Origin: Candidatus Kaiserbacteria bacterium RIFOXYB1_FULL_46_14
GTDB taxonomy: Bacteria; Patescibacteriota; Minisyncoccia; Phycocordibacterales; UBA918
DNA length: 64,000 nucleotides
Reading direction: 5' to 3'
NCBI GenBank assembly: GCA_001783525.1
Contig: MFMS01000006.1
Span: 21,074-85,073 of the forward strand
The notes beneath the pieces are model-generated. The model did not search any database. It had not been told where the DNA came from and was given only the letters and a program-made list of their open reading frames with translations. The translations under genes were made by a program, and so were the position numbers. This document shows, piece after piece, positions 1 to 64,000 of this stretch; within the stretch, counting starts at the first letter, position 1; every line of letters begins with the position of its first letter.

Positions 1-460
1 TAGTGAGGTGGGGCTTGGAGTAGATCAAAGACCGTTCTACGCCCAGAAATTCTTTTAAGAACTTTATAAAAATCTTATGCACATGAGGCCTTTGGCTTGG
101 CAGACGAATTTGCGAAGGATGAACTAAGTCTCCATCCGCCATATAGATCGATAAACCAGCCAAAAATAGGGGAGCCGACTTGAAGTGTTTGAACTCCGTC
201 TCTGCGCTCTTCACCGCTTCTTTGTAGTGACTAGTGCGTTCTGCTTTGCGCGCCTTATTTACCAGAGAAACACGCTTTACATTGTCTCTGCGGGCTTTTA
301 TCTCATTATCTTTACGCACCTTTTTAGAAAAGGACTGCTTAGCAAACCAATTACTGACCGTGGACTTAGACACACCAACAATCTTAGCGATCTCAGAGTA
401 ACTAAAGCCTCGTTGCCGAAATTCCCTTGCTTTTAAATACTTTTCTTTATTTTGAACCAT
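1..460 (-). CDS. HTH-domain protein, C-terminal part lies beyond the window start
   Basis: Minus-strand ORF starting at ATG 460-458 (MVQNKEKYLKAREFRQRGFSYSEIAKIVGVSKSTVSNWF...), open to coordinate 1. Helix-turn-helix-like N-terminus. Absent from the ORF track because it has no in-window stop. Confidence 0.45.
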   Translation of the reverse strand, partial: MVQNKEKYLKAREFRQRGFSYSEIAKIVGVSKSTVSNWFAKQSFSKKVRKDNEIKARRDNVKRVSLVNKARKAERTSHYKEAVKSAETEFKHFKSAPLFLAGLSIYMADGDLVHPSQIRLPSQRPHVHKIFIKFLKEFLGVERSLIYSKPHLT

Positions 461-550
461 AGAGTAAATATACCATATACTATGACATCCGTTCAAATAA
501 CGTTTAAACTGCGTCTCTGTGTTCCAAATACCAGTGCTATACTCAAACCA

Positions 551-1072
551 ATGAAAATTCTGGCTGAAATTAGTGACGGGTCTCTGGGAATAGGGGAGGC
601 AGAGAAGATCGGCGAGAACTACAATTTAAGAAAGACCGCCCGGGCAATTTTGTTGAATGATGAAGGGAAGATGGCAACGCAATATCTGCAAAATTATTAT
701 TACCACAAACTACCCGGCGGCGGTGTTGAAGAAGGCGAGAGCCTAGAAGATGCTTTAAAACGAGAAATACTCGAGGAGGTGGGCTGTAATTGCCTTGTAA
801 CCGATACAATTGGAATGACTGTGGAGTTTCGCGACAAGTACAAGATCGTTCAGTTATCTTATTGTTTTGTAGCTAAAGTAGTGGGCGATATAGGGGACAC
901 GCAAATGGAAGCGGCCGAGATTGAGGAAGGTCAAATTACCTCGTGGCTATCGCCAGAAGAAGCGCTAGCACAAATGAAACAGGACAAGCCTGGAAAATAT
1001 GAGGGCTTCTTTAATTTAAAACGTGAAATCAGCTTTCTGGAGGAATATCTGAGTAACAAAAAAGTTGTCTAG
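551..1072 (+). CDS. NUDIX hydrolase
   Basis: Nudix box GGGVEEGESLEDALKREILEEVG (GX5EX7REUXEEXGU). Start placed at internal Met (MKILAEISDG) because the longer ORF from 452 would overlap the divergent gene. Confidence 0.75.
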   Translation: MKILAEISDGSLGIGEAEKIGENYNLRKTARAILLNDEGKMATQYLQNYYYHKLPGGGVEEGESLEDALKREILEEVGCNCLVTDTIGMTVEFRDKYKIVQLSYCFVAKVVGDIGDTQMEAAEIEEGQITSWLSPEEALAQMKQDKPGKYEGFFNLKREISFLEEYLSNKKVV

Positions 1073-1228
1073 GGGGACTCGACCCAGAATCACGGCTATT
1101 TTATTTCACTGCGTTCATAAAACAAGCTCGCGTTCTTGGTCGGCTTCTCGCTGTTTTTTACTTAACAGTCAAAAACATACTCCGAAGCTTCGAGTCCTGA
1201 CGAAAGCCAAGCAGTTGGCTTTCTCCAC

Positions 1229-1278
1229 GCGCACAATATAAAAAGCGAGACATCTGTCTCGCTTTTTATATTGTGCGC
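1229..1278. terminator. Perfect 24-2-24 palindrome / bidirectional terminator overlapping the tRNA-Arg 3' end
   Basis: gcgcacaatataaaaagcgagaca-tc-tgtctcgctttttatattgtgcgc. The right arm includes tgcgc, the 3' terminus of the tRNA at 1274-1278. A/T runs lie on both sides of the central stem. Confidence 0.7.
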
Positions 1279-1345
1279 CTGGCAGGACTCGAACCTACAA
1301 TAACTGATCCGAAGTCAGTTGTGATATCCATTTCACTACAAGCGC
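1274..1345 (-). tRNA. tRNA-Arg(TCG)
   Basis: Cloverleaf: acceptor GCGCTTG/CAGGCGC, D-loop AATGGATA, anticodon stem ACTGA/TCAGT with loop CTTCGGA, T-loop GGTTCGAGTCC. No CCA encoded. Confidence 0.85.
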
Positions 1346-1395
1346 AAGTGTTTTAACAATACGTTGCACCTATATGGATCTCACACCGGTGCAAT

Positions 1396-2928
1396 GTGCG
1401 CTTATCATACGTCACGAGGGCGAAAAAGCAACGCAAATTTGCTAAGATTGTTCTTGTGATAATACGTGAAGATATACCGAAGGAAGTGGTAGCGGTGGCC
1501 GACTCTTTGGAAGGAGCCGGTTTTGAAGCGTACTTGGTTGGTGGATGCGTGCGCGACCTTCTGCTTGGCCGCACGCCCAAAGACTGGGATTTGACCACCA
1601 ACGCTAAGCCGGAAGAAATTCAGGCGCTTTTCCCTGAAACCTACTGCAATAATGACTACGGTACCGTCGGTGTAGTGAACGAGGAGACCACTGACTTGCG
1701 ACTCAAGGTTGTAGAAGTAACGCCATATCGCAGTGAGGGCGAATATTCGGACCGGAGAAGGCCTGACAAGGTTGAATTTGGAGTATCACTCGAAGAAGAC
1801 CTAAAGAGGCGTGATTTCACCGTGAACGCCCTAGCTTATCGCCCTAAAGACGAGAAGTTTGTTGACTTGTTCGACGGGGAAGGGGATTTGCGCAAAAAAC
1901 GGCTTAAAACCGTCGGTAATCCCGACGAACGCTTTGGCGAGGATGCTCTCCGTATGATGCGTGCTATCCGCTTGGCCGCAGAATTAAATTTTGCCATTGA
2001 AGCCGAGACGATGGCCTCAATAGCAAAAAATGCTGAGCTTTTAAGCCATATTTCAACCGAACGAATCCGTGACGAATTTCTCCGGATAATAAACTCCGAG
2101 AGTCCGATGCTTGGTCTTGCTATGCTTGAAAAGCTAGGCCTACTTCAATATGTTTTGCCAGAGCTTCGAGACGCGATTGGTTGTGAACAGGGAGGAATAC
2201 ACGCTTACGATGTGTACGAACATCTTCTGCGCTCTCTACAAGCGGCCGCCGATAAGGGTTATTCGACCGAGATGCGCTTGGCGGCTCTACTCCACGATAT
2301 TGGCAAGCCGATCACTCGCCGTGAGGGTGGCAAAAACAAGCGCTATACCTTCTTTGGTCACGAGGTAGTGGGCGCGCGCATGACTGCCAAGTTGATGAAG
2401 CGCCTGAAAATGCCCGTAGAAATTGCCAACGGGGTGGAAATCCTAGTGCGTTGGCATATGTTTTTTGCTGATCCGGACGCTATCACCTTGTCAGCCGTCC
2501 GCCGGACTATTGCTCGGGTAGGGGAGGAAAATATGGAGGATTTACTCAATCTCCGTGTCTGTGACCGAATCGGCACAGGCAGACCAAAGGAACAGCCGTT
2601 TCGCTTCCGCAAATACAAAGCCATGGTGGATCAGGCCCGCCGCGACCCCGTATCGGTCAAGATGCTGAAGACAGATGGGGATAAGATCATGGTACAAACT
2701 GGGGAAAAGCCGGGTAAAAAGCTAGGATACCTACTGCACGCACTACTAGAAGAAGTCTTGGAGGATCCGGCTAGAAATACCGAAGAATACCTAGACAACC
2801 GAGTAGCTGAGTTGATAAAGCTAGACGAAGGTAGTCTCAAAGAGCTTGGCGAAGCTGGCAAAGAGCGTCAGCAGGCCGAGGAAGAGGCGGCTATAAAGGA
2901 GATCGAGAGGAGTCATAAGGTCGGGTAA
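1396..2928 (+). CDS. cca: CCA tRNA nucleotidyltransferase / poly(A) polymerase family with HD domain
   Basis: GGCVRDLLLGRTPKDWDLTT nucleotidyltransferase head motif. HD motif LLHDIGKP. True start may be a few codons downstream. Confidence 0.85.
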   Translation: MRLSYVTRAKKQRKFAKIVLVIIREDIPKEVVAVADSLEGAGFEAYLVGGCVRDLLLGRTPKDWDLTTNAKPEEIQALFPETYCNNDYGTVGVVNEETTDLRLKVVEVTPYRSEGEYSDRRRPDKVEFGVSLEEDLKRRDFTVNALAYRPKDEKFVDLFDGEGDLRKKRLKTVGNPDERFGEDALRMMRAIRLAAELNFAIEAETMASIAKNAELLSHISTERIRDEFLRIINSESPMLGLAMLEKLGLLQYVLPELRDAIGCEQGGIHAYDVYEHLLRSLQAAADKGYSTEMRLAALLHDIGKPITRREGGKNKRYTFFGHEVVGARMTAKLMKRLKMPVEIANGVEILVRWHMFFADPDAITLSAVRRTIARVGEENMEDLLNLRVCDRIGTGRPKEQPFRFRKYKAMVDQARRDPVSVKMLKTDGDKIMVQTGEKPGKKLGYLLHALLEEVLEDPARNTEEYLDNRVAELIKLDEGSLKELGEAGKERQQAEEEAAIKEIERSHKVG

Positions 2929-2931
2929 TAG

Positions 2932-2960
2932 AAAAGCCGCCATATTTCGGGCGGCTTTTG
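2932..2960. terminator. Rho-independent terminator (bidirectional hairpin)
   Basis: aaaagccgcc-catatttc-gggcggctttt immediately after the cca stop. Confidence 0.7.
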
Positions 2961-2989
2961 CCATACATAGATGGCTAACTAAGGACGAC

Positions 2990-3253
2990 CTAACGGCACT
3001 GTGCCGCCAAGGCATTAAGGAAAGTTCTTCGCTGGGCTTTCGTACTGCCCGAACTGACCTCTACATAAAAACGAAAGGTTGAACCGTTTGTAACACTCCT
3101 CACAAAGAGCTCTCCGCAGTTTGAAACGTGCTTGGTCCAGAGTCTTTGTTGCTCCTCCTGGGTAGGGAAGAGCGTCTTTGGTCCGTTGGTGCTTATGCTC
3201 CAGCACCCAGAGCTGCGGTGGTATTGCATCGACAGACGAATGGCCCTACGCAT
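2990..3253 (-). CDS. Hypothetical small protein (87 aa)
   Basis: ATG at 3253 preceded on the minus strand by a strong SD, GGGAGGaaataaaaATG. No recognisable domain. Confidence 0.4.
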   Translation of the reverse strand: MRRAIRLSMQYHRSSGCWSISTNGPKTLFPTQEEQQRLWTKHVSNCGELFVRSVTNGSTFRFYVEVSSGSTKAQRRTFLNALAAQCR

Positions 3254-3350
3254 TTTTATTTCCTCCCTGTTAAAACCAACCGCAACACTACCTGATTAAC
3301 AAAAAATGTCCACCGTTTGGCACTATTTAGACTGCTGAATACAAAAAAGG

Positions 3351-3408
3351 CCTAGAGGGGTGGGGAGACAATCAATCTTGATTATCTGCCGGCCTCTCTA
3401 GGCCTTGT
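3351..3408 (-). terminator. Rho-independent terminator for a minus-strand transcript
   Basis: Minus-sense hairpin ggcctagagagg...cctctctaggcc followed by TTTTTTG. It lies ~500 nt downstream of the xthA stop. Confidence 0.65.
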
Positions 3409-3861
3409 GTACGTCTCTCGACGGACAAAGAACATGTTTGAGCCCTTGTATAATTGCGGAGGCAATAGCCTCATGTGGAACCCTCTATGGGGTGATCCTG
3501 CGCAGACCGGGACTCTAACGTTGTATGTGTATTGTATTGATTGTGCTGTACGTAGAAACCTTTAGTAGGTTTCCTAAGGATTTCACTGTTTAGTATATTT
3601 TCGAGCCCGCGAGCCGAAAGGAAGGGTCGAGTAGTCAACCACTCTTTGCGGCCCACAAGCCCAAAACGTGAATTCCTAATGAGTATGGCTAGATACTCGT
3701 TTTGGTGGGAATGTGTGTTATGAACGTTGTTAGATTTTGGAGGTCTAACTTTTTTTGTGAAACGATCTCTTTAGGACCTTACGGTGCCCGCCCTTTCTGG
3801 ACCTTCCACTATTCTATGTCCTTTATAAAAAGGTGTAAAGGACATGATGTGTGGATAACTT

Positions 3862-3893
3862 AACAACTTGTCCTTTATAAAGGACAAGTTGTT
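3862..3893 (-). terminator. Hairpin directly downstream of xthA (one of two tandem hairpins sharing a tcctttataaa core)
   Basis: Perfect inverted repeat aacaacttgtccttta-taaaggacaagttgtt. A second related hairpin sits at ~3811-3850. No clear T-run, so it may be a processing or attenuation structure rather than a true terminator. Confidence 0.4.
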
Positions 3894-3904
3894 ATTATCT
3901 TTAT

Positions 3905-4696
3905 CTAGAGCGCTATTTCTATTGAAACTGGGCAGTGGTCAGAGCCGGAGACATCGGGGTGAATGGCGGCTTTCTTGATAAACGAGCGTAAATTTTCATC
4001 TGCCATTACATAGTCGATACGCCAACCAACGTTGCGTTCTCTAGCTTGAGCAAAATGTGACCACCAAGTGTAGTGTCCATTATCTTGGTGAAACAAACGA
4101 AAACTATCTACGAAGCCAGCGGCCAGCATATTATCAATGCCGTGACGTTCTTCTTCCGTAAAACCCTTCTTTCCTTTGTTCTCCTTCGGACGGGCCAAAT
4201 CTAGTTCGGTATGTGCCACATTCAAATCCCCGCAAAAAATCACTGGTTTCTCACTCTGGAGTTGTTTCATGTAAGTTAGGAAGGCAGCGTCCCACTGCTT
4301 GCGGGCAGGCAGGCGAGAGAGGTCGTCCTTAGCATTTGGAGTATAGACGGAGGTGACGAAGAAATGCTCAAACTCCAGAGTCGTGACACGACCTTCTTTG
4401 GCAGTATCGCCATAAGAATCCTTTAAATCAAAGGCTTTTTTGATATCTTCTGGCAAACCATAATATTCTGCCTCGGGAGCGATTTTGGTAAAAATAGCCG
4501 TGCCGGAGTAGCCTTTTTTCTCTGCTGAGCACCAATACTCATCATATTCAGGAAGATCTACCTCGCTCTGGCCTTGTTCGGCCTTGGTTTCCTGCAAACA
4601 AAGAACGTCCGGTTGATGTTTCTCAATAAAAGGTGCGAAAAAACCTTTCTTATGGACTGCCCGAATGCCATTTACGTTCCACGAGTAGATTTTCAT
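3905..4696 (-). CDS. xthA: Exodeoxyribonuclease III
   Basis: MKIYSWNVNGIRA...LCLQETK, and full-length similarity pattern of the ExoIII/AP endonuclease family. Confidence 0.9.
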   Translation of the reverse strand: MKIYSWNVNGIRAVHKKGFFAPFIEKHQPDVLCLQETKAEQGQSEVDLPEYDEYWCSAEKKGYSGTAIFTKIAPEAEYYGLPEDIKKAFDLKDSYGDTAKEGRVTTLEFEHFFVTSVYTPNAKDDLSRLPARKQWDAAFLTYMKQLQSEKPVIFCGDLNVAHTELDLARPKENKGKKGFTEEERHGIDNMLAAGFVDSFRLFHQDNGHYTWWSHFAQARERNVGWRIDYVMADENLRSFIKKAAIHPDVSGSDHCPVSIEIAL

Positions 4697-4729
4697 CAGA
4701 ACATTTTAGCATTCATATATAATGGGTCT

Positions 4730-5371
4730 ATGAGAGTGACAAAATATGGGCATTGTTGTCTGCTTGTGGAAATTGACGGTCTGCGTGTTTTAACTGATCC
4801 GGGCATCTGGTCTCGAAATTTTGCTGATCTAACAAATATAGATGTTGTACTTATCACCCACGAACATCAAGATCACTTACACGTCGAGTCGGTACAGGCA
4901 ATATTAAAAAACAACCCCTCGGCGGAAATTATTACTAACGGATCAGTCGGTAAAATTTTGGAAGAGCACAGTATCGTTCATACCGTTTTAGAAGGACGTG
5001 ACACTGCCAATCGTGCTGAAGTCGCCATCGAAGCATTTGACGGGCCCCACGCTACGATATTTGAAAAGTTTGGCCTAGTGCAGAACACCGGTTATTTTAT
5101 TGCCAATCAATTCTTCTATCCTGGTGACGCTTACATTGAACCCAATATGACAGTCGCCGTGTTGGCGCTTCCCGTCGCTGGGCCGTGGTGTAAAGCAGAA
5201 GATGCTCTAAACTACGCTATCGCGGTAAAGCCGAACAAAGCATTTCCGGTACATGACGCTGTTCTCGGTGAAAACGGCATCAACTTAGTGCATGGTCTGT
5301 TTGAAAACGTACTTAAAACGAAAGGTGTTATCTTTGAGTCTCTCAAAGAAGGCGAATCAAAGGAATTTTGA
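4730..5371 (+). CDS. MBL-fold metallo-hydrolase
   Basis: HEHQDH metal-binding motif. Start taken at Met 4730 (MRVTKYGHCC) because the track's 4574 start would overlap xthA. Confidence 0.7.
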   Translation: MRVTKYGHCCLLVEIDGLRVLTDPGIWSRNFADLTNIDVVLITHEHQDHLHVESVQAILKNNPSAEIITNGSVGKILEEHSIVHTVLEGRDTANRAEVAIEAFDGPHATIFEKFGLVQNTGYFIANQFFYPGDAYIEPNMTVAVLALPVAGPWCKAEDALNYAIAVKPNKAFPVHDAVLGENGINLVHGLFENVLKTKGVIFESLKEGESKEF

Positions 5372-5372
5372 G

Positions 5373-6458
5373 CTAGCGGCCCTGGCCATAGATACTGCGG
5401 AGGTTTTTGACATGCTCTTCGTAAGTAGCTGAGCAATAAAAATTGTTGTTGTTATGAAAATAGAAAAGACAATCGGTATTGACTGGATTTAAGGCAGCAA
5501 CAACTGCCTCCAAAGACGGGTTAGAAATCGGTGTCGGCGGCAGACCTTTGTTCTTATATGTATTGTAAGGAGAGTTGATGTACTTATCGGCCGGTACCGG
5601 AACAGGCCACCAGGTGGCGGTCTCGGGCCTACTGCCCTTAGCGTATTGTAATGTGGCATCAAGCTGAAGCGGCATATTGATAAAAAGACGATTCCAAATA
5701 ACACCGGAAATTTCACGCATATCCTCAAAATCATAGGCCTCGCGTTCTAGTAGAGAGGCAATGATTAGAGCATCGGCCAACGGCAAGCGATCTTCTGCGC
5801 CATTCTGATAACGAGCGACTACCTCACCAGCAAAACGTTCATTCACCAACTTTGCTACTTCTTCTGGTGAAGCGCCAATAGCAACCAAGTAACGCTCAGG
5901 AAAGAACTTTCCCTCAGTTAAAACTGGTTCTTCGGCAGTCACTAGCGAAAGAAACTTCGCTCTGTCCTCACGACTCCAGCCTAAAATGTCGCCAAAATTC
6001 TTTGCCACTTCTTCTTTGCGCTCGCCCGAGAAGACAACGAGTAAGCGACCGCCAGGAATGGCCATTTGATACCAAGAGGAGTTGGTTAACTTGGCGAGGA
6101 AACGGGCAATGCGTCCCGACGGCACGAGAGCGGGGAACTGCCATCGTAAACGGCCCGAGTTGGCAAGAAAGTTGTCGAGCGAAGGGTCTTCTATGATTGT
6201 CTTGTTTCCTGGATCAACACTGACTGGAAAGGGGGCGACTTTGATCCCTGAATCATTAGTCGGAAAAGATAGGGTAGCAACAGTATAAACAGTAAGAGCT
6301 GTAAATAAGACCACCACCAATATTACAGCCCCATACAAAAAACGTACGGCCAGACGAAACTGGGCGGGAAAAATTGGCTGGCGTAAAGTGCGAAAAGCCC
6401 GGGCGTGAAGTAAGTGTTGTTCTATCCTTCGCCAAGCACGTTTGAATGAACGTTTCAT
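5373..6458 (-). CDS. mltG: Endolytic murein transglycosylase MltG (YceG family)
   Basis: N-terminal TM helix. C-terminal NSPYNTYKNKGLPPTPISNP signature of YceG/MltG. Confidence 0.85.
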   Translation of the reverse strand: MKRSFKRAWRRIEQHLLHARAFRTLRQPIFPAQFRLAVRFLYGAVILVVVLFTALTVYTVATLSFPTNDSGIKVAPFPVSVDPGNKTIIEDPSLDNFLANSGRLRWQFPALVPSGRIARFLAKLTNSSWYQMAIPGGRLLVVFSGERKEEVAKNFGDILGWSREDRAKFLSLVTAEEPVLTEGKFFPERYLVAIGASPEEVAKLVNERFAGEVVARYQNGAEDRLPLADALIIASLLEREAYDFEDMREISGVIWNRLFINMPLQLDATLQYAKGSRPETATWWPVPVPADKYINSPYNTYKNKGLPPTPISNPSLEAVVAALNPVNTDCLFYFHNNNNFYCSATYEEHVKNLRSIYGQGR

Positions 6459-6708
6459 TAGTGCTTATATTTTAACCCACAAGTATTCACATACACATAT
6501 ATATGATGTGATTTTACGGGTATATGGATTCCGCTTGAATAAGTACCGGGGGTGTGCTTTAATAAACAGGCAAAGCAGTTCTCCTTGGACCACTTTCAGT
6601 TCGCGCGAGCGCGGACGGTCGCGAAAGTCAAAAGAAGGAACAGGTAGAAGAACTTTGTACGGAGCAGTGCTAACACACCGCTCCGAGTTACAAAAATAAG
6701 CAGAGGAA

Positions 6709-6906
6709 ATGACTGGAACTATCGCACGTCTAACTGACCGCGGTTTCGGCTTCGTTAAGCCAGACCAAGGAGATAAAGACGTATTCTTTCACGCTCGTTC
6801 TCTCGTAGACGTCATGTATGACGACCTACGTGAGGGTGAAGCTGTCACTTTTGATCTTGAGGAGGGCCCAAAGGGTCCTTCCGCTATCAACGTGAAGCGT
6901 GCCTAA
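6709..6906 (+). CDS. csp: Cold-shock protein (CspA family)
   Basis: RGFGFV RNP1 motif in a 65-aa ORF. SD GAGGAAA present. Long (~230 nt) 5' leader typical of csp genes. Confidence 0.9.
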   Translation: MTGTIARLTDRGFGFVKPDQGDKDVFFHARSLVDVMYDDLREGEAVTFDLEEGPKGPSAINVKRA

Positions 6907-6918
6907 GTAATTAGGCCG

Positions 6919-6960
6919 AAAAAACACCCCGCCTTGAATAAAGGCGGGGTGTTTTTGTTT
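6919..6960 (+). terminator. Rho-independent terminator after csp
   Basis: acaccccgcc-ttgaataa-aggcggggtgt followed by tttttgttt. Confidence 0.8.
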
Positions 6961-7000
6961 GTGATACACTTTATAAGTTGTAAGTAATAAGAAGAACTCT

Positions 7001-7726
7001 ATGAACGATGAGGTGAATGATAACAACGGTCGCGGCAAAAATGGCAGTTTGCTGATATTTTTTGTTTTGCTAGCTTTGGTGGCGGCCGGTATTGGTGCTT
7101 GGTTCTATTTTGAAAAAAGTCAGAGTGACACAACTCCAAACGCTGAAGGTGAGACCTCCGAAGTAGTAGCCCGGGTTAATGGGGTAGAAATAGATCGTTC
7201 ATCTTATGAGCGAAGCCTTGAACAATTACGCGCCGCTTACGTATCTCAAGGAATCGACGTATCTAACGCCACTTCAAGCGAACTCTTGAAAGAGCAGGCG
7301 ATTGAATCACTGGTTAATCGTCAGCTTATCGTAATGGCGGCCAAATCAAAGGGTCTAACCGTGGAGGGGACTGCCATTGATGCAGAATACCAGAACGTCG
7401 TAGAGGGAGCAGGTGGAAACGAAGCTTTTGCGGCGGCGTTAGTTGCTTCTAATCTATCTGAGGTAATGGTACGCGCCGATATAGAAAACGGCCTACTGAT
7501 ACAGCAGTACCTCGCGACCGAATTGCGTATCAACGAACTAACAGTGACCGACGCAGAAGTAGAAAGCTACTATAATTCTGCTAAGGAAACTAATAGTGAC
7601 GTACCTGCTCTTTCCGAGGTTAGTGCCGCTATTCAGTCACAATTACTGACCGAAAAGCGTGATGCGGCTGTAAATGCTGCTCTTAAAACCCTTAGAGAGA
7701 CGGCCGAAATAGAGATTCTAATCTAA
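7001..7726 (+). CDS. SurA N-terminal domain-containing chaperone-like protein, membrane anchored
   Basis: N-terminal TM segment LLIFFVLLALVAAGIGAWFYF. VVARVNGVEIDRSSYERSLEQL resembles the PpiD/SurA N-domain. No PPIase domain seen. Confidence 0.5.
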   Translation: MNDEVNDNNGRGKNGSLLIFFVLLALVAAGIGAWFYFEKSQSDTTPNAEGETSEVVARVNGVEIDRSSYERSLEQLRAAYVSQGIDVSNATSSELLKEQAIESLVNRQLIVMAAKSKGLTVEGTAIDAEYQNVVEGAGGNEAFAAALVASNLSEVMVRADIENGLLIQQYLATELRINELTVTDAEVESYYNSAKETNSDVPALSEVSAAIQSQLLTEKRDAAVNAALKTLRETAEIEILI

Positions 7727-7737
7727 ATCCTCCTCGT

Positions 7738-7778
7738 GGGAGCTAAAAGGGCGGCCAAAGGCCGCCCTTTTAGCTCCC
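7738..7778 (+). terminator. Rho-independent terminator
   Basis: gggagctaaaagggcggcc-aaa-ggccgcccttttagctccc. Confidence 0.7.
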
Positions 7779-7891
7779 AGCTTAAGCACCGTTAGGGGAG
7801 TTGAAAATTTTTGAGATTATGCTATAGTATTGACAACCTTCGCAGGTTATGACTCCGGTCTGCAAATCTAGCGGGCCATTCTATTTAAATT

Positions 7892-8158
7892 ATGTTAAGT
7901 AAACTTCAGAAACAGCGAGCCCTCAAAGACACTCGACGTCATGACGCTGACACCGGTTCACCGGAGGCGCAGGTCGGTATTTTGACCAAACAAATCAACA
8001 CATTATCGACACACCTGCGTCAAAACGCTAAGGATTTTCACTCACGTCGTGGTCTTCTACAAATGGTAGCTGACCGTCGTAAGCAACTACGCTATTTGGA
8101 ACGCAAAGACAAGAAGTCTTACGATACTTTGATCAAAAAACTTGGTCTAAAGAAGTAA
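7892..8158 (+). CDS. rpsO: 30S ribosomal protein S15
   Basis: 88 aa, SKLQKQRALKD...HSRRGLLQMVADRRKQLRYL typical of S15. Confidence 0.92.
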   Translation: MLSKLQKQRALKDTRRHDADTGSPEAQVGILTKQINTLSTHLRQNAKDFHSRRGLLQMVADRRKQLRYLERKDKKSYDTLIKKLGLKK

Positions 8159-8258
8159 TTATCTGATCTAGATGGATGCGGCGGGGCCAAAGGCCCCGCC
8201 GCTCTGTTATAGTTAATGCGAAGGTTGATTTTAATAAACGAACACATTCAAATTTTAT

Positions 8259-8849
8259 ATGTCAGTCATTAGACACCCTGAACAACGGGTCGCCATCCTT
8301 ATTGATACGCAAAACCTTTATCACAGTGCAAAAAATCTTTATCGTTCCAAGGTAAATTTTGATGCGGTTGTAAAAGCCGCGTTGCAAAATCGCAAACTAA
8401 TCCGTGCTCTTTCGTACGTAGTAAATACTGAAGGGGGAGAGGAAACCGCTTTCTTTGAAGCTCTTGAGAAGGTTGGTATTGAGATCAAGACCAAAGATTT
8501 ACAAATCTTTTATGGCGGCGCCAAAAAAGCCGACTGGGACGTTGGCCTTGCCATCGACGCAATCAAACTTGCCCATAAAGTTGACGCGATAGTGATTGCC
8601 AGTGGGGACGGGGACTTCGTTCCTCTGGTTGAGTACATCAAGTCACAAGGTTGCCAAGTAGAAGTGATCAGTTTTGGTCGCTCTTCATCACAAAGATTGC
8701 GTGACAGCGTTGACGACTTTATCGATATGGATGAAAGTCCAAAAAATTTCTTGATTGGTTACCGCGGCGGGACAAAGCCACGACGTGCAGCAAACACCGA
8801 GTCTCCGACTTCCATCAAAACTGTTGGCAGCGACACTGACAATTTATAA
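8259..8849 (+). CDS. NYN (LabA-like) domain protein
   Basis: RVAILIDTQNLYHSAK...IVIASGDGDFVPLVEYIKSQG, a PIN-like NYN architecture. Confidence 0.7.
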   Translation: MSVIRHPEQRVAILIDTQNLYHSAKNLYRSKVNFDAVVKAALQNRKLIRALSYVVNTEGGEETAFFEALEKVGIEIKTKDLQIFYGGAKKADWDVGLAIDAIKLAHKVDAIVIASGDGDFVPLVEYIKSQGCQVEVISFGRSSSQRLRDSVDDFIDMDESPKNFLIGYRGGTKPRRAANTESPTSIKTVGSDTDNL

Positions 8850-8881
8850 TTATAGTTGTCTGAAGTAATTTAAACGATCGA

Positions 8882-8920
8882 CACAAAATGACGCTGGCTA
8901 TAAGCCAGCGTCATTTTGTG
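8882..8920 (+). terminator. Rho-independent terminator
   Basis: cacaaaatgacgctggct-ataa-gccagcgtcattttgtg. Confidence 0.75.
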
Positions 8921-8965
8921 TATGAACACAATTTATAACCACTATCATATGCGATAATAAGCCAA

Positions 8966-10735
8966 ATGACGGAGGTTGTTTCCAAAATTAAACGCCTGCG
9001 TACCTTTAGCGGCGATGTAATGAACGCGCGTGGTGATTTATCCGTGCCAGAAACCACAACTCCACAGGCAAAGTTTGTTTTGAAAAAACCACAACCGACT
9101 GTTACTAGGATACCGCCGCAACCTGCTCCAATTCCAACCCTGCCACCTTTGCCGCCAAAACCAATAACACTACCACTTAAAGTTGCGCCGGTTACAGTAG
9201 TTGAAAAACCAGAACCAGTTGCAAAGACGATCATCCCGACCTTTGCTCCGCATATTATTAAAGACGAATTGTCTGCGCTTGATAAACCTGCCCCATCTTC
9301 TATTTTGGCCGTGCCTTCTAACCGACTAGATGTGATGGAGGCGGAAAACAGCATTGATGTCGGCAATATAATTTCAGATCGCAAAAATAAACGCTTCAAT
9401 GTATTTTCTGCTACCTGGGAAGCGGTGAAAGAGTGGTTCGTCTCCGAACGTTTGCAATTTGAGAAGCGACAAGATGAAAAGGAGGCGGCAATTCCAAAAG
9501 TTCGCCCAGTAGAAAGTCGCAAAGAAGTAGTAGCAAAGGCCGCCAGCCAAAGTGCCTTAGCACCAAAAGATGACCATAAAAATGTAGTGGTACGGCAGCA
9601 GACAGAGTCAGACAAAAAAGCGGCGGCGGAGGCGCCCGTGATAGCTATCAAGAGTAGTGCATCAGTACCAGCACCGAGCTGGTCACACTTTACCGGTGAA
9701 ATTCCTCTTGCTACTCCTGCCTCAACGACGGCAGAGATAAAGCCCGAACCAACTCCGACAGTGCAAGCGCCAGTTGAAATACCTGTTGTAATTAAAGAGC
9801 CCGAAGTGGTGAGCGTACCAGTACCGGTAGTGGAAGTAATACCAAAAGAGGAAATACCGTCACCAATAAAAGAAGCGCCTGTTGAAGCGCCGATCGCAGT
9901 ACCATCTTATGCACCAGTTGAAGAAATGGTTGAAGAACCCGCGACTACAAGTGCTAACGTAGTCGCGGAAGAAGAAGTATTTATACCAGAACCAAAACCC
10001 ATCTCACGAACACCAACTCGTTTTGCAACACCAACTCGCACACCGTTTCCGATTGTTCGTGTCGGCATCATTGGAGTAATGTCGATCGTGCTCGGCGTCA
10101 GTGCCTCACTATGGTTGTTTGGTGGCGGAGAAGAAACTAATCAAGAAATTGCTGCGCAAGACGACACCATTTCTCTCATTGCAGCTGATCAAAAAGTTGA
10201 CGTACCTGTAAGCAATGACCGTACCGAATTTTTGTCGGCCCTTACAAAAGTCTCCGTACCGGCTGAAAACGCGGTCAGTCTATTACAACCAAAGATCAAT
10301 CTTTCTGGAACAGTATCCACTCCGCCAACCGCGACCATATTACAGATTCTAAATTTGCAGTTACCGGGAAGTTTCACACGTTCAATTGAGACAATAAACT
10401 TTGGCCGTTACGATGGTCGATTCTTCATCGCGTTACGCGTCACCTCGTTTGAGGCTGGTTTTTCAGGACTACTGTCTGGTGAATCACTTCTGATTACTGA
10501 TTTATATCCACTGTTCGGCACTCCGGTTACCGGCACATTTGACCCATCCGCGAGAACCGCTGGCGGAGTGGTGGAACCATTCTTTGTGGACAGCACTGTA
10601 AAAAATCACGACGTACGTATCTTGCGTGACGAGCTACAAAAGGAGCGTTTGGTTTATGGATTCGTCAATCGCAACACTATAATCATAGCTACTGACAGCG
10701 CTGTCTTTGCCGCTGCTGCGGAAAAAATAAAGTGA
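8966..10735 (+). CDS. Proline-rich hypothetical membrane-anchored protein
   Basis: PxP-rich N-terminal half (PPQPAPIPTLPPLPPKP), one central TM helix (IGVMSIVLGVSASLWLF), extracytoplasmic C-terminal domain. Confidence 0.55.
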   Translation: MTEVVSKIKRLRTFSGDVMNARGDLSVPETTTPQAKFVLKKPQPTVTRIPPQPAPIPTLPPLPPKPITLPLKVAPVTVVEKPEPVAKTIIPTFAPHIIKDELSALDKPAPSSILAVPSNRLDVMEAENSIDVGNIISDRKNKRFNVFSATWEAVKEWFVSERLQFEKRQDEKEAAIPKVRPVESRKEVVAKAASQSALAPKDDHKNVVVRQQTESDKKAAAEAPVIAIKSSASVPAPSWSHFTGEIPLATPASTTAEIKPEPTPTVQAPVEIPVVIKEPEVVSVPVPVVEVIPKEEIPSPIKEAPVEAPIAVPSYAPVEEMVEEPATTSANVVAEEEVFIPEPKPISRTPTRFATPTRTPFPIVRVGIIGVMSIVLGVSASLWLFGGGEETNQEIAAQDDTISLIAADQKVDVPVSNDRTEFLSALTKVSVPAENAVSLLQPKINLSGTVSTPPTATILQILNLQLPGSFTRSIETINFGRYDGRFFIALRVTSFEAGFSGLLSGESLLITDLYPLFGTPVTGTFDPSARTAGGVVEPFFVDSTVKNHDVRILRDELQKERLVYGFVNRNTIIIATDSAVFAAAAEKIK

Positions 10736-10747
10736 TACAATTTAATT

Positions 10748-11110
10748 ATGGATACAGAGAAATACAAAAACAAACTAGAAACAGAACTAGCTACATTAAC
10801 AGACGAGTTGCGTTCTCTCGGCATTCACAACCCTGAAGTGTCAGAGGACTGGATTGAGAAGATGAACGATTCCGATACGGTCAGTGCTGACCCTAACGAT
10901 GTAGCTGATCGCACCGAAGAATTTGATTCGCGCCGTGCCGAACTGTCGATGCTTGAAGGAAGGTGGAACGATGTCCGTGATGCTTTACAAAAAATTGAAA
11001 GTCTCACGTACGGCATTTGTGAAGTATCCGGAGAATTGATTGAGGATGATCGACTAGATGCCAATCCTGCTGCACGCACTTGCAAAGCCCACATGAACGA
11101 AGTTGCTTAA
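10748..11110 (+). CDS. DksA/TraR-family protein
   Basis: Coiled-coil N-terminus plus C-terminal EVSGELIEDDRLDANPAARTCKAH. Only two Cys are retained instead of the usual four. Confidence 0.5.
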   Translation: MDTEKYKNKLETELATLTDELRSLGIHNPEVSEDWIEKMNDSDTVSADPNDVADRTEEFDSRRAELSMLEGRWNDVRDALQKIESLTYGICEVSGELIEDDRLDANPAARTCKAHMNEVA

Positions 11111-11241
11111 GATCGCGATCTGCTCCGCTCCGCATCAGTAAAATAATTATCACTGAACAATGAAGTTCACCTCAAATTATTTTCTTCGCTTGCCTTGCCT
11201 TAAGCAACTTCGTTTTAACTAATTAAACTGACTCATTAAGT

Positions 11242-12756
11242 ATGTCTATCGCCCGCATTCATACTGCCCAACCTGGAGTATTGCGTGGCGACATCATCAC
11301 GATTGAAGCAGACCTCGCTAGAGGTCTGTATTCGTTTGCGATTGTTGGACTGGCCGGCAAGGCCGTAGAAGAAGCGCGCGATCGAGTCAGTGCCGCCATC
11401 AAAAACTCTGGTTTCAAAAATCCAAAAAGTGAAAACCAAAAGATTGTAATTTCATTGGCGCCGGCTGACCTTAAGAAAGACGGGCCGCTCTTTGATCTGC
11501 CAATCGCTATCGCTTATCTTTCTGCCTCCGGCACAATAAAAGGCAACGTTGATAAAATTCTTTTTATTGGCGAGCTGTCACTAGATGGTAGTCTTCGTCC
11601 GGTGCGCGGTGCCTTATCAGCCACAATGATCGGAAAGAAAGCGGGTTTCACGGAGATTATTGTACCGGTAGAAAATCAGAAGGAGGCGGCCTTGGTAGAA
11701 GGGATTGTGGTTTATGGCGCTAAGACATTGACTGAAGTAGTTAATCATATTGATAAGGAGCGTGAAACACACTCTTTGCTTAGTCCCACTCCAGTTACTG
11801 AACTACCCTCAGATTGGTTCGACACCCACATCAGACTTGAAGATATTAAAGGGCAAGAGAGTGCCAAACGCGGCCTCATCATCGCCGCCGCCGGACTGCA
11901 CAATATTCTAATGGCTGGTCCGCCCGGTACCGGTAAGACTATGTTGGCGCGTGCCTTTCAAGGACTACTTCCACCACTTTCTCGCGAAGAAGCCTTGGAG
12001 GTTACGGCGATCCATTCGCTTGTCGATGGTCTTCGAGAGATCACTTCTGCACCACCGTTTCGCACACCACATCACACCGCAAGTTATGTAAGTTTAGTTG
12101 GAGGAGGAGCTACACCACGACCGGGCGAAGTGACTCTTGCTCACCGCGGTGTGTTATTTATGGATGAGTTTCCAGAATTTGATCGGCGCACTTTGGACGC
12201 TCTCCGACAACCGCTTGAAGATCGCGTAGTAAACATATCCCGCGTAAAAGGAAGTGAATGTTTCCCGGCCGACTTTGTATTAGTGGCTGCTATGAACCCA
12301 TACCGAGGAACAGAGGATGGGAGTACGGACTATGCCGCCTCAATGATGGAGACTTACAAGGGTAAAATTTCGGGACCAATTCTAGATCGTATCGATCTAT
12401 GGCTAAACGTGCCGCATGTAAATTACGACACCTTAACTAGTGAGCAAAAAGTTGGCGATGAAACGAAGAGAGCGAGAGAACAAGTGGCAAAAGCGCGCGA
12501 GCGACAAAGAGCGCGTTTCAAAGATTACGACGCAAAAGTAAACTCTCGTTTATCAAGCCGCGAGCTCGAAGCAATGGTGCCATTGTCTGCGGATTTTAAA
12601 GAGACGTTGCGTCACTCTGCGGCCAAACTTAATTTATCACCACGCTCACTTCATCGTCTGATTAAAGTCTCACGCACTATCGCTGACCTAAACGACTCTG
12701 ACAAACTTTTGGTAGAGCACCTACTTGAAGCTTTGCAATATCGAGTCAAACTTTAA
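11242..12756 (+). CDS. YifB/ComM family Mg-chelatase-like AAA+ ATPase
   Basis: Lon-like N-domain, Walker A GPPGTGKT, FMDEFPEF, C-terminal ChlI domain. Confidence 0.88.
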   Translation: MSIARIHTAQPGVLRGDIITIEADLARGLYSFAIVGLAGKAVEEARDRVSAAIKNSGFKNPKSENQKIVISLAPADLKKDGPLFDLPIAIAYLSASGTIKGNVDKILFIGELSLDGSLRPVRGALSATMIGKKAGFTEIIVPVENQKEAALVEGIVVYGAKTLTEVVNHIDKERETHSLLSPTPVTELPSDWFDTHIRLEDIKGQESAKRGLIIAAAGLHNILMAGPPGTGKTMLARAFQGLLPPLSREEALEVTAIHSLVDGLREITSAPPFRTPHHTASYVSLVGGGATPRPGEVTLAHRGVLFMDEFPEFDRRTLDALRQPLEDRVVNISRVKGSECFPADFVLVAAMNPYRGTEDGSTDYAASMMETYKGKISGPILDRIDLWLNVPHVNYDTLTSEQKVGDETKRAREQVAKARERQRARFKDYDAKVNSRLSSRELEAMVPLSADFKETLRHSAAKLNLSPRSLHRLIKVSRTIADLNDSDKLLVEHLLEALQYRVKL

Positions 12757-12767
12757 TACAACAAAGG

Positions 12768-12792
12768 GCCGCCTTGGGCGGCCCTTTGTTGT
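12768..12792 (+). terminator. Rho-independent terminator
   Basis: acaacaaagggccgcc-ttg-ggcggccctttgttgt. Confidence 0.75.
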
Positions 12793-12821
12793 ATTAAAGT
12801 TCAACGCAGTGATTTGCTTAG

Positions 12822-13099
12822 AATGGGTTGTGATCGAAGTCATTTTAAAACGGAGTGCGAGGAGTGCAAGGAAAATAATTTGAGCCGTATATGGACATAC
12901 GGTGAGAATTATTTTTCCGCAGCACGACAAAGCTATCCTTTTAAAATGACTTCGAGGGAACCAGCAACCCATTTTGGGATGCAGGACGCGGAGACAAACA
13001 AAAAAGATACGAGCTGTATATAGACATACAGCTCGTATCTTTTTGTGTGCAGGCGACAAAGTCCTGCGCCTAAAATGGGTTGCTGGCGCCGCGGACTTC
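12822..13099. repeat. Three degenerate copies of the M23 peptidase gene 3' end (one authentic, two remnants; one inverted) plus two small hairpins
   Basis: 12822-12850 aatgggttgtgatcgaagtcattttaaaa. 12939-12975 is an inverted copy encoding ...DFEGTSNPF. 13072-13099 is the real gene end encoding ...HFEVRGASNPF*. Hairpins at 12885-12902 and 13006-13039. Confidence 0.6.
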
Positions 13100-14212
13100 A
13101 AAGTGGAGGTGAGATCCGGTAGATTTACCACTAGTACCGACATAGCCGATCGTTTCACCAGCATCGACTAGATCGCCAACACTAACGTCATTACCAGAAG
13201 TGTGCGCATATAGTGTCTGCACTCCATTGGCATGTTTTACCACAATGTAATTACCGTAACCGCCATTCCAGCCGCCAGTCTTTGAAACGATGACTGCGCC
13301 AGATGCAGCTGCTCGGATCGGAGTACCACTTTGTGCTGCTAGGTCAACCGCGTTGTAACCATGAATACCTTGAGTACGAACTGCTCCAGGTACTGGGTGA
13401 GTAAATCCACCACTGTTTGTTGACGAGCCACCACTAGCTGTCTTGGTTGGAGTCTTGCCTTTCTTTTGCGGAGTGGCTGGCGCGGTATGCATCACCCCAC
13501 CTGGCACAACGATCGTGTCTCCAACACTGATGTCAGCTGCCGAAGCAAGGCGGTTGTAGGCGAGAATATCGTTTACCATTGCTTCAGCCTGCTCGGTGTT
13601 TTCAGCACCGTACTTTTTAGCAATCGAAGCGATGGTCTCTTTCTCTTTTACAATATGACGAATACCAGTAATCGGTAGGATGACTAGCTGATCACCGGCA
13701 CGAATTAGTTTTGGATCTTTAATGTCGTTGGCCCACAGTATTGTATTGATAGAAACGCCATACATATCAGCAATATGAGATAGGGTCTCGCAACGTTCAG
13801 GCGTACATTCGCGTACGATGTGCACGCTAATTTCACCAGACGGATTGACGACTGAAGTATCGGTATTGAATGGCCCGCCCGAAAGTAGTGCCCCCTCTTC
13901 ATAAATAAGATCACCGCCGCCCTGATTATTTTTACCGTCGGGACTAGTGCGGGCGGAAAGTAGCTTTACATCACTAGCACCAGTATTGGTGACGGAGCGC
14001 TCATAGACAATGGCATCGCTACTTAAAAAACCGGCCACTCCGGTAAATACACCAGCGTAGGCCGATAGGGGAAGAAAGACAATTAAAAACAACGTAGCCG
14101 CCTCGGCCAAAGAGAGGCCGCGGTCGCGGAAAGAAAGAACTCTATCTGTCGCCCGCTTCAGTCGTTTCATTCGACTCTGATCATCGGGGTCCTGTTCTGA
14201 TTTTATCGTCAC
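13070..14212 (-). CDS. LysM-domain M23 family peptidoglycan metalloendopeptidase
   Basis: N-terminal TM, two LysM repeats (YGVSINTILWANDIK..., IASIAKKYGAENTEQA...), C-terminal M23 motifs (HxxxD-like, GYVGTSGKSTGSHLHFEVR). Confidence 0.88.
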   Translation of the reverse strand: MTIKSEQDPDDQSRMKRLKRATDRVLSFRDRGLSLAEAATLFLIVFLPLSAYAGVFTGVAGFLSSDAIVYERSVTNTGASDVKLLSARTSPDGKNNQGGGDLIYEEGALLSGGPFNTDTSVVNPSGEISVHIVRECTPERCETLSHIADMYGVSINTILWANDIKDPKLIRAGDQLVILPITGIRHIVKEKETIASIAKKYGAENTEQAEAMVNDILAYNRLASAADISVGDTIVVPGGVMHTAPATPQKKGKTPTKTASGGSSTNSGGFTHPVPGAVRTQGIHGYNAVDLAAQSGTPIRAAASGAVIVSKTGGWNGGYGNYIVVKHANGVQTLYAHTSGNDVSVGDLVDAGETIGYVGTSGKSTGSHLHFEVRGASNPF

Positions 14213-14432
14213 AAGTTTGGGGGGACTCGCCGCCTACACTTACCGGGACGGAATTAACGCAGACCAATATGATACCGGAGCAGGAAACGGTTACAATTGA
14301 CGTATTGCACTTTTTCCACCATTAGTGGCAGTCGTCGTAAAAGCCTGTCTTTACTTGCTATTTTAGCTATTGACAAGTCTTTGATTAAAATTTCTAATTT
14401 CGTGGCCTGTTGTCATATATAATGTACGGCTG

Positions 14433-16409
14433 ATGAAACACCTAGAAGTACTAAACGAGAAGCAACGCGAGGCGGCCACCACTATCGATGGCCCGCTCTT
14501 AGTATTGGCCGGAGCTGGCAGTGGTAAGACCAAGACCGTTACCCACCGGATCGTCCATCTGATCTACGGGGGAGTTGCCCCGGGACAAATTCTGGCTGTT
14601 ACCTTTACCAACAAGGCAGCCAAAGAAATGCGCGAACGTGCCTTTGCACTGATAAAGCATTTTGTAAAATCAGACCAACCAGCTGTCACGGGACAACCCT
14701 TAGTAACAACTTTCCACTCCTTCGGTGTACGAATACTTAGAGAGTTTCATGAGGCTGTTGGACTACCGCGTCACTTCGCGATCTATGACCGCTCGGACAG
14801 TTTGCGCGCAATCAAAAAAGCCATTGAAGAGTCTGGTTACAATCCAAAAGAATTTGAGCCACGACGTATTCTTTCTATTATTTCACGCGCCAAAGGCGAC
14901 GCGTTATCTCGTGACGAATTTATGTCAGACGCCGCTAGTTATCCTGATCGTGTCGCCGGTGAAGTTTGGGAGAAATATGAAAATCAATTAAAGAACGAGC
15001 GAGCACTAGACTTTGATGATTTACTTTTGAAGACTTTACGAATGCTCGAATCAAAACCAGAGATTCGTCAGAAACTTCAAGATCGTTTTCACTACATTCA
15101 TATAGATGAATACCAAGACACCAACAAAGTTCAGTACGAGATAGCTCGGCTATTGGCAGGGGAGCGACAAAACATTTGTGTGGTTGGTGATATCGACCAA
15201 TCTATTTATTCTTGGCGCGGAGCTGACATCAAAAATGTTTTGCAATTTGAACGTCACTTCAATAATGCCAAGACTGTTTTGCTTGAAGAAAATTATCGTT
15301 CAACAAAAACCATCATTGATGCCTCAAACAAAGTAATTGCCAAAAATCGCAACCGCGTTCCAAAGACTGTCTTTACCAACAATGACATCGGCGAAAAAAT
15401 CACAATCTTTGCTGGCTTTTCTGGCACACACGAAGCCGAGTACGTTGCTCGCACCGCAAAGGAGTTGATTGCAAACAGCACCTCGCCTTCAGATATTGCA
15501 GTGTTGTTCCGCACCAACTTTCAATCACGGTCACTCGAAGAGGCATTTCTTAATCTTGATGTGCCTTACCAAGTGCTGGGTGTAAAATTTTTTGAACGGA
15601 AGGAAGTGAAAGATGTATTGTCCTATCTCCGACTGGCCTTAAATCCGGGTGGTACAGCCGACCTTGTTCGAGTCATCAACACCCCGCCACGCGGCATCGG
15701 CAAAGTAACTGTGCTCAAAATAGTTGAAGGTAAAAGGAATGAGCTTCAAGGTGCAACGGCCGGCAAAGTCGAAGCCTTCGAGCAGATGATGATGGACATC
15801 GCTGATGAAGCACGTACTAAAAAATTATCTGAAACACTGAAGTTCATCATTGCGCGAACTGGCCTCGAAATGACCTTGAAGAAGGGCGGTACTGAAGAAG
15901 ATTTGGAGCGACTAGAAAACCTGCGCGAGTTGGTTTCTCTTGCTACTCGTTATGATGAAAAAGGACCAGAAGAGGCAGTCGAAGCATTGCTTGAAGATGC
16001 CGCCTTACAAAGTGACCAAGATGAAATAAAAGACAAAGAAGAAAAAGATGCCGTACGCCTAATGACTGTGCACGCCGCCAAAGGACTTGAGTTCCCGTAT
16101 GTTTTTGTGACCGGACTTGAGGAAGGTCTTTTTCCACACGAACGACTAGATACAAAAGGGGTTGACCAAGAAGAGGAGCGCCGACTCTTTTATGTGGCGC
16201 TCACTCGGGCCGGCAAAAAAATCTGGTTGACCTACGCGCACTCTCGAATGATTTTTGGATCGACGCGCGTCAATATTCCGTCATCGTTTTTGGCAGACAT
16301 TGACGCTGACCTGGTTGAGATGGAAGGCGCCACAGACGGTAAGCAAGGAAGACGAGGTGGTTTGCTGGATGATTGGGACGACAGTTTTGAAAATGTGATA
16401 GAAATTTAG
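14433..16409 (+). CDS. pcrA: ATP-dependent DNA helicase PcrA/UvrD (SF1)
   Basis: LNEKQREAA...AGAGSGKT Walker A, DEYQDTN, and the remaining helicase motifs. Confidence 0.9.
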   Translation: MKHLEVLNEKQREAATTIDGPLLVLAGAGSGKTKTVTHRIVHLIYGGVAPGQILAVTFTNKAAKEMRERAFALIKHFVKSDQPAVTGQPLVTTFHSFGVRILREFHEAVGLPRHFAIYDRSDSLRAIKKAIEESGYNPKEFEPRRILSIISRAKGDALSRDEFMSDAASYPDRVAGEVWEKYENQLKNERALDFDDLLLKTLRMLESKPEIRQKLQDRFHYIHIDEYQDTNKVQYEIARLLAGERQNICVVGDIDQSIYSWRGADIKNVLQFERHFNNAKTVLLEENYRSTKTIIDASNKVIAKNRNRVPKTVFTNNDIGEKITIFAGFSGTHEAEYVARTAKELIANSTSPSDIAVLFRTNFQSRSLEEAFLNLDVPYQVLGVKFFERKEVKDVLSYLRLALNPGGTADLVRVINTPPRGIGKVTVLKIVEGKRNELQGATAGKVEAFEQMMMDIADEARTKKLSETLKFIIARTGLEMTLKKGGTEEDLERLENLRELVSLATRYDEKGPEEAVEALLEDAALQSDQDEIKDKEEKDAVRLMTVHAAKGLEFPYVFVTGLEEGLFPHERLDTKGVDQEEERRLFYVALTRAGKKIWLTYAHSRMIFGSTRVNIPSSFLADIDADLVEMEGATDGKQGRRGGLLDDWDDSFENVIEI

Positions 16410-16414
16410 AATCT

Positions 16415-17233
16415 ATGGTAACGAAAAAATTTGAAACCAAAAAATCACTAGGCCAGCACTTTTTAAACAATCCAGTTGTTCCGCGTTGGCTCGCGGACGC
16501 GGGTGAGGTGACCGTGGGAGATGTTGTATTAGAGATTGGCCCAGGTACCGGTGCTTTGACACGAGAGCTTTTATCGCGCGGTGCTAAGGTTGCCGGAGTG
16601 GAGGCAGACCCGCGCGCCATTGCGGTACTAGAGGAAGAATTTGGAGCTGAGATGGATACCGGCCAGTTTCGCCTTCATCACGCGGACGTTCGACGGTTCG
16701 ATCCAACCATACTAAACCTGAAAGATCACCAGTTTAAACTGGTGGCAAACATCCCTTACTATCTGACAGGACAACTTTTCCGTACTTTTTTATCCGGCAA
16801 CTTACAGCCGTCGTCACTAGTGTTTTTAGTACAGAAGGAAGTCGGTAAACGAGCGACCGACGGTTGCGAGAAAGGGGGCAAGGAGTCACTGCTTTCACTC
16901 TCGGTTAAGGTCTTTGGCGATCCTATATATGTGAAGACCGTCGGGAAAGGTCATTTTTCTCCGCCGCCAAAAGTGGACTCCGCCATCGTAAAGGTGTCGA
17001 ACATAAGTAGGGATAAGCTAAAAGGGCTAGACCCGGAATTCTTCTTTCAAATACTACATTACGGTTTTGGGTCTAAACGCAAGCAACTGCTTGGCAATTT
17101 GGCTAAGTTTTACCCCCGCACGTTACTTTTGGAGCACTTTTCTGCCATCGGTATCGACCCAGCCGCTAGAGCAGAGGACATACCTTTAGACATCTGGATA
17201 AAACTGAGCGAGCACCTCAGTAGAGTAGGGTAA
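16415..17233 (+). CDS. rsmA: 16S rRNA (adenine1518/1519-N6)-dimethyltransferase
   Basis: KKSLGQHFL...VLEIGPGTGALT SAM motif. KsgA family length. Confidence 0.9.
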   Translation: MVTKKFETKKSLGQHFLNNPVVPRWLADAGEVTVGDVVLEIGPGTGALTRELLSRGAKVAGVEADPRAIAVLEEEFGAEMDTGQFRLHHADVRRFDPTILNLKDHQFKLVANIPYYLTGQLFRTFLSGNLQPSSLVFLVQKEVGKRATDGCEKGGKESLLSLSVKVFGDPIYVKTVGKGHFSPPPKVDSAIVKVSNISRDKLKGLDPEFFFQILHYGFGSKRKQLLGNLAKFYPRTLLLEHFSAIGIDPAARAEDIPLDIWIKLSEHLSRVG

Positions 17234-17306
17234 GCGGGAGTTTACCAATGGTTAATAACAGTCATATATATGATGCCGGCGGCTGTTATAATTACCAGTA
17301 ATAGGA

Positions 17307-18146
17307 ATGGCGTTAGATTTACGTACGATTTTGGCATTTGTTATTGGCGGTGTTCTTCTCACTGGCGCTTTTTTCCTGAGGCCAGACCCGACCACCACAT
17401 CCAACACTCTAGCTAGCAAGAGTGCCTTTTCTTTACGGAACTTTATTCCAGTAAAGGACAGCGACAACAACGGCATCCCAGATTGGCAAGAACCATTTGC
17501 TGTCGGTACGATCAACCTAGATCGCACAACTGGCGTCAGCACATCGACCCTTACCGGACAATTAGTAATGTCCCTTGCCGACTACTTATCCGAAGGGGAC
17601 AAAGCGCCAGAGGAAGTGTTGTCACTTATTGGTAGCGAGCTGATGACGAGCGCCACTGATCCACAATACGGAAATGAAGATATAAATATAATCAGCGACA
17701 ACAGCCCTGTCGCCCTGCGTGCTTATGGCAACGCAGTTGCCTTGATCGCTACTAGATATCCACTACCAGCCAATACTAAAAATGAGATGGTCATTTTCAA
17801 TGATTCATTCTCACAAAATGACCCTGAACTTTTAAAGTCTCTTGATCCAATCATTTCTTCCTACAAAAAAGTGCGCGACGATATGTTGGAAATACCGGTA
17901 CCATCTTCTATGACCCGAGAACATTTATCCCTGACAAATGTTTATAACGCGCTTGCCATCGATATTCGTGGCTTTCGCAAAGTTCACGAGGATGCTCTAA
18001 CATCAACCCTTCGTCTTCGTCGCTACCCATCAGACGCCGCCGCTTTACAAGCAGCAATCTCCAACCTGTATCTAAAATTGCACCAAAGCGGGATACAATG
18101 GAGTGACGCTGACGCCGCTTCTAAATTTATAGAAGTGCAATTGTGA
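17307..18146 (+). CDS. Hypothetical membrane-anchored protein (first gene of the secretion-like locus)
   Basis: N-terminal TM helix, no recognisable domain. Confidence 0.5.
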   Translation: MALDLRTILAFVIGGVLLTGAFFLRPDPTTTSNTLASKSAFSLRNFIPVKDSDNNGIPDWQEPFAVGTINLDRTTGVSTSTLTGQLVMSLADYLSEGDKAPEEVLSLIGSELMTSATDPQYGNEDINIISDNSPVALRAYGNAVALIATRYPLPANTKNEMVIFNDSFSQNDPELLKSLDPIISSYKKVRDDMLEIPVPSSMTREHLSLTNVYNALAIDIRGFRKVHEDALTSTLRLRRYPSDAAALQAAISNLYLKLHQSGIQWSDADAASKFIEVQL

Positions 18147-18147
18147 T

Positions 18148-19737
18148 ATGTCTGTTTATAAATTTTATCCAAAAGTCCTGCTAGCAACTGTACTACTTTT
18201 TGTAGTCAGCATAAACGGGCTAGCTCATGCACAAATCACTACTGGTCTGACCGATGCCCTCACCAACACTGACCTTTCGAGCAATGATTCTAAAAAAGGC
18301 GACCCGGTACGCGTAGTAGAAGACATTTCTGAAACCTCTACCACCAACCTTATTCGCAACACACTCACTTCACAAAACACCACGGAGATTGCTAAAGGCA
18401 TTGCGGAATTGGTTGAAAAGGAAAAAACTCTAGACCCTTCCGCTTACGCGGCCGCCAAAGAATTGCAGCAGCAACTCAGCAGCGAATTTGTGAAATTTCT
18501 TGGTGGACAAGGGGAGGGGCAGGGTGGCAAAGTGCCGTTTGTGCAAAATTATGGTGCACGCGGCCAAGGAACTGCAGACAAAGTGGCCGGTGCTTATTTG
18601 TTCAATAACAAAGCTGGTGATTCAGGTGGACAATGCAACGTGGAATCATCACACAAAGTACGAACCGCTGTGTATAACTCTTACCTTAAAGCGCGCCAGG
18701 ATGCCGAGCAGGGAGGAGCGCTTGCTTGCCAAACCGAAGAATCTACAGAGCAAAATCAAAACCATACGAGCTTGCTACACAAACTGTTGGGCGACTTCGC
18801 CAACTGCCGTGATGAGCTTTGCCAAGTCTTCGACGGTCAGCGCGAACTATATTCAAGGGCGGTTGTAGCCCAAGCAGACGATCTAGAAGCAATACGAAAC
18901 GCCCAAGGGTTCATCCCCCAGAGAGTTTGTCGTGACGCTAATGATGCCAACGGCCAGTCTCGTCAAATTTGCGATATCGTGACCCCGCCTTCATTGATGG
19001 CTGACGCAGCATCGTTTAACCTAGTACAATTACCAGGTTTGAGCTTACTCAATGTCGACGAGTTTGACGAGGTCGTCTCCAATACAATGTCCAACCTGAC
19101 CAACCAAGTAGTAAACGGGCAAAATGGCGTACTTGGATTGTCTGGCAACTCAGACTACGCGCAAAATACTTTTGGAGAAAGCGGTAATCTTTCTTACGCT
19201 GACGCACTTGCTAAAGACGACATATCTAAGTATCAGAGTGGGGGTGGCGGAGGAAGTGGCGGAGAAAATAATCCAATAGCGAATAAGCTCAGAATAGAAA
19301 AAGAATTTAGCTCAATGATGGAACAAATAGTGAATGACGTCCAAGGTCTTGAGGAGAGGCTCGCCGCTAAGCGTACGGAATTCCGAAGATGTTTTGACCT
19401 AGAACTTCCCAATAGATTAGTTACTACAAAACGGGACGCCGCCATAAGTCTAGAGACATCAACAACGGTTATTGAAGTACTAACTAACCTAAATCAACAA
19501 TACAGCTCGGCTTCCAGTAGTGCCGATCGAAATGATGTCCTACGTGCTTTTATAGAGCTTAGGAATCAGGGAGCATTCCATACCAAGCAGGAAAACCAGG
19601 AACTTAAACTCACCTTCCTCAATCTGACCTTTAAGCAGTGGGTGGAGCGTTTCAAGTACGATACGGCTCTGGAAAGTAAAAGATGTGGCGGCCCATTTGA
19701 TTACGAAGGCGGAGGGGGCGGGGGCGGTAGTATTTAG
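18148..19737 (+). CDS. Hypothetical secreted Cys- and Gly-containing protein
   Basis: Signal-peptide-like N-terminus, Gly-rich C-terminus (GGGGGGGS). Its start overlaps the upstream stop, operon-style. Confidence 0.5.
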   Translation: MSVYKFYPKVLLATVLLFVVSINGLAHAQITTGLTDALTNTDLSSNDSKKGDPVRVVEDISETSTTNLIRNTLTSQNTTEIAKGIAELVEKEKTLDPSAYAAAKELQQQLSSEFVKFLGGQGEGQGGKVPFVQNYGARGQGTADKVAGAYLFNNKAGDSGGQCNVESSHKVRTAVYNSYLKARQDAEQGGALACQTEESTEQNQNHTSLLHKLLGDFANCRDELCQVFDGQRELYSRAVVAQADDLEAIRNAQGFIPQRVCRDANDANGQSRQICDIVTPPSLMADAASFNLVQLPGLSLLNVDEFDEVVSNTMSNLTNQVVNGQNGVLGLSGNSDYAQNTFGESGNLSYADALAKDDISKYQSGGGGGSGGENNPIANKLRIEKEFSSMMEQIVNDVQGLEERLAAKRTEFRRCFDLELPNRLVTTKRDAAISLETSTTVIEVLTNLNQQYSSASSSADRNDVLRAFIELRNQGAFHTKQENQELKLTFLNLTFKQWVERFKYDTALESKRCGGPFDYEGGGGGGGSI

Positions 19738-19749
19738 GTCCAGATAATT

Positions 19750-22008
19750 ATGATGCGGTTTTTACAAACACTCCTGCTTACTTTCTCACTAGTAGTCTTT
19801 ACGGCGGGCACCTTTATCGTACTTGCACCACAAGCAAGCGCCGCCGCACCTATTCCGCTTCCACAACAAAGTGACCAACAGCTGGATGAACCCGGCACGC
19901 GTATAAATACTCCGGAGAAATTACAGTTCAGTACCATATCTGGATGGGTATATAACACCCTTAAGGGAATTGGCGGTCTATTTGCCTATCTTGGAGGCAG
20001 TCTGTTTGATTACAGTCTTTCCTTGTTTGTAATGGACATGCGCGGAACCTCTGACGACTGGGGAATCACGACTGTGATCGACGAGATCTGGAAACTGGTC
20101 AGAGATATATTCAACCTATTGTTTATTTTTGGACTTATCCTGGCTGGTTTCAAACTCATCTTAGGAACTGACGAAAACGGTGCCAAACGTACGCTTGGCA
20201 CCATTATCATTGCTGCACTCTTAATCAACTTCAGTCTTTACGCTACCAAAGTGGTGGTGGACTTCGGCAACATTATGGCATCGGAAATGGCCACCTTGCT
20301 TAAAACCGAATCATCTGAGAATCCCACTAATACAAACAATGAGACCGGGGGATTAAAGGTGACTAACATTTCTGATAGTTTTGTAAAAAAAATAAACCCT
20401 CAACAAATCGTAGATAACTCATTCACATTAGAAAGAAGCGCCATTGAGGGTAATGTTATTGCGCTCAAAAGTGCCAAGGGAGAGTTAGACATAATGGACG
20501 CCCTAATAATGGGTTTAACATCTGCCTTTACCTTGACTCTGATCGGTTTCGTTTTTGCGGCTGGAGCATTCTTGATGTTTACGCGTTTTATGTACCTGCT
20601 TTTCCTGATGATGTTTTCACCAATAATGTTCCTGGGTTTTGTTCTACCTAATTTTAAGAAGAGAAGTAGTGACTGGTGGAACAAACTTTTTACGCAGACA
20701 CTGCTTGGTCCTGCCTACTTGTTTATGTTGTACATAGCTCTGAAAGCACTCGAGAATATGGAGGACATTCAGTCAGACAGTACCCTGATCAGCTACGTAC
20801 TGCTATGTATCGTAGTATGCGGCTTTGCTTGGGCCGCGCTTCTTGCGGCGCAATCAATGGGTGCCATGGGTGCCGATACAGCTGTCAAACTTGGGACAAG
20901 TTGGGGTAAGACAGTCAGAGGAGGGGTGACAGGGTTTGCCGGTAGAAAGCTCATCGGACAAGCGGCTGATAGTTGGAATCAAGGAATGGAAAAACGTGGT
21001 GTCTCTGAACAAAATGTCTTTAGACGATTTAGTTCAAACCTTGCTGGAGCAAAGTTTGGTGGTTCTGCTTCGAGTACACAGATACGAACCGCTGGGGAAA
21101 AAGCGGATCAGAAAAAGGCTCGTTATGAACAACTTTACGGAAAGCAGGTCAAGGGCGCAGCGCCAGGTACATTTAGAGGTGGGGTGATACAAGCTATTTC
21201 GGCAGGAACTACTGGCAGTCCGACTGATGATCAGAAGATTGCCATGGAGCGTTCTATCTCTGGATTAAACAATGAACAGCTTATAGAAATGCTCGGGGAA
21301 CACAAAACTGGTACCACTGAGTATGCTGCGATCGTTAAAAATATGTCTGATTCACAATACGAGACTGCCATGAAGGCCAAGCCGGAAGAGTTAGACGACA
21401 ATCTTAAGGACCAACTCACCAAAGACAAGCAAGCCGCAATCAAACAAAGTGGTTTCGAAGCGGAAATGAAAAAAGACGAAGACGCTAGGGCGGAGGCCTT
21501 TAGAAGCGGTGCTACTCCAGAACCATCCAGAAGCGATGAGAAGAAAATTGCCGACGCGTTCAAAGGTTACTCTGATGCCAAACTAAAAATACTAGGCGCT
21601 GACGAAATCGTTACACATGCCATAGATCTCAAACAATCGCAGTTTGACGATATAATGAAAAATAAAGACTACACAGATACCGAGAGAGGCCGTATCAAAA
21701 CAGCTCGCGAGGATGGCTTGTGGAATCTGTTTAATAAGGACGCGACCAGTAGAAGCGGTCTGTTTAAAAGCTTGCAGGACAAAGACATCGCAAACCTACC
21801 CAAGAAAATCATTACTGATGACCGCGCAGCTTTATACTTGACCGGTGGAGCCTTGAAAAAAATTGCCGACGACGAGAAGCTAAATGAAGGTGATAGAGAG
21901 AAGGTTAAAATTGAAATCAAGAAGAATGAACTTAGCGGTAGTAAACCTACGGCGGTAAAATACTTAAAATCCCCACAAGGTCAAGAACGATATGGAATCT
22001 GGAAATAA
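19750..22008 (+). CDS. Large polytopic membrane protein, possible VirB6/TrbL-like T4SS channel component
   Basis: Signal peptide, at least six hydrophobic helices, Lys/Glu-rich coiled-coil C-terminal half. Function assigned by context only. Confidence 0.35.
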   Translation: MMRFLQTLLLTFSLVVFTAGTFIVLAPQASAAAPIPLPQQSDQQLDEPGTRINTPEKLQFSTISGWVYNTLKGIGGLFAYLGGSLFDYSLSLFVMDMRGTSDDWGITTVIDEIWKLVRDIFNLLFIFGLILAGFKLILGTDENGAKRTLGTIIIAALLINFSLYATKVVVDFGNIMASEMATLLKTESSENPTNTNNETGGLKVTNISDSFVKKINPQQIVDNSFTLERSAIEGNVIALKSAKGELDIMDALIMGLTSAFTLTLIGFVFAAGAFLMFTRFMYLLFLMMFSPIMFLGFVLPNFKKRSSDWWNKLFTQTLLGPAYLFMLYIALKALENMEDIQSDSTLISYVLLCIVVCGFAWAALLAAQSMGAMGADTAVKLGTSWGKTVRGGVTGFAGRKLIGQAADSWNQGMEKRGVSEQNVFRRFSSNLAGAKFGGSASSTQIRTAGEKADQKKARYEQLYGKQVKGAAPGTFRGGVIQAISAGTTGSPTDDQKIAMERSISGLNNEQLIEMLGEHKTGTTEYAAIVKNMSDSQYETAMKAKPEELDDNLKDQLTKDKQAAIKQSGFEAEMKKDEDARAEAFRSGATPEPSRSDEKKIADAFKGYSDAKLKILGADEIVTHAIDLKQSQFDDIMKNKDYTDTERGRIKTAREDGLWNLFNKDATSRSGLFKSLQDKDIANLPKKIITDDRAALYLTGGALKKIADDEKLNEGDREKVKIEIKKNELSGSKPTAVKYLKSPQGQERYGIWK

Positions 22009-22588
22009 CAGACACGAGCTGTATAAAGCAGCCCCGGACAATATCAAAGATTTATACTCTGGTGAAGACACAGGGGAGCTTTTGTGGAACATAGCAATAA
22101 GTATAGGCATAAACGGGGGTGATTCATATAGGAAATTTGCACTAGCAGTTGGAGACATCATATTGGGTCTCTACAAAAAAGATTCTCTGGCACAGATCTT
22201 AAAAGACCGATTGCAATTAAATGTAGTGCAGATAAACGAGGTGATAACTAGACTTAAACCTCTATTAGAGCGCATACCAGAACTGCCTAATAGCCCCTCT
22301 GGGCCAGTTATATTTACCCCCGTAACATCCGGCCCTTTGCCCGTCGAGACTCCAGATTCTATCGAAGCCAAGCCGATCAACACAAATACCGAACCAGAAT
22401 CTGCGACCAATCAGCAAATAGCCCAGGTATCGAATGAACCAACCGTCAAACCACTACGCACATTTGCCGATGATGTCGGACTGAGTAGGGCACACGGCTA
22501 TGGAGCGTTTCGAAGTGCGGAAGTGAGCGGCGAGAGAGAAGACAAAGTAGTACATAAATCATCTCAGGATGACCTTGTTAAAAAGTAG
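21992..22588 (+). CDS. Hypothetical protein
   Basis: Overlaps the upstream gene by 17 nt. A remnant copy of its C-terminus lies at 23197-23300. Confidence 0.45.
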   Translation: MESGNNRHELYKAAPDNIKDLYSGEDTGELLWNIAISIGINGGDSYRKFALAVGDIILGLYKKDSLAQILKDRLQLNVVQINEVITRLKPLLERIPELPNSPSGPVIFTPVTSGPLPVETPDSIEAKPINTNTEPESATNQQIAQVSNEPTVKPLRTFADDVGLSRAHGYGAFRSAEVSGEREDKVVHKSSQDDLVKK

Positions 22589-22649
22589 TAGGTCTGTAAT
22601 GTAGAAAAAGACCTACTCGGATATATCCCGAATAGGTCTTGGCGGTTAG

Positions 22650-23108
22650 TTACTCATTCTCGCGCCTCTTCACTTCCCTAAGTGCCAGCACAGCAATCGA
22701 TTGAGTCTCCGTAGTTTCTGCTATCTCCCTAAGTGAAGCAGTTGGTACATAGGGAAACTTCATCAATTCATCGAATGCTAGGATCCTAACCTTCTCAGTT
22801 ACACAGTGCCAGTAGACATTGTGAAGCTCATGCCAATGTTTAACCGTGGGATCTTTCATCCATGCATGGAATGCCATCTCAGCAACCTTGGCTGACATGG
22901 ACTTCATAGCGATAGATAAAAGTTCACTACGTACTTTATCAGCTCCAAACTTCATCAATTCCTTAAATGCCGGTTCGGCGATCTCAGTCTTTCCACTGTG
23001 TGCTTGCGAAAAAAGAGTCCTTATTTGATCGTCGTTCATTTCTCTTCTCCTTTTCTTCTGGACCATTCCAGCTAAAACTAAGCTGGCACAGAAAATGGAT
23101 AAAGTCAA
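22650..23108 (-). CDS. Hypothetical protein (opposite strand, inserted inside the secretion-like locus)
   Basis: 152-aa ORF; the real start may be the internal Met (MNDDQIRTLF). No recognisable domain. Confidence 0.4.
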   Translation of the reverse strand: MTLSIFCASLVLAGMVQKKRRREMNDDQIRTLFSQAHSGKTEIAEPAFKELMKFGADKVRSELLSIAMKSMSAKVAEMAFHAWMKDPTVKHWHELHNVYWHCVTEKVRILAFDELMKFPYVPTASLREIAETTETQSIAVLALREVKRRENE

Positions 23109-23196
23109 ATTTTGCCGCTGCTCAAGCTTATCTTAAAGTATAAACGCGCTATGCAAGTCTTTTTAAGTTACTATTGAATCGCAAGAATTTAGTCGA

Positions 23197-23300
23197 GAGC
23201 ATGGTCATGGTACGTTCCAAAGCGAGGAAGTGAGCGATGAGAAAGAGGACAACACCCAATTCATCGCTCTAGTCAGGATGATATAATTGGGAAGTAAAAA
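23197..23300 (+). pseudogene. Remnant paralogous copy of the 3' end of gene 21992-22588
   Basis: ~100 bp alignable to 22490-22588. Translates in frame to GHGTFQSEEVSDEKEDN... versus GYGAFRSAEVSGEREDKVV.... Confidence 0.55.
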
Positions 23301-23390
23301 GTTAAAAAAACAAAGCGAAAAGTAGCTGTGCGGCGGCTTTGCCGCCGCACGGACTTGCAACTTTGAACTTTATGCTTTCAACTTAACTTT

Positions 23391-23801
23391 ATGAGATTTG
23401 AAGTACCACAATTCATTGAGATTGAAGATAAAATCTTTGGTCCTTTGACTTGGAAACAATTCATCTATGTTGCCGGCGGCAGTGGACTGGCGGTAGTGTT
23501 GTTTTTCTTCACACCATTCTTGGTGTTTATACTTTTTGGAATTCCAGTTGCCGCGCTAACATTCCTGCTTAGTTTCTACCCGGTCAATAATCGCCCTTTT
23601 TCAATCTTTATGGAGTCGGCTATTCGCTACTTTCAGGGAGCCAAGCTCTACTTATGGAGAAAACGTGGCACCGGTGTCTATCGCGGGGCAGCGGCTGATG
23701 AGGCAGGCACCCCTGCATATATGCCACCCTCTCCCACAGGAAACATAGCCTCAATCTCAAGGCGACTCGAACTTAAGGCCATTCAAAAAGACATCCACTA
23801 A
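23391..23801 (+). CDS. PrgI-like small membrane protein (T4SS-associated)
   Basis: MRFEVPQFIEIEDKIFGPLTWKQF followed by two TM helices, immediately upstream of VirB4. Confidence 0.4.
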   Translation: MRFEVPQFIEIEDKIFGPLTWKQFIYVAGGSGLAVVLFFFTPFLVFILFGIPVAALTFLLSFYPVNNRPFSIFMESAIRYFQGAKLYLWRKRGTGVYRGAAADEAGTPAYMPPSPTGNIASISRRLELKAIQKDIH

Positions 23802-23832
23802 GCACCTTGCGCGGGATGTTATTATTATCAGG

Positions 23833-24471
23833 ATGCCGGAGAAAAATAACACTACGCAAAATTTTGTGCCTCTGCGCGACATCAAAGATAATGTCGTGAT
23901 TTTAAAAAATGGCCAAATGAACATGGTGCTTCTAGCTTCGTCGATTAACTTTGCCTTGAAGTCGGTTGACGAGCAGGAGGCGATTTTGCGACAGTTTCAA
24001 GCCTTTTTAAACACGATTGATTTTTCTCTGCAATTTTATATTCAATCACGCCGCCTCGATATACAGCCGTATCTCGACACTTTGGCCGCTCGTGAGAGCA
24101 AGCAAGACAACGACCTAATGCGTATCCAGCTGCGTGAATATATGCAGTTTGTGAAAACCTTCACGACTGAAGTCGATGTCATGAGTAAGAGTTTTTTTAT
24201 TGTTATTCCTTACACACCAGTAACCGCCAACATCCAATCTAGTATAGGTAGTTTCAAAGAGCTGCTTGGCGGGCAAAAGAATGTATATTTTGATGACAAG
24301 AATTTTGCTGAACATAAGTTACAGCTTCAGCAGAGAACCGCATTGGTAGAACAAGGCCTATCGGCAATTGGCGTACGAACAATCTTGCTTCAAAGCGAAG
24401 AGCTAGTTGAACTGTATTATCATATCTTTAACCCAAGCGAGGCAGGAAACTTAGCACCGTCCAACAAATAG
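23833..24471 (+). CDS. virB4: VirB4/TraC-family conjugative ATPase, N-terminal fragment (split gene)
   Basis: FVPLRDIKDNVVILKNGQMNMVLLASSINFALKSVDEQEAILRQFQAFLNTIDFSLQFYIQSRR matches the VirB4 N-terminal domain. Stops at 24471, with the next ORF in a different frame. Confidence 0.6.
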   Translation: MPEKNNTTQNFVPLRDIKDNVVILKNGQMNMVLLASSINFALKSVDEQEAILRQFQAFLNTIDFSLQFYIQSRRLDIQPYLDTLAARESKQDNDLMRIQLREYMQFVKTFTTEVDVMSKSFFIVIPYTPVTANIQSSIGSFKELLGGQKNVYFDDKNFAEHKLQLQQRTALVEQGLSAIGVRTILLQSEELVELYYHIFNPSEAGNLAPSNK

Positions 24472-24475
24472 CAAT

Positions 24476-26275
24476 ATGGGAATTTTTGACTTAATCAAAC
24501 AGAAAAGTGGTATTGGTGAAAAGGTGATAGACACCGAGAGCGCTTTGATGACACTTGAAGATGTGGTGGCACCTTCAGCTATTAAGGTTCAGCCCCGAAG
24601 TATCAATGTTAGTGGGCAAAACGCCCGTGTATTTTTTACCGTCTCTTATCCTCGTTACTTAAACGACGGCTGGCTCGAACCAATCCTAAACATTGAGCGC
24701 GAGATGGATGTTTCAATAATGATCCACCCAATCGATACCGCAGAAACCTTGAAGAAATTTCAAAAAAAGGTAGCCGAGGTGCAGAGTCAGATAAACATGA
24801 ACGAGGAAAAGGGCATGGTGCGTGACCCTCAACTCGAGGCTGCCTACCGAAACCTTGAAGATTTGCGTGACAAGCTGCAACAGGCCGAGGAGAAATTGTT
24901 TGATGTTGGTCTTTACGTGGCTGTTTATGGCGCAAGTGAAGAAATTCTTAATGAGACCGAATCAGAGATAAAGGGTATTCTTGATTCCCGCCTGGTCTAT
25001 CTAAAGCCAGCACTCTTTCAGCAGGAGCAGGGCTTCCGCAGTGTTATACCGACTGGATCTGATGAGCTAATGGTGCACAGCAAGTTCAACTCGAGCCCAC
25101 TTTCTAGCTTTTTTCCATTTACTTCATTCGACCTCACTAGTGACACCGGGATTCTTTACGGCATCAATCGCCACAATTCTTCTCTAGTACTCTTCGACCG
25201 TTTTGCTTTGACCAACTACAACTCTGTCACCTTTGCTACCTCCGGTGCCGGCAAATCGTACACTACAAAGCTTGAGATTCTACGCTCTTTGATGTTTGGG
25301 ACTGAAGTGATAGTGATCGACCCCGAGAGGGAATACGAGCACTTGGCCGAAGCGACCGGCGGGCGCTTCTTCAACATTTCTCTTTCTAGTAGCCACCACA
25401 TCAACCCTTTTGACTTGCCTGATCCACAAGAAGACGAAGCGCCAGAAGACGTTTTACGCTCACACATCATTGAACTAATTGGTTTGTTTAGGTTGATGCT
25501 TGGTGGTCTTTCACCGGAAGAAGAAACAATTATTGATCAGGCTCTGCATGAAGTTTATGCCCTTAAGGACATCAATGGCGACGTCAGTTGGCAAGGTTTG
25601 GAGCCGCCACTCCTTTCTGACTTTGAAATGGTATTGGCAGGAATGGAAGGTAGCGATTCACTCATCGCCCGTCTCCAAAAGTACACGGCTGGCACTTGGT
25701 CGGGCTTTATGAACAAGCCTACCAACGTTGATATCCACCAGAAATTTATCGTTTTCAGCTTGCGAGACATGGAGGATGAGCTGAAGACAATTGCGATGTA
25801 TATCATCACAAACCACATCTGGAATATGATTAGACGCCGCCTCCAGAAGCGCCTTCTCGTGATCGACGAGGCTTGGTGGATGATGAAGAGCGAAGATACG
25901 GCATCGTTCCTTTTCTCACTCGCCAAGCGCGGCCGTAAATACTATCTAGGCATAGCTACCATTACTCAAGACGTTGACGACTTCCTTCGCTCTCCGTACG
26001 GCGTGCCAATGATTACCAATTCTTCATTGCAATTTTTGATGAAGCAATCAGCTACCTCGATTGATCTGGTGCAACGCACCTTTAACCTAACGGACGAGGA
26101 AAAACTTCTACTTCTAGAGAGCAACGTGGGGGAGGGCATATTTTTCGTTGGACTTAAACACGTCGCCATCAAGGTGATTGCGAGTTACACAGAGGACCAG
26201 ATTATTACCTCTGATCCTTCACAAATTCTCCAGATCAAGCAGGCCCGAGAGGAGCTTCAAGCGGCTCAAAAATAA
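24476..26275 (+). CDS. virB4: VirB4/TraC-family conjugative ATPase, central and C-terminal part with Walker A/B
   Basis: Walker A ATSGAGKS, Walker B LLVIDEAWWMM. Begins 4 nt after the upstream stop, frame 2 versus frame 1, no SD. Confidence 0.8.
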   Translation: MGIFDLIKQKSGIGEKVIDTESALMTLEDVVAPSAIKVQPRSINVSGQNARVFFTVSYPRYLNDGWLEPILNIEREMDVSIMIHPIDTAETLKKFQKKVAEVQSQINMNEEKGMVRDPQLEAAYRNLEDLRDKLQQAEEKLFDVGLYVAVYGASEEILNETESEIKGILDSRLVYLKPALFQQEQGFRSVIPTGSDELMVHSKFNSSPLSSFFPFTSFDLTSDTGILYGINRHNSSLVLFDRFALTNYNSVTFATSGAGKSYTTKLEILRSLMFGTEVIVIDPEREYEHLAEATGGRFFNISLSSSHHINPFDLPDPQEDEAPEDVLRSHIIELIGLFRLMLGGLSPEEETIIDQALHEVYALKDINGDVSWQGLEPPLLSDFEMVLAGMEGSDSLIARLQKYTAGTWSGFMNKPTNVDIHQKFIVFSLRDMEDELKTIAMYIITNHIWNMIRRRLQKRLLVIDEAWWMMKSEDTASFLFSLAKRGRKYYLGIATITQDVDDFLRSPYGVPMITNSSLQFLMKQSATSIDLVQRTFNLTDEEKLLLLESNVGEGIFFVGLKHVAIKVIASYTEDQIITSDPSQILQIKQAREELQAAQK

Positions 26276-26278
26276 CCT

Positions 26279-26731
26279 ATGGAGGTAAACGTCCAAAATT
26301 TGAAACGAACGGCAATAGTCTGGCAAACTTTTTTGCGTACATTGATGGTAACTTCGGTGTTTTATCTAGCCTTTCAACTCTACTTCGGCATAGCTTGCCT
26401 AACAGGAGCGGCCATACTTTTTGGCATAGATAGTTCTTTCGTACTTACCGGGGCAGACAAGCTTACTTTCGGTACAGCAAGCTCGGCCAGTGGCGTTTTA
26501 TTCATAATAGGTATGGTCGGTGCAATGTTGTGCGGCCTAATCACTTTTGTTGTCTCAGCGGCAATATTTGCGACCAGTAAATGTCGCATTCTCCATGGTT
26601 TTAGCCTGCTCATCCTCGCCGTATGCACCGTTACGTTGCTTATGCCAATTCTTAATTTATTTCCCATAATGTGGTTTTGGAATTGGTACATTGGTTGGTC
26701 AAATTTGAAAATTGCCCAGAGAGGAGCGTGA
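26279..26731 (+). CDS. Small polytopic membrane protein (4 TM)
   Basis: Hydropathy only. Confidence 0.45.
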   Translation: MEVNVQNLKRTAIVWQTFLRTLMVTSVFYLAFQLYFGIACLTGAAILFGIDSSFVLTGADKLTFGTASSASGVLFIIGMVGAMLCGLITFVVSAAIFATSKCRILHGFSLLILAVCTVTLLMPILNLFPIMWFWNWYIGWSNLKIAQRGA

Positions 26732-26743
26732 TATTATATTTGA

Positions 26744-27484
26744 ATGAGACCATTGCTAGCATTGCTACTCATGGCCAGTCTTAGCTGGCCACTTTCCACA
26801 AACGCCTTTACTTCTGGTTTGTTTCAGCTACTCAAAGTTGGTGGTGAAAGCAAAACAAGTGAGCAGACCACCACCACACCCGCCAACATGCGCATGGACT
26901 TGGTAGTAGAAGCAGAGACTTACACACCACATTTTTATCGTGGCCGAGCTGAGCCAGTAGCTGGCGCAATAATGCGCCTAGTAGCTTTACCAGAAGATAC
27001 AACTGCGGTGGTTAAGTATCGTTGGCAGGTCGGAGGAAAAACGATAAGCGAAGATAGTCAAACAATAAGAGTAACCGCCCCTAGCGGAGTCAACGAAGTG
27101 GTGGTGGATGTTTCCGCTTTGGACAAAAATGGCAACGTTGCAGGTCGCACTACCAACTACGTACCGTTATCTACTCCTTCATTGTCTTTTTATGAAGTGA
27201 ATCCTCTGCGTGGAGTTTCAGCAATAGCAATAACTAGCAATCTAACCCTAATCGGTGATGAGGTCACGGTGCACAGTGAGCCATATTTTATAAACTCTCT
27301 CTCATTAACTAACGTAATCGGTGAATGGAACACCGGCCAGTTAAACAATGTTCCTAACGACGACTGGAGTACTATGACGATTCTTCGTACCAACGACGTG
27401 TCCAGTACAAGAGTGACCCTGCAGGGTAGCAACCCCAGCACCCTTACCGAGACATTTGGCGGGAGCTTTATATTAGAAATATGA
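26744..27484 (+). CDS. Hypothetical secreted protein
   Basis: Signal peptide MRPLLALLLMASLSWPLSTNA. Confidence 0.5.
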   Translation: MRPLLALLLMASLSWPLSTNAFTSGLFQLLKVGGESKTSEQTTTTPANMRMDLVVEAETYTPHFYRGRAEPVAGAIMRLVALPEDTTAVVKYRWQVGGKTISEDSQTIRVTAPSGVNEVVVDVSALDKNGNVAGRTTNYVPLSTPSLSFYEVNPLRGVSAIAITSNLTLIGDEVTVHSEPYFINSLSLTNVIGEWNTGQLNNVPNDDWSTMTILRTNDVSSTRVTLQGSNPSTLTETFGGSFILEI

Positions 27485-28113
27485 AACGATACATTCTATT
27501 AATAGCCGTAGCGATGATCTTACCAGTTGTTGTCTTTGGTGCGGAAGGGACAACTGTAAATACTTTTATAGACAATATACCGTTCTTGAGTGGAGAAAAA
27601 ACTACCCAAGCCTTTGTGGACGCGATGTACAAACTAGCCATTGCTCTAGCTTCTATCATCGTGGTGATTCGTCTGATGATGGCTGGCGCTAAGTATATGT
27701 TGTCTGACGTTGTGTCTAGTAAAAGTAAGGCTAAGGAGGATATAAAGAACGCACTTTTTGGACTTTTGATTATTCTTGGAGCAGTGCTGTTACTCGGCAC
27801 CATTAACCCAAAATTAGTCGGGTTAAACTTTTTAAACGACGCGTCTAAACTAGACATAAAAAATCAAGACACCGACGTAATAGATAAGATTAAACTCAAG
27901 CCAGGAGACTCCATTACAGGAGCGAGACTCGCCGCCACATGCAACACTGGTCTTGTTTCAACACAAGACCAGTGTGTAAAAGACAACCTGGAACAGGTAT
28001 TGCGCAGCTGTAAAAATAATGGTGGCAGTAGGCTCAATAAGTATGTCACGCCCGGTATTAGCTATGAATCCGGTGCTATTGGTTACTCCTACTATTCATA
28101 TGCCTGCGAATAA
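27481..28113 (+). CDS. Pilin-like membrane protein (possible TrbC/VirB2-like)
   Basis: Signal peptide plus two hydrophobic helices (AIALASIIVVIRLMMAG, LFGLLIILGAVLLLGTI), with a C-terminal Cys-containing extension. Confidence 0.3.
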   Translation: MKRYILLIAVAMILPVVVFGAEGTTVNTFIDNIPFLSGEKTTQAFVDAMYKLAIALASIIVVIRLMMAGAKYMLSDVVSSKSKAKEDIKNALFGLLIILGAVLLLGTINPKLVGLNFLNDASKLDIKNQDTDVIDKIKLKPGDSITGARLAATCNTGLVSTQDQCVKDNLEQVLRSCKNNGGSRLNKYVTPGISYESGAIGYSYYSYACE

Positions 28114-28117
28114 CACT

Positions 28118-29344
28118 ATGTCCAAAAATATACTTATTATCATTGGAGCTACTACCGTCATACTTCTGATCGGAGCTTGGGGGTATTTATTTCTTTTTGG
28201 TGCGCCAGGTAGTGTCACGCAAGTACTGAACAATTTACGTTCACCAGACACCCCTTACGAACAGCCAATCACAGGTTCTACTGACACCACCGTTGCAATC
28301 GGTAATAAAAACTTAGCTCAACTGACCACCAAATCTACCGCTGGCTTTGTTCTCATTAAGACAGCCTCCGGATCAGCTGTCCGTTATGCAGAAAAGGGGA
28401 CCGGCCACATCTACGAGATAAATCTCACGAGCGGCACTGAAGAGCGTATTGGCGGTACAACATTTGCCAATACCGCAGAGGCCTACTTCAGTGGTGATGG
28501 TTCCGAGATTATCTTAGTTACTATTGACGGCACTGACCGCAAGGTCGTATGGCGAAGATCTATTGATTCAGCTGAACCTATTGCTTTACCTGCCAATAGT
28601 TACGACTTCGCCTGGAACGACGACGGGGTACTGCGTTACACGGTTAAAGAATCGGGTGTCACGGTTGCCTATGAGAACCGTGACGGTAATCCACAAGAAC
28701 TCTGGCGCACACCACTGTCAGATGTCCGTGTATTCTTCAATCAGTCAGAGACCTTCTTAGTAAACAATCCCGCACCAAGACTATCTGGCGGATTATATGA
28801 GGTTAAGGACAACACCCTAGTTAGAGAGGCCGGACCTGAATATGCATTTACGGGGATGCCCGACCCAACTGGCCAATTTTTGCTTTACCGCTATTTTGAT
28901 ACAGAAAACCAAACGGCAGTGGCAAAAATACTAGACACTTACTCTAACCAGGAAACCATATCGGCTTTACCAGCTGTTCCAGAAAAATGCGCGTTTAGTC
29001 CAGCAAAACAGCGTGTATGGTGTGCTTCCTCGTTTATGCTACTTTGGCGCGATCGTGAGTACTTGAACAAATGGTATCGTGGCGAAGTATCGTCACCCGA
29101 CTCTTTGTGGGTATCAAACTACAATAATTTTGAGTCAGCTAGTCTGGTCGTGGACTTTTCTGAAGAAGCTGGCTTCGACATCGACGTGGTGGATATGAAA
29201 GTTTCCGATGATGGAGCAATGCTTCTTTTCCGAAACAAGATCAATGACGCCTTATGGATGTATCGCTTGAGCGAAGTAAGTGGGGAAGTGGAGCAAGAGC
29301 CAACTAGCGAGGTGGTGGGTGCAACAACTACCGATGCTTCCTAA
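28118..29344 (+). CDS. Hypothetical membrane-anchored extracytoplasmic protein
   Basis: Start chosen at Met 28118 (MSKNILIIIGATT), directly after the upstream stop. N-terminal TM helix; beta-rich body. Confidence 0.45.
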   Translation: MSKNILIIIGATTVILLIGAWGYLFLFGAPGSVTQVLNNLRSPDTPYEQPITGSTDTTVAIGNKNLAQLTTKSTAGFVLIKTASGSAVRYAEKGTGHIYEINLTSGTEERIGGTTFANTAEAYFSGDGSEIILVTIDGTDRKVVWRRSIDSAEPIALPANSYDFAWNDDGVLRYTVKESGVTVAYENRDGNPQELWRTPLSDVRVFFNQSETFLVNNPAPRLSGGLYEVKDNTLVREAGPEYAFTGMPDPTGQFLLYRYFDTENQTAVAKILDTYSNQETISALPAVPEKCAFSPAKQRVWCASSFMLLWRDREYLNKWYRGEVSSPDSLWVSNYNNFESASLVVDFSEEAGFDIDVVDMKVSDDGAMLLFRNKINDALWMYRLSEVSGEVEQEPTSEVVGATTTDAS

Positions 29345-30050
29345 CAACAAACTCCTGTGCTATCGCCATCAAGTTACTGACAGTGAAGTAGAGCGCCACT
29401 GAAGCAGACATAGTGTAGGCCACAAAACCAATTACCGCTGGCAAGACGTAACGCATATTAATATTCATACTGCGAGCAAAGTCCGCCTTCATATCGCTCT
29501 CTCCCTCCTTACGCGGTTCTGGTTTTGGCAGTGACAACTGTGCGTGTATAAACTGCGTCAGACCAGCCAAGACTGCCAACGGCCAGCTCTTACTCGCGAT
29601 ATCGACAATACCAAGGAAGATCATATCAACAGTCTCTGGTGTTGGTATAAAAGAATACAGTGACTCAATGTTGATATTTGGTAACGGTTGTCCGCCGCCA
29701 CTGTAAACGGAGAAGTAGAGAGCAAAGATGATCGGTATCTGCAAAAACACCAAGAAGATACCAGAAAAAGGATTGAGTTTAACCTCACGATAAAGCGCCA
29801 TTGTTGCCCGAGCCAAAGCCTCGCGGTCATCTTTGTATTTTTCCTTCAATTCTTTCAACTTCGGATCTAGTTCCCGCATAGTTTTCTGCATCTTGGCCGC
29901 CTTGATGGAAAGCGGTAGCAAAACTACTTTCACCAACACGGTAATAGCAATGATAGAAAGACCAACGTCACCACCTGGAATAGCGTCAATGAAAAAAACT
30001 AGTCCGTTGTAGATAGGATCAAAGAAAAAAGTGTGCCAGACAAACGACAT
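29328..30050 (-). CDS. yidC: Membrane protein insertase YidC (short form)
   Basis: YidC/Oxa1 family helices (VKVVLLPLSIKAAKMQKTMRELDPKLKELKEKY...). Confidence 0.85.
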   Translation of the reverse strand: MSFVWHTFFFDPIYNGLVFFIDAIPGGDVGLSIIAITVLVKVVLLPLSIKAAKMQKTMRELDPKLKELKEKYKDDREALARATMALYREVKLNPFSGIFLVFLQIPIIFALYFSVYSGGGQPLPNINIESLYSFIPTPETVDMIFLGIVDIASKSWPLAVLAGLTQFIHAQLSLPKPEPRKEGESDMKADFARSMNINMRYVLPAVIGFVAYTMSASVALYFTVSNLMAIAQEFVVRKHR

Positions 30051-30062
30051 AAATAATGGGGA

Positions 30063-30383
30063 TTAAAAATTAGGAATCAGTTTTTGTAACTCTGCCTTCA
30101 ACTCGTCGAATGATGCTTTACCAGCCGTAGGCTTGGTCAGGATAATATACACCCCATTTAGTCCAACTTCGCGCGACAAACGATACAGAATGTTGTACAG
30201 CCGTCGTCTTAGACGATTACGATCAACCGCGCGCTTAAAGACTTTTTTTCCCACCACTACCGCACCATGAAAAGCCTCTTCTTTATTGTATATCAGGGTA
30301 AAGAGGGGAGAATGAAAACGTCGTCCGGACGAAAAAAAACGATCGAACTCTTTCTTAGTCAATCGTTCTTTTTTCTTCAACAT
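30063..30383 (-). CDS. rnpA: Ribonuclease P protein component
   Basis: 106 aa, RNR-like motif RAVDRNRLRRRL, located between rpmH and yidC. Confidence 0.85.
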   Translation of the reverse strand: MLKKKERLTKKEFDRFFSSGRRFHSPLFTLIYNKEEAFHGAVVVGKKVFKRAVDRNRLRRRLYNILYRLSREVGLNGVYIILTKPTAGKASFDELKAELQKLIPNF

Positions 30384-30459
30384 AAATAAGGAAGTAGCGG
30401 GCGAAAAGTAGTAAGTAGAAGTAGATAATCAGCGCTATCCTACTTTATATTTTCCACTT

Positions 30460-30609
30460 CTACTTGCTAGGTTTGACGGCAAGTTGAGCGCGTCCCTTGC
30501 GGCGACGTGCTTGAAGCACTTTTGGACCCTTTGTGCTATTTGTTCGGGCAAGGAAGCCGTGAGTGGTCATTCGCTTCTTCTTGCTTGGTTGATAGGTTCT
30601 TTTCGGCAT
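30460..30609 (-). CDS. rpmH: 50S ribosomal protein L34
   Basis: Manual translation [49 protein letters not shown]. 49 aa, so below the ORF-track cutoff. Confidence 0.9.
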
Positions 30610-30669
30610 AAATATGAATTGTTGTTGAACAATATACACTAACTTGGGGCAAAATCAACCGCCAGGTAC

Positions 30670-30689
30670 TTATCCCCAAGTTATACACA
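30670..30689. promoter_or_regulatory. DnaA-box-like 9-mers in the divergent rpmH/dnaA promoter region
   Basis: ttatcccca (30670-30678) and ttatacaca (30681-30689), versus consensus TTATCCACA. Confidence 0.5.
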
Positions 30690-30792
30690 ATTGACGGCAG
30701 GGACTTGCGCGGCGGTTTGTTATTTAGAAGAATGACGCAAAAGTTTACACGCAGAGTGAGAGGGGTATAATTCAGGTCACGTTATCACGTAA

Positions 30793-32187
30793 GTGGTTGT
30801 AATGGATATGAATCAAACCTCATCTGCGATTAACAACGGGTTTATCGGTACAACAGAGATAGACATAAAAAAACTCTGGGATGATGCTTTGGTTAATATC
30901 GAACTCTCCATCACACCAGCCAACTTCAAGACTTGGTTCAGGGACACTCGTATAGTTTCTATCGAAGACGGCACTATAACGCTCGGTGTGCCGAGTGTAT
31001 TCGTAAGAGACTGGTTGCGTGACAAGTTCCAATCGATGATTCTGAAGGTTCTGCGCGACCAAGCAACGTTTATTAGAGGTATCGAGTACGCTGTGGTTAG
31101 TCGTACCGAAAAACGCCAAGAGAACAGGCAGCAGAGCATCAATGCGTCTCTTCCACTTGAAGAGTACTACATCAACAAAAGCGACAACCTAAACCCTCGT
31201 TATTCGTTTGATACTTTTATCATCGGGCCTTTCAACGCGCTGGCACACACCGCCGCCAAGACCGTCAGCGAACGCCCCGGCATAACCTACAATCCGCTAT
31301 TTATTTACGGTAAGACTGGCCACGGCAAGACCCACCTCATACAAGCAGTAGGGAATCACCTTAAGCGTTCTGGTGCCAAAGTGTTCTATGTGACCGCTGA
31401 ACGATTTACGGTTGACTACTTCAACTCTCTTCAGAGTGGAACCGCCAATAGTTTCAAAGACAAATACCGTCAGTACGACGTATTGATAATGGACGACGTG
31501 CAATTCCTAAACAGCAAAGAAAAGACGCAAGAAGAACTTTTCCACCTCTTCAACACAATGCATGACAACAACAAACAGATTGTGTTTTCGAGTGATATTC
31601 ACCCGTCTTTGCTATCTGGAATGGAGGAACGCCTACGCTCACGCTTTGCGGCTGGTATGATCGTTGATATTCCAGCACCAGACCTAGAATCCCGCGCCGC
31701 TATCTTGCGTGCCAAAGCGGCCCAGAACAACATCACCCTTTCTGACGAGGTGGTTGACCACCTAGCTGAGTCGATCAACGGAAACATCCGTGAACTCGAA
31801 GGTGCCCTCAACTCGATCATGTGCCAATCGCAACTCCTGGGCCGAATACTATCTCTGTCAGAAGTTCAGGTAATAATTAAAAACAGTGCCAAGCCCCGCC
31901 GTAACCTAGCAGTATCCGACGTAGTTGATAAGGTGGCGCAATACTTCAGCATCGATCCTGCCAGTATCTACGAAAAGACCCGCCGCAAAGAGGTTGTGAA
32001 ACCACGTCAGCTTATTATGTACATTCTGCGTGAAGACTTCGCGGTTTCCTATCCAACTATCGGTCAAAAACTAGGCGGTCGTGACCACACCACAGTGATC
32101 CACTCCTGCGAAAAGATAAAAGCCGAACTTCAAAGAGACAGTTCTCTAGAAGAAGAGGTGACACAACTCCGAGCACTACTAAAATAA
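30793..32187 (+). CDS. dnaA: Chromosomal replication initiator DnaA
   Basis: AAA+ Walker A GKTGHGKTHL, C-terminal DNA-binding HTH (VSYPTIGQKLGGRDHTTVIHS). An alternative start at 30802 is possible. Confidence 0.92.
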   Translation: MVVMDMNQTSSAINNGFIGTTEIDIKKLWDDALVNIELSITPANFKTWFRDTRIVSIEDGTITLGVPSVFVRDWLRDKFQSMILKVLRDQATFIRGIEYAVVSRTEKRQENRQQSINASLPLEEYYINKSDNLNPRYSFDTFIIGPFNALAHTAAKTVSERPGITYNPLFIYGKTGHGKTHLIQAVGNHLKRSGAKVFYVTAERFTVDYFNSLQSGTANSFKDKYRQYDVLIMDDVQFLNSKEKTQEELFHLFNTMHDNNKQIVFSSDIHPSLLSGMEERLRSRFAAGMIVDIPAPDLESRAAILRAKAAQNNITLSDEVVDHLAESINGNIRELEGALNSIMCQSQLLGRILSLSEVQVIIKNSAKPRRNLAVSDVVDKVAQYFSIDPASIYEKTRRKEVVKPRQLIMYILREDFAVSYPTIGQKLGGRDHTTVIHSCEKIKAELQRDSSLEEEVTQLRALLK

Positions 32188-32277
32188 TCTGAGCAACAAC
32201 AAGAAAACCGCCGCGTCTAACGCGGCGGTTTTCTTTTATTTAATCTGTTGAAAAGGTGTTGAAAAGATCAGGTAAAA

Positions 32278-32462
32278 CTATCCACTTATCCACCAAACAA
32301 GTTGTTGATAGCAGGTTAAATTAAACACATTGGGACTAATTCTGTTGAATAAACCCTCACTAATACCCACCAATGCTGGGCATTATCCCCAGTAACATTT
32401 TGGAACCACCTCTAAAAAACCGTTATTTATCAACCCATAATAGACTATCCACCAATCCACAG
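32278..32462. promoter_or_regulatory. oriC-like DnaA-box cluster with an AT-rich stretch, between dnaA and dnaN
   Basis: Five or more box-like 9-mers: tatccact/ttatccacc (32278-32294), ttatcccca (32384-32392), ttatcaacc (32423-32431), tatccacca/aatccacag (32447-32462). Confidence 0.65.
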
Positions 32463-32546
32463 GGCTAATAATAAGAGCTTAGTTGGGTAATAGAAAAAAG
32501 AAACCGCCAACTACCAACAGGACTTCACGATGCTATAATTGCCATT

Positions 32547-33644
32547 ATGAAAGTGACTCTGAACCGGGATGGTTTTTATAATTTACTGGAGTTGGTGGGG
32601 CGAATCAGTACCAAACACATAACCCTACCGGTTTTACAGTGTGTGTTGATCGAAGCTAGGGAAGACAATAAAGTTGTTTTGCGTGCTACTAATCTCGAGA
32701 TAGCAATTGAGGCTGTTTTGGATGCTGAGGTTGGGGAGGTTGGAAAGGTGGCTGTTCCGGCATCAATTCTTTTACAGACAGTGAATCTTATTAACCAGAA
32801 GTCCATATCCCTACGTTTTACAGAAAACAGCCTGGAGGTTGACGGTAATGGCTCAAAGACACAGATAAAAAGTATTCCCCATGAAGAGTTTCCATCCATT
32901 CCGCAAGTGTCTGGAACGGGGCAGGTTATAAACGGGGCTTTGTTCAGTCTGGGTATCAAGTCCACAGCTTTTGCCGCCTCTTTGTCTTCAATCAAGCCGG
33001 AACTCGGCAGTGTTAATGTTTTTCAGAAAAAAGAACATACTCTAACCTTTGTTTCTACTGACTCTTTTCGTTTGTTTGAAAAGACCGTACCACAAAAAAG
33101 TGTTGTGCTAGACGATGCTATTCTGATTCCACAAAAAAACGCACTAGAGATTGCTCGAGTTTGTGATGTTGTGGGAGGTGACCCGCGAATGAAGGTGAAT
33201 GACCACCAACTAGCTTTAGAGTTTGAAAGCGGTGTCACCATCACCTCGCGGTTGGTGGCTGGTACTTTTCCTGATTATGAACAGATTATTCCAAAGGAGT
33301 ATTCGACCCACACCACTCTCCTCAAAGAAGACTTGTTGCACGCCTTCAAGAAGACAAATATATTTTTGAACAAGTTTTTCCAAGTAGGACTTAGCTTCAA
33401 CAAGGATTCGGTAACAGTGTCTGCGGGGAATAATGATGTTGGTAACACGACTGAATCTATCAGGGCCTCTACCGATGGTGAGGATCTCTCGTTAAACTTT
33501 AATCAGCGCTACATCTCTGAAGCTTTACCACACCTTAGCGACGACAGTATCGTTATCCATCTTTCCGGTATTGGACGACCGATGGTTATTAAGGGGGTGA
33601 ATGATATGTCAGTCCGATACCTAGTAATGCCGATGAACAAATAA
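32547..33644 (+). CDS. dnaN: DNA polymerase III beta sliding clamp
   Basis: 365 aa, three-domain beta-clamp pattern, positioned after dnaA. Confidence 0.9.
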   Translation: MKVTLNRDGFYNLLELVGRISTKHITLPVLQCVLIEAREDNKVVLRATNLEIAIEAVLDAEVGEVGKVAVPASILLQTVNLINQKSISLRFTENSLEVDGNGSKTQIKSIPHEEFPSIPQVSGTGQVINGALFSLGIKSTAFAASLSSIKPELGSVNVFQKKEHTLTFVSTDSFRLFEKTVPQKSVVLDDAILIPQKNALEIARVCDVVGGDPRMKVNDHQLALEFESGVTITSRLVAGTFPDYEQIIPKEYSTHTTLLKEDLLHAFKKTNIFLNKFFQVGLSFNKDSVTVSAGNNDVGNTTESIRASTDGEDLSLNFNQRYISEALPHLSDDSIVIHLSGIGRPMVIKGVNDMSVRYLVMPMNK

Positions 33645-33777
33645 TTTCCAATCGGTCTTTTCCATCCATAATTCGCTGTTCCTTTACTCGACTCCTCACT
33701 GTATATCAACATACAGCTCGGCGTCTCGTTTCAGTCCACAGCTTCGTTCTGGAAGATTTTAGAGTAATTTTAAAGTT

Positions 33778-34062
33778 ATGACTCGCGGCGAATTAAAAAA
33801 GCTCTCATCACTGTTTGATAAATACAGGGAACGACTCGTGGCTCCTGAGGCGAGTGTGGTGGATGCTTTTGTTGAAGTTGTGGCAGATCTGTTTGATCTC
33901 AAAATCAGCCGAGAAAAGATTCGTTATAATCCAACCACCAAAACTTTGTCGATTGTTGGTCTGGGTGTCTTGCGTTCAGAGATAAAGAAACGCGAGCAGG
34001 AGGTCTTTGACCATTTGAAGGGTCGCTTAGGCGAGAAGAGTGTGCCTAAACATATTATCTAA
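33778..34062 (+). CDS. DUF721/DciA-like small protein
   Basis: 94 aa. Pattern ...VDAFVEVVADLFDLKISREKIRYNPTTKTLSIVGLGV.LRSEIKKREQEVFDHL resembles DUF721. Sits in the dnaA-dnaN neighbourhood. Confidence 0.4.
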   Translation: MTRGELKKLSSLFDKYRERLVAPEASVVDAFVEVVADLFDLKISREKIRYNPTTKTLSIVGLGVLRSEIKKREQEVFDHLKGRLGEKSVPKHII

Positions 34063-34065
34063 TCA

Positions 34066-34096
34066 AAAAGCCCAATCCGAAGGATTGGGCTTTTTG
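34066..34096. terminator. Bidirectional rho-independent terminator
   Basis: aaaaagcccaatcc-gaa-ggattgggcttttt, between convergent genes. Confidence 0.8.
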
Positions 34097-34113
34097 ATTT
34101 CAATTTTAGAGTT

Positions 34114-36363
34114 CTAGTTTTGTCTGTTACCAACTGGTTCACCTTCTTGTGGGGGATCGGTCTGGTTGTTGTTTTCAGCTGCAGCACCCACCAGATTGCC
34201 AAATTGTGTGCTTTTCCAAACTCCAACACCGTACTCCCAGAGATTGTATTGTGGGTCACTTGCTGGGTTGGTAGGGTAAGGACCACGAGGGTCATCCTTG
34301 TTTACATAGTGAAGGATAGAGTGGGTGTTTTGATAGATGGCTTGGAGAAGCTCTGTGGAGTCTGTGTTGCCACCCAGCTCAGACAATAAGCTGGTAGTGT
34401 CAACGAAGTAACCGTTTGATCGCAAAACCGGCTTTATGTCATTTGGAATGGCGGCTGGTTCGGCAAAGCTCTCGTTATCAACCTTGGCTAAGGCTTTGTC
34501 CATAAAGGCGCGCCAAAGCGGAGAAACGATGAGTCCGGATATTTCAGTCATTGACCGGTTGTCGTTGTTACCGGCCCAAGCACCGACAACTAGATTTGGC
34601 GTATAGCCGAAGATCCAAGCGTCACGCTTGTCGTTGGTGGTACCGGTCTTGGCGGCTACATCTCGATCTCCAAAGTAGAGTAGGGAACTGGCGCCATAAA
34701 GCGGTGTGCGGGCAACGTTGTCAGAAAGCACATCGGATACTTGGAGGGCAGCTTCACGATCCATTATTCGTGAACCTTCTGGCGCTTCATCTTCAACTTT
34801 CTCTAGGACATTACCTTGAATATCTTCAATTCGTAAAATACTGCGGGTTGGTTTCTTAACACCTTCGTTAGCGAGAACGCTATAAGCGCCTACCATGTCG
34901 ATTAGTTTCACCTCACCGCCTCCCAGTACCAGAGTAAGACCATATCGTCTCCAGTCGGTTAGGGTAGAAAGTCCAGCATCGCGGGCTAGTTTGATCGCGT
35001 CTTGAATGCCAGCCAGGTAGAGTGTTTTAACTGCTGGAATGTTTAAGGATTGCGCCAATGCGTTTCGCATAGACACCGGTCCACGGAAACGATTGTCATA
35101 GTTTTGTGGCGAGTAACATCCGTCATCAGAGGTGAAGTTGTCAGGTGAACAGGTAGTAGAAAACTGTGTCTGAACGTCGAACAGGGTGGTGGCTGGTGTG
35201 TAGCCCTCTTCAAAGGCTTTGGCGTAGATGAATGGCTTGATAGACGATCCCGGTTGGCGCATTGCAAGGGTGATGTTGTAGTTACCATCTACGGCCTTGT
35301 CGAAGTAGTCGCGTGAGCCAACCATGGTTAGGATGTCGCCGGTTTTTGGATCCATGGCAACCATGCCGGCATTAGAAGCGTTGAATTTCTTTTCGTTCGC
35401 GAGAGCGTATTCCTTGATTATCTTTTCAGCTTCTTCTTGTAGTTCGTAATCAAGAGTAGTTATGACCTTTAGGCCTTTGGTTGATAGGTCTTCCTCACCG
35501 TAGCGTTCAACAAGTTGTTCGCGGACGTACATCACAAAGTGCGGAGCACGAATACCGGTATTGGCTGAGGCGGAAAATTCCACCTTCTCAGCAATCGCTG
35601 TTTGGTACTCTTCTTCAGAGATAAAATCTAGTTTGCGCATTTCTGCCAAGACTCGCTTCTGTCTTTGGTCGAGTGCATCGCGGTGATTTCCGTATGGTGA
35701 GAAATAGGTGGGTCTCTGCGGCAGGGCGGCCAAGTAAGCGGCTTCAGCCAAAGTCACATCAGTGGCGGACTTATTGAAGAAAGCACGACTCGCTTCCTCT
35801 ACACCATAAATGGTGCCGCCGTAAGGTGATTCGTTAAGATAGGTGTGTAGAATTTCTTCTTTTGTCATCACTTGTTCCAAACGAAGCGCCAGAATAACTT
35901 CTTTAAGTTTTCTAACGTAGGCCTTTTCAGGGGAGAGGAGGGCGTTCTTGATCACTTGTTGAGTGATGGTGGAACCGCCTTGGCCACGCAGGTTACCGCC
36001 CTGCACGTTGTAGATCATGGCGCGCAGGATAGAAAGCGGTCTTATTCCATGATGTTGAAAGAAAGTGTCGTCCTCAATTGCTACGGTTGCGTTTTTAATA
36101 TAATGAGAGATTCGTTCATACGGAATAGCTGTGCGCTTCACGTCTTGGTTTAGGTCGTAAAGCACCACTTCGCCGGTGCGATCATAGATCTTGGTTGATT
36201 GCAGGATGCGGCGTTGTTCGAAGGCAGAAAGATCGGGTAGATCTAAAGTGGAGATAAACACTAAAAGTGCCCCGGCACTAAAAAAGCCGATAACTAGGGT
36301 CACGATCAGGCCGTCAATAGCCCAGCCGCGCCACTTTTTGTTAAATTTTCGTCGGTCTCTCAT
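34114..36363 (-). CDS. Class A penicillin-binding protein (PBP1A; transglycosylase + transpeptidase)
   Basis: N-terminal TM; GT51 motifs (GGSTITQQVIKN); transpeptidase SxxK (SSIKPF). Confidence 0.9.
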   Translation of the reverse strand: MRDRRKFNKKWRGWAIDGLIVTLVIGFFSAGALLVFISTLDLPDLSAFEQRRILQSTKIYDRTGEVVLYDLNQDVKRTAIPYERISHYIKNATVAIEDDTFFQHHGIRPLSILRAMIYNVQGGNLRGQGGSTITQQVIKNALLSPEKAYVRKLKEVILALRLEQVMTKEEILHTYLNESPYGGTIYGVEEASRAFFNKSATDVTLAEAAYLAALPQRPTYFSPYGNHRDALDQRQKRVLAEMRKLDFISEEEYQTAIAEKVEFSASANTGIRAPHFVMYVREQLVERYGEEDLSTKGLKVITTLDYELQEEAEKIIKEYALANEKKFNASNAGMVAMDPKTGDILTMVGSRDYFDKAVDGNYNITLAMRQPGSSIKPFIYAKAFEEGYTPATTLFDVQTQFSTTCSPDNFTSDDGCYSPQNYDNRFRGPVSMRNALAQSLNIPAVKTLYLAGIQDAIKLARDAGLSTLTDWRRYGLTLVLGGGEVKLIDMVGAYSVLANEGVKKPTRSILRIEDIQGNVLEKVEDEAPEGSRIMDREAALQVSDVLSDNVARTPLYGASSLLYFGDRDVAAKTGTTNDKRDAWIFGYTPNLVVGAWAGNNDNRSMTEISGLIVSPLWRAFMDKALAKVDNESFAEPAAIPNDIKPVLRSNGYFVDTTSLLSELGGNTDSTELLQAIYQNTHSILHYVNKDDPRGPYPTNPASDPQYNLWEYGVGVWKSTQFGNLVGAAAENNNQTDPPQEGEPVGNRQN

Positions 36364-36466
36364 AATACGAATTATTAGTATATAGTATATGACATATAGG
36401 CCGTTTTGTGGCTTTTATGCCTGTCTGCGAGGGTACTATATACCACATATACAATATATTTTCTCT

Positions 36467-37612
36467 ATGGATTTAGTAAAAGAATTGAAGGAACGTGGTT
36501 TGATAGAACATAATTCTGCTGACCCGGAAAAGATTTTTGGTGAAAAAAGAACCATCTACATTGGTACTGATCCGACTGCCGACTCTTTGCATGTCGGTCA
36601 CTTGTCATGGGTGGTCTTATTAAAAAGGCTGGCTGATGCTGGACATAAGATAATCCTTCTTGTTGGTGGTGGTACAGGATTGATCGGTGACCCAAAAGAA
36701 AAAGGCGAACGACCACTTCTGACTGAGGATGTAGTCGATGCGAATGCTGTTGCTCTCAAGAGTCAGCTCAGTGGACTGCTTGGTCAGCGTGCCGAATTTG
36801 TAATGGTGAATAATTCCGAATGGCTTCATTCTGTCCTGCTGCTCGATTTTTTGCGTGATGTGGGCAAGCACTTTACAGTGAACGAACTGGTTAAGAGAGA
36901 TCTGATTCGCCGCCGCCTTGATAATCCTGACGATAGTATTTCCTACACGGAGTTCACTTATTCATTGCTGCAGGCTTATGATTACCGCGAGCTCAATCAG
37001 CGTTACGGTTGCGATCTTCAAATTGGTGGTAGTGATCAGTGGACTAACATCCTCTCTGGTGTGGATCTGATTCGCAAGAAGGATGGTAAGGAAGTATTTG
37101 CGCTATCGACTCCGCTCATTACAGACTCCACCGGTCGCAAGTTTGGCAAGAGTGAGGGCAACGCCATTTGGCTTAATGCGGAGAAAACCACGCCGTATCA
37201 GTTTCATCAATTTTGGTTGAACGTAGATGATGAAAAGGCGATTGATTACCTAAAAATCTACACCCTGCTCTCACTTGAAGAGATCGAAGCGATTAAGGGA
37301 GAGTTTGATAACGACCGGAGCGGTAGGTTGGCGCAGAAGCGCCTGGCTGATGAGGTAACACGCTTTGTGCACGGAGAAGATGTGGTGTTGGAGACACCCG
37401 TCTATCAGGCAAACTCAAGTGACAATTTGGTTGATGTATTAATTGCTACCGGTCTGGCATCAAGCAAAAGAGAAGCTCGAGAATTTATTGAAAGTGGGGC
37501 GGTGACTATTGATGGCGAGCGGATTGAAGATGTAGCGGCCTTGGTAAAAAATGGAGTTCTCCAGCGCGGCAAACGAAAGATGAACAGTGTAGAAATTAAG
37601 ATTGGCTCTTAA
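36467..37612 (+). CDS. tyrS: Tyrosine--tRNA ligase
   Basis: HVGHL (HIGH), KFGKS (KMSKS), C-terminal S4 domain. Start at Met 36467 (MDLVKELKERGL). Confidence 0.9.
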   Translation: MDLVKELKERGLIEHNSADPEKIFGEKRTIYIGTDPTADSLHVGHLSWVVLLKRLADAGHKIILLVGGGTGLIGDPKEKGERPLLTEDVVDANAVALKSQLSGLLGQRAEFVMVNNSEWLHSVLLLDFLRDVGKHFTVNELVKRDLIRRRLDNPDDSISYTEFTYSLLQAYDYRELNQRYGCDLQIGGSDQWTNILSGVDLIRKKDGKEVFALSTPLITDSTGRKFGKSEGNAIWLNAEKTTPYQFHQFWLNVDDEKAIDYLKIYTLLSLEEIEAIKGEFDNDRSGRLAQKRLADEVTRFVHGEDVVLETPVYQANSSDNLVDVLIATGLASSKREAREFIESGAVTIDGERIEDVAALVKNGVLQRGKRKMNSVEIKIGS

Positions 37613-37631
37613 TTAAGTAAGTCGCTTAAAA

Positions 37632-37667
37632 ACAAACGGCCGGCACCTTTAGGTGCCGGCCGTTTGT
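37632..37667. terminator. Bidirectional rho-independent terminator
   Basis: acaaacggccggcacc-ttta-ggtgccggccgtttgt. Confidence 0.8.
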
Positions 37668-37678
37668 CCATCTGCTTC

Positions 37679-38005
37679 TTACAAGTGGTCCTCGTCGTCA
37701 AATGAATCGTAATCAACATCTTCGGCGTCTTCTTCAAGTTCCTCGTCGGTCTTTTCCTCTTCTTCCTCCTCCTCAACTTCTCCAATATCTTCTTTAATAT
37801 GCCCAAAGCCCTCGGGTTCCTCGACGGGAGCGTCATCAGTTATTTCATCCAGTATTGCATCGTCCAAACCAGCTACGCCCTCAGCGTCTTCCTCCTCAAC
37901 TTCTTCATCGTCATTACGGTTGGTATGCAAAGAGATCATATTCGTTCGGAATTGAAATTTATTTCTATTGAAAATGGATTTTATCGTAATCCAGTTTATG
38001 TGCAA
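37679..38005 (-). CDS. Highly acidic hypothetical protein
   Basis: Asp/Glu-rich (EEVEEEDAEGVAGLDD..., EEEEEEEKTDEELEEDAEDVDYDSFDDEDHL). Start may be the internal Met at 37939. Confidence 0.4.
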   Translation of the reverse strand: MHINWITIKSIFNRNKFQFRTNMISLHTNRNDDEEVEEEDAEGVAGLDDAILDEITDDAPVEEPEGFGHIKEDIGEVEEEEEEEKTDEELEEDAEDVDYDSFDDEDHL

Positions 38006-38010
38006 GTCCC

Positions 38011-38490
38011 CTAGGGGGTAAAAGATGCAGAGACAAGGCCGGTGAGCGCAATAGCAATGGCATCGTACTCGTCGTCAAGGGCAGTGGCGGGTAGATTTTT
38101 TACCAAACGAGGTAGCATTTCCGCCACTGCCCGCTTGTCACTTTTACCATAGCCAGTTACCGCCACTTTTATTTCTTGGGGTCCAAATTCAGTCACTGTA
38201 CAGTTATGACATTTGGCCAGATAGATAACAACTCCGCGCATTTCTGCCACGGCGATAGCGGTGGTGCGGTTTTGATTGAAGAAAAGTTTTTCGATTGCCA
38301 GTTGATTTGGTTGATAGGTGGCAAGTATCTCAACTAGCTGATTACCAAGTTTCTCGATTCGGTCAGCGATTGAACTGTTGCGGTCAGATTGAAGACAGGT
38401 GGAAAAAATCAAGGTTTCTTTTCCATCTTGTTTTTCCATCACCGCCACACCGAGGCGATCATATCCGGGGTCAATGCCGATGATGCGCAT
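38011..38490 (-). CDS. ruvC: Holliday junction resolvase RuvC
   Basis: MRIIGIDPGYDRLGVAV...; RNase H-like fold signature. Confidence 0.9.
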   Translation of the reverse strand: MRIIGIDPGYDRLGVAVMEKQDGKETLIFSTCLQSDRNSSIADRIEKLGNQLVEILATYQPNQLAIEKLFFNQNRTTAIAVAEMRGVVIYLAKCHNCTVTEFGPQEIKVAVTGYGKSDKRAVAEMLPRLVKNLPATALDDEYDAIAIALTGLVSASFTP

Positions 38491-38493
38491 AAT

Positions 38494-39045
38494 TTATTCG
38501 CTAGCACTATCAGGAGTGTCGGCGGTGGTATAGATATCCTGCACGTCGCCCTGTTCTTCAATCGCCTCGATCAACTCCGCTAGTTTCTCCCCGTCGTCTT
38601 CCGACAACTCAACCGGACTCTGAGGAATATAACCTTCAGCAGTCTTGCCAAACGCCCACATAGCCGTTCCGGGTGTACCTAGTTGGTAGCCAGCCTTTGT
38701 AAAAGTATGTCTGATCTCTTGTGAGGTGCGGTTGTTGTTGTCTGTAACAGCAGTAATAATTATTCCGACTCCACCTGGTCCAAACGCTTCGAAGATAACT
38801 TCCTGCAATGACTCACCGCCGGCACCGGCACCTTTGGCAACCGCGCGATCAATGTTGTCTTTTGGCATCGAGTCCTTCTTGGCACGCTCGATCACTGCGG
38901 CAAGGCCAGGTGAATTCACGTCGCCCTTGGCATTGCGTGATTCCATGGCTATCAAAGCCGAGTGTTTTGAAAACACCCGACTCTTTACCGCATCAGTTGC
39001 CGCTTTCTTGTGTTTGATTTTGCTCCACTTATTGTGACCAGACAT
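38494..39045 (-). CDS. yebC: YebC/PmpR family DNA-binding regulator
   Basis: MSGHNKWSKIKHKKAATDA... at the internal Met 39045. The track's longer ORF has an implausible N-extension. Confidence 0.85.
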   Translation of the reverse strand: MSGHNKWSKIKHKKAATDAVKSRVFSKHSALIAMESRNAKGDVNSPGLAAVIERAKKDSMPKDNIDRAVAKGAGAGGESLQEVIFEAFGPGGVGIIITAVTDNNNRTSQEIRHTFTKAGYQLGTPGTAMWAFGKTAEGYIPQSPVELSEDDGEKLAELIEAIEEQGDVQDIYTTADTPDSASE

Positions 39046-39055
39046 GAAATTTAGA

Positions 39056-40033
39056 TTATGAATCGTTAATATGAGAATACGCACTTGCGCTAGCCACACG
39101 GCCGCGGGGGGTGCGCTCCAAAAGGCCGAGACGAATGAGATAAGGTTCAATCACTTCTTCAATAGTGGACTCTTCTTCACCGGTCGCGGCCGCAATGGTG
39201 TTGAGGCCCACTGGCCCACCGCCAAATTTACCAATAATTACTTCCAGTACCGCACGATCTGATTTGTTGAGGCCTAGGTTATCTACATCCAGAAGTCCAA
39301 AGGTGCGCTCGACGATGTCGCGCGACAATGGCACGTTTTCTAGCTGTGCCATATCGCGACAACGTTTCAGAAGGTAGTTGGCAACACGTGGAGTGGCGCG
39401 ACAACGCTTGGCGATGTCTTCAAACACGTCGCTGTCAGCTTCTACACCGAGTAATTTAGCTGACCGAGTGAGAATCGCCTCAAGCTCTGCTTCATTATAA
39501 AAGTCGAGCCGGAAGGTGCCGCCAGAGAAACGAGAGCGTAGCGGAGAAGAGAGAAGGGAAATGCGGGTAGTTGCGGCCACTAGAGTAAAAGGTGGCAGCT
39601 CAAGTTGAACAGTACGCGCCGACGGGCCCTTACCAATGATGATATCTAAAACGCCGGACTCCATTGCTGGATAGAGAACTTCCTCAATCGTCTTGGAAAG
39701 TCGGTGGATCTCGTCGATGAACAAAACATCGCCAGGGGAGAGGTTGGTCAGAATGGCAGCCAAGTCGCCGACCCGCTCAATCGCTGGGCCAGAAGTGATA
39801 CGCATATTGGTGCCAAGTGTTTTGGCGATAAGGTGAGCCAAGGTGGTCTTGCCAAGACCAGGTGGGCCATAAAGCAAAATATGCTCGGCTGAGTGGCCGC
39901 GTTCGCGCGCGGCGGTGAGCAAGATGCGCAGGTTTTCTTTAGTTTTTGCCTGTCCAATATACTCTTCCCAACTCTGCGGCCGCAGAGTCTGATCCAGATT
40001 ACCCGCGCCTTCTTTACTGAAGCCATTTGCCAT
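39056..40033 (-). CDS. ruvB: Holliday junction branch-migration helicase RuvB
   Basis: [12 protein letters not shown]...[14 protein letters not shown]; AAA+. Start placed at Met 40033 because a minus-sense TATAAT (40045-40040) lies 6 nt upstream of it. The track start 40060 sits upstream of that -10. Confidence 0.85.
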
Positions 40034-40410
40034 CCCGTCATTATACCGAAAACCCCCCATTAGACCGATAGTGACGACGACTTGACAAATTCCTCAAATA
40101 TGCTAAGATGTTAGAGTTCTTAGAAAAGTTTGAAACAAAAAGCGCCGCAACGATCTCGTTGCAGGCGGCTATTTTTTTACTAAATTTTAAGACGTGTTCG
40201 AGACGATAGCTCTCTAAGCAATTGGTTGATGTTGCGAGGACTTCCTGGTCCTTACCATCGAGTGAGCTCGCTGGGTAGCACCTTAGCGCAACGATCACTT
40301 TTATTTTGAAAGCTTGCTTAGAGAACTATATTCTCGAACTCCTCTATACTGCCACGGACTATATCATGTCCGTGGCAGTGTTCGTATTGAACGCTACACG
40401 ATCGCGTGTT

Positions 40411-42084
40411 CTAACCTCTAATCTTAGTTAGATCAACAACTCTCTCGAGTTCGTCAAGAGAAGTGATGCCAGAAAGTACCTTTTCCATACCGTCTTCAGA
40501 CATCAGAGGAATACCCTGTGGGCGTGCGGCTTCCACAATAATGTGTTCGCGAGGGTCACGAATCACTACCTCCTCAACCGCAGGGTCAAGCTTGATTGCT
40601 TCAAAGATACCTTGGCGGCCCTTGTATCCAGTACCACCGCAGACTTCACAGCCGACTGCTTCAAAAATATTAATCTGTTCAAGATTGGCGGGCGGGCTAG
40701 GGTGTCCAGCTAGGATGCGTTTTATAAGAGTACTTTCTTCAGCCGTGGCGGGGCGCTGTCGCTTACACTTTTCACACAACCTACGTACCAAACGTTGCGC
40801 CAGAATAATATTGGCCGCGCTACCGATCATTCGCGAATCCACACCAAGGTCTATAAGACGAGGGAAAGCACCGGCCGCATTGTTGGTATGTAAGGTGGTG
40901 AAAACCAAGTGACCTGTCTGAGCCGCGTGCACTGCGGTCTCAGCCACTTCATTATCACGGATCTCACCGACCATAATAATGTCGGGGTCTTGGCGTAGGA
41001 TGGAGCGTAGGCCTGAAGCAAAAGTATAGTCATCTTCAACTTGTGTCTGTACGATACCTTCGACTTTATATTCAACTGGATCTTCGATGGTGATCACCTT
41101 TACTTCTGGGGTGTGAGCCTGTCGCAGAAAGGCGTACAGCGCCGTCGTCTTACCACTACCGGTAGGACCGGTGGTGATTATCATTCCGTTTGGACGCTTG
41201 AGTTCCTCTGTCATCACTTTGTACATTATTGGATTGAGTCCCAGTTGATCCATATTGAAGCTGGCGACTGACGGATCAAGGAGACGCATCACAGCGCTTT
41301 CTCCAGAACTCCCAGGTATGACAGAAGTACGAACCTCGATTACTTTTTGACTGCTGTCGAAAGTGAAACGTCCGTCTTGCGCCTCGTTTTTAATATTGAG
41401 AATTAGTCCAGCCAGTAGTTTGATGCGGGCAATCAGGCGATCATAGACAGCTCGTTCTAGCTCAACCACATCGTGCAACACTCCGTCTAAGCGAAAACGC
41501 ACACGGACTTTTATCGGTGCCGGTTCGATGTGTATGTCAGAAGCTCCGAGGCCAAGGGCACCAGCAAAGAGTGTTTCTAAAGTAGCGCTTACTCGCCGTG
41601 CCGGATTCAAAGTGCGGATCTCACTGACGTGTTTCGCCACCTGTTCCATGGTAGCAAGGCTTTTCATTAGCTTGTCGATCTCAGCCGGGTCAATATCCAA
41701 GATACCTTTTTTCACTTCGGTAGTTTGGCGTTGGTCGGCATAACGTTCCCAGGCGTGCTCAAGGCTGGCTTCCGAACACATAAAGATAGAAAGTTGCCAG
41801 GCGTTCTCTAACTCGTGAATAAGGGCAATAACTTTTTCGTCATTTGGATTACGAACAGCAACAGAAAGTTTTTTATTGTTTCGCTCAAAGAGTACCGCTC
41901 CCGTTTCGCGGGCCCTTTCTTCAGTGAGCAGGGTCAGTGCGGACGGGTTTATCGAAATACCGCGCAAGTTCACATAGCTGTAACCTTGCTTGCCGGCCAA
42001 AGCCTTGACCAGACTCTCTTCTTCACTCTGTCGAAACTCCTGGTAGCGGCGGCCTTCTAGTACGTGTTCATCAAACTTCAACAT
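40411..42084 (-). CDS. pilB: Type IV pilus assembly / type II secretion ATPase (PilB/GspE family)
   Basis: 557 aa, Walker A GPTGSGKTT, Asp box, His box, C-terminal CxxC...CxxC tetracysteine. Confidence 0.88.
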   Translation of the reverse strand: MLKFDEHVLEGRRYQEFRQSEEESLVKALAGKQGYSYVNLRGISINPSALTLLTEERARETGAVLFERNNKKLSVAVRNPNDEKVIALIHELENAWQLSIFMCSEASLEHAWERYADQRQTTEVKKGILDIDPAEIDKLMKSLATMEQVAKHVSEIRTLNPARRVSATLETLFAGALGLGASDIHIEPAPIKVRVRFRLDGVLHDVVELERAVYDRLIARIKLLAGLILNIKNEAQDGRFTFDSSQKVIEVRTSVIPGSSGESAVMRLLDPSVASFNMDQLGLNPIMYKVMTEELKRPNGMIITTGPTGSGKTTALYAFLRQAHTPEVKVITIEDPVEYKVEGIVQTQVEDDYTFASGLRSILRQDPDIIMVGEIRDNEVAETAVHAAQTGHLVFTTLHTNNAAGAFPRLIDLGVDSRMIGSAANIILAQRLVRRLCEKCKRQRPATAEESTLIKRILAGHPSPPANLEQINIFEAVGCEVCGGTGYKGRQGIFEAIKLDPAVEEVVIRDPREHIIVEAARPQGIPLMSEDGMEKVLSGITSLDELERVVDLTKIRG

Positions 42085-42170
42085 ATGTCTAGTTTAAAGT
42101 TGAAAGCTTAAAGTTGAAAGCGTTGTTATGGGAGAAGTGCAAGGAGATGTGGAAATGGTAGGATGGTCGG

Positions 42171-42626
42171 ATGAAAGACCGACAGTGGGACATCACTGAT
42201 CTCTCCGATCTGGAGCAGGCAGCCAAGGAAATACTACAAGGCTTGGCAGTGGCGCCGCGGCCGGCTCCGCCGGCCGCAATGGTGCTCGCTCTTCATGGCG
42301 ATCTTGGTGCGGGTAAAACCACTTTCGTTCAAATTCTGGCTAAACACTTAGGAGTAAGTGAGTCAGTCACTAGTCCTACCTTTGTGATAATGAAGAAGTA
42401 TCAGACGACCGATAAGCAATTTTCTACCTTGGTACACATTGATGCTTATCGTTTGGAGAGTGCTGATGAGCTGACAGTCTTGGGTTTTGCTGAGGAGTTG
42501 TCCCGCGGCGATACTATTATATGTATCGAGTGGGCAGAGAGAGTAGCTGATCTGCTACCGCCTTCGACGCAGAATTTGCAGTTTGCTATTGATTCAGACA
42601 ACCATCGCTCTCTAACACTGGAATGA
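42171..42626 (+). CDS. tsaE: tRNA threonylcarbamoyladenosine biosynthesis protein TsaE
   Basis: P-loop GDLGAGKTTFVQ; ~150 aa; overlaps the polA start by 4 nt. Confidence 0.8.
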   Translation: MKDRQWDITDLSDLEQAAKEILQGLAVAPRPAPPAAMVLALHGDLGAGKTTFVQILAKHLGVSESVTSPTFVIMKKYQTTDKQFSTLVHIDAYRLESADELTVLGFAEELSRGDTIICIEWAERVADLLPPSTQNLQFAIDSDNHRSLTLE

Positions 42627-45007
42627 AAAGCAAGGATAAAAAAACTTTAGTCCTCCTCGACGCGCATGCTATTTTGCACCGCGCTTATCATGCATTGCCG
42701 GAATTTACTTCTCCTAAAGGTGAGCCGACCGGCGCACTCTTTGGAATGGTATCAATCCTCATTAAGATCATTGAAGACTTAAAGCCGGACTTTGTTGTCG
42801 CTTGTTACGACCTACCGGAGCCGACTTACCGACATCAGGCGTTTGAAGGTTACAAAGCCAAACGCGCCAAGACCGATGACTCACTCATTGATCAGATAGA
42901 ACGCTCACGCGATCTGCTCAGGGTTTTAAATATTCCGATTTACGAACATCCGGGTTTTGAGGCTGATGATATGCTCGGCACGATAGTGAAGAAATTGGAA
43001 AAAGAAAAGGATCTAGATATCATCATCGCTTCGGGCGATATGGACACGCTGCAACTAATAGAAGGGGAGCGGGTACGGGTGTTTACACAACGTAAAGGTG
43101 CCGAAGTGGTAATGTTCGACGAGAAGGCAGTTAAGCAAAAATTTGGTTTCGCACCCGTGCTCACTATCGACTTCAAAGGTTTACGGGGTGACGCTTCGGA
43201 TAACATCCCGGGCGTCCCTGGTGTGGGCGAGGGAAGTGCGCTTAAACTGGTTGGAACATTCGGCACGATCGAGAAGATTTATATAGCGATCAAAAAATAC
43301 GGCACGGAGGGGGTCGCCAAACGTTCTGGAGTGCAGAAACGTTTTGTAGATAAAGTTGCAGCACACGAAGAAGACGCACATTTTTCTAAAATGTTGGCTA
43401 CTATCCGCACCGACGCACCGATTGAGTTTGAATTGTCAGAGCAACCATGGCGCGATGGGGTGGACACGGGTGCCGCGCTAGCTCTGATGAGTGAACTTGG
43501 CTTTCGTTCACCAACTGCCCGTTTCAAACAACTCATGAACATAAAGGAAGATGTCCAATCTAGCGGCGATGTTTCGCAGTCGCAAATAGCGGAAGCGGCA
43601 GTTATGTTGTGGCTCCTTGAAAGTGATCGCACTAATCCCACCTACGAAGACATCATTGATTATGGTCGTTCGTTCTTCGGTACTACTACCTGGTCGGACA
43701 TAGTAAAAAAGTTAGAAGAAGCACTCAAAGACCAAGGTCTGTGGGACGTGTTTGCTTTGATTGATAAGCCGCTCTTACCAGTCATCGACAAGATGAATGC
43801 AACTGGCATTAGGCTTGATGTTGATTACTTAAAAGAATTGTCTGACTCATTTCATACTGAGTTAGCGGCACTTCAGAAAAATATTTTTAAGTTGGCCGGG
43901 GAAGAGTTCAACATAAATTCACCGAAACAACTGGGCGTTGTGATTTACGATAAGCTCGGTCTTTCGCCGGCGCGCGCAAAAAAGACTGCCACTGGCGCGC
44001 GCTCCACTCGCGAGAGTGAACTTTCACAGATGCTCGATAGTCACCCGATCATTAGTGAACTACTGCGTTATCGTGAGCTATCAAAACTCGTTTCAACTTA
44101 TGTCGATAACCTACCGAAAATGGTGGGGGAGGATGGCCGCCTGCGTACTACCTTTTTACCGACTGGTACAGTGACTGGCCGGATTGGTTCACGCGATCCT
44201 AATCTCCAAAACATCCCGATTCGAACAGAAGAAGGACAGAAGGTTAGGCACGCCTTTGTGGCATCAAGCGGATACAAGTTGGTCTCGATAGACTATTCAC
44301 AAATTGAACTTCGTCTGGCAGCAATTCTCTCTGATGACGAGAGACTGATCGATATCTTCAAACGTGGAGAAGATGTTCACCGCGGCGTGGCAGTGCGGGT
44401 GTTTGGTGTTGCGCCGGACAGTGTAACGACAGATCAACGTCGGGCTGCCAAGGTCATAAACTTCGGCATACTGTATGGAATGGGAGTAAATGCCCTTCGT
44501 CAAAACTTGGGAGAGGGCACCTCACGAGAGGAGGCTCAAGAATTCTTAAACGCCTATTTCAATACCTTCACTCGTTTGGCAGAGTATCTCGAAGAGACAA
44601 AAGCTTTTGCTAGAAAAAATGGTTACACGGAAACGATGTTTGGTCGTCGTCGTTATTTCCCTGGTATTACTTCGTATGCACCAATGCTTCGCGCTAGCGC
44701 AGAGAGAATGGCGATCAATGCACCGATTCAAGGTACTGAGGGTGACTTGCTTCGTCTAGCACTTCTTGCGCTTGATCAATATATTACAAAGCACAAACTA
44801 GAAGGTGATGTAAAAATGCTGCTTCAAGTGCACGACGAATTAGTTTTTGAAATTAAAGAAGATTTAGTTGAGGAAGTTGTCCCAGAACTAGCAAGAATAA
44901 TGAGCGAAGTTTTGAAAGATAAAGATACTAAGGGTGTGCCGATTAATGTTGAAGCCAAACTGGGCGACAATTGGGCGGAAATGAAAAAAGTTGAAATCTC
45001 AAATTAA
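42623..45007 (+). CDS. polA: DNA polymerase I
   Basis: N-terminal 5'-3' exonuclease (LLDAHAILHRAYHAL), C-terminal family A polymerase motifs (DYSQIELR, QVHDELVFE). Confidence 0.92.
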   Translation: MKSKDKKTLVLLDAHAILHRAYHALPEFTSPKGEPTGALFGMVSILIKIIEDLKPDFVVACYDLPEPTYRHQAFEGYKAKRAKTDDSLIDQIERSRDLLRVLNIPIYEHPGFEADDMLGTIVKKLEKEKDLDIIIASGDMDTLQLIEGERVRVFTQRKGAEVVMFDEKAVKQKFGFAPVLTIDFKGLRGDASDNIPGVPGVGEGSALKLVGTFGTIEKIYIAIKKYGTEGVAKRSGVQKRFVDKVAAHEEDAHFSKMLATIRTDAPIEFELSEQPWRDGVDTGAALALMSELGFRSPTARFKQLMNIKEDVQSSGDVSQSQIAEAAVMLWLLESDRTNPTYEDIIDYGRSFFGTTTWSDIVKKLEEALKDQGLWDVFALIDKPLLPVIDKMNATGIRLDVDYLKELSDSFHTELAALQKNIFKLAGEEFNINSPKQLGVVIYDKLGLSPARAKKTATGARSTRESELSQMLDSHPIISELLRYRELSKLVSTYVDNLPKMVGEDGRLRTTFLPTGTVTGRIGSRDPNLQNIPIRTEEGQKVRHAFVASSGYKLVSIDYSQIELRLAAILSDDERLIDIFKRGEDVHRGVAVRVFGVAPDSVTTDQRRAAKVINFGILYGMGVNALRQNLGEGTSREEAQEFLNAYFNTFTRLAEYLEETKAFARKNGYTETMFGRRRYFPGITSYAPMLRASAERMAINAPIQGTEGDLLRLALLALDQYITKHKLEGDVKMLLQVHDELVFEIKEDLVEEVVPELARIMSEVLKDKDTKGVPINVEAKLGDNWAEMKKVEISN

Positions 45008-45012
45008 AACTT

Positions 45013-45711
45013 ATGCTTAAAGTGTTCTGTGGTAACGACCAAATCAAAGTGCGACAACAAGCGCTTAGTTTTGTTGAACAGTTACGTGAGCAAGGATTGT
45101 CGATCGAGGCAATCGATAGCGACAATTATGAGTCGGGCAAGATCACCGAAGCGGCGGTAAAGGTGTCGCTTTTTGGCGGAGAAATGGCATGCCTTATAGA
45201 TATGCCTTCTATGGATAAAGAGATGTCTGCGGAAGTCACTGAAAACCTTGCCGTGTTGGCAAAATCCCAGCATCACTTTGTGGTGATCGAAGGGGCGTTA
45301 TTGGCCGATGAGAAAAAACTGTGGAGTAAGCACGCGGAGGTAGAGGAGAGCAAAGCGGGGGCGGCCACACGTTTTAATACTTTTGCGCTTGCCGACGCTT
45401 TGGCAAGGCGCGACCGCAAGTCACTCTGGCTGATTTGGAATGAAGCACGCCTATCTGGTATTGCGACTGAAGAGTTGGTGGGTATTCTATGGTGGCAGTT
45501 GAAGTCGCTACGTTTGGCGGCCTTAACCAAGAGCGCCGAAGAGGCAGGGATGAAAGATTATCCGTATCAAAAAGCGAAGCGTGCTCTCCTTAAATTTAAG
45601 GCAGATGAAACGGAGACGTTGTCTCATGTATTACTCGATACCTATCATCAGAGTCGTTTGGGAGGATTGGATCTGGATTTGGCCATTGAACGATGGCTTC
45701 TCCGTGTTTGA
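45013..45711 (+). CDS. Hypothetical protein, possibly a short DNA polymerase III delta subunit (HolA-like)
   Basis: Position directly after polA; weak pattern similarity to HolA N- and C-terminal regions. Confidence 0.3.
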   Translation: MLKVFCGNDQIKVRQQALSFVEQLREQGLSIEAIDSDNYESGKITEAAVKVSLFGGEMACLIDMPSMDKEMSAEVTENLAVLAKSQHHFVVIEGALLADEKKLWSKHAEVEESKAGAATRFNTFALADALARRDRKSLWLIWNEARLSGIATEELVGILWWQLKSLRLAALTKSAEEAGMKDYPYQKAKRALLKFKADETETLSHVLLDTYHQSRLGGLDLDLAIERWLLRV

Positions 45712-45753
45712 AGCATTGAAAAATGCACTAGACGCGGGTATAGTGTGCCCATC

Positions 45754-45826
45754 CCGCCTATAGCTCAGCTGGTAGAGCAGGTCCCTTTTAAGGACAAGGT
45801 CCCAGGTTCGATCCCTGGTGGGCGGA
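45754..45826 (+). tRNA. tRNA-Lys(TTT)
   Basis: Acceptor CCGCCTA/TGGGCGG, D-arm TAGCTCAGCTGGTAGAGCA, anticodon loop CTTTTAA, T-loop GGTTCGATCCC. Confidence 0.85.
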
Positions 45827-45877
45827 CGAGTACAAAAACGAGCACGCGTAAGCGTGCCGTTTTTGTTCGTCCGCCCA
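45819..45877 (+). terminator. Long palindromic terminator incorporating the tRNA-Lys 3' end
   Basis: tgggcggacga.g.tacaaaaacg-[gcacgcgtaagcgtgc]-cgtttttgt.tcgtccgccca. The outer arms are the tRNA acceptor 3' strand and its inverted copy. Confidence 0.65.
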
Positions 45878-45902
45878 CAGCAACAGTCTGGGGGACTGTT
45901 GC

Positions 45903-46105
45903 GTCAGGGATCGAAAACCTTTTGAGATATTTTGGAAGCGAAGCTGAACAAAATATCCAAAAGGTGTACTGCTCCGTAGGAGAGATACCCTGGTGGGCGG
46001 ATGTCTGTCAGGGATCGAAGGGGTTGCCAGGTATTTTGTGAACGAAGAGAAACAAAATAGCGACAACCCATACTGCCCTGTAAGGGAGATCTCCTAGTGG
46101 CCGGA
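45903..46105 (+). repeat. Two tandem ~99-nt structured repeat units, each ending with a copy of the tRNA-Lys 3'-terminal 14 nt
   Basis: Unit A is 45903-46001 and unit B is 46007-46105, ~65% identical. Each starts gtcagggatcgaa (inverted T-arm) and ends ccctggtgggcgga or cctagtggccgga. Each has an internal 16-bp hairpin whose stem sequence differs between units while pairing is kept. Confidence 0.6.
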
Positions 46106-46162
46106 CCTACTTTTAGCTGCGGTTCCCAAACAAATTTTGTGCTAGTATCCTCGGATTAATTT

Positions 46163-46624
46163 ATGCAAAAAATAGTCATCCTCGACAATATTCGTAGTGC
46201 TCATAATGTCGGCTCAATCTTTCGTACTGCCGATGGGGCAGGGGTGTCCAAAATTTATCTCGTTGGTTATACACCAACACCGCGCGATCGCTTCGGCCGT
46301 GTGTCGCCGGAAATTTCAAAGACCTCACTCGGTGCGACTGAAACCGTGGGGTGGGAACATATCGATAACGAAGCCGTGCCAGTTTTGCTGACGCGGCTTC
46401 GGTCAGAGGGTTTTCAAATAGTCGCAATCGAACAAACTCCAAGATCAATCTTTTTGCAGGATTTTGTTTTACCCGAAAAGGTCGTTTATGTATTTGGTAA
46501 CGAGATCGATGGGGTAAGTACAGCTTTTCTCGAGGCCGTTGATACAGTTGTAGAAATCCCAATGCACGGATCAAAAGAATCTCTCAATGTCTCTGTGACC
46601 GCCGGTATTGTTTTGTTTAAGTAG
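46163..46624 (+). CDS. SpoU/TrmH-family RNA 2'-O-methyltransferase
   Basis: 153 aa, SAHNVGSIFRTADGAG and a C-terminal knot region. Confidence 0.8.
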   Translation: MQKIVILDNIRSAHNVGSIFRTADGAGVSKIYLVGYTPTPRDRFGRVSPEISKTSLGATETVGWEHIDNEAVPVLLTRLRSEGFQIVAIEQTPRSIFLQDFVLPEKVVYVFGNEIDGVSTAFLEAVDTVVEIPMHGSKESLNVSVTAGIVLFK

Positions 46625-46743
46625 ATTACTCCACCATCACCTCCACCCCTCTCTCATCCACCCGCTGGATGCTCCTTTAGACAAATTTATTTTAAAGTGG
46701 TATTACTTGGTTAGGTAACAACTCCAAAAAGGGAGAGTAGAAG

Positions 46744-47454
46744 ATGTCGATCTTTGTAAAGGTACTGGTACTCGCGGTTTTCTTCCTCGTCGCCTTGGTC
46801 ATCAGTCCCAAGGCTAAGGCTGAAGAAGATTTCGATCTCTTCGGTATGGCGGCGCGCACGGGCGTATTTTTCTTGGATCGTGGCACGTTGGACGACGTCG
46901 AAACAGTACAAGAAATATTCTACAACCATGGATACGACGTCGTTGTCGATGGAAACTATGGTCCAAAGACAGAGAAAGCGATTCGCAAACTCCAGTCCAA
47001 CACGGGGCAACCTGAAACTGGTATTCTCGAGTATCATCAATGGCTTTCCCTCAAAGCCGCAGCACTACCGAAAAGCTGGGGGGCACTCAGCGCTTCAATC
47101 GACGGCAAGTTCGGCGAAGCGCACAACAAGAGCAGTCGTGCTCTCGCCGAGCAGATTGCACAGCGCCGTTGTGAGAGATATACGAAGCGGGGATGCATTG
47201 TTATATCAATCGCCGACAACGGCTGGTCCGTCGCCAGATGGTGCAAGAAGAAAAATACAACTTGGATTTTCATGGGTGCAAGCACGGTCAACTATCAGAC
47301 AGCCCATGAAGAACTCCTGAGACAAGCCGCTGGCGTTGATCCAGAGATCGCCTTCGGCGGGAAATGTTTCAAGCAGATCGAACACAATGCCAAAGCCGGC
47401 TTCCTCGATGACATGGAAGATTGGCAGCTCGGCGGGATTGAACACGAAGATTAA
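46744..47454 (+). CDS. Secreted peptidoglycan-binding domain + DUF4189-like protein
   Basis: Signal peptide; PG_binding_1-like region (YGPKTEKAIRKLQSNTGQPETGILEYHQW); C-terminal WGALSAS...RRCERYTKRGCIVIS...ARWCKK, a Cys pattern like DUF4189. Higher GC than its surroundings. Confidence 0.5.
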   Translation: MSIFVKVLVLAVFFLVALVISPKAKAEEDFDLFGMAARTGVFFLDRGTLDDVETVQEIFYNHGYDVVVDGNYGPKTEKAIRKLQSNTGQPETGILEYHQWLSLKAAALPKSWGALSASIDGKFGEAHNKSSRALAEQIAQRRCERYTKRGCIVISIADNGWSVARWCKKKNTTWIFMGASTVNYQTAHEELLRQAAGVDPEIAFGGKCFKQIEHNAKAGFLDDMEDWQLGGIEHED

Positions 47455-47575
47455 GGGCAAGTTACTATTCAGGCCGGAGCGCTACGCGCACCGGCCTTTG
47501 CTTTTTCCCCAAAAATGTGTTACTGTATTCAGGCCATGTCGCACTGGGCGGCACGGTAAACAAAAGGATAGTCCA

Positions 47576-47773
47576 ATGACAACGATACTCCTCGCAATAG
47601 CACTCGTTCTTCAACTATCGTCGGGCAAGGCAGAGGCAGAGCCTCTCAAATGCTTTGATCTAGATGAGGGACAAAGAGTGTGTATCGAGGAAGAGGGAGA
47701 CATGTCGGCCGCGCCGACGAATGAACTCCCCGTAATCGACGAGATAGAGAAGGTCGCTTACTACAACATCTAG
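47576..47773 (+). CDS. Small secreted hypothetical protein (65 aa)
   Basis: Signal peptide MTTILLAIALVLQLSSGKAEA. RBS AAAGGA. Followed by a terminator at ~47918-47958. Confidence 0.4.
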   Translation: MTTILLAIALVLQLSSGKAEAEPLKCFDLDEGQRVCIEEEGDMSAAPTNELPVIDEIEKVAYYNI

Positions 47774-48013
47774 TTGTGGAAAAGAACTTCTCGGGTGTAG
47801 GGCGGGCTATTGCTCGCCCTACATACCCATAATCTCTTGCCATATTTCCAGCGATGGTGTATGGTGAATGTAAAGGTCTTGGACGCCTTTGTTTCAGCCC
47901 CAGTACGATCCCCGCGATCGTCATATAGCCGGAGCGCAACCTTATCCCAGTTTGGTTGCCTCCGGCTTTTTTTATTTATTCCACCGCATATGTTGGCGGG
48001 GTAACTCAACCGC

Positions 48014-48041
48014 TTGACAATTGGCGGTAGTTGTGTATAAT
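48014..48041 (+). promoter_or_regulatory. Perfect consensus sigma70-type promoter
   Basis: TTGACA (48014-48019), 16-nt spacer, TATAAT (48036-48041). Strong SD AGGAGG at 48085-48090 with ATG at 48100. Confidence 0.65.
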
Positions 48042-48099
48042 AGATGACAGAAAGCCTTGGGAAAACCCACGGCTAAAGTAAGGCCAGGAGGCCAAAAAG

Positions 48100-48345
48100 A
48101 TGAACAAGTTGTTTGCAATCGCATTAGTCCTCGTCACCGCTTTTGCCGTCTCGGCCGAGGCTGGCTCGTACGAAGCCTGCAAATCTCAGGCACGCTCTGG
48201 TCCTCTCAAGGGTTCCACCAAGATCGCCACCGTGTGGAACGGCGGCGGTAACACGAGGGTGGCTTGGTACCATAAAAAGTACAAAGACCCGAAAACCGGA
48301 AAGGTCTACCAGGGATGTGTCCGTTTTACGATCGTTCCGAAATAG
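48100..48345 (+). CDS. Small secreted hypothetical protein (81 aa)
   Basis: Signal peptide MNKLFAIALVLVTAFAVSAEA. Consensus promoter plus strong SD upstream. Terminator hairpin ggcccggctgaatctcagttgggcc + T-run downstream. Confidence 0.6.
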   Translation: MNKLFAIALVLVTAFAVSAEAGSYEACKSQARSGPLKGSTKIATVWNGGGNTRVAWYHKKYKDPKTGKVYQGCVRFTIVPK

Positions 48346-48423
48346 CAACGTGCACGACACGTTTTCTAAAGGCCCGGCTGAATCTCAGTTGGGCCTTTTA
48401 TCAACATAAATAAAAAGTGTTTT

Positions 48424-48448
48424 CTGTACATTGTCGTACAATGTACAG
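48424..48448. promoter_or_regulatory. Perfect 10-5-10 inverted repeat abutting the start codon of gene 48451
   Basis: ctgtacattg-tcgta-caatgtacag, ending 2 nt before ATG 48451. Candidate operator or translation-sequestering hairpin. Confidence 0.45.
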
Positions 48449-48450
48449 AT

Positions 48451-49956
48451 ATGGTCACTAAAAAAAATAAAAAAATAAATCCCCTAGATCTTTTTAGTAA
48501 AGTAGGTTTATTGGGTTTATCTTTAAACACAATTCGGGCACATGCGGAAGGAGAGGGTCCTGGTGGTGGTGGTACAGATCAACAATCAGTAACAGAAGGA
48601 GATACTATACCTGGCACAGACGTTACAGCGACTGTGGGCGAGACATATGGTGTGGATTACAACGGTGACGGTTTAAATGATGTGAGTTTCGATGTTACCC
48701 CTCAACCTTCGACCCCATTCCTAGTAGTTTGGAATGGTGAGAAGTTTGTGCATGAAAATGATTTTCTTTTTGGTAAGCCGAACACTGTCTTTGCCAATTA
48801 CAAAGTTGGTTTGAAAAAATACGAACAGGGTATTGGCGGCGACACCTATTTGCTTAGTGACCAGCTCAAGACCGACAAAGACGGAAATTTGAAGATGCAG
48901 ATCCGTGAACTAGAGCCAGAGGAGTCATATATAGATAAGTTTGAAATTGGAGCGCTCGATTTGAAAGAAAGTGAGCACTACGTAGTCGATGGCAACTTAG
49001 TGGATAGTTATATTTTTGATACCCAAGAGGCTAAGGCGGTAGCAGGGGAGATGCATCACTACCACTCTAAACAAAATGTTTTCACAGCAGTCGAGGGTGC
49101 TTATACCAGCCTCACACCAAAAGATGGCGAGAGCATAACCATGCAGGCAGGCGATGAACTTGTTATCCGTGTGTCGAAAGCCCAACTAGATCCGGCGGTG
49201 GATACTTACGTCTTGGTTGATTCTCATTTCCGCGACTGGTCTCTTGGCGATCAGGTGCCTTTCTCTCGCTTGGAAAGATTTATGATTCAGAGTGTTGCTC
49301 TTGGTCAACGTAGCGCGACGGCAGTAGCGGGGGCGGCGATGCTGGCCTCGATCGCCTTTGTCGGCATTACTAAGACCGATTCTGACACCTTGGCCAAACT
49401 GCTTAATGTTCCGCATAGCTATGCCGACTACACCATTGGTGATCCAACGAGGTCTCTCGTCATCTCTGCTGGTGATAGTTTCGGTCAGACTTACTTGCAG
49501 ACCCTCTTTCCACGTTATGTACAAGCCGCACAAGAGGTAGTGCGTATTCCAAAAGATGTGATTGCTAATCTGAAAGACGAGTTTCTCACTCTTCGTGTCA
49601 AAGCTACCAAGAAACATAAGGTGCGCGCTGCCTTTGCTTTCCAGGGCACTGCTCACATTCCAAAGATAGAGACTTTATCACTACAAAAACTTGCAGACAC
49701 CAAAACTGGTGCAGACTATACAGAACAAATGAAGGAGAAGAATGGTGTTTTCCTCCACACAATTCCTGGTGATGTACTTGATTTAGTAATCAAAGATACT
49801 CCGAAAGTAGCCAATACTAAGAGACGCTATGTCTTACGCGCTAATGGTTTTTACACTCGTATGTCTGCGAAGACGACCGCAATTGTGGGAAAGAATTGGT
49901 TGGAACGCCTAGCCCCAGAAGATCGCAATCTGCTTAAAGGCCTCCGCTTGTCTTAA
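48451..49956 (+). CDS. Hypothetical secreted protein (501 aa)
   Basis: Lys-rich N-terminus followed by a hydrophobic segment. No recognisable domain. Confidence 0.5.
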   Translation: MVTKKNKKINPLDLFSKVGLLGLSLNTIRAHAEGEGPGGGGTDQQSVTEGDTIPGTDVTATVGETYGVDYNGDGLNDVSFDVTPQPSTPFLVVWNGEKFVHENDFLFGKPNTVFANYKVGLKKYEQGIGGDTYLLSDQLKTDKDGNLKMQIRELEPEESYIDKFEIGALDLKESEHYVVDGNLVDSYIFDTQEAKAVAGEMHHYHSKQNVFTAVEGAYTSLTPKDGESITMQAGDELVIRVSKAQLDPAVDTYVLVDSHFRDWSLGDQVPFSRLERFMIQSVALGQRSATAVAGAAMLASIAFVGITKTDSDTLAKLLNVPHSYADYTIGDPTRSLVISAGDSFGQTYLQTLFPRYVQAAQEVVRIPKDVIANLKDEFLTLRVKATKKHKVRAAFAFQGTAHIPKIETLSLQKLADTKTGADYTEQMKEKNGVFLHTIPGDVLDLVIKDTPKVANTKRRYVLRANGFYTRMSAKTTAIVGKNWLERLAPEDRNLLKGLRLS

Positions 49957-49973
49957 GAGTTAAATTATTATCT

Positions 49974-51038
49974 ATGTTTGAATTAATAAAACAAAAAATA
50001 CCATCGCTCACATCTATCGCGGGTTCAATAGTGGCGATCGTGGTGGTGCTAGGTGTGTACGGAATATGGCAGTTTGTCTGGCCGTCAATCAGTATCAACA
50101 AACTTGGAACAGAAAATCTTTCTGGAAGACTTGTTTACAGTGGCATGCAAAAAGCGGGTGAGCTTGCACCGAAGACTTATAGTTTGATCCTTGATAACAA
50201 TGATATGAAGGTAGTGAATGAAAGTAAGCGCTTCAAAGTCCTTTCTAGTAACGCTGTTGAGTTTGCTACATCAAGCAACAGTAAGGATTTTTTCTTCATG
50301 GACTTAGCCTTTGATAATTCTTCTGGTACCAGCACTGTGGTTAAGCGTGTCATGCATGCGATTTTTCCAGACACATTGGAGGTAGTAACCCGAGGTGTGC
50401 CAGAACAATACGGCACGATGTCTTGGTCTCCGAATCTTAGAATGCTGGCACTGAGCATAGCGCGAGAAAACCTAGATGGACAGGCAAAGGTTTCTACTTT
50501 GAACTGGAAGGTCTTACTTACTAACGAAAGTGGGGAAGTGCAACTCGAAATACCTGATGCAGCCAACCCAGTTTGGATGCCAAACAGTAACCTACTCCTA
50601 TATCTTCGATCTGACGGAATTTATGCTTACGATACATTGATCGGAGCTGAACAGCGTGTCCTCAGCTTCTTAGATGAAAGTGAACAACCGTTTTCCGCTG
50701 TTGTCAGCATTATGTTCGAGGTGTCACCCGATGGTCGTAAATTGGTTTTGACAACTCCCGGCACTGGAAACATCAGTGTCTATGAAGTGTCGGCCACTAT
50801 GGATGTGACGAAGTTGTATTCACGAGAAAACCAATCAGTGAATTATTCTTGGCCAGTGGTTTCACCTGATGGAATGTCTTACGCGGTCATTGCTAGAGAC
50901 ATTGTAGATGGCGCTTTTGCTAATCCAAGAATTGAGTTTTACCCGATCAGTGATGAGAAGCAGGGAGTTATAGGCGCATATCCCCTAAACGGATTTAATC
51001 CTTCTCGTGTTTACCTGGACGACTGGGTTAGTAACTAA
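49974..51038 (+). CDS. Membrane-anchored PD40/TolB-like beta-propeller repeat protein
   Basis: N-terminal TM helix; repeated W/SPDG-type motifs (WSPNLRMLALS, VSPDGRKLVLT, VSPDGMSYAV). Confidence 0.4.
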   Translation: MFELIKQKIPSLTSIAGSIVAIVVVLGVYGIWQFVWPSISINKLGTENLSGRLVYSGMQKAGELAPKTYSLILDNNDMKVVNESKRFKVLSSNAVEFATSSNSKDFFFMDLAFDNSSGTSTVVKRVMHAIFPDTLEVVTRGVPEQYGTMSWSPNLRMLALSIARENLDGQAKVSTLNWKVLLTNESGEVQLEIPDAANPVWMPNSNLLLYLRSDGIYAYDTLIGAEQRVLSFLDESEQPFSAVVSIMFEVSPDGRKLVLTTPGTGNISVYEVSATMDVTKLYSRENQSVNYSWPVVSPDGMSYAVIARDIVDGAFANPRIEFYPISDEKQGVIGAYPLNGFNPSRVYLDDWVSN

Positions 51039-51048
51039 ATAAAAAATA

Positions 51049-51085
51049 AAAAAGCGCTGCGTTAGACGCAGCGCTTTTTTATTTT
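51049..51085. terminator. Bidirectional rho-independent terminator
   Basis: aaaaagcgctgcg-ttag-acgcagcgctttttt between convergent genes. Confidence 0.8.
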
Positions 51086-51095
51086 GCACTCCTCT

Positions 51096-52415
51096 TTATT
51101 TTGCTAGAGCAGCTAGTTCTTCTTTCACCACTTCGGCGTCACTCCATTTTTTCTTTGTATTGTTAGGACCCATGATGTAAGGGTCGGTTCCTTTGCCGGA
51201 AATTATCACGTAGTCGCCGTGCTTAGCCTCTTCTAGCGCGTTGCGAATAGCCAGGCGGCGATCCATTATGATGTCTAGTTTTGATTTGTCAGTAATACCA
51301 TTGGCCATTTCTTCCAATATCTTTCGTGGGTTTTCATCATAAGGGTCTTCGTTGGTGAGAATCACTCGATCGCAGTATTTGTCTGCGATAGCTCCCATTT
51401 CTGGGCGTTTCCAACGATCGCGGCCGCCGCCAGTATTGCCAAGTACGCACACTTTTGAAACATCCTTGAATGCTTGGTAGAGCTTTTCTAAAGAATCAGG
51501 AGTATGGGCATAGTCCACCACTGCGGTGATCTGTTTACCTGCTCCGGAGGGGCTGTAAAAATGTTCGACGCGGCCGTTGACGGGAGGGAGGGTACCAAGA
51601 GCTTTTTCGATAGAACGCCAAGGTATATTGAGTGCTCTCGTTAATGTAATAGCAGCTAGCGCGTTATAGACATTGAAGAGTCCGACCAAGGGTACGCGAA
51701 TGGTTATTTCCTCACCGACATCTTTAAAAATCAGACCAATACCATCTTTGTGTAAGGTGTGAAGTTCCAAGGAATGCAAAGAAAACGGCAGTTTTTCCTC
51801 GGTATCAATTTTTAGAAAATCAGCGCCGTGTTCATCGTCAGTGTTGGCTACAATGTAGCGGGGTCGTTTGGGAGATTTTTCCAGTCCTTTAGCGATCGAT
51901 AACTTAGCCTCTTTGTATCGCAGGAAAGAGCCGTGCGACTCTATGTGTTCGGGGGTTAGGTTCGTGAAGACTAGCGCGTCTAGTTCAATGAAGCGGTGAC
52001 GATATTGTTTGGCACCCTCCGATGTCATCTCAATCACAGCGTGTGTACAACCTGCCGCCGCTGCGTCGCGGAGAAATTTTTGCACAAAGAAACGACCAGG
52101 GGTGGTCATTTTGTAGAGATTGGGTTTTGTTTCATTGCCAATCTTGAATTGGATTGTAGAAAGGGAAGCGGTCTTTATACCAGCGGTGGATAATATAGCG
52201 CTGATTAACTCCACGGTGGTGGACTTACCCTTTGTGCCTGTCACGGCAATAACGGTCAATTCACGAGATGGGTGGTGATAGAGTTTGTCTCCAAGCCAAG
52301 CTAGCGCCAAGTGGTATGGGGGACGGAGATGGTTGAGCACCTGTACCGGCAACATCCGTTTGCACCAATATAAGATTGTATCCATACAAGACAGTATAAA
52401 ATGAAAATCACTCAC
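51096..52415 (-). CDS. Mur ligase family protein (MurE-like)
   Basis: ATP-binding GTKGKSTT, central Mur ligase domain, C-terminal domain. Exact substrate specificity not assignable from sequence. Confidence 0.6.
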   Translation of the reverse strand: MSDFHFILSCMDTILYWCKRMLPVQVLNHLRPPYHLALAWLGDKLYHHPSRELTVIAVTGTKGKSTTVELISAILSTAGIKTASLSTIQFKIGNETKPNLYKMTTPGRFFVQKFLRDAAAAGCTHAVIEMTSEGAKQYRHRFIELDALVFTNLTPEHIESHGSFLRYKEAKLSIAKGLEKSPKRPRYIVANTDDEHGADFLKIDTEEKLPFSLHSLELHTLHKDGIGLIFKDVGEEITIRVPLVGLFNVYNALAAITLTRALNIPWRSIEKALGTLPPVNGRVEHFYSPSGAGKQITAVVDYAHTPDSLEKLYQAFKDVSKVCVLGNTGGGRDRWKRPEMGAIADKYCDRVILTNEDPYDENPRKILEEMANGITDKSKLDIIMDRRLAIRNALEEAKHGDYVIISGKGTDPYIMGPNNTKKKWSDAEVVKEELAALAK

Positions 52416-53912
52416 CGGCGAATTTATCTGAGTAGAGTAGAATATACATATATGAGATGGGTGGTTTGGCTTCTGGCAGGTTTGCTTTTCGGACTTGTTT
52501 CAGTAAGTCAGTTGTTTTGGTGGCTGGTTTTACCAGCCTTTGTATTGTTTATTTACGCCATTAGCAAAGCTGCCAGTTGGCGGGAAGTAATCATCGGCGG
52601 TCTCCTTGTCGGCACATTGAAATGTCTAGGAGGGTACTCATTTATCTGGGCGGCGTACCCGATGGCTTGGGTATCGTTAGGTCCGATTAGTCAGTTTATA
52701 TTTATCTTCATATACTGGCTTTCTACCGCCGCGGCTATGGGGCTCGGCGTAGTAGTGGCTGCAGCCGCGGCGTTTTTTGTTTGGGGAAACCACCAAAAAT
52801 ATTTTTTGCTGGTCTTTCCAGTGATTTGGCTTTTGGGGGAGATACTTGGTTCATTTACAGCGTCAGTTATTTTGCTTGGTCCTGGTTCATACTTAAATAT
52901 CAATATCGGACATGGCTATGCGGGCCTCGCCTTGGCAAATATTTCTTTGTTTTATCCATTTGCGTCTTTAGGCGGAGTACAAGGACTAACCTTTGTCGCT
53001 GCCTTTATCGGAACACTAACTTATTTTGTTTGGACGCATAGAAATTGGTCTTGGCTTAAAAAAGTTTTTTGGTCAGGTTATGGCATCGCAGCTTTGCTGG
53101 TTCTTTATGCAGTTTTTCCGACGGCACCAGTGTCGGAGATGGGGAAGAAGGTTATTGCTATCGATACAAAATTTAGTACCAGCTTACTCAATTCTTCAGG
53201 AGGAGAGAAGATAAAAGCGAGGGAGGAGGTTGGCGCGGTTTTGGCGGCGGCCAAAACCGCGCCAACCATAATCCTCTTGCCGGAAGATGCCCGCCTGACT
53301 GATTATCTAGGAGGAGAAGAGAAAGCTTTGGCGTTTTTAGATTCAAAGATAAATAGCAACACACTAATAGTAGATAGTATGCGTGTGGATGAAGAAGATA
53401 GCGCGACCCTTCGGGCCGTCTATTATGATTTAGAAGATAGTGCGGTTTACACAACTGATAAGCAGTTTTTGACTCCGCAAGGAGAATACATCAGTTACCC
53501 ATTCATATGGGCTTTACGTCTCTTTGGACACGATAGAGAGATCGATCATATTTTGCAGAATCAAAATTATAAACCCGGCAAAATTACCGATTATCAACAA
53601 TTCCCAGCCGACTTACCAGGGTTTATGTTTTGTTTTGAGAGTTCGTCTGTTTTTGGACTTTCTAGATTAGTTGATTTACGCGAAAGTCCGTTAGTTTTAC
53701 ATGCCGTGTCACACTCGCGCTTTAATGATCCGCATATACTGCATTTCCAATTGGATTCGATGATAAGAGCACAAGCAATTTATACAAAAAAGAGTGTGGT
53801 ATCTGCCAACAATATGGCCAATAGCAAATTTTATGGGCCTGATGGACGTATAGTAAAAGGGGAAGTAATACTGAGTACTGAGTTTTTTGATTTGATAGAA
53901 TATAACCTTTGA
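52401..53912 (+). CDS. Apolipoprotein N-acyltransferase (Lnt)-like protein
   Basis: Polytopic N-terminal membrane domain plus C-terminal CN-hydrolase-like region (...TTDKQFLTPQGEYISYPF... resembles the Lnt YDKxHLVPFGEY). Confidence 0.45.
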   Translation: MKITHRRIYLSRVEYTYMRWVVWLLAGLLFGLVSVSQLFWWLVLPAFVLFIYAISKAASWREVIIGGLLVGTLKCLGGYSFIWAAYPMAWVSLGPISQFIFIFIYWLSTAAAMGLGVVVAAAAAFFVWGNHQKYFLLVFPVIWLLGEILGSFTASVILLGPGSYLNINIGHGYAGLALANISLFYPFASLGGVQGLTFVAAFIGTLTYFVWTHRNWSWLKKVFWSGYGIAALLVLYAVFPTAPVSEMGKKVIAIDTKFSTSLLNSSGGEKIKAREEVGAVLAAAKTAPTIILLPEDARLTDYLGGEEKALAFLDSKINSNTLIVDSMRVDEEDSATLRAVYYDLEDSAVYTTDKQFLTPQGEYISYPFIWALRLFGHDREIDHILQNQNYKPGKITDYQQFPADLPGFMFCFESSSVFGLSRLVDLRESPLVLHAVSHSRFNDPHILHFQLDSMIRAQAIYTKKSVVSANNMANSKFYGPDGRIVKGEVILSTEFFDLIEYNL

Positions 53913-53927
53913 TATAGTTAACTAATT

Positions 53928-54749
53928 ATGTTTCTCACAAAAATTTTTCTTCACAAAAAGGTTTTAACCGAAAAGCTTAAGAAGTTATTTGGTAACACTT
54001 CTGTAACGGTAGGGTTACTACTAACAGCCGCCGGTGTCGTTTTAGTCAGTGGGTATTTTTTGCAACCCGATTTGTCAGAGACTGCTGACCCTTTTGAGCT
54101 CGGTGAGTATTACTTCAACGCTTACGACACTCCAGACGGAAAGTATGATCTAAAGTTGGCGCGACAGTACTATACAAAAGCCATAGAAGAGGGATCAGAA
54201 AATCCGATGGTTTGGTATCAGCTAGGCCGAATTGATTTTTTGGAAGGTAACTATTCGGGCGCGCTGTATAAATTTGATAAGCAAATAGCTCTTTATGGCG
54301 AGCAGGTACCAAGTGTGTACTATATGAGGGGTTTGACCTATGGATACAAGGCCCGTAAAAGCGGCGACGCTTTAGATTGGCGGAAAGCAGAGGAAAACTT
54401 TTTGAAGCATTTAGAAGATAAACCAGAAAGCCCATGGACTCGTACCGATTTGTCATGGGTGTATTTTTCGCAAGGAAAATTTGCAGAAATGGTGCCTTTG
54501 CTTGAAGAGGGTCTAAGTTTTGAACCGCAAAATCCTTGGTTGCTCAATATGTATGGGTTGTCACTTATGAATACCGGCAGAAGAGAAGAGGCCCGCGCAC
54601 AGTTTGAACAAGCACTCGAGTTTGCTAGTTATTTAGATGAAGAAAGTTGGGGTCGCACCTATCCAGGTAATGATCCGGCCGCTTGGAAACAAGGTTTGGC
54701 AGAGTTTCAATCTCTAATCAAGAAAAATTTGGAGTTAACTAGTAAGTAG
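53928..54749 (+). CDS. TPR-repeat protein
   Basis: N-terminal TM/signal; several 34-aa TPR-like repeats (WYQLGRIDFLEGNYSGALYKFDKQI...). Confidence 0.5.
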   Translation: MFLTKIFLHKKVLTEKLKKLFGNTSVTVGLLLTAAGVVLVSGYFLQPDLSETADPFELGEYYFNAYDTPDGKYDLKLARQYYTKAIEEGSENPMVWYQLGRIDFLEGNYSGALYKFDKQIALYGEQVPSVYYMRGLTYGYKARKSGDALDWRKAEENFLKHLEDKPESPWTRTDLSWVYFSQGKFAEMVPLLEEGLSFEPQNPWLLNMYGLSLMNTGRREEARAQFEQALEFASYLDEESWGRTYPGNDPAAWKQGLAEFQSLIKKNLELTSK

Positions 54750-54825
54750 AGTACTCGCCCAGTTTGAAAAGTTAATCACAGGTGTTGTTATGAATTGTGA
54801 TACAAAGTAGTTATCATAATGTGTA

Positions 54826-56547
54826 ATGACAAAATCTAAATTAACGTTAATTACTGGTGTCGTGGCAACTTTTGCCGTTGCTATTTTAATAGCTGGTTCA
54901 GGGACGGAACAAAAACCTTTTCAGTCAGTAGAATTGAATTTGGCCGAAGTGTCGCCACTTGGTGAAAGTGCTGGCTATGCCGTACCAGCGTCGGGAGAAA
55001 CAGTCAGAGTGTATATTCCGAAGGCGTTGATTTCAGATAATGTAAACTGGACTTTTCGAAATGAAGAATACAGGGTAACTTATGGTCCTAAGAAAGCAGG
55101 CGCTGCCGACTTTTGTAAGCTTGAGAGTAAGGCTCCAGGCAGTAATGATTGGAAAAAGATAGATGAAGCCGGAGCTGGTAACACAAAAAACATAGCCCAA
55201 TCACCGGCGACACTTGGGACGTGGCATTATCGAGCAAGTTGCGGCATAAAAATTGACGTCTGTCAGACCTATCAAGTTTTTAATGAGCATACTTACTTTA
55301 AGTCTCTAAAAGCAAGTGGTTTGTTTAGTCTAAACTTTGAAACTCCATATGCTGAGGCTGGTGGTGGCGGGGCGAAATGTAACAAGAAATTCTACGGAGA
55401 CTGGGTGTACTTGAATCACAATGTTGTTCCCAAGCCTCCTGTGGCAGAGATCTCACAAAATAAAGCCACCACAGACAAGGGCGAATCCTTCACTGTTACT
55501 TACGGTCCTAAGCGAACTGGCTACGCCGGTGGAGTTGCTGATTCCTGTGTCTTACAGAGAATGGCACCAAGTCAAACAACGTGGGTCGAAGTGGACACCA
55601 GTGCCGGCCGTACTAATAACGTGTCGCAGACATTTAACACACTCGGTACTTGGAAGTATCGTGCACGTTGTAGCAATGACGGGGGTAATTCTAATTGGGT
55701 AGGTCTAAATCATGATGTTGTTCCCAAGCCTCCTGTGGCAGAGATCTCACAAAATAAATCCACCACAGACAAGGGCGAATCCTTCACTGTTACTTACGGT
55801 CCTAAGCGAACTGGCTACGCCGGTGGAGTTGCTGATTCCTGTGTCTTACAGAGACTCGCGCCAAGCCAAACAACTTGGGTCAATGTGGACACCAGTGCCG
55901 GCCGTACTAATAACGTGTCGCAAATGTTCAATACGGTCGGAACTTACCGCTATCGAGCACAATGTACCAATGATGGTGGTAGTTCCGCTTGGGTATCTCT
56001 GAATCACATAGTGGTGACTGACGGTACTGTACCTACGGTAATACTTGAAGTACGCAACGTAACTGCTGACGATGCTTGGACTAGCGGCAATATAAGTATC
56101 AACACCGGTGATCAGATAAACCTACGTTGGGATGGAAACAATGTTTCAACCTGTACCGGTAGCGCCTTCTCTACTGGTGGAGCGGTATCGGGCACAAATG
56201 CCAATGTCACCGAGCCAACAGCAAATAGCAGCCGCACTTACACAGTGAACTGTACGGGTACTAACGGCGCGGCTTCGGACTCTCTATCTGTTAGTTTGGG
56301 CGTGGGCACAACGGGTGATGTTGATGTAGATCCAGACATAGTCCGCAAAGGTGACACTGTGGACGTAACCTGGACGGGCGCCACAGGAGCATGTACGCTC
56401 ACTGGACCTGGCGTCAACATGACTAACCTTGGACCATCAGGAAGTGTACAAGTGGTGATAAATGGCGAATCCACCTACACACTAACTTGTCCAGGTGGGG
56501 AAGATACCGCGACAGTGAAAGTGCTCCCAGTCATCCAAGAGACTTAA
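54826..56547 (+). CDS. Secreted protein with three tandem ~97-aa repeat domains (two nearly identical)
   Basis: Signal/TM N-terminus. Repeats VVPKPPVAEISQNK.TTDKGESFTVTYGPKRTGYAGGVADSCVLQR...NDGG.S.WV.LNH occur three times. Confidence 0.6.
   Translation: MTKSKLTLITGVVATFAVAILIAGSGTEQKPFQSVELNLAEVSPLGESAGYAVPASGETVRVYIPKALISDNVNWTFRNEEYRVTYGPKKAGAADFCKLESKAPGSNDWKKIDEAGAGNTKNIAQSPATLGTWHYRASCGIKIDVCQTYQVFNEHTYFKSLKASGLFSLNFETPYAEAGGGGAKCNKKFYGDWVYLNHNVVPKPPVAEISQNKATTDKGESFTVTYGPKRTGYAGGVADSCVLQRMAPSQTTWVEVDTSAGRTNNVSQTFNTLGTWKYRARCSNDGGNSNWVGLNHDVVPKPPVAEISQNKSTTDKGESFTVTYGPKRTGYAGGVADSCVLQRLAPSQTTWVNVDTSAGRTNNVSQMFNTVGTYRYRAQCTNDGGSSAWVSLNHIVVTDGTVPTVILEVRNVTADDAWTSGNISINTGDQINLRWDGNNVSTCTGSAFSTGGAVSGTNANVTEPTANSSRTYTVNCTGTNGAASDSLSVSLGVGTTGDVDVDPDIVRKGDTVDVTWTGATGACTLTGPGVNMTNLGPSGSVQVVINGESTYTLTCPGGEDTATVKVLPVIQET
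55423..56004 (+). repeat. Tandem direct repeat, 2 x 291 bp, >95% identical (an in-frame domain duplication)
   Basis: 55423-55713 versus 55714-56004. The track's alternative-frame ORFs 55421..55702 and 55712..56002 are artefacts of this repeat. Confidence 0.8.
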
Positions 56548-56560
56548 AATACAATACATA

Positions 56561-56605
56561 AAGCAAGACGGCGCGGGGCTTAAGCCCCGCGCCGTCTTGC
56601 TTTTT
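56561..56605 (+). terminator. Rho-independent terminator
   Basis: aagcaagacggcgcggggc-ttaa-gccccgcgccgtcttgcttttt. Confidence 0.85.
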
Positions 56606-56634
56606 CAGTAATAATCGGCTATATTTCTGCCATT

Positions 56635-56898
56635 ATGGCAATAACCAAAGGCGCTAAAAAGGCCAACCGATCAAGCTTGCGTAAGCGAGTGTTTAACTTG
56701 CGTCGCAAGAACACAATGGCCGACTCGGTCAAAGAAGTCCGTAAGCAGATTGTTGCCGGAACTAAGGCAGAAGCAGAAAAAAACTTATCAGCCGCCTACC
56801 AAGCTATCGATAAGGCTGCCAAGCGAGGCGTCATCAAGCCGAACACAGCTGCGCGTAAGAAGTCACGACTAGTAGCTGCTATCAACAAGATCAAATAG
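56635..56898 (+). CDS. rpsT: 30S ribosomal protein S20
   Basis: 87 aa, basic, ...KSSLRKRVFNLRRKN...AIDKAAKRGVIKPNTAARKKSRL. Confidence 0.88.
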   Translation: MAITKGAKKANRSSLRKRVFNLRRKNTMADSVKEVRKQIVAGTKAEAEKNLSAAYQAIDKAAKRGVIKPNTAARKKSRLVAAINKIK

Positions 56899-56966
56899 AT
56901 TCATAAACATCCTCGAAATGAGGATGTTTTTGTTTTTGTGCACAACAGCAATGTTAGAATATTGGG

Positions 56967-57440
56967 ATGTCAGATGATAGAACACACGCTATTGTTTGGG
57001 AGGCTCCCGAACATCGCCATTTTCACAAACCGAGCGACTGGTATTGGGCGCTTGGAATCATTGCGCTTTGTGGCGCAGTAGCAGCCTTCTTCTTTGGCAA
57101 CTTTATGTTTGCGGTTTTGATATTGGTAGGTGCGGCCGTAATGGCACTGCAGTCTGCCAAGCCACCGCGAATCGTACCTTTCATGGTTGGTACTCGCGGC
57201 GTACGTGCTGGGAATCAACTTTTTACTTACGGCTCGTTAGAGGCCTATCACATTGACGAAGAGGATGCCTTAGGGACACAGCTCCTACTTCGTTCCAAAC
57301 GGCTTTATATGCCACTTATCGTAATACCGATTCCTGACGAGTATATACATGAGATAGAGGACCTTTTACGAGAAAGATTAAAGGAAGAAGATCTAGAAGA
57401 ACCATTGGCACATAAGCTGTTGGAAATGGTTGGTTTTTAA
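56967..57440 (+). CDS. Hypothetical membrane protein
   Basis: Two TM helices after a His-rich N-terminus. Confidence 0.45.
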   Translation: MSDDRTHAIVWEAPEHRHFHKPSDWYWALGIIALCGAVAAFFFGNFMFAVLILVGAAVMALQSAKPPRIVPFMVGTRGVRAGNQLFTYGSLEAYHIDEEDALGTQLLLRSKRLYMPLIVIPIPDEYIHEIEDLLRERLKEEDLEEPLAHKLLEMVGF

Positions 57441-57467
57441 TTCTCGGGTTAAACCCAATTAACAAAG

Positions 57468-57500
57468 AAAACGAAAGCGCCCTTAGGCGCTTTCGTTTTC
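57468..57500. terminator. Bidirectional terminator hairpin
   Basis: aaaacgaaagcgcc-ctta-ggcgctttcgtttt. Confidence 0.75.
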
Positions 57501-57507
57501 TATATTG

Positions 57508-57579
57508 TGCTCCCGCCAGGAATCGAACCTGAATCGCAGGTACCGCAAACCTGCATTCTATCCATTAAACTACGGGAGC
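57508..57579 (-). tRNA. tRNA-Arg(GCG)
   Basis: Acceptor GCTCCCG/CGGGAGC; anticodon stem CAGGT/ACCTG with loop TTGCGGT; T-loop GGTTCGATTCC. Confidence 0.7.
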
Positions 57580-57660
57580 AGCTGCTTCGTAGAAGCGAAG
57601 CGATAATACCACAGATTTTTTACAAAAGTAACCGTCTTGCGAGACGGTTACAGTGTGCTG

Positions 57661-57747
57661 CGGAAGCGGTGAGATTCGAACTCACGGTCCCCGTTAAGAG
57701 ACTCCTGTTTTCAAGACAGGTGCAATCGACCACTCTGCCACGCTTCC
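57661..57747 (-). tRNA. tRNA-Ser(TGA)
   Basis: Acceptor GGAAGCG/CGCTTCC; anticodon loop CTTGAAA; long variable arm (AGTCTCTTAACGGGGACC); T-loop GGTTCGAATCTC. Confidence 0.85.
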
Positions 57748-57803
57748 GTGAACACGATACTAACAAAAAAATGCAATTATCCAAAATGTGATAATCTAGC
57801 GAT

Positions 57804-58184
57804 ATGCGATTAATGGGAATTGATTACGGTACAAAGCGGGTTGGGGTAGCTCTTTCTGACGAGAGCGGCAGGATGGCTTTTCCCCATATTGTGCTCGATA
57901 ATGACGGTAAACTCCTTGAACAGTTAGAGAAAATTATCAAAGAAAGAGCAGTGGGGGAGATTGTGATCGGACATTCGCTTGATCGATCGGGCCGACCAAA
58001 TGCCGTCCATGGTGAAGTGGAAGAATTGATTGGAGATCTTACTCTGCGAGTAGGTTTGCCGATTCATCTAGAGGCCGAACAGTATTCGACTCAAGAGGCC
58101 TTACGAGATCAGGGGCGTACTGCACAGACCGACGCGTCTGCGGCAGCCATCATATTGAATAGTTTTATAACCAAGAAAAAATGA
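57804..58184 (+). CDS. ruvX: Putative pre-16S rRNA nuclease / Holliday junction resolvase-like YqgF (RuvX)
   Basis: MRLMGIDYGTKRVGVALSD...; ~126 aa. Confidence 0.85.
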   Translation: MRLMGIDYGTKRVGVALSDESGRMAFPHIVLDNDGKLLEQLEKIIKERAVGEIVIGHSLDRSGRPNAVHGEVEELIGDLTLRVGLPIHLEAEQYSTQEALRDQGRTAQTDASAAAIILNSFITKKK

Positions 58185-58525
58185 TAAGTTACGATGATTT
58201 TGCGAAGCTTGAGATAAAGATCGGTACGATTGTTGCGGTTGAGGTGATTGAAGATGCAGACAAACTTCTAAAACTAACGGTTGATCTTGGTGAAGTTGAT
58301 GAAAATAATGAACCGAAACAGCGACAGATCGTTTCTGGTATTCGTCCGTATTTTGAAGACCCTCAAGTCTTAGTAGGGAGACAGTGCCCGTTCCTTACCA
58401 ACCTTGAACCACGGGTTATTCGTGGCTTTGAAAGCCAAGGGATGATCTTAGCTGCCAGCGCAGACGAAATCTTTGCATTGCTCCATCCGAGTACCTCACT
58501 ACCAGCAGGCACCAAGGTAAAATAA
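58181..58525 (+). CDS. csaA: tRNA-binding protein (CsaA/Trbp111, EMAP-fold)
   Basis: DFAKLEIKIGTIVAVEV...KLLKLTVDLGE...RQIVSGIRPYF...GFESQGMILAA. Confidence 0.8.
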   Translation: MISYDDFAKLEIKIGTIVAVEVIEDADKLLKLTVDLGEVDENNEPKQRQIVSGIRPYFEDPQVLVGRQCPFLTNLEPRVIRGFESQGMILAASADEIFALLHPSTSLPAGTKVK

Positions 58526-58529
58526 TCAG

Positions 58530-59228
58530 ATGAATATTGAAGTTGATACACAGTCGCGCAATAAGGCCGAGTTCTACTCGGCTCTGGTTTGGATAATAGC
58601 CGGCGTTTCGCTAGTCATTTTTTGTGTTCTGGGATTGTTGAATACTGCGGTTCCTGGAGTCGCGGAACTTGTTGCGATGCTGTCCTCAATTGATAGCAAA
58701 TATGTATATGTGGCCGCCTTCGTTTCTATTTTTGTTGAAGGCCTATATTTCTTTGGCAGTTTCTTCCCAGGATCGACTCTGATTATAATCTTGACGCTAC
58801 TCTCGCAGCTATCTGGGCCAGTAGTCTTCGTGGGCACTATCTTGTCTGTATTTTTGGGTTGGTGTCTGGCGAGTTTGGTCAACATTTGGTTGGCGAAAAC
58901 TTATCATTTTAAAGTAGCTCGTTTGGGGGAAAACAGTGACTATAAAATCGAGGATCGTCTTTGGACTACTTGGTTCCCAGCCTTTAGAGCCAACTATGAA
59001 GTGGCACAGGTAACAGCAGGGGGTAATCCCGTCAAAGTTTTTTGGTCTTCGGTTCGAGTAAAGTTTTGGGCTAGTCTAGCTTCGGCAGGAGTGCTGTTGG
59101 TAGTGCCATACTTTGTGGACATCAATCAGATAAGTAACGAAGAGGGCTTTCTTTCAGTTGCGGCGGTAGCAGTAATAAGTTTCGGTGTAGGGTTTGTGAA
59201 AATGCGAAAGTATTTTCGTAGAGACTAG
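58530..59228 (+). CDS. Hypothetical polytopic membrane protein
   Basis: Five or more TM helices; weak resemblance to the DedA/VTT family. Confidence 0.35.
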   Translation: MNIEVDTQSRNKAEFYSALVWIIAGVSLVIFCVLGLLNTAVPGVAELVAMLSSIDSKYVYVAAFVSIFVEGLYFFGSFFPGSTLIIILTLLSQLSGPVVFVGTILSVFLGWCLASLVNIWLAKTYHFKVARLGENSDYKIEDRLWTTWFPAFRANYEVAQVTAGGNPVKVFWSSVRVKFWASLASAGVLLVVPYFVDINQISNEEGFLSVAAVAVISFGVGFVKMRKYFRRD

Positions 59229-59274
59229 TAGTGTGGGACAAAAAGACTCGACCAAGGCCGAGTCTTTTTATTTG

Positions 59275-59346
59275 TGCCCCCGCTAGGAATCGAACCTAGA
59301 ATAACGGCTTAGAAGTCCGCAGTTATATCCATTTAACTACAGGGGC
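59275..59346 (-). tRNA. tRNA-Arg(TCT)
   Basis: Acceptor GCCCCTG/CGGGGGC; anticodon loop CTTCTAA; T-loop GGTTCGATTCC. Confidence 0.8.
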
Positions 59347-59558
59347 GAACGAGGAGGCAAATGAAAGTTTACTTGCATTTAAGCTCCGAGTGAAGACCCT
59401 GAAAGAAATTTTGTGAAGCGTTAGCGCAAACAAAACTTTCTTACAGGGGCGAACGAACAAGTGCACTTAAGATCCGAACATAACCCTAGCAGATTTTTTG
59501 GGTTTCGAGAATGGGTCATCTCCAGAGGTGTCGAATTTGACATTGACAGACATAATTA

Positions 59559-59876
59559 ATGGTAGTTACATATACCACTGGATCTGTAGCTAAGGAGGAA
59601 GTCATGTTCTGGTTCTTTGTGTTTTTTCAACGTCTTACACATGCCACTTATGAGGTGGATGTGGCAAATTGTACGAAAGATCAAGTCGTTGAGCGCTGTG
59701 AGTCGCTCTTCAAAAATCCGCGAAATGCTGTAGTCGCTACGTCCAGTGACGGTATTCATCACTGGGGAATTCGCAACCTCAGCGCCTTGTGTGCCTTGTG
59801 TGAGCGGACTTCTATTGTCAGTGTTATGTCGATTTCAAATTCGGAAATCGACAAGTTGGTACCAAGTATTGGTTAA
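59559..59876 (+). CDS. Hypothetical small protein (105 aa)
   Basis: Cys-containing; followed by terminator gaaggggaccccaaaggtatggggtcctttatttt at ~59888-59925. Confidence 0.35.
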   Translation: MVVTYTTGSVAKEEVMFWFFVFFQRLTHATYEVDVANCTKDQVVERCESLFKNPRNAVVATSSDGIHHWGIRNLSALCALCERTSIVSVMSISNSEIDKLVPSIG

Positions 59877-60018
59877 TCCAACAAGATCTTTTGTAGAAGG
59901 GGACCCCAAAGGTATGGGGTCCTTTATTTTATCCCAAGAGCAGGAATGCTATTGACTTTTATATATAAATATGCTATCCTGAAACAGATAGAAATGGCTA
60001 TTTGTAAGGAGTAAAGCC

Positions 60019-60192
60019 ATGGAAAAGTTATTTTTCACAGAGTCTGGGGTATTGAGAATCCGTTGGTGGCCGCTTCTCGGAGTGGCAGTATGGATTATCT
60101 GGGTCGCCGTGTCGCTTGGGATGGCGGCATCTGGGGCCTCAGGGCGAGCAGACCCGTTCATTCACGCCCCGTTGTACTGGATGTTCGGCTAA
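60019..60192 (+). CDS. Small hydrophobic peptide (57 aa)
   Basis: SD AAGGAG 8 nt upstream of ATG; MEKLFFTESGVLRIRWWPLLGVAVWIIWVAVSLGMAASGASGRADPFIHAPLYWMFG. Strong terminator ggccgtcgatcac-ttgt-gatcgacggcc + T8 at 60208-60247. Below the ORF-track cutoff. Confidence 0.5.
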   Translation: MEKLFFTESGVLRIRWWPLLGVAVWIIWVAVSLGMAASGASGRADPFIHAPLYWMFG

Positions 60193-60456
60193 TGCCGAAC
60201 ATCCAAAGGCCGTCGATCACTTGTGATCGACGGCCTTTTATTTTTTGAATAGGGGAGGGGGTTTCATGAGGGATTTGATCCTTACTTTCAAATGAGCGAG
60301 CGAAATGAACAAATGCTCTTGTTCATTTCCAAGCGAATGAGGAAAGAAAGCTATACTTACAGGATCAGTACACCTTTTGTATATTTTATTTCGTTGTTAC
60401 TCATAAAATATCTCAAAAGGTTTTCAAATCCCTACGCACGTGCGGCGGGGTACGTG

Positions 60457-60518
60457 CTCATCGCCCACAAATAAAAACCGCACACGTACGTGTGCGGTTT
60501 TTATTTGTGGGCGATGAG
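60457..60518. terminator. Perfect 30-2-30 palindrome / bidirectional terminator incorporating the tRNA-Val 3' end
   Basis: ctcatcgcccacaaataaaaaccgcacacg-ta-cgtgtgcggtttttatttgtgggcgatgag. The right-arm 3' 11 nt are the tRNA-Val acceptor 3' strand. Confidence 0.7.
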
Positions 60519-60580
60519 GGATTTGAACCCCCGACCTTCGCTGTGTAAAAGCGCTGCTCTACCAACTGAGCTAATCGCCC
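60508..60580 (-). tRNA. tRNA-Val(TAC)
   Basis: GGGCGATTAGCTCAGTTGGTAGAGCA...TTTACAC...GGTTCAAATCCC...ATCGCCCA, the canonical Val(UAC) pattern. Confidence 0.85.
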
Positions 60581-60625
60581 GTCCTGGACCGCTACATAGT
60601 ACAAGTTTTTTGAATTATTTCAATA

Positions 60626-60937
60626 ATGAAGGAAACTCGTATAGTATTTAGGCGAATCGCTATGTTGGAGATACAGTGCTTAATTAATGGTAAGGTACAG
60701 GGTGTTGCATATCGTACCTATGTGCAGGATTCGGCCACGGCTCTTAATCTAACTGGTTATGCGCGCAATTTGCCTGACGGCACGGTGGAGGTTGTTGCAC
60801 AAGGCGATCCAACAATCTTAAAAGAGTTTGTTGAGCATCTTCACGAAGGATCATTGTTGGCCGTGGTTGAGGGGGTTGCGGTAGAATGGCACACGGCTAA
60901 AAAAGAATTGGATGATTTCTCAATAAAGCATACTTAG
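60626..60937 (+). CDS. acyP: Acylphosphatase
   Basis: GKVQGVAYRTYV and GYARNLPDGTVEVVAQG motifs. Start may be Met 60662. Confidence 0.8.
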   Translation: MKETRIVFRRIAMLEIQCLINGKVQGVAYRTYVQDSATALNLTGYARNLPDGTVEVVAQGDPTILKEFVEHLHEGSLLAVVEGVAVEWHTAKKELDDFSIKHT

Positions 60938-60941
60938 AGAC

Positions 60942-61679
60942 ATGGAAGAACCAAAAATAATTTTTGAAAACGACGACGTGTTGGTAATAGACAAGCCAAT
61001 TGGTTTGGCTGCGCACGGAGAAGGAGCTGATCCTGCCGGCACGGTGGTGGAATGGTTTTTACGCCGCGTGCCTGCGGCACGCGGCGTCGGAGAACCACGC
61101 GTTGGTAAAGATGGTAAAGAGATTGAGCGCAGCGGTATCGTGCATCGTCTTGATCGCGACACTTCAGGTGTAATGATCTTAGTCAAGACACAGGCATCCT
61201 TTGATCATCTGAAGGGTGAGTTTTTGGAGAGACGAGTTAAGAAAGAGTATCGCGCATTGGTGTACGGGGCGATGAAGGAGCGTTGGGGAACAATAAATCG
61301 ATCAATTGGCCGCAGTACCAAAGACTGGAAGCTTCGTTCGGCTGATCGGGGAGCGCGCGGGCACTTGCGCGAGGCGGTGACGGAATGGGAATGCTTACAG
61401 ATCGGACAGTATCAGGAGCTAGCCTTTTCTTATGTAAAGCTTCGACCGAAGACTGGTCGCATGCACCAGCTAAGAGTCCATCTAAAGGCAATTGGTCGCC
61501 CGATCGTGGGCGATCAACTCTATGCTGGCAACCAGTTGGGGACGGGTGATGACCTCGGTCTTAAAAGATTGGCCCTGCATGCCTTTTCTTTGACGATAGC
61601 GCTACCTTCTGGTGAAGATAAATCATTTGAAACACCGTTGCCACCGGAGCTTTCGGGCGCTATTGAACTTCTCGGTTAA
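60942..61679 (+). CDS. RluA-family pseudouridine synthase
   Basis: [13 protein letters not shown] catalytic Asp motif; 245 aa. Confidence 0.85.
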
Positions 61680-61716
61680 TAGTGTTAGAGTACGCCCACT
61701 TTTTAAGACAGTATTT

Positions 61717-62253
61717 ATGAATTCTACTTTGGCAGGCATTTCTATTTCACCGGTCAACATGACCGATCGTAAGGCACTAGGTATTCGTGCCGGTGATACC
61801 GTGCGTGTTCACCAGAAGATCGAAGAAAAGGGCAAGACTCGCCTCCAGATATTCGAAGGTGTGGTATTGGCACGAAAGCATGGTGACGAGCCAGGTGCCA
61901 CTTTCACCGTACGCAAGGTTGCTTCAGGTGTGGGAGTTGAGAAGATTTACCCACTTTATTCTCCTTTGATCGACAAGATCGAGATTGTTAAGCGTTCTAA
62001 GGTACGTCGCGCTAAGCTCTACTTCATCCGCGATAAGGTAGCCCGCGAGATCAAGCGTCAGATGCGTCGCATGACCATCGTTGCTTTTGGTACTGAGTCC
62101 GAAATGGAAGCATCGGCGCGCGCTGAACAAGAAGCTAAGGCCGCAGAAGAAGCCGCCAAGAAAGCAGAAGAGGAAGCATTGAAGGAAGTTGTCGTAGAGG
62201 AGGCACCAGCTGAGGAGACTCCAGTTGCAGAAGAAGGGGAGAAGAAGGAGTAA
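61717..62253 (+). CDS. rplS: 50S ribosomal protein L19 with a Lys/Glu/Ala-rich C-terminal extension
   Basis: [81 protein letters not shown]. Start at Met 61717. Confidence 0.88.
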
Positions 62254-62267
62254 ATTTTTACTTACGG

Positions 62268-62308
62268 AAAACAAAGAGCGGCGCCAAAGGCGCCGCTCTT
62301 TGTTTTCC
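62268..62308 (+). terminator. Rho-independent terminator
   Basis: aaaacaaagagcggcgcc-aaa-ggcgccgctctttgtttt. Confidence 0.85.
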
Positions 62309-62363
62309 TTTGCTTGAAAATACTAAGAATGTTGCGTACAATCGGCGGGTCGCATCCGCGAAT

Positions 62364-62445
62364 GCCCAGGTGTTGAAATTGGTAGACAAGCTACCTTGAG
62401 GTGGTAGTGCCGAAAGGCGTGCTGGTTCAAGTCCAGTCCTGGGCA
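62364..62445 (+). tRNA. tRNA-Leu(GAG)
   Basis: Acceptor GCCCAGG/CCTGGGC; anticodon loop TTGAGGT; long variable arm; T-loop GGTTCAAGTCC. Confidence 0.85.
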
Positions 62446-62628
62446 CAAAACGTTAAAGAAAACAGTGCCTGCGCACTGTTTTCTAGTTTTGTGAACCGGA
62501 GACATGTTTTCGTTTCTTTTACTAGAAACAAAAACAATCGAGGTCGGGGAGAAAGTGCTTAGTAGAATTGGAGCGAAGTGAACAATTATACTTAGCAACT
62601 TGACCCCAAAAAACAAATAAAAAATCGC

Positions 62629-62651
62629 GGCCGAGAGCCGCGATTTTTTTA
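62629..62651. terminator. Bidirectional terminator
   Basis: aaaaaatcgcggc-cgaga-gccgcgattttttt. Confidence 0.8.
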
Positions 62652-63161
62652 TTTATCAACCTCGATGAGGTGCTTGAGATAGGTTGTGAGATGCCCTCCA
62701 GGGGTGTCGTAGTGGCCGCTCATGCGTTTGATTGCCTCTGGCCCTAGAATATTGAGCGCGAGACCAAATCCTTCTGGGGATTCTTTGATACGGGGCAAAG
62801 CAGTGCGTCTTATACCAAAGCAGACGAGAGCTGGTTCTTTCGCGTCGTTTTGATTGTCTGAATAGTGTCCAGCCAATGCTAGGTCAGCCCCTTTTTCAAA
62901 TGAGTCGATCATCTCTTTGAGTAAGCCAGGCGGTTCTTTTAACTCGCCATCGATAATGATAAGCACATCACCTTTGATGCGATCTAAGTCTTCGGCCACC
63001 TCCTTGATGTGGGAACGGTCAACTGCCACTATTTCGTAAAGTGCGTTTGTCTCATCATCAAATATCGCACTTAGTGATTTGATCTGATTATCTAAAATAG
63101 CCTGGTCTGCGATCCAGGGAATGATGAGCGAGTAGCGGGGTGTGGTTTGGGAACTTTCCAT
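62649..63161 (-). CDS. Glycosyltransferase family 2-like protein (short)
   Basis: YSLIIPW...YEIVAVDRSHIKEV...GDVLIIIDGELKEPPGLLKEMIDSFEKGADLALAG resembles the GT2 DxD region. Only 170 aa. Confidence 0.45.
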   Translation of the reverse strand: MESSQTTPRYSLIIPWIADQAILDNQIKSLSAIFDDETNALYEIVAVDRSHIKEVAEDLDRIKGDVLIIIDGELKEPPGLLKEMIDSFEKGADLALAGHYSDNQNDAKEPALVCFGIRRTALPRIKESPEGFGLALNILGPEAIKRMSGHYDTPGGHLTTYLKHLIEVDK

Positions 63162-63281
63162 TGAGTCAATTATATGTCGGACTCGTTATTTCCCTGTGGT
63201 ACAAGGGGGATAGTGAAAATGACGTTTTGCTTGCTCTTGTCGCCCAGAACGCAAAAACTCCCCGAAGGGAGTTTTCATTTG

Positions 63282-63353
63282 GGCGACTAGAGAGAATCGA
63301 ACTCTCGACACAGGATCCACAAACCTGAGTTTTACCACTAAACTATAGTCGCC
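63282..63353 (-). tRNA. tRNA-His(GTG)
   Basis: Encoded G-1 opposite discriminator C73; acceptor GCGACTA/TAGTCGC; anticodon loop TTGTGGA; T-loop GAGTTCGATTCTC. Minus-sense terminator hairpin aaaactcccttcggggagtttt downstream. Confidence 0.8.
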
Positions 63354-63508
63354 ATGTGGCATGATTTATAACTGTTTTTGACGGAATAGTCTAGTATAAT
63401 CATGGCAATATGGATGATGAAGGACGCAAATTAGTAATAGTGATTCTATTCGTCTTCGGGGCGGCAGTCGGATTTTATTTGTCGCGACTATTTTTTTAGA
63501 ATCGATTT

Positions 63509-64000
63509 CTAACTAGTCTCTCCAGCTTGGTGTTGATCTGTCTCTAACTGGCCGTGGCCAAATGTTTCATGTGTGTAGATCAGCACTCCCGTCATCACCA
63601 CGAACCCCATAACAATAGAACTAAACGTGTACCAAAAACTTTGATAATTTTTTAGGTTGCCATGTACACGAGGTAAGAGGTCGGTAGCGGCGATGTAAAG
63701 AAGGTTGCCAGCGGCGAGACCGGTGATTATCCAGATATATTCCTCTAAGGTGGCGGCGAGGAGAATGGTGATCACCGTACCGACAATTATCGAAGAGGCA
63801 GATAAAAGGTTTCGCCAAGCGGCCTCGAAGCGACTGTATCCACCGCGAATCAAAACACCGAACTCAACTATTTCTTGCGGTATCTCATGGAGAGCAAGAC
63901 CGACCGCGACCGCGATACCGAGAGTTGGATCAATTAAGAAAGCGCTACCTAAGATAACGCCGTCGGCGAGATTGTGAATGGCGTCACCAATAAGGAGTAG
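63509..64000 (-). CDS. zupT: ZIP-family metal transporter (ZupT-like), N-terminal part lies beyond the window end
   Basis: Minus-strand reading from the window edge: ...HNLADGVILGSAF...LALHEIPQEIVEFGVL... (ZIP signature), TM-rich. Stop at 63509. Confidence 0.7.
   Translation of the reverse strand, partial: LLLIGDAIHNLADGVILGSAFLIDPTLGIAVAVGLALHEIPQEIVEFGVLIRGGYSRFEAAWRNLLSASSIIVGTVITILLAATLEEYIWIITGLAAGNLLYIAATDLLPRVHGNLKNYQSFWYTFSSIVMGFVVMTGVLIYTHETFGHGQLETDQHQAGETS

Follow-up and report, generated by a model that had tools for sequence, protein, structure and literature searches.

A VirB4-type ATPase of Candidatus Kaiserbacteria probably encoded by two separate genes, the first resembling TrsD

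The window analysed here, a 64-kb stretch of the genome of Candidatus Kaiserbacteria bacterium RIFOXYB1_FULL_46_14, contains a VirB4-type locus in which one open reading frame (ORF1) is followed by another in the next frame (ORF2). The first-pass annotation had described a VirB4 distributed over two ORFs in different frames, with the second ATG 4 nt past the first stop, the Walker A and B motifs on the second ORF and a combined length of 811 aa. All of these particulars were reproduced, and the cluster reads as follows.

23391..23801, + strand: small membrane protein, PrgI/VirB3-like, 136 aa (Pfam PF12666 PrgI, E 3.8e-9, 37.4 bits against a cut-off of 27)
23833..24471, + strand: ORF1, putative TrsD-like/TraC-like protein, 212 aa, frame 1, stop codon TAG at 24469-24471
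24469..24478, + strand: junction, comprising the TAG of ORF1, a 4-nt spacer (caat, 24472-24475) and the ATG of ORF2, in frame +1 relative to ORF1
24476..26275, + strand: ORF2, VirB4-type ATPase, 599 aa, frame 2, ATG at 24476
25235..25258, + strand: Walker A motif ATSGAGKS, ORF2 residues 254-261
25853..25870, + strand: Walker B motif LLVIDE, ORF2 residues 460-465
26279..26731, + strand: 150-aa ORF directly 3' of ORF2, without a family match, a context gene of the cluster
27481..28113, + strand: candidate VirB2-like T4SS pilin, 210 aa (PF18895 T4SS_pilin, E 9.5e-5, 22.8 bits, below the cut-off of 26.6)

Behind a TAG at 24452-24454, frame 2 stays open from 24455 onwards, and thus already 17 nt ahead of the ORF1 stop. 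The small ORFs 3' of ORF2 match no family, and the 150-aa ORF is also present in L082 and L083. The genes yidC, dnaA and dnaN are located less than 7 kb downstream of the cluster and ksgA upstream of it. ORF1 is identical to the GenBank entry 'hypothetical protein A2392_02225' of the same bacterium.

ORF2 has the features of a VirB4-type ATPase. It scores 372.9 bits against the NCBIfam family NF045971 (conju_CD1110), above the cut-off of 325, carries both Walker motifs, and can be aligned through residues 220-579 with the solved C-terminal ATPase domain of VirB4 (PDB 4AG5, E 2.5e-42); it also matches PF19044 P-loop_TraG (E 1.3e-27). A complete N-terminal region is absent from the ORF2 chain, as the CD1110 match covers profile positions 180-733 of 752 and positions 1 to about 180 fall on ORF1. 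Since 4AG5 covers ORF2 residues 220-579, ORF1 is the first module only, and the other half of the VirB4 N-terminal region lies on residues 1 to about 220 of ORF2. The earlier designation of ORF1 as the canonical VirB4 N-terminal domain therefore stands with respect to homology, but not with respect to extent, the second module being on ORF2. The start codon of ORF2 and its N-terminus, MGIFD, are conserved among the orthologues.

The relationship of ORF1 to VirB4 appears real but, judged by sequence, modest. ORF1 matches the NCBIfam profile VirB4_plasma (E 9e-12), positions 4-153 of TIGR00929 (E 1.3e-4) and positions 2-101 of the CD1110 profile. The score against the TrsD/TraD family (NCBIfam NF041427) is 22.8 bits (E 6.5e-5), far under the cut-off of 200, which places ORF1 as a remote relative outside the staphylococcal TrsD subfamily as NCBI delimits it. 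PF26593 (TraC-like) is the precomputed Pfam match for the identical 212-aa protein and for every listed homologue; a local Pfam scan of ORF1 returned no family, possibly because that copy of Pfam is without the PF26593 model. Searches of the PDB by sequence, with ORF1 as a single sequence or as a 90-sequence profile, matched nothing meaningful, and it was by structure comparison only that a link to TrwK/VirB4 emerged within the PDB. The 14 best PDB matches of the AlphaFold2 (AF2) model of ORF1 (pLDDT 78) are all TrwK/VirB4, with E values from 5e-4 and moderate TM scores of 0.39-0.46. The order of secondary-structure elements is similar in the models of ORF1 and of the start of ORF2, which raised the idea of an internal duplication, one fold occurring in ORF1 and again in the first 200 residues of ORF2; this was rejected, as hhalign assigned the pair a probability of 1%.

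Among 1.84 billion cluster representatives, ORF1 has 2171 relatives at E <=0.001. The best 150 of these are nearly all 150-450 aa long, some homologues bearing long additional low-complexity tails (e.g., P0294, 432 aa); full-length proteins account for two, one of 797 aa and one of 898 aa. The former, P0285, falls in a clade whose members, for the most part annotated as Candidatus Colwellbacteria, are 775-807 aa long and combine PF26593 and P-loop_TraG. Such single chains align collinearly with ORF1 and then ORF2 (alignment A2), in accordance with the earlier suggestion to compare the locus with single-ORF VirB4 proteins: ORF1 spans the single chains from residue 1 to about 213, conservation of ORF2 sets in at about residue 228, and the segment in between is variable. 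In the 898-aa relative, a Pro/Ala-rich linker of about 100 residues separates the modules. In the same alignment, MAFFT placed the N-terminal MGLFDFIKP of ORF2 over the C-terminal ELYYHIFNP of ORF1, which we consider an alignment artefact and not a duplicated junction.

The AF2 model of P0285 (mean pLDDT 74.6, with a less confident linker) matches full-length TrwK/VirB4 of plasmid R388 with an E value of 1e-26 and a TM score of 0.66. The collinearity of the single chains, together with the match of both the P0285 and ORF1 models to TrwK, indicates that ORF1 and ORF2 jointly compose one complete VirB4, cut in the linker between modules, and in the alignments the break falls where this linker varies in length and sequence among the single-chain relatives. 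The lengths are similar: ORF1 plus ORF2 add up to 811 aa, the Colwellbacteria-type proteins have 775-807 aa and the TrwK chain (PDB 7O41/8RTD) has 823 aa. What sets the window apart from both kinds of single-chain VirB4, with which it is otherwise collinear, is the presence of two ORFs, the linker being interrupted at about residue 212.

Comparison across species reveals that the division is a conserved feature. In a collection of 5.8 billion proteins, the 120 best homologues of ORF1 are all 181-227 aa long and the 120 best homologues of ORF2 are all 593-612 aa long. A scan restricted to one genome per species recovered 79 loci with relatives of ORF1 (35-92% identity), from Kaiserbacteria, Nomurabacteria, Uhrbacteria and many other Patescibacteria. 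In all 77 species loci that hold both parts, these are two separate, adjacent ORFs. Relative to ORF1, ORF2 starts in frame +2 at 35 loci and in frame +1 at 22; at the remaining 20, a stop codon separates two ORFs that share a frame. In at least 75 of the 77, the start of ORF2 lies past the ORF1 stop, without overlap. Spacers range from 1 to 1410 nt but are mostly 1-11 nt: 61 loci have spacers of <=12 nt, 10 of 13-100 nt and 6 of >100 nt, and some spacers contain other genes. Two loci (L002 and L006) carry between the two genes a 119-aa gene of the 23S_rRNA_IVP family flanked by inverted repeats of 25-27 nt, and the 1410-nt insert separates the ORF1 and ORF2 counterparts of a third (L062). The same two-gene arrangement, which the first-pass annotation had named as an observation that would settle the matter, is thus found in close relatives, in three frame relations and with varied spacers. 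A truly disrupted copy occurs elsewhere, in L084, with a deletion of about 100 codons and a change of frame.

L001, the other species closest to the window, is 92% identical to it in ORF1 and 97% in ORF2; there the pair shares a reading frame, with a TAG in between and a spacer of 6 nt. The exact junction of the window is also present in two independent assemblies, from JGI and Logan, in which ORF2 is identical. Between the window and L001, codon differences that are only synonymous number 92 in ORF1 and 271 in ORF2, against 16 amino-acid-changing ones in each; we give raw counts instead of dN/dS, as synonymous sites are saturated even in the comparison with this closest species. ORF1 and ORF2 are each under strong purifying selection.

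A two-gene arrangement of TrsD and VirB4 is already known for this phylum of ultra-small bacteria and for pGO1-type plasmids. In a published survey, no T4SS component is more abundant in Patescibacteria than TrsD, of which there are 2,272 homologues, 1,664 of them associated with VirB4; it is without an assigned function, the list of essential genes of Ca. S. epibionticum ML1 includes its homologue, and the TrsD-VirB4 clusters are often near dnaA, dnaN and ksgA (PMC12102498, Microb Genom 2025). The cluster in the window, close to yidC, dnaA, dnaN and ksgA, conforms to this picture. As in the published pairs (PMC12102498), the two genes stand side by side, with a PrgI/VirB3-like gene upstream and a VirB2-like pilin candidate nearby, and we see no substantive difference that would make the window anything other than one more example. 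Single-chain forms joining TrsD and VirB4, as in the Colwellbacteria-type clade, are unmentioned in that study, which does mention VirB3-VirB4 fusion proteins in some conjugative systems (PMC12102498). In the latter, VirB3, the VirB4 N-terminus and the ATPase modules are likewise repartitioned among genes, although there by fusion and here by fission, with PrgI/VirB3 remaining a separate gene in the window.

The staphylococcal plasmids pSK41 and pGO1 (NC_005024 and NC_012547; MPF_FATA, pGO1 subclass) offer a parallel in gene layout. Both have the order trsC, trsD (227 aa) and trsE (672 aa, DUF87), so that a small membrane protein, a protein of about 220 aa and a DUF87/VirB4 ATPase of 600-670 aa follow one another as they do in the window. 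The 136-aa PrgI/VirB3-like gene sits where the plasmids have trsC, and the position of ORF1 between the PrgI/TrsC-like and VirB4 ATPase genes is that of trsD. The staphylococcal systems are plasmid-borne and conjugative, whereas the system in the window is chromosomal and near dnaA. A profile of 90 ORF1 sequences aligns with pSK41 TrsD over 175 columns (7-202 versus 32-217 of 227; hhalign probability 80.6%, E 1.3e-5), a homology that is nearly full-length but remote, with 17% identity. Residues 16-567 of ORF2 match residues 28-617 of pSK41 TrsE by BLASTP (E 3e-35, 24% identity). Because the C-terminus of ORF1 aligns with that of TrsD, and residue 16 of ORF2 with residue 28 of TrsE, VirB4 is broken at the same point in ORF1/ORF2 and in trsD/trsE.

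The absence of a Shine-Dalgarno (SD) sequence had been noted for ORF2, and indeed there is no GGAG, GAGG or AGGA upstream of the ATG at 24476. As a sign of disruption, however, the observation does not hold: such a core lies at -20 to -4 in 4 of the 47 long ORFs of the window, which is the background, random positions giving 9%, and at 2 of the 77 orthologous ORF2 starts. The missing SD at ORF2 consequently carries no weight; its absence is the norm in these genomes and uninformative on this gene. In most species, ribosomes finishing ORF1 may go straight on to translate ORF2, and with spacers of <=12 nt in 61 of the 77 loci such termination-reinitiation coupling is plausible. Judged from the loci with spacers of 40-1400 nt, coupling would not be obligatory, and SD-independent initiation, the norm in this genome, could serve ORF2 instead.

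Taken together, these data make it very probable that ORF1, a TrsD-like first module, and ORF2, the remainder of VirB4, are two real, separately translated genes of a chromosomal T4SS-like system. The first-pass annotation had left three readings side by side, namely an authentic frameshift (pseudogenising or programmed), a sequencing indel and a real two-polypeptide VirB4, and it is the last of these alone that the evidence supports. An assembly indel, a pseudogene and uniform recoding are excluded because the split is conserved, the frames vary, the assemblies agree and both ORFs are under purifying selection. That a sequencing or assembly error has divided a single 811-aa gene was a natural suspicion for two ORFs 4 nt apart in different frames with short homopolymers nearby, yet the JGI and Logan assemblies have the identical junction, all 77 other species are split with differing spacers and frames, and the start codon and MGIFD N-terminus of ORF2 are conserved, so that the chance of such an error is negligible. 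Hardly any probability attaches, likewise, to inactivation of VirB4 by a real frameshift in this lineage. Single-chain relatives of about 790 aa do exist, and L084 exemplifies genuine disruption elsewhere; against this, ORF1 and ORF2 are intact and conserved in 77 species at 35-92% identity, synonymous changes far outnumber replacements in both, the ORFs of L001 are in frame with a stop between them, and the TrsD homologue of Ca. S. epibionticum ML1 is reported to be essential (PMC12102498).

The joining of ORF1 and ORF2 into one chain by programmed +1 ribosomal frameshifting or stop-codon bypass would be favoured by the very short spacer of most species and by the opening of frame 2 ahead of the ORF1 stop. 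We regard it as very improbable, since the frame relation is spread over all three frames (35, 22 and 20 loci) and is the same frame in L001, at least 75 of the 77 ORF2 starts lie downstream of the ORF1 stop and do not overlap it, and spacers of 42-1410 nt occur, some with other genes inside. No conserved slippery sequence was seen at the junction in the 77 loci. The only candidate stretch for recoding in the window, AAC AAA TAG C, was set aside: it is without a stimulatory SD, and the comparative data rule out a uniform mechanism. A different alternative accepts ORF1 as a real gene but sees in its product an accessory factor acting independently, related by common descent to the VirB4 N-terminal region and not docked as a VirB4 domain. 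The long low-complexity tails of some homologues, such as the 432-aa P0294, would suit such a factor. That ORF1 neighbours the ATPase gene at all 77 loci speaks against this alternative, as does its covalent attachment to the ATPase in the Colwellbacteria-type clade, in a chain whose model has the complete VirB4 fold, and we consider it unlikely.

If ORF1 and ORF2 are indeed two parts of one VirB4, ORF1 would contribute the TrsD-like first N-terminal module, about 210 residues long, and the second one, together with the ATPase domain, would come from ORF2. At the membrane, beside the PrgI/VirB3-like protein, the two polypeptides would presumably form a VirB4-like unit through non-covalent contacts, with the TrsD-like protein docking on the ATPase subunit and providing its membrane-proximal first module. 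In the structure of the R388 system, the VirB4 N-terminal region contacts the tails of VirB3 and VirB8. The PrgI/VirB3-like gene immediately 5' of ORF1 fits this picture. Why the first VirB4 module, or TrsD, should be a polypeptide of its own, and what role it plays, are questions already raised for Patescibacteria (PMC12102498).

For annotation, our results mean that a frameshift or pseudogene flag on this VirB4 locus should be avoided and that ORF1 (A2392_02225) can be named a TrsD-like/VirB4 N-terminal module protein. Beyond this locus, neighbouring ORFs in different frames and without an SD are normal in SD-poor genomes of Patescibacteria and constitute no evidence of disruption. Finally, the break point common to Patescibacteria and pGO1/pSK41 may be a shared derived character, a reading that we put forward tentatively and consider possible rather than probable. 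If true, it would link the patescibacterial T4SS to one particular group of monoderm conjugation systems, the pGO1 subclass. The conserved MGIFD at the start of ORF2 could, in this reading, act as a docking peptide that receives the detached module; the single chain of Candidatus Colwellbacteria would then be a secondary re-fusion, and the N-terminal linker of VirB4 a repeatedly used hinge of fission and fusion.

A truly disrupted VirB4 is found at L084, a related-genome locus (GCA_964368705.1, 1282-3458), where a protein 88% identical to the single-chain Colwellbacteria-type VirB4 has residues 1-89 and residues 193-796 in different frames, with about 100 codons lost. A VirB4 that has really been frameshifted or deleted looks like this, unlike ORF1 (the trsD-like gene) and ORF2 (the virB4 ATPase gene) of the window. 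The start residues of ORF2, MGIFD, MGILD or MGLFD (window 24476-24490; orthologous starts at loci L001-L063), are kept in about 60 species, whereas the single-chain relatives have a variable linker at the equivalent stretch. This conserved N-terminus could be a docking or start-context signal peculiar to the split form.

The surroundings of the T4SS cluster comprise the following features:
16415-17233: ksgA, upstream of the cluster
17307-18146: 279-aa ORF, directly upstream of the cluster
18148-19737: 529-aa ORF, directly upstream of the cluster
19750-22008: 752-aa ORF, directly upstream of the cluster
26279-26731: ORF inside or beside the cluster
26744-27484: ORF inside or beside the cluster
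28019-29344: ORF inside or beside the cluster
29328-30050, minus strand: yidC, adjoining the cluster
30793-32187: dnaA, adjoining the cluster
32547-33644: dnaN, adjoining the cluster
With yidC, dnaA, dnaN and ksgA as neighbours, the cluster is placed near the probable replication origin, as has likewise been reported for Paceibacteria (PMC12102498). No Pfam match was obtained for the three large upstream ORFs (17307-22008) or for the three further ORFs inside or beside the cluster, and all six may be lineage-specific T4SS components.

Shine-Dalgarno cores are essentially absent from the genes of this genome, occurring at 4 of 47 long ORFs in the window, which is the background level. At several genes (examples at 32547, 14433, 17307 and 63161, the last on the minus strand), TATAAT-like hexamers lie merely 7-13 nt 5' of the ATG, as upstream of dnaN ('gctataattgccattATG'). 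This pattern suggests mRNAs that are leaderless or carry a very short leader.

Insertions separate the trsD-like gene from virB4 in the spacer of some relatives:
L002, 4635-5034: cassette
L006, 4623-5016: cassette
L062, about 4634-6043: insert of 1410 nt
The cassette gene encodes 119 aa matching Pfam 23S_rRNA_IVP (E 7.9e-36) and is flanked on both sides by inverted repeats of 25-27 nt; with protein-coding genes on either side, this IVS-type element resembles a small mobile cassette. Read by eye, the L062 insert apparently contains two 23S_rRNA_IVP-type genes and an additional PrgI-like ORF.

Finally, two proteins of the cluster weakly match, below the family cut-off, the NCBIfam model SCO6880, an actinobacterial family of 477 positions: the PrgI-like protein (23391-23801; residues 14-103 against positions 12-94) and ORF2 (24476-26275; residues 64-194 against positions 345-476). 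These paired matches hint at a third module partition in Streptomyces, in which one chain would combine a VirB3-like module with the VirB4 N-terminal region, without the ATPase.

Follow-up and report, generated by a model that had tools for sequence, protein, structure and literature searches.

The closest known system to the elements described here is RtT of E. coli (RF00391, rttR), which has the same architecture around an unrelated core. The 178-bp repeats of E. coli, which we checked, recur at a spacing of 178, tyrV being followed by three copies and a single copy lying between tyrT and tyrV; each repeat at tyrT/tyrV ends with the 3' end of tRNA-Tyr and holds a 22-nt inverted copy of the T-arm (86%). 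In the Rfam consensus for RtT these two copies pair with each other (GGGGAAGG / CCUUCCCC) and close a multi-helix core, and the model leaves the acceptor strand and CCA as a tail. The passages on rtT RNA in two published accounts describe it as a processing product of the tyrT transcript with a role that is still unclear (PMC3318445, citing Bosl and Kersten 1991; bioRxiv 10.1101/2024.07.17.603846).

Several other systems resemble parts of this arrangement. In CTXphi attP(+) and in integron attC, a site present in two inverted copies folds to give a duplex resembling the partner site, with extra-helical elements and a tip that is structured but variable, and the topology of site, spacer, inverted site, tip and site is identical to that reported below (PMC3442271, PMC4792948). 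Att duplications at tRNA genes repeat the 3' part of the tRNA, from the T-loop, directly downstream, with the near copy keeping the gene intact. REP/BIME elements and MITEs are short, multi-copy and hairpin-forming, occur as mosaics of module types with decayed copies, and are located at gene 3' ends, often within transcripts; they are recognized by constant terminal inverted repeats or, for REP, by an invariant palindrome containing GTAG alongside a linked RAYT. A retron ncRNA has an a1/a2 closing stem and msr/msd hairpins and lies next to a reverse transcriptase gene.

Tandem folded units downstream of tRNA-Lys

The window is the whole 64-kb stretch of DNA that was analysed, and it derives from a Kaiserbacteria-like patescibacterium. 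At the locus of interest the gene order is polA, a holA-like gene, a promoter-like site, tRNA-Lys(UUU), a hairpin, the repeats and a SpoU/TrmH methyltransferase gene. The HolA-like protein (45013-45711) is 75% identical to its Candidatus Kaiserbacteria RIFCSPHIGHO2_01_FULL_46_22 counterpart, and the promoter-like sequence is almost unchanged in the relatives L015 and L017. The features of the locus are listed below; R1 is the covariance model described in the next section.

45716-45744, forward strand: promoter-like site of tRNA-Lys, TTGAAA, 17 nt, TATAGT
45754-45826, forward strand: tRNA-Lys(UUU), the host gene; Rfam tRNA 63.8 bits, CCA not encoded
45807-45826, forward strand: X_up, the tRNA-Lys 3' end, T54-A73
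45827-45868, forward strand: module c, a GC hairpin (45842-45857) preceded by an A-run and followed by a T-run; the palindrome X_up / X' is centred on it
45869-45878, forward strand: X', inverted copy of the tRNA-Lys acceptor 3' strand, GTCCGCCCAC
45880-45902, forward strand: hpX, an inserted 23-nt hairpin, GCAACAGTC-TGGGG-GACTGTTGC, separating X' from T'
45905-45915, forward strand: unit A T', exact inverted copy of tRNA T54-G64, CAGGGATCGAA; 5' strand of helix P1b
45917-45965, forward strand: unit A P2, long hairpin with a bulged A at 45925 and an apical mini-hairpin AGC-GAA-GCT; sub-type CCTTTTG/CAAAAGG
45966-45971, forward strand: unit A J23, conserved single-stranded GTACTG (near-invariant RTACTG in the family)
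45972-45982, forward strand: unit A P3, CTCC-GTA-GGAG, a GTA triloop hairpin
45984-46001, forward strand: unit A T-X, direct copy of the tRNA 3' end, GATaCCCTGGTGGGCGGA, with one extra A; 3' strand of P1b and P1a
46007-46105, forward strand: unit B, 81 bits to R1
46009-46019: T' of unit B
46021-46069: P2 of unit B, sub-type GGTTGCC/GACAACC
46070-46075: J23 of unit B, ATACTG
46076-46086: P3 of unit B, CCCT-GTA-AGGG
46092-46105: decayed direct copy of unit B
At 46163, downstream of the repeats: SpoU/TrmH methyltransferase gene

Unit A (45903-46001) and unit B (46007-46105) form a direct repeat without gaps and with 71% identity; an earlier note on this DNA had placed both units correctly and had put their identity too low, at about 65%. 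Close to its start each unit carries CAGGGATCGAA (45905-45915 and 46009-46019), complementary at 11 of 11 positions to tRNA-Lys 45807-45817 (tRNA positions 54-64), and each closes with a copy of the tRNA-Lys end, matching at 14 of 14 positions in unit A (CCCTGGTGGGCGGA, 45988-46001) and at 11 of 14 in unit B (TCCTAGTGGCCGGA, 46092-46105); that note had read both boundaries in the same way. Unit B is without an X' or hpX of its own. The hpX hairpin is also missing from the close relatives L015 and L017, and a near-identical one is present in distant genomes (L066, L073).

X' at 45869-45878 has two possible partners, the tRNA-Lys end or 45992-46001. Because this segment is an inverted copy of the acceptor strand, the terminator hairpin comes to lie at the centre of a palindrome of about 100 nt, formed by X_up and X', which also takes in the trailer from the tRNA to the A-run. 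Module c scores as terminator-like on both strands.

As the ends of each unit pair, the units are three-way junctions, composed of P1, P2, the single-stranded RTACTG and P3. The outer-stem letters of the long hairpin P2 differ between A and B with pairing preserved, as the earlier note had observed, and compensatory changes are found across homologues too; the loop pattern common to both units, likewise recognized then, has 0 matches expected in shuffles. The short hairpin P3 covaries as well, being CTCC-GTA-GGAG in A and CCCT-GTA-AGGG in B. Folding, proposed earlier as a check, gives z = -4.3 for unit A and, for 45870-46001 (upstream arm, hairpin and unit A), -66.9 kcal/mol with z = -7.8; unit B by itself has z = -1.2 and is without significance. 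We note that the inverted acceptor-strand copy at 45869-45878, the second covarying hairpin P3 and the pairing of the unit ends had all been overlooked before.

Like RtT, the units lie directly downstream of a tRNA gene, on the same strand and in tandem, and in both systems the unit ends in a direct copy of the tRNA 3' end, with which an inverted copy pairs to close a multi-helix core. There are also differences: in Patescibacteria the core forms a three-way junction marked by RTACTG and a GTA triloop, its hosts number at least 25 tRNA species and include protein genes, and it is often accompanied by a terminator-like hairpin belonging to the element and by an inverted copy of the full acceptor strand, whereas RtT accompanies a single tRNA in enterobacteria and retains the encoded CCA. 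The RF00391 model, which scores 133-138 bits on E. coli, has no match at E <= 10 in 45600-46300, none at gathering score in the whole window, and none at E <= 0.1 in five related loci. Given this mismatch and the unrelated cores, the family is described here as RtT-like in its workings and not as a member of RtT.

Other classes of folded RNA fare no better. Neither ARAGORN nor the Rfam tRNA model detects a cloverleaf in the units, both calling only the genuine tRNAs, and the units share with tRNA only its 3' strand. A retron ncRNA was rejected, as a closing stem and a long hairpin are present with no reverse transcriptase adjacent, and no Rfam model of the small self-cleaving ribozymes hammerhead, twister-sister, hatchet and pistol matches. 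Inspection of both strands by eye for a hammerhead found a compatible topology, but the junction, GAA / GUACUG / A, does not fit the hammerhead core.

A widespread family with a conserved core

A seed alignment of 15 hand-picked units (MAFFT/alifold) contains compensatory changes in 20 of the 22 predicted pairs, and the covariance model R1 was built from these units. R1 finds approximately 31 clear matches in a GTDB set of 80 loci around holA homologues, besides the window copies, and at least 104 further matches in metagenome loci retrieved by motif scan. The search of related genomes and metagenomes with a covariance model, which the earlier note had recommended, thus yields more than 120 distinct copies in Patescibacteria. 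Many tRNA-Lys genes among the 80 GTDB holA loci have one to four units, and in the L066 array a unit recurs four times unchanged, every 153 nt. The element is retained at orthologous loci in relatives: L015 and L016 have a single unit with the inverted copy uninterrupted, and L010/L017 have one unit and a P3-only remnant orthologous to unit B. The same-strain contigs L001-L009 are all identical at the locus.

The core fold is real and is under structural selection, as the earlier note had proposed from units A and B. Among 98 distinct sequences, 91.2% of cells are paired, changes on both sides are seen in 27 of 27 pairs, and the covariation score is 0.50 as against 0.13 in shuffles (0/500 reach 0.50) and 0.035-0.10 in slid controls, figures that are somewhat inflated by the fitting of these alignments to R1; the independent MAFFT/alifold result agrees in direction. 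What is conserved as the core is P2 (the long hairpin), the RTACTG junction and P3, a hairpin whose loop is GTA. P3 is 99% paired in this set, with all four Watson-Crick types at every one of its pairs, and its loop is GTA in 96/98 units; a C-GNA-G apex of P2 is found in only 19/98.

Two P2 sub-types recur, CCTTTTG/CAAAAGG and GGTTGCC/GACAACC, and different sub-types stand in tandem at one tRNA in the window (A and B) and at L099 and L156. The outer-stem difference between A and B is therefore a contrast between sub-families and not drift after local duplication, and by their sequences A and B can be assigned to two sub-types of one family and are evidently not recent duplicates of each other. 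In orthologous units, where HolA is only 75% identical, the P2 stems are identical while hairpin c and the P2 apex have diverged, and identical stems beside diverged surroundings would count as selection on core sequence. Decayed copies are numerous, examples being the direct copy of unit B, P3 of the tRNA-Val unit described below, L020 and L057, and at L036, L069 and L155 each unit has its own terminator-like hairpin.

Searches of the window and related loci against Rfam 15, at gathering and permissive thresholds, returned only tRNAs and chance microRNA-like hairpin matches, and literature searches found no published description of the family. The units are apparently members of a large and undescribed family of folded repeats in candidate phyla radiation bacteria. 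A conserved, covarying three-way junction with no Rfam family would point to a missing family of RNA or single-stranded DNA structures and to a protein partner for it.

Arms that follow the host gene

The elements are not peculiar to tRNA-Lys, and the linkage to that gene, which the earlier note had proposed to check, is not exclusive: the host genes comprise at least 25 tRNA species together with rplK and lepA. Patescibacteria genomes are tiny and streamlined, yet three of the eight tRNA genes in the window have an element, and a fourth, tRNA-His, has the inverted arm alone; these structured appendages span 100-300 nt. The copies in the window other than those at tRNA-Lys are as follows.

60335-60435, reverse strand: unit behind tRNA-Val(UAC) (60507-60580); R1 63 bits, E 2.6e-15
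60423-60468, reverse strand: arms of the tRNA-Val unit, X' GTGGGCGATGAG (60457-60468), then a hairpin, then T' AGGGATTTGAA (60423-60433)
1064-1235, reverse strand: divergent element behind tRNA-Arg(UCG) (1273-1345); weak R1 match, 14.9 bits
Parts of the tRNA-Arg element, reverse strand: X' TGTGCGCGTGG (1225-1235), a hairpin, T' CAGGACTCGAA (1189-1199) and a longer variant core
63234-63246, reverse strand: X'-only case at tRNA-His, TGGGCGACAAGAG, 12/13 complementary to the tRNA-His 3' end

In the tRNA-Val unit, P2 and J23 are almost identical to those of unit A, and both P3 and the direct copy have decayed; its arms are reverse complementary to the 3' end of tRNA-Val and not to that of tRNA-Lys. 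The same is true throughout the family, in that the arms match the local tRNA end at every site, be it Lys, Val, Arg, Ser, Gly, Gln or another. In 36 metagenome units behind many anticodons the arms follow their own tRNA, several of them at 13/13 in both arms. The gene-end copies are 10-22 nt long, with one inverted and one direct copy per element, and other core types obey the same arm logic; orphan units bear tRNA-like arms.

At rplK and lepA the arms are the last 10-13 nt of the coding sequence, with the direct copy after the core, and the stop codon lies in the 4-nt centre of X-c-X' (ATAG at rplK, TAAA at lepA). These units are sometimes tandem and are placed between the stop codon and the intrinsic terminator of the gene, in the 3' UTR. 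In all of these comparisons, the arms belong to the host gene and the core to the element.

The inverted arm can also be found by itself. X' without a core follows the terminator at four tRNAs (tRNA-His in the window, where it comes directly after the tRNA-His terminator, and L051, L064 and L070), as compared to 0/173 in shuffled controls. Where the direct copy departs from the tRNA, X' agrees with the tRNA by 13:3, at informative sites too sparse to tell the models apart; the arms therefore look like products of copying, with P1a a relic and not maintained by compensation. The complementarity of X'/T' extends into the gene trailer and never covers the complement of CCA, for which reason a retroelement-like primer-binding site was rejected.

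The variable arms also set the family apart from mobile repeats of more familiar kinds. In MITEs the terminal inverted repeats are constant, whereas here they vary as copies of host-gene ends; and unlike REP elements, these have no linked RAYT or transposase and keep a strict orientation relative to the host gene. They differ from att duplications at tRNA genes in having only 90-170 nt between the repeats, with no integrase or cargo, in the presence of the inverted copy, and in having the same interior at many tRNAs and at protein genes. By Pfam there is no integrase, transposase, HUH or RT protein among the 40 window ORFs scanned, and clustering of the ORFs within 2.5 kb of 104 units brought out nothing beyond host genes (lepA, rplK, nusG) and a spurious ORF overlapping the unit. 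An integrase, for which the earlier note had proposed to look, was found neither among those 40 ORFs nor among the ORFs near other units. Viral contigs gave 1 and 0 matches for the two sub-type patterns, and the sole match (L097) lies behind tRNA-Ser, has arms that fit tRNA-Ser, and is in a context that looks chromosomal.

Folding strand, expression and spread

Among the matches listed, a sense tRNA lies within 450 nt upstream of 75/126 distinct units and an antisense tRNA upstream of 1/126. The wobble pairs are asymmetric, with 79 G:T against 30 A:C (p = 3e-6), as expected if the sense strand folds, and 20/28 units fold with a lower minimum free energy when read in the sense of the host gene (p = 6e-4). 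These asymmetries show that the strand under structural selection is the sense strand of the host gene, present either in the transcript or as the non-template DNA strand. An antisense gene ending at a bidirectional terminator was considered and rejected; there is no antisense promoter-like site, and both the wobble and the energy asymmetry favour the sense strand.

Whether RNA or DNA folds is a question on which the sequences point both ways. Conserved single-stranded junction nucleotides, kept P2 stems and 3'-UTR positions would count for RNA; upstream terminator-like hairpins, decayed copies, the rarity of G:T pairs (only about 3% of cells, 79/2486) and triloop caps would count for DNA. The hairpins end in triloops (GTA, often GAA), a kind of cap that characterizes very stable DNA mini-hairpins and functional single-stranded DNA signals and that is far less stable in RNA (PMC13037366), but with a C-GNA-G apex in just 19/98 P2 hairpins the mini-hairpin argument is a weak pointer to DNA. 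Of the first units, 43/58 lie behind a terminator-like hairpin with a T-run, so that their transcription needs read-through, and we found no promoter-like site for the units themselves; read-through sRNAs between dual terminators do exist (PMC8144298). The arrays L066 and L034 have no terminator before the end of the last unit, and from these arrays, placed before their sole terminator, and from the rplK/lepA units within 3' UTRs, we infer that the elements are inside transcripts in some contexts.

The units are best described as an RtT-like, modular structured trailer element that uses a copy of the host-gene end as its closing helix, and we propose, tentatively and with rather less than even confidence, that it is transcribed and processed. 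The order of parts is an optional terminator-like hairpin c, X'/T', the core and T/X, with the X'/T' arm sometimes split by a GGG-loop hairpin (hpX); X' has two possible partners, the real gene end behind it and the direct copy ahead, and pairing with the latter closes the junction as P1. By analogy with RtT of E. coli, the element would be transcribed in the sense of the host gene, either within its trailer or 3' UTR or when transcription reads through hairpin c, whereupon its sense strand would fold. Behind tRNAs, P1 would be a double-stranded replica of the 3' strand of the tRNA acceptor/T-stem, such that tRNA end-maturation enzymes could cut the units at each end copy; as the arms at rplK and lepA are not tRNA-like, processing of the tRNA type could not be a general role. 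The repeated gene-end copies would presumably be the points between which recombination or duplication lengthens and shortens arrays, and a process that copies the end of the target would bring the element to new sites. The many decayed copies speak against this interpretation, having the look of selfish DNA and less that of an essential RNA. It is possible, if rather doubtful, that the structured element is self-propagating, its core being inserted at a gene 3' end by a process that writes inverted and direct copies of the target around it; candidate processes would be recombination of a folded, target-replicating single strand, or snap-back or template-switch synthesis involving the transcript or the non-template strand.

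Several rival explanations draw on the same observations. The earlier note had offered serial integration scars as one of two readings, according to which larger tRNA-targeting islands or prophages inserted repeatedly and later lost their interiors. The arms are indeed copies of host-gene 3' ends, including direct repeats of the tRNA 3' end of which the farther is the more decayed, but the plain version of this reading needs an integrase or cargo, and neither is ever present at the units examined, with no integrase remnants in the 40 window ORFs scanned or in ORFs near other units; moreover, the same conserved, covarying core of about 60 nt lies between the repeats at more than 120 sites, the inverted copy is always present, and the same structure stands behind rplK and lepA, so that we regard ordinary scars as effectively refuted. 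The other reading offered then, a small family of tandem ncRNAs or regulatory structures, stands insofar as the units are structured and under selection, and fails insofar as they are not a pair specific to tRNA-Lys. A non-autonomous integrative mini-element acting as folded single-stranded DNA is unlikely, though it deserves serious consideration. A single-stranded circle of about 150-175 nt would pair T-X with X'-T' as the target duplex, with c and the core at the tips; a host or phage tyrosine recombinase would exchange one strand pair with the tRNA end, replication would fix the insertion, and serial insertions would build arrays with the oldest unit outermost. The order so predicted (gene-X, c, X', core, X) is the one observed, the direct repeats begin at T54, the usual T-loop crossover boundary, and the outer copies are more decayed; different sub-types stand in tandem at one tRNA (window A/B, L099, L156), units carry their own terminator-like hairpins (L036, L069, L155), and orphan units have tRNA-like arms. 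The terminator behind the window tRNA-Leu is almost identical to the one that closes the L066 array, triloop caps are typical of functional single-stranded DNA signals (PMC13037366), and CTXphi attP(+) and integron attC are mechanistic precedents (PMC3442271, PMC4792948), the X'/T' and T/X duplex being identical to tRNA T54-A73 and hence a replica of the target as in attP(+). Yet no recombinase adjoins any of more than 100 units or occurs in the 40 window ORFs scanned, the single viral-contig match is apparently chromosomal, and the same core has arms for at least 25 tRNAs, rplK and lepA, when site-specific recombination creates no new matching arms; the rplK/lepA arms have a 4-nt centre and no T-loop. 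The precedents are also imperfect, as the target here is a gene 3' end and not dif, the element is 100-175 nt without an ORF, and no Xer-dependent phage is present; there are no RYYYAAC/GTTRRRY boxes, the target is not attI, there is no IntI gene or cassette ORF, and the tip is conserved and the arms variable, the reverse of attC.

Two further explanations make less of mobility. A cis-acting RNA switch, in which X' alternates between the real gene end (X-c-X') and the decoy copy (P1, with the core folded), seems improbable to us. The X-c-X' hairpin would trap the tRNA acceptor/T-arm, or the last codons and the stop codon, and the core fold would report or control the upstream 3' end, be it tRNA folding and maturation or a ribosome at the stop codon. 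Two mutually exclusive pairings are available in every complete element, the stop codon is in the X-c-X' loop at rplK (ATAG) and lepA (TAAA), conservation of the junction and loop nucleotides resembles that of RNAs that bind ligands or proteins, and it is the sense strand that folds; but there is no evident expression platform or regulated downstream gene, only some tRNAs have the element (3-4 of 8 in the window), tandem and decayed copies are hard to square with a tuned switch, and X' and the decoy copy show no joint departure from the gene sequence. That arms drift without compensation would fit a mutational by-product, in which hairpins c and core would provoke intramolecular template switching in replication and so palindromize their flanks, X being copied into X' across c, and X' into X across the core. 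The arms would then have no function, and ectopic template switching or ordinary duplication would spread the cores. The four tRNAs with X' only and no core (0/173 in shuffled controls), the inclusion in the palindrome of the trailer from the tRNA to the A-run, and the alternation of X, X' and X around successive hairpin modules all agree with it. It does not account for a core that is deeply conserved and covaries, for an orientation that is strictly sense, for the sharp T54 boundary or for near-identical cores at dozens of unrelated sites, and we judge it to be more improbable still.

Arms rewritten for each host gene provide a comparative context for E. coli RtT, which is obscure in origin and role, and could expose a mechanism for the copying of gene ends; how the arms get written for each new host gene is the most interesting question. 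If the self-propagating reading were true, one core could colonize any tRNA gene and some protein genes, and do so harmlessly, and E. coli RtT would be an isolated relic of the same principle. In practical terms, the elements break assemblies at tRNA genes, give rise to false ORF calls, and can pass for integration scars in the mapping of genomic islands. We also note that at one locus the units are flanked by copies of the 5' part of tRNA-Ala, and are located upstream of the intact gene.

A second core and a different element type

Some units carry a second, longer type of core, of the form CGGCGGAG ... GCGAGCCGTGTC ... GAACGAAGTGAA ... CGTCAGGAC, which is found at the following loci from related genomes and metagenomes:

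L069, unit 2
L113, tRNA-Asp
L216, tRNA-Arg
L060

On either side of this core lie inverted and direct host-gene arms like those of the usual units, and the arm logic is therefore common to several unrelated cores.

An element of a different type is present in the window:

62447-62620, forward strand: element 3' of tRNA-Leu(GAG)

It is organized as a terminator (GAAAACAGTGCCTGCGCACTGTTTTC), GGAGACATGT, and a hairpin with the apex GGAGCGAAGTGAAC, which agrees with the apex consensus of P2, the long hairpin of the usual core. The terminator is nearly the same as that closing the unit array of L066, a 'Nomurabacteria' MAG, and modules akin to GTCCGRGGCGGAG... are also present in L066 and in three other compared loci (L034, L050, and L157). 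The purine-rich motif found at the P2 apex, GAACGAAGTGA(A/G), is also present in those tRNA-unit spacers that have no terminator hairpin (L066, L080, L101, L104, L118, and L144).

Partial and mirror-image arrangements

Two departures from the usual layout are illustrated by the following features:

Window 63234-63246, reverse strand: inverted copy of the 3' end of its own tRNA, without a core
L098 (oriented) 1290-1700: two units 5' of an intact tRNA-Ala

Core-less inverted copies of this kind, 12-13 nt long and directly following the terminator, are seen at the window site and at the compared loci L051, L064, and L070; shuffled controls gave no such copies (0/173). At L098, the 5' portion of tRNA-Ala(CGC), as far as the variable loop, is copied ahead of each of the two units. 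With its units upstream of the gene, this arrangement mirrors the usual 3'-end layout.

Genomic setting, assembly and annotation

The features of the window discussed here are:

17307-29344 and 30793-33644: run of large ORFs, then dnaA and dnaN
24476-26275: TraG/VirB4-like ATPase amid large ORFs
45745-46041, forward strand: 98-aa ORF over tRNA, terminator, and unit A

A Pfam search gave no match for the run of large ORFs surrounding the ATPase. Because dnaA and dnaN come after this run, the replication origin probably lies near 30-32 kb of the window.

The tRNA-Lys gene adjoins a holA-like gene throughout Paceibacteria-type genomes, with its relative orientation flipped between lineages (L017-L096 versus window 45013-45827). 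tRNA-Lys together with its units may have been inverted, perhaps by way of the inverted tRNA-end copies.

Logan contigs of the same strain (L003, L005, L008, and L009) break exactly within the tRNA-Lys T-arm, with a 25-nt overlap between contig ends, presumably as a result of k-mer graph ambiguity created by the inverted and direct copies. One ENA assembly from the same organism lists the 98-aa ORF as a gene (L002 2583-2879); this ORF is almost certainly an artefact of annotation.

Follow-up and report, generated by a model that had tools for sequence, protein, structure and literature searches.

Conotoxins, defensin-like peptides, and class II bacteriocins combine a conserved signal or regulatory region with a hypervariable mature part. 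In the tyrT-distal repeats of E. coli (RtT RNA, RF00391), units repeated in tandem follow a tRNA gene, and each terminates with a copy of that tRNA's 3′ end. Only recently has the DUF4189 family been linked to the protection of kin and, in mycobacteria, to an effector. In X. citri, the DUF4189 protein XAC2611 is abundant in the periplasm and binds VirB5, and variability across the family is high (bioRxiv 10.64898/2026.05.09.723464); Rv1813c, the Mycobacterium tuberculosis member, has four conserved cysteines and a WACN motif, and its role is unrelated to that of XAC2611. Almost nothing is known about the surface proteins that CPR/Patescibacteria direct toward hosts, competitors, or kin, and the locus described here provides a small and clearly bounded set of candidates, i.e., a PG-binding DUF4189 protein, two clade-restricted small proteins of opposite charge that are predicted to be secreted, and a possible small RNA. 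It was found in a 64-kb stretch of DNA from Ca. Kaiserbacteria bacterium RIFOXYB1_FULL_46_14 (64,000 nucleotides, hereafter the window), in which the block at 46640–48420 had been proposed to be a horizontally acquired islet.

Organisation and expression signals

The block contains three protein-coding genes, designated p236, p65, and p81 by the length of their products, and is followed by p501 and p354, which together (48451–51038) form the rest of a lineage-specific insert between a SpoU methylase gene and a convergent Mur ligase gene, as judged by synteny. The features are as follows.

45754–45827, tRNA-Lys, ~800 nt upstream of the block
46163–46624, SpoU methylase gene, between tRNA-Lys and the block
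46678–46706, + strand, p236 promoter TAGACA, 17-nt spacer, TGG-TATTAC (extended −10 type), read from the sequence
46744–47454, + strand, p236, 236 aa, with signal peptide, PG_binding_1, and DUF4189 (Pfam, alignment of six homologues)
47471–47506, + strand, p236 intrinsic terminator (fold −20.8 kcal/mol, z −4.1), nearly invariant in six lineages
47498–47503 (−35) to 47526, + strand, p65 promoter TTGCTT, 17-nt spacer, TGT-TACTGT; the −35 is overlapped by the T-run of the p236 terminator
47576–47773, + strand, p65 (ORF), 65-aa precursor; mature protein ~44 aa, net charge ~−9, two Cys (C-x9-C)
47793–47828, + strand, GC-rich hairpin directly 3′ of the p65 stop, no T-run (fold −28.5 kcal/mol, z −6.9)
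47837–47975, + strand, noncoding unit with promoter-like box, ~60-nt variable body, and strong terminator (promoter scan, fold, conservation)
47837–47865, + strand, promoter-like box TTGCCA-17-TATGGT of this unit (promoter scan)
47927–47975, + strand, terminator of this unit (fold −26.1 kcal/mol, z −7)
48014–48041, + strand, perfect σ70 promoter TTGACA-16-TATAAT of p81 (promoter scan)
48054–48073, + strand, 5′-proximal stem-loop of the p81 leader, GCCTTGGG / CCCACGGC (fold, covariation)
48082–48093, + strand, GGCC-AGGA-GGCC hairpin displaying the SD (sequence and fold; weak covariation support)
48100–48345, + strand, p81 (ORF), 81-aa precursor; mature protein 60 aa, net charge ~+10, pI 10.1, two Cys
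48368–48406, + strand, p81 intrinsic terminator (fold −22.3 kcal/mol, z −7), conserved with compensatory changes
48451–49956, + strand, p501 (synteny), no SD, leaderless look
49974–51038, + strand, p354 (synteny), no SD, leaderless look

The cassette probably consists of three separate transcription units, each with a σ70-type promoter, a 5′ leader bearing an SD-like motif, and an intrinsic terminator, and additionally holds one terminator-ended noncoding unit. The signals that the initial annotation had described for the 81-aa gene, a perfect promoter and an AGGAGG, were both borne out and are unique in the window; the TTGACA-16-TATAAT arrangement occurs only once in the 64 kb (0.07 matches expected by chance). 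Across six copies of the cassette, which represent five lineages, its hexamers are identical wherever covered, and much of the spacer is conserved too; in L096 the aligned stretch begins within the −35 box, and the full TTGACA was seen in a separate comparison. The p81 leader stem-loop presents compensatory changes at six of its eight pairs, with 97% of cells paired among four sequences and 90% among six, and the AGGAGG (48086–48091) lies 8 nt ahead of the ATG, with AAGGAG(G) kept in all six copies. Upstream of p236, (T/G)AGACAA...TGGTATnAT is kept in six of six homologues as well as in front of P0087, a more distant protein discussed below, and SD-like sequences precede both p236 (GGGAG, 46731–46735) and p65 (AAGGA, 47564–47568).

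The window had also been described as SD-poor, in agreement with our finding that 52 of its 57 genes lack an SD core; three of the five SD-like matches belong to the cassette genes. A −10 box is located 4–9 nt upstream of the start codon in 25 of the 57 genes, compared to 10% at random positions, and a TACAAT box ends 8 nt upstream of the p501 start. A 12-bp perfect palindrome upstream of p501 (48423–48449) was dropped as a candidate element because it is not conserved. The locus suggests that, within one small genome, genes led by an SD are clearly set apart from leaderless ones. An anti-SD motif is present in just 48% of Parcubacteria (PMC9297842); no 16S rRNA 3′ end was contained in the retrieved loci, and a literature search on SD and leaderless usage in Patescibacteria and on secreted proteins of Kaiserbacteria found nothing specific. 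The clear and conserved expression signals of the cassette could serve heterologous expression.

Between p65 and p81, the hairpin that follows the p65 stop is retained in relatives with an altered sequence. In the adjacent noncoding unit, six lineages have kept both the promoter-like box and the terminator but not the body; RNAalifold supported the terminator helix alone, no conserved ORF was found in 47837–47975, and Rfam yielded no match for the unit and nothing credible at E ≤ 10 in 45700–48500. These data make 47837–47975 a candidate for either a ~100-nt small RNA or the end of the p65 3′ UTR. A 24-codon ORF starting from ATGGTGTATGG (~47855) was judged not to be coding, as it is shortened or lost, by reading, in L088 and L086.

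Composition, conservation, and age of the cassette

The GC content of the block is raised, as initially annotated, at 50.4% vs. 46.2% across the window; this value is at the 99th percentile among equal-sized windows, tied with 1.4–3.2 kb and 38.2–40.3 kb. However, the 55–60% GC originally estimated was not found, since no 300-nt sliding window exceeds 54%, and the flanking genes have 45–46% GC rather than 40%, the low end of the range given for them. The proposed richness in third-position G/C was confirmed and is stronger than the deviation in bulk GC: p236 (GC3 0.58), p65 (~0.57, with the correct start at 47576), and p81 (0.65) hold the three highest GC3 ranks among 57 window ORFs (mean 0.46, sd 0.05). 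This excess represents a shift from T3 to C3 (C3 of 0.35 in block genes vs. 0.24), with CTC accounting for 60% of Leu codons vs. 14%, and it is these C-ending codons that raise the GC of the block. p501 and p354 have a native composition (GC3 0.42).

Taken together, C-ending codons, a consensus promoter, a stabilising 5′ hairpin, and an SD, in a genome that is mostly SD-less and leaderless, may be read as an adaptation for high expression, and the cassette is, on these sequence features, probably strongly expressed. The ribosomal S20 gene presents the same bias (C3/(C3+T3) of 0.63), whereas L19, the sole other ribosomal-protein gene in the window, does not (0.43), so the expression argument stands on thin reference data.

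In L086 and L088/89/90, the stretch from SpoU to the convergent Mur ligase gene contains, in this order, p236, p65, the small basic protein, p501, and p354; in all, three related Kaiserbacteria lineages hold the block at this SpoU–Mur junction. L085 and L096, which are represented by partial contigs reaching neither SpoU nor Mur, carry the same first genes, and the first cassette genes were found in L097 as well. These related Kaiserbacteria have retained the codon bias as well as the promoters, leaders, SDs, and terminators, and promoters and terminators can be aligned over four to six lineages. Compared to L088, in which PolA and Mur are 87% and 85% identical to the window proteins, identity is 74–77% in intergenic DNA, ~72% in housekeeping coding sequences, and 56% in the p81 coding sequence; within the cassette, the small basic protein is hypervariable, and so is p236 in its C-terminal lobe. 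GC3 values of the three cassette genes are 0.56/0.58/0.61 in L088 and 0.54/0.48/0.65 in L086, compared to 0.34–0.49 in their neighbours there, pooled C3/(C3+T3) is 0.56 vs. 0.38 (Fisher p = 3e-18), and the C3-rich bias is kept in orthologues with just 48–64% protein identity, which favours selection over un-ameliorated foreign DNA. Atypical composition, as seen in the GC3 ranks, is one hallmark of genomic islands; as the orthologues share this bias, it is no diagnostic sign of recent transfer here, and the locus illustrates that an "islet" in composition can reflect a conserved property of its genes rather than transfer.

Further out, P0087, which combines PG_binding_1 with DUF4189 and is 33% identical to p236, is located at the SpoU–Mur junction of a distant Paceibacterota MAG (L098; PolA 61% identical to the window) behind the same type of promoter. 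Presence of the block does not vary among the close relatives compared; it is absent only at ~60% PolA identity. None of the five genes (p236, p65, the basic protein, p501, and p354) was found in the SpoU loci of 80 GTDB species representatives, and the block must therefore have been gained, or repeatedly lost, at some depth. We consider it probable that the cassette is an old, lineage-specific gene set, vertically inherited in a Kaiserbacteria genus, and not a recent island.

An ancient transfer into the ancestor of the Kaiserbacteria clade from an SD-using donor of higher GC, with the foreign-type signals kept because they are functional, seems unlikely, even though several observations are consistent with it. 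SDs, leaders, and C3-rich codons are joined in three adjacent genes of a genome that elsewhere lacks these, homologues of p65 and p81 were not found outside the clade, the five genes are missing from the 80 relatives, and DUF4189 has been reported mainly from Proteobacteria, Actinomycetes, and Cyanobacteria (bioRxiv 10.64898/2026.05.09.723464). However, the occurrence of P0087 at this junction in so distant a member of the Paceibacterota suggests long residence in CPR, p501 and p354, which were gained at the same site, have native composition, and the bias persists although synonymous sites between orthologues have long been saturated, so selection is needed in any case.

The predicted exported proteins and their possible role

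p236, p65, and p81 carry N-terminal hydrophobic, signal-like segments with AxA-type sites (recognised by eye), that of p65 without a basic n-region; p65 and p81 are real ORFs, and the initial description of two small signal-peptide proteins thus holds. So does that of a signal-peptide protein with PG-binding and DUF4189-like domains, as both domains of p236 scored above the Pfam cut-offs (PG_binding_1, PF01471, 44.5 bits vs. 23, residues 50–95; DUF4189, PF13827, 27.7 bits vs. 25, residues 112–193), and precomputed DUF4189 matches exist on its homologues P0001, P0002, and P0004. p236 presents the conserved cysteines and the W-x-C motif expected of DUF4189, with C143, C151, C167, and C208 as well as W166-C167 invariant in six homologues. 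The protein is a mosaic, in which the C-terminal 66 residues are hypervariable (14–19% identity between types, 74–83% within types). A profile comparison to the PDB matched 4xxt (E = 5.5e-7, PG_binding_1) and, weakly, 7nhz (E = 0.33), the structure of Rv1813c with its two-lobe β/β/α/β fold; an AF2 model built from six sequences (pLDDT 53) was too poor for a fold search. A metagenome scan with the p236 alignment returned the L088 contig again and otherwise weak PG-binding matches only, while proteins with multiple PG_binding_1 repeats crowded the results of a profile search against 1.84 billion representatives, in which both domains were spanned only in P0087, P0100, and P0086.

The N-terminal module of p236 (residues 50–110, matching at 44.5 bits) is of the kind found in endolysins, SleB-type cortex-lytic enzymes, and L,D-transpeptidases, and its PDB relatives include 4xxt, 5tv7, 7rum, and 4fet. 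Unlike these enzymes, p236 has no catalytic domain and its partner domain is DUF4189, suggesting a binder or display protein rather than a hydrolase; p236 would be Sec-exported, bind the cell's peptidoglycan via PG_binding_1, and display a disulfide-stabilised DUF4189. It resembles XAC2611 (Tpf) and Rv1813c in its N-terminal signal, its Cys-stabilised DUF4189, its high variability between lineages, and its predicted envelope or extracellular location, and differs from them in the extra N-terminal PG_binding_1, the CPR origin, and the location of its gene outside any T4SS locus; its four conserved cysteines match the number in Rv1813c, whereas XAC2611 has six.

p65, probably a small acidic exported protein, has homologues in five other lineages (44–64% identical); p81 would be its basic counterpart. 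Neither protein matched a family in Pfam, NCBIfam, or PHROG, and a word-index protein search yielded matches limited to self or clade members for p65 and, for p81, only p81 itself from the same MAG. At the position of p81, L085 (in two copies), L086, and L088 encode counterparts of 57–69 aa, with net charges of +10 to +14 and two Cys, that are 19–29% identical; L096 holds just the beginning of its counterpart. As phmmer detected the signal peptide alone among them, the basic proteins are not demonstrably homologous past this segment, and replacement is as possible as divergence between lineages. An AF2 model of p81 presented a helix and a three-stranded sheet with weak confidence (pLDDT 67), and Foldseek found nothing below E = 0.2 in the PDB.

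The best reading of this variation is that the cassette encodes exported envelope proteins under diversifying selection. The parts predicted to be exposed (i.e., the basic protein in its mature form and the C-terminal lobe of DUF4189) diversify fast or are swapped among lineages while the regulatory DNA stays fixed, a pattern as expected of surface or secreted proteins that recognise or antagonise hosts, competitors, or kin, and surface recognition or antagonism is our best guess for the function of the cassette. An analogy may be drawn with conotoxins, defensin-like peptides, and class II bacteriocins, as the promoter, leader, and signal of p81 are invariant in six copies while the mature parts have diverged to the identities given above, and as p81-type proteins are small and cationic, contain a Cys pair, and are duplicated in one lineage. 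The cassette differs from those systems in having no sequence or fold match, a leader of Sec type rather than double-glycine type, and no recognised transporter or immunity gene.

A specific antagonism module, in which p81 would be a cationic toxin or antimicrobial-like protein, p65 a charge-matched neutraliser, chaperone, or immunity factor, and p236 an anchor or shield at the wall, is doubtful. Net charges are conserved and opposite (~+10 to +14 vs. −7 to −9) with one Cys pair in each protein, the mature part is hypervariable whereas the promoter, leader, and signal peptide in front of it are conserved, L085 has a duplication of the cassette, and genes for p65 and the basic protein co-occur in each lineage whose contig extends there. 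However, the charge argument is circumstantial, no likeness to bacteriocin, defensin, or immunity families was found in Pfam, NCBIfam, PHROG, or Foldseek/PDB, a dedicated transporter or processing gene is absent nearby, and p65 and p81 are separate transcription units. Similarly speculative is a broader proposal, in which the cassette would be a polymorphic surface recognition or antagonism module of an episymbiotic CPR bacterium, with a wall-tethered DUF4189 protein bearing exchangeable C-terminal specificity lobes and a charge-matched pair of small, abundantly secreted proteins (cationic effector and anionic partner), translated from SD-dependent leaders in an otherwise SD-less leaderless genome. 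If true, these would be the first concrete candidates in Kaiserbacteria for factors that interact with hosts or kin, and the genome would represent two modes of translation initiation partitioned by gene class.

It is improbable that p236 is an exclusion or kin-protection factor like XAC2611, tethered to the wall and binding the T4SS or pilus tip of siblings. The DUF4189 score, signal peptide, and invariant cysteines of p236 fit this role, as do the abundance, periplasmic location, and VirB5 binding of XAC2611 in a highly variable family and the polymorphic C-terminal lobe of p236. The window also encodes the following T4SS-like genes at 23.4–26.3 kb (Pfam), and a T2SSE/pilus ATPase at 40.4–42.1 kb.

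23391–23801, PrgI
24476–26275, TraG/VirB4-like

These T4SS-like genes, however, are ~20 kb from p236, which has SpoU, p65, and Mur as its closest neighbours; a VirB5 homologue was not identified, Rv1813c demonstrates an unrelated role for a DUF4189 protein, and fold support for p236 is poor, as the pLDDT and the 7nhz match show. Of the remaining genes of the insert, p354 presented weak TolB-like propeller matches only.

The tRNA-Lys gene and its repeats

The genes, signal-peptide-like N-termini, strong signals, and distinct third positions of the initial annotation stand, while its interpretation of the block as a recent acquisition linked to the tRNA does not. The block lies beside tRNA-Lys in a loose sense only, ~800 nt away and not contiguous with it, as the SpoU gene intervenes. 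The locus resembles tRNA-associated genomic islands in its atypical third positions and in having a tRNA and a repeat of its 3′ end within 1 kb, and differs from them in lacking an integrase, in not being contiguous with the tRNA, in having repeats that do not flank it, and in being fixed at the SpoU–Mur junction. No second copy of the tRNA-Lys 3′ end flanks the block; CCCTGGTGGGCGGA was found only at 45813 and 45988, both upstream of SpoU, with no copy at 48.4 or 51.1 kb. An integrase or other mobility gene was found neither in a 20.7-kb gene table around the block (~36.7–57.5 kb of the window) nor in Pfam scans.

A recent islet integrated beside tRNA-Lys is thus very improbable, even though GC3 and codon usage are outliers, SD and promoter signals of this kind are not typical of the genome, a repeat of the tRNA 3′ end is close by, and the block is missing from the 80 GTDB relatives, because SpoU separates tRNA and block, the repeats and the neighbourhood have the layout just described, related lineages carry the block at the same site (three with both flanks and two on partial contigs), its codon bias has outlasted considerable protein divergence, and the repeats belong to a structured family that also occurs by tRNA-Val and in genomes without the block. 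Retention at the SpoU–Mur position within the clade is also an outcome that the initial annotation had itself counted against its proposal.

The "att-like repeats" constitute a conserved family of structured, tRNA-linked elements distinct from the cassette. Like RtT RNA, they are tandem units downstream of a tRNA that end in a copy of its 3′ end; in Rfam, the gathering score was reached by tRNAs only, and RtT was not among the matches at E ≤ 10. The units differ from RtT in this lack of an Rfam match, in also carrying the T-loop and acceptor end of the tRNA as an inverted copy together with a long covarying hairpin, and in adjoining several different tRNAs in Paceibacterota.

Gene content and conservation of the SpoU-Mur junction

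The window represents a chromosome segment of Patescibacteria, in which a block at 46640-48420 contains three genes, p236, p65, and p81 (encoding proteins of 236, 65, and 81 aa), followed by p501 and p354. The genes 5′ of the block are, in order, T2SSE (minus strand), TsaE, PolA, a HolA-like gene, tRNA-Lys(UUU), and a SpoU methylase. Database records assign p81 and p65, both annotated as hypothetical, to Candidatus Kaiserbacteria bacterium RIFOXYB1_FULL_46_14; p236 maps onto a 166-kb scaffold from a Rifle aquifer assembly.

Features of the locus (window positions)
45754-45827, tRNA-Lys(UUU)
46163-46624, SpoU methylase gene, between tRNA-Lys and p236
46744-47454, p236
47576-47773, p65
48100-48345, p81
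Between p81 and the Mur ligase gene, p501 and then p354
51096-52415, Mur ligase gene, convergent

All five genes were absent from 80 SpoU loci of GTDB species representatives (SpoU identity 42-63%), the most syntenic of which have only 35-104 nt between the ends of SpoU and Mur; the lineage-specific insert therefore spans 4.5 kb (46625-51095) and not just the GC-richer 1.7 kb. In closer metagenomic relatives, the stretch between SpoU and Mur likewise contains p236, p65, a gene for a small basic protein in the position of p81, p501, and p354; these relatives are the loci L088/89/90 (87%, 85%, and 72% identical to the window in PolA, Mur, and SpoU, respectively) and L086 (Mur 80% identical). Three further loci on shorter contigs (L085, L096, and L097) presented the first genes of the cassette. 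A profile search also identified P0087, a PG_binding_1+DUF4189 protein 33% identical to p236, in a Paceibacterota MAG with a PolA only 61% identical; its gene is likewise located between SpoU and Mur, behind a GGACAA-17-TGG-TAGTAT promoter. p236 has therefore occupied this junction for a long time, and the remaining genes joined it in the common ancestor of the clade to which the window belongs.

The initial annotation had taken the position of the block beside a tRNA and the att-like repeats to suggest horizontal acquisition. Such a tRNA-linked island was rejected: the SpoU gene separates tRNA-Lys from the block, the tRNA 3′ end occurs only twice (45813 and 45988), both times upstream of SpoU, no copy was found near 48.4 or 51.1 kb even with mismatches allowed, no integrase or other mobility gene was found in the neighbourhood of the block, and related lineages keep the block, with its codon bias, at the same SpoU-Mur site. 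We interpret the islet as a clade-specific conserved cassette of exported envelope proteins, probably a highly expressed one. The SpoU-Mur junction itself behaves as a hot spot for secreted-protein and envelope genes; additional genes found here encode a 1245-aa Hydrolase_2 (cell-wall hydrolase) protein in L088 (2509-6246, minus strand), a 161-aa Cys-rich signal-peptide protein in L086 (1672-2157, plus strand), and S66/M16 peptidases in L085 (1567-3072), which also has a duplicated basic-protein gene. The position of tRNA-Lys(UUU) between HolA and SpoU is constant among relatives and its strand is variable (plus in the window, L088, and L007; minus in most others: L005, L006, L010, L011, L017, L018, L022, and L026).

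Composition and expression signals

The GC content of the block, originally estimated at 55-60%, was 50.4% (46.2% for the window), and no 300-nt window exceeded 54%; this places the block at the 99th percentile among stretches of the same size, tied with two others in the window. The reported enrichment of G/C at third codon positions was borne out, as p236, p65, and p81 presented the three highest GC3 values (0.58, about 0.57, and 0.65) among 57 window ORFs (mean 0.46, sd 0.05). The shift is one from T3 (0.20 vs. 0.30) to C3 (0.35 vs. 0.24), with CTC representing 60% of Leu codons (14% in the rest) and with higher shares of GTC (46% vs. 17%) and TTC (65% vs. 31%). Orthologues presented GC3 values of 0.56, 0.58, and 0.61 in L088 (0.34-0.49 in adjoining genes) and 0.54, 0.48, and 0.65 in L086 (0.37-0.44 in adjoining genes), and the two basic-protein genes of L085 reached 0.65 and 0.73; pooled C3/(C3+T3) was 0.56 vs. 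0.38 (Fisher p = 3e-18). With orthologous proteins only 48-64% identical, synonymous sites are saturated and any foreign signature would already have been lost, which means that the bias is being maintained; composition is a conserved property of the islet genes. The ribosomal protein S20 gene of the window ranks with the three islet genes in C3/(C3+T3) (0.63), and the ribosomal protein L19 ORF (0.43) does not share the bias; from these thin reference data, we infer translational selection in highly expressed genes.

The strong expression signals originally described for p81 were confirmed. Its promoter (TTGACA-16-TATAAT, 48014-48041) is the sole perfect match in 64 kb, where 0.07 would be expected by chance, and its AGGAGG SD is located at 48086-48091. 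The window is SD-poor, as described, with no 4-nt SD core in 52 of 57 genes; three of the five hits, which range from weak to strong, belong to the three islet genes. A -10-like box ending 4-9 nt 5′ of the start codon was found for 25 of 57 genes, as compared to 10% of random positions, which suggests that leaderless mRNAs are common in this genome. Against this background, the islet genes are exceptional: their leaders measure ~35-50 nt and carry SD-like motifs, and a strong hairpin with a T-run follows each gene. An anti-SD motif has been reported in only 48% of Parcubacteria (PMC9297842).

Regulatory DNA of the cassette is conserved as much as its coding DNA or more. Comparison of the window with L088 gave identities of 77% and 74% for the two internal intergenic regions, as against ~72% for housekeeping coding regions, 63% for the p236 coding region, and 56% for that of p81. 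Alignments of relatives keep the p236 promoter and a GGGAG motif, the p236 terminator together with the p65 promoter that it overlaps, the p65 leader, and the hairpin 3′ of p65. A promoter-like box (TTGCCA-17-TATGGT) and a terminator 3′ of it are also kept, with a variable body of ~60 nt between them; this unit (47837-47975), which presented no conserved ORF and no Rfam match, is either a candidate sRNA of ~100 nt or the end of the p65 3′ UTR. Six copies of the p81 cassette of promoter, leader, and signal peptide were found in five lineages, with both promoter hexamers unchanged wherever the alignment reaches and the spacer largely kept; the 5′-proximal stem-loop of the leader, which precedes AAGGAGG, showed compensatory changes in 6 of 8 pairs. 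Two of these copies are in L085 (3560-3916 and 4110-4441), where they drive two different cationic two-Cys proteins of 95 and 82 aa; a public gene call at L085 4169-4447 sits on the wrong strand. At 48423-48449, TCTGTACATTGT cgt ACAATGTACAGA forms a perfect inverted repeat of 12 bp, not conserved in L085, L086, or L088, which ends 1 nt 5′ of the p501 start codon and overlaps the TACAAT -10 box of p501.

Encoded proteins

The original prediction of secreted proteins also stands. p236 has a signal peptide, a PG_binding_1 domain (44.5 bits), and a DUF4189 domain, whose score of 27.7 bits exceeds the cut-off; four Cys are invariant, as is a W-C motif. In its PG-binding part, the window protein groups with those of L085 and L086 (81-82% identity; L088, 55%), while the last 66 residues fall into discrete types (window/L085, 83%; L086/L088, 74%; 14-19% between types), a mosaic pattern incongruent with the relatedness of Mur and p501. 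For secreted or surface proteins that are abundant and subject to diversifying selection, one would expect this pattern of a fixed expression machinery and exposed parts that are hypervariable or exchangeable. Two DUF4189 proteins have been studied: XAC2611/Tpf of Xanthomonas citri, which is abundant in the periplasm, binds VirB5, and blocks fratricide by the T4SS, in a family described as highly variable (bioRxiv 10.64898/2026.05.09.723464), and Rv1813c, an effector secreted by M. tuberculosis (10.1101/2021.01.31.428746). T4SS-like genes in the window, encoding a PrgI family protein and a TraG/VirB4-like P-loop ATPase (23391-26275), are ~20 kb away from p236, and membership in a Tpf system is therefore not supported.

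p65, p81, p501, and p354 matched no Pfam, NCBIfam, or PHROG family, apart from weak TolB-like propeller hits for p354. p65 is conserved (44-64%); its mature form, ~44-47 aa long with a C-x9-C loop, has a net charge of -7 to -9. The proteins in the position of p81 have mature forms of 57-69 aa, a net charge of +10 to +14, and two Cys, and share 19-29% identity overall; phmmer detects their signal peptide only. A single-sequence AF2 model of p81 (pLDDT 67) has a helix packed against a three-stranded sheet and gave no significant match in the PDB. The conserved opposite charges suggest, speculatively, that p65 and p81-type proteins may be partners.

Structured elements downstream of tRNA genes

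The att-like repeats 3′ of tRNA-Lys are two tandem structured units of ~100 nt (45903-46001 and 46007-46105), which together with an upstream arm from 45866 fold at -70.9 kcal/mol (z -9.1). Each unit combines an inverted copy of the tRNA acceptor 3′ strand and T-loop, a long hairpin, the motif GTACTG, a small hairpin, and a direct repeat of the tRNA 3′ end. In unit 1, the window and L088 share 92-94% identity, against 72% in the flanking coding regions. Searches with a covariance model of three such units located further copies directly downstream of other tRNA genes and on the same strand as the tRNA.

tRNA-linked elements in the window and in loci of relatives
45866-46105, plus strand, window Lys element
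60328-60470, minus strand, window tRNA-Val element (covariance-model match 60328-60435)
1575-1674, L088 element
9500-9790, minus strand, L006 tRNA-Lys element, two tandem copies
9669-9788, minus strand, L010 tRNA-Lys element
6166-6265, minus strand, L057 tRNA-Arg element (weaker, first search only, E = 0.09)
2296-2394, L028 element, 3′ of a tRNA with UUA anticodon

Members are ~100-170 nt long, and each also has a terminator-like hairpin. At the three loci with flanks read (window Lys, window Val, and L006 Lys), the segments at the ends of the element match the adjoining tRNA at its 3′ end, and the long hairpin showed compensatory changes in 14 of 17 pairs in an alignment fitted to the model. 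No Rfam match was found for these elements, which are reminiscent of the tyrT-distal repeats/RtT RNA of E. coli. The repeats represent a conserved tRNA-linked element family and are not an att scar of the islet. In L028, a locus from a related uncultured genome, ARAGORN calls the tRNA 5′ of the element (2151-2224) a "tRNA-Stop" with a UUA anticodon; it may be a suppressor or recoding tRNA.
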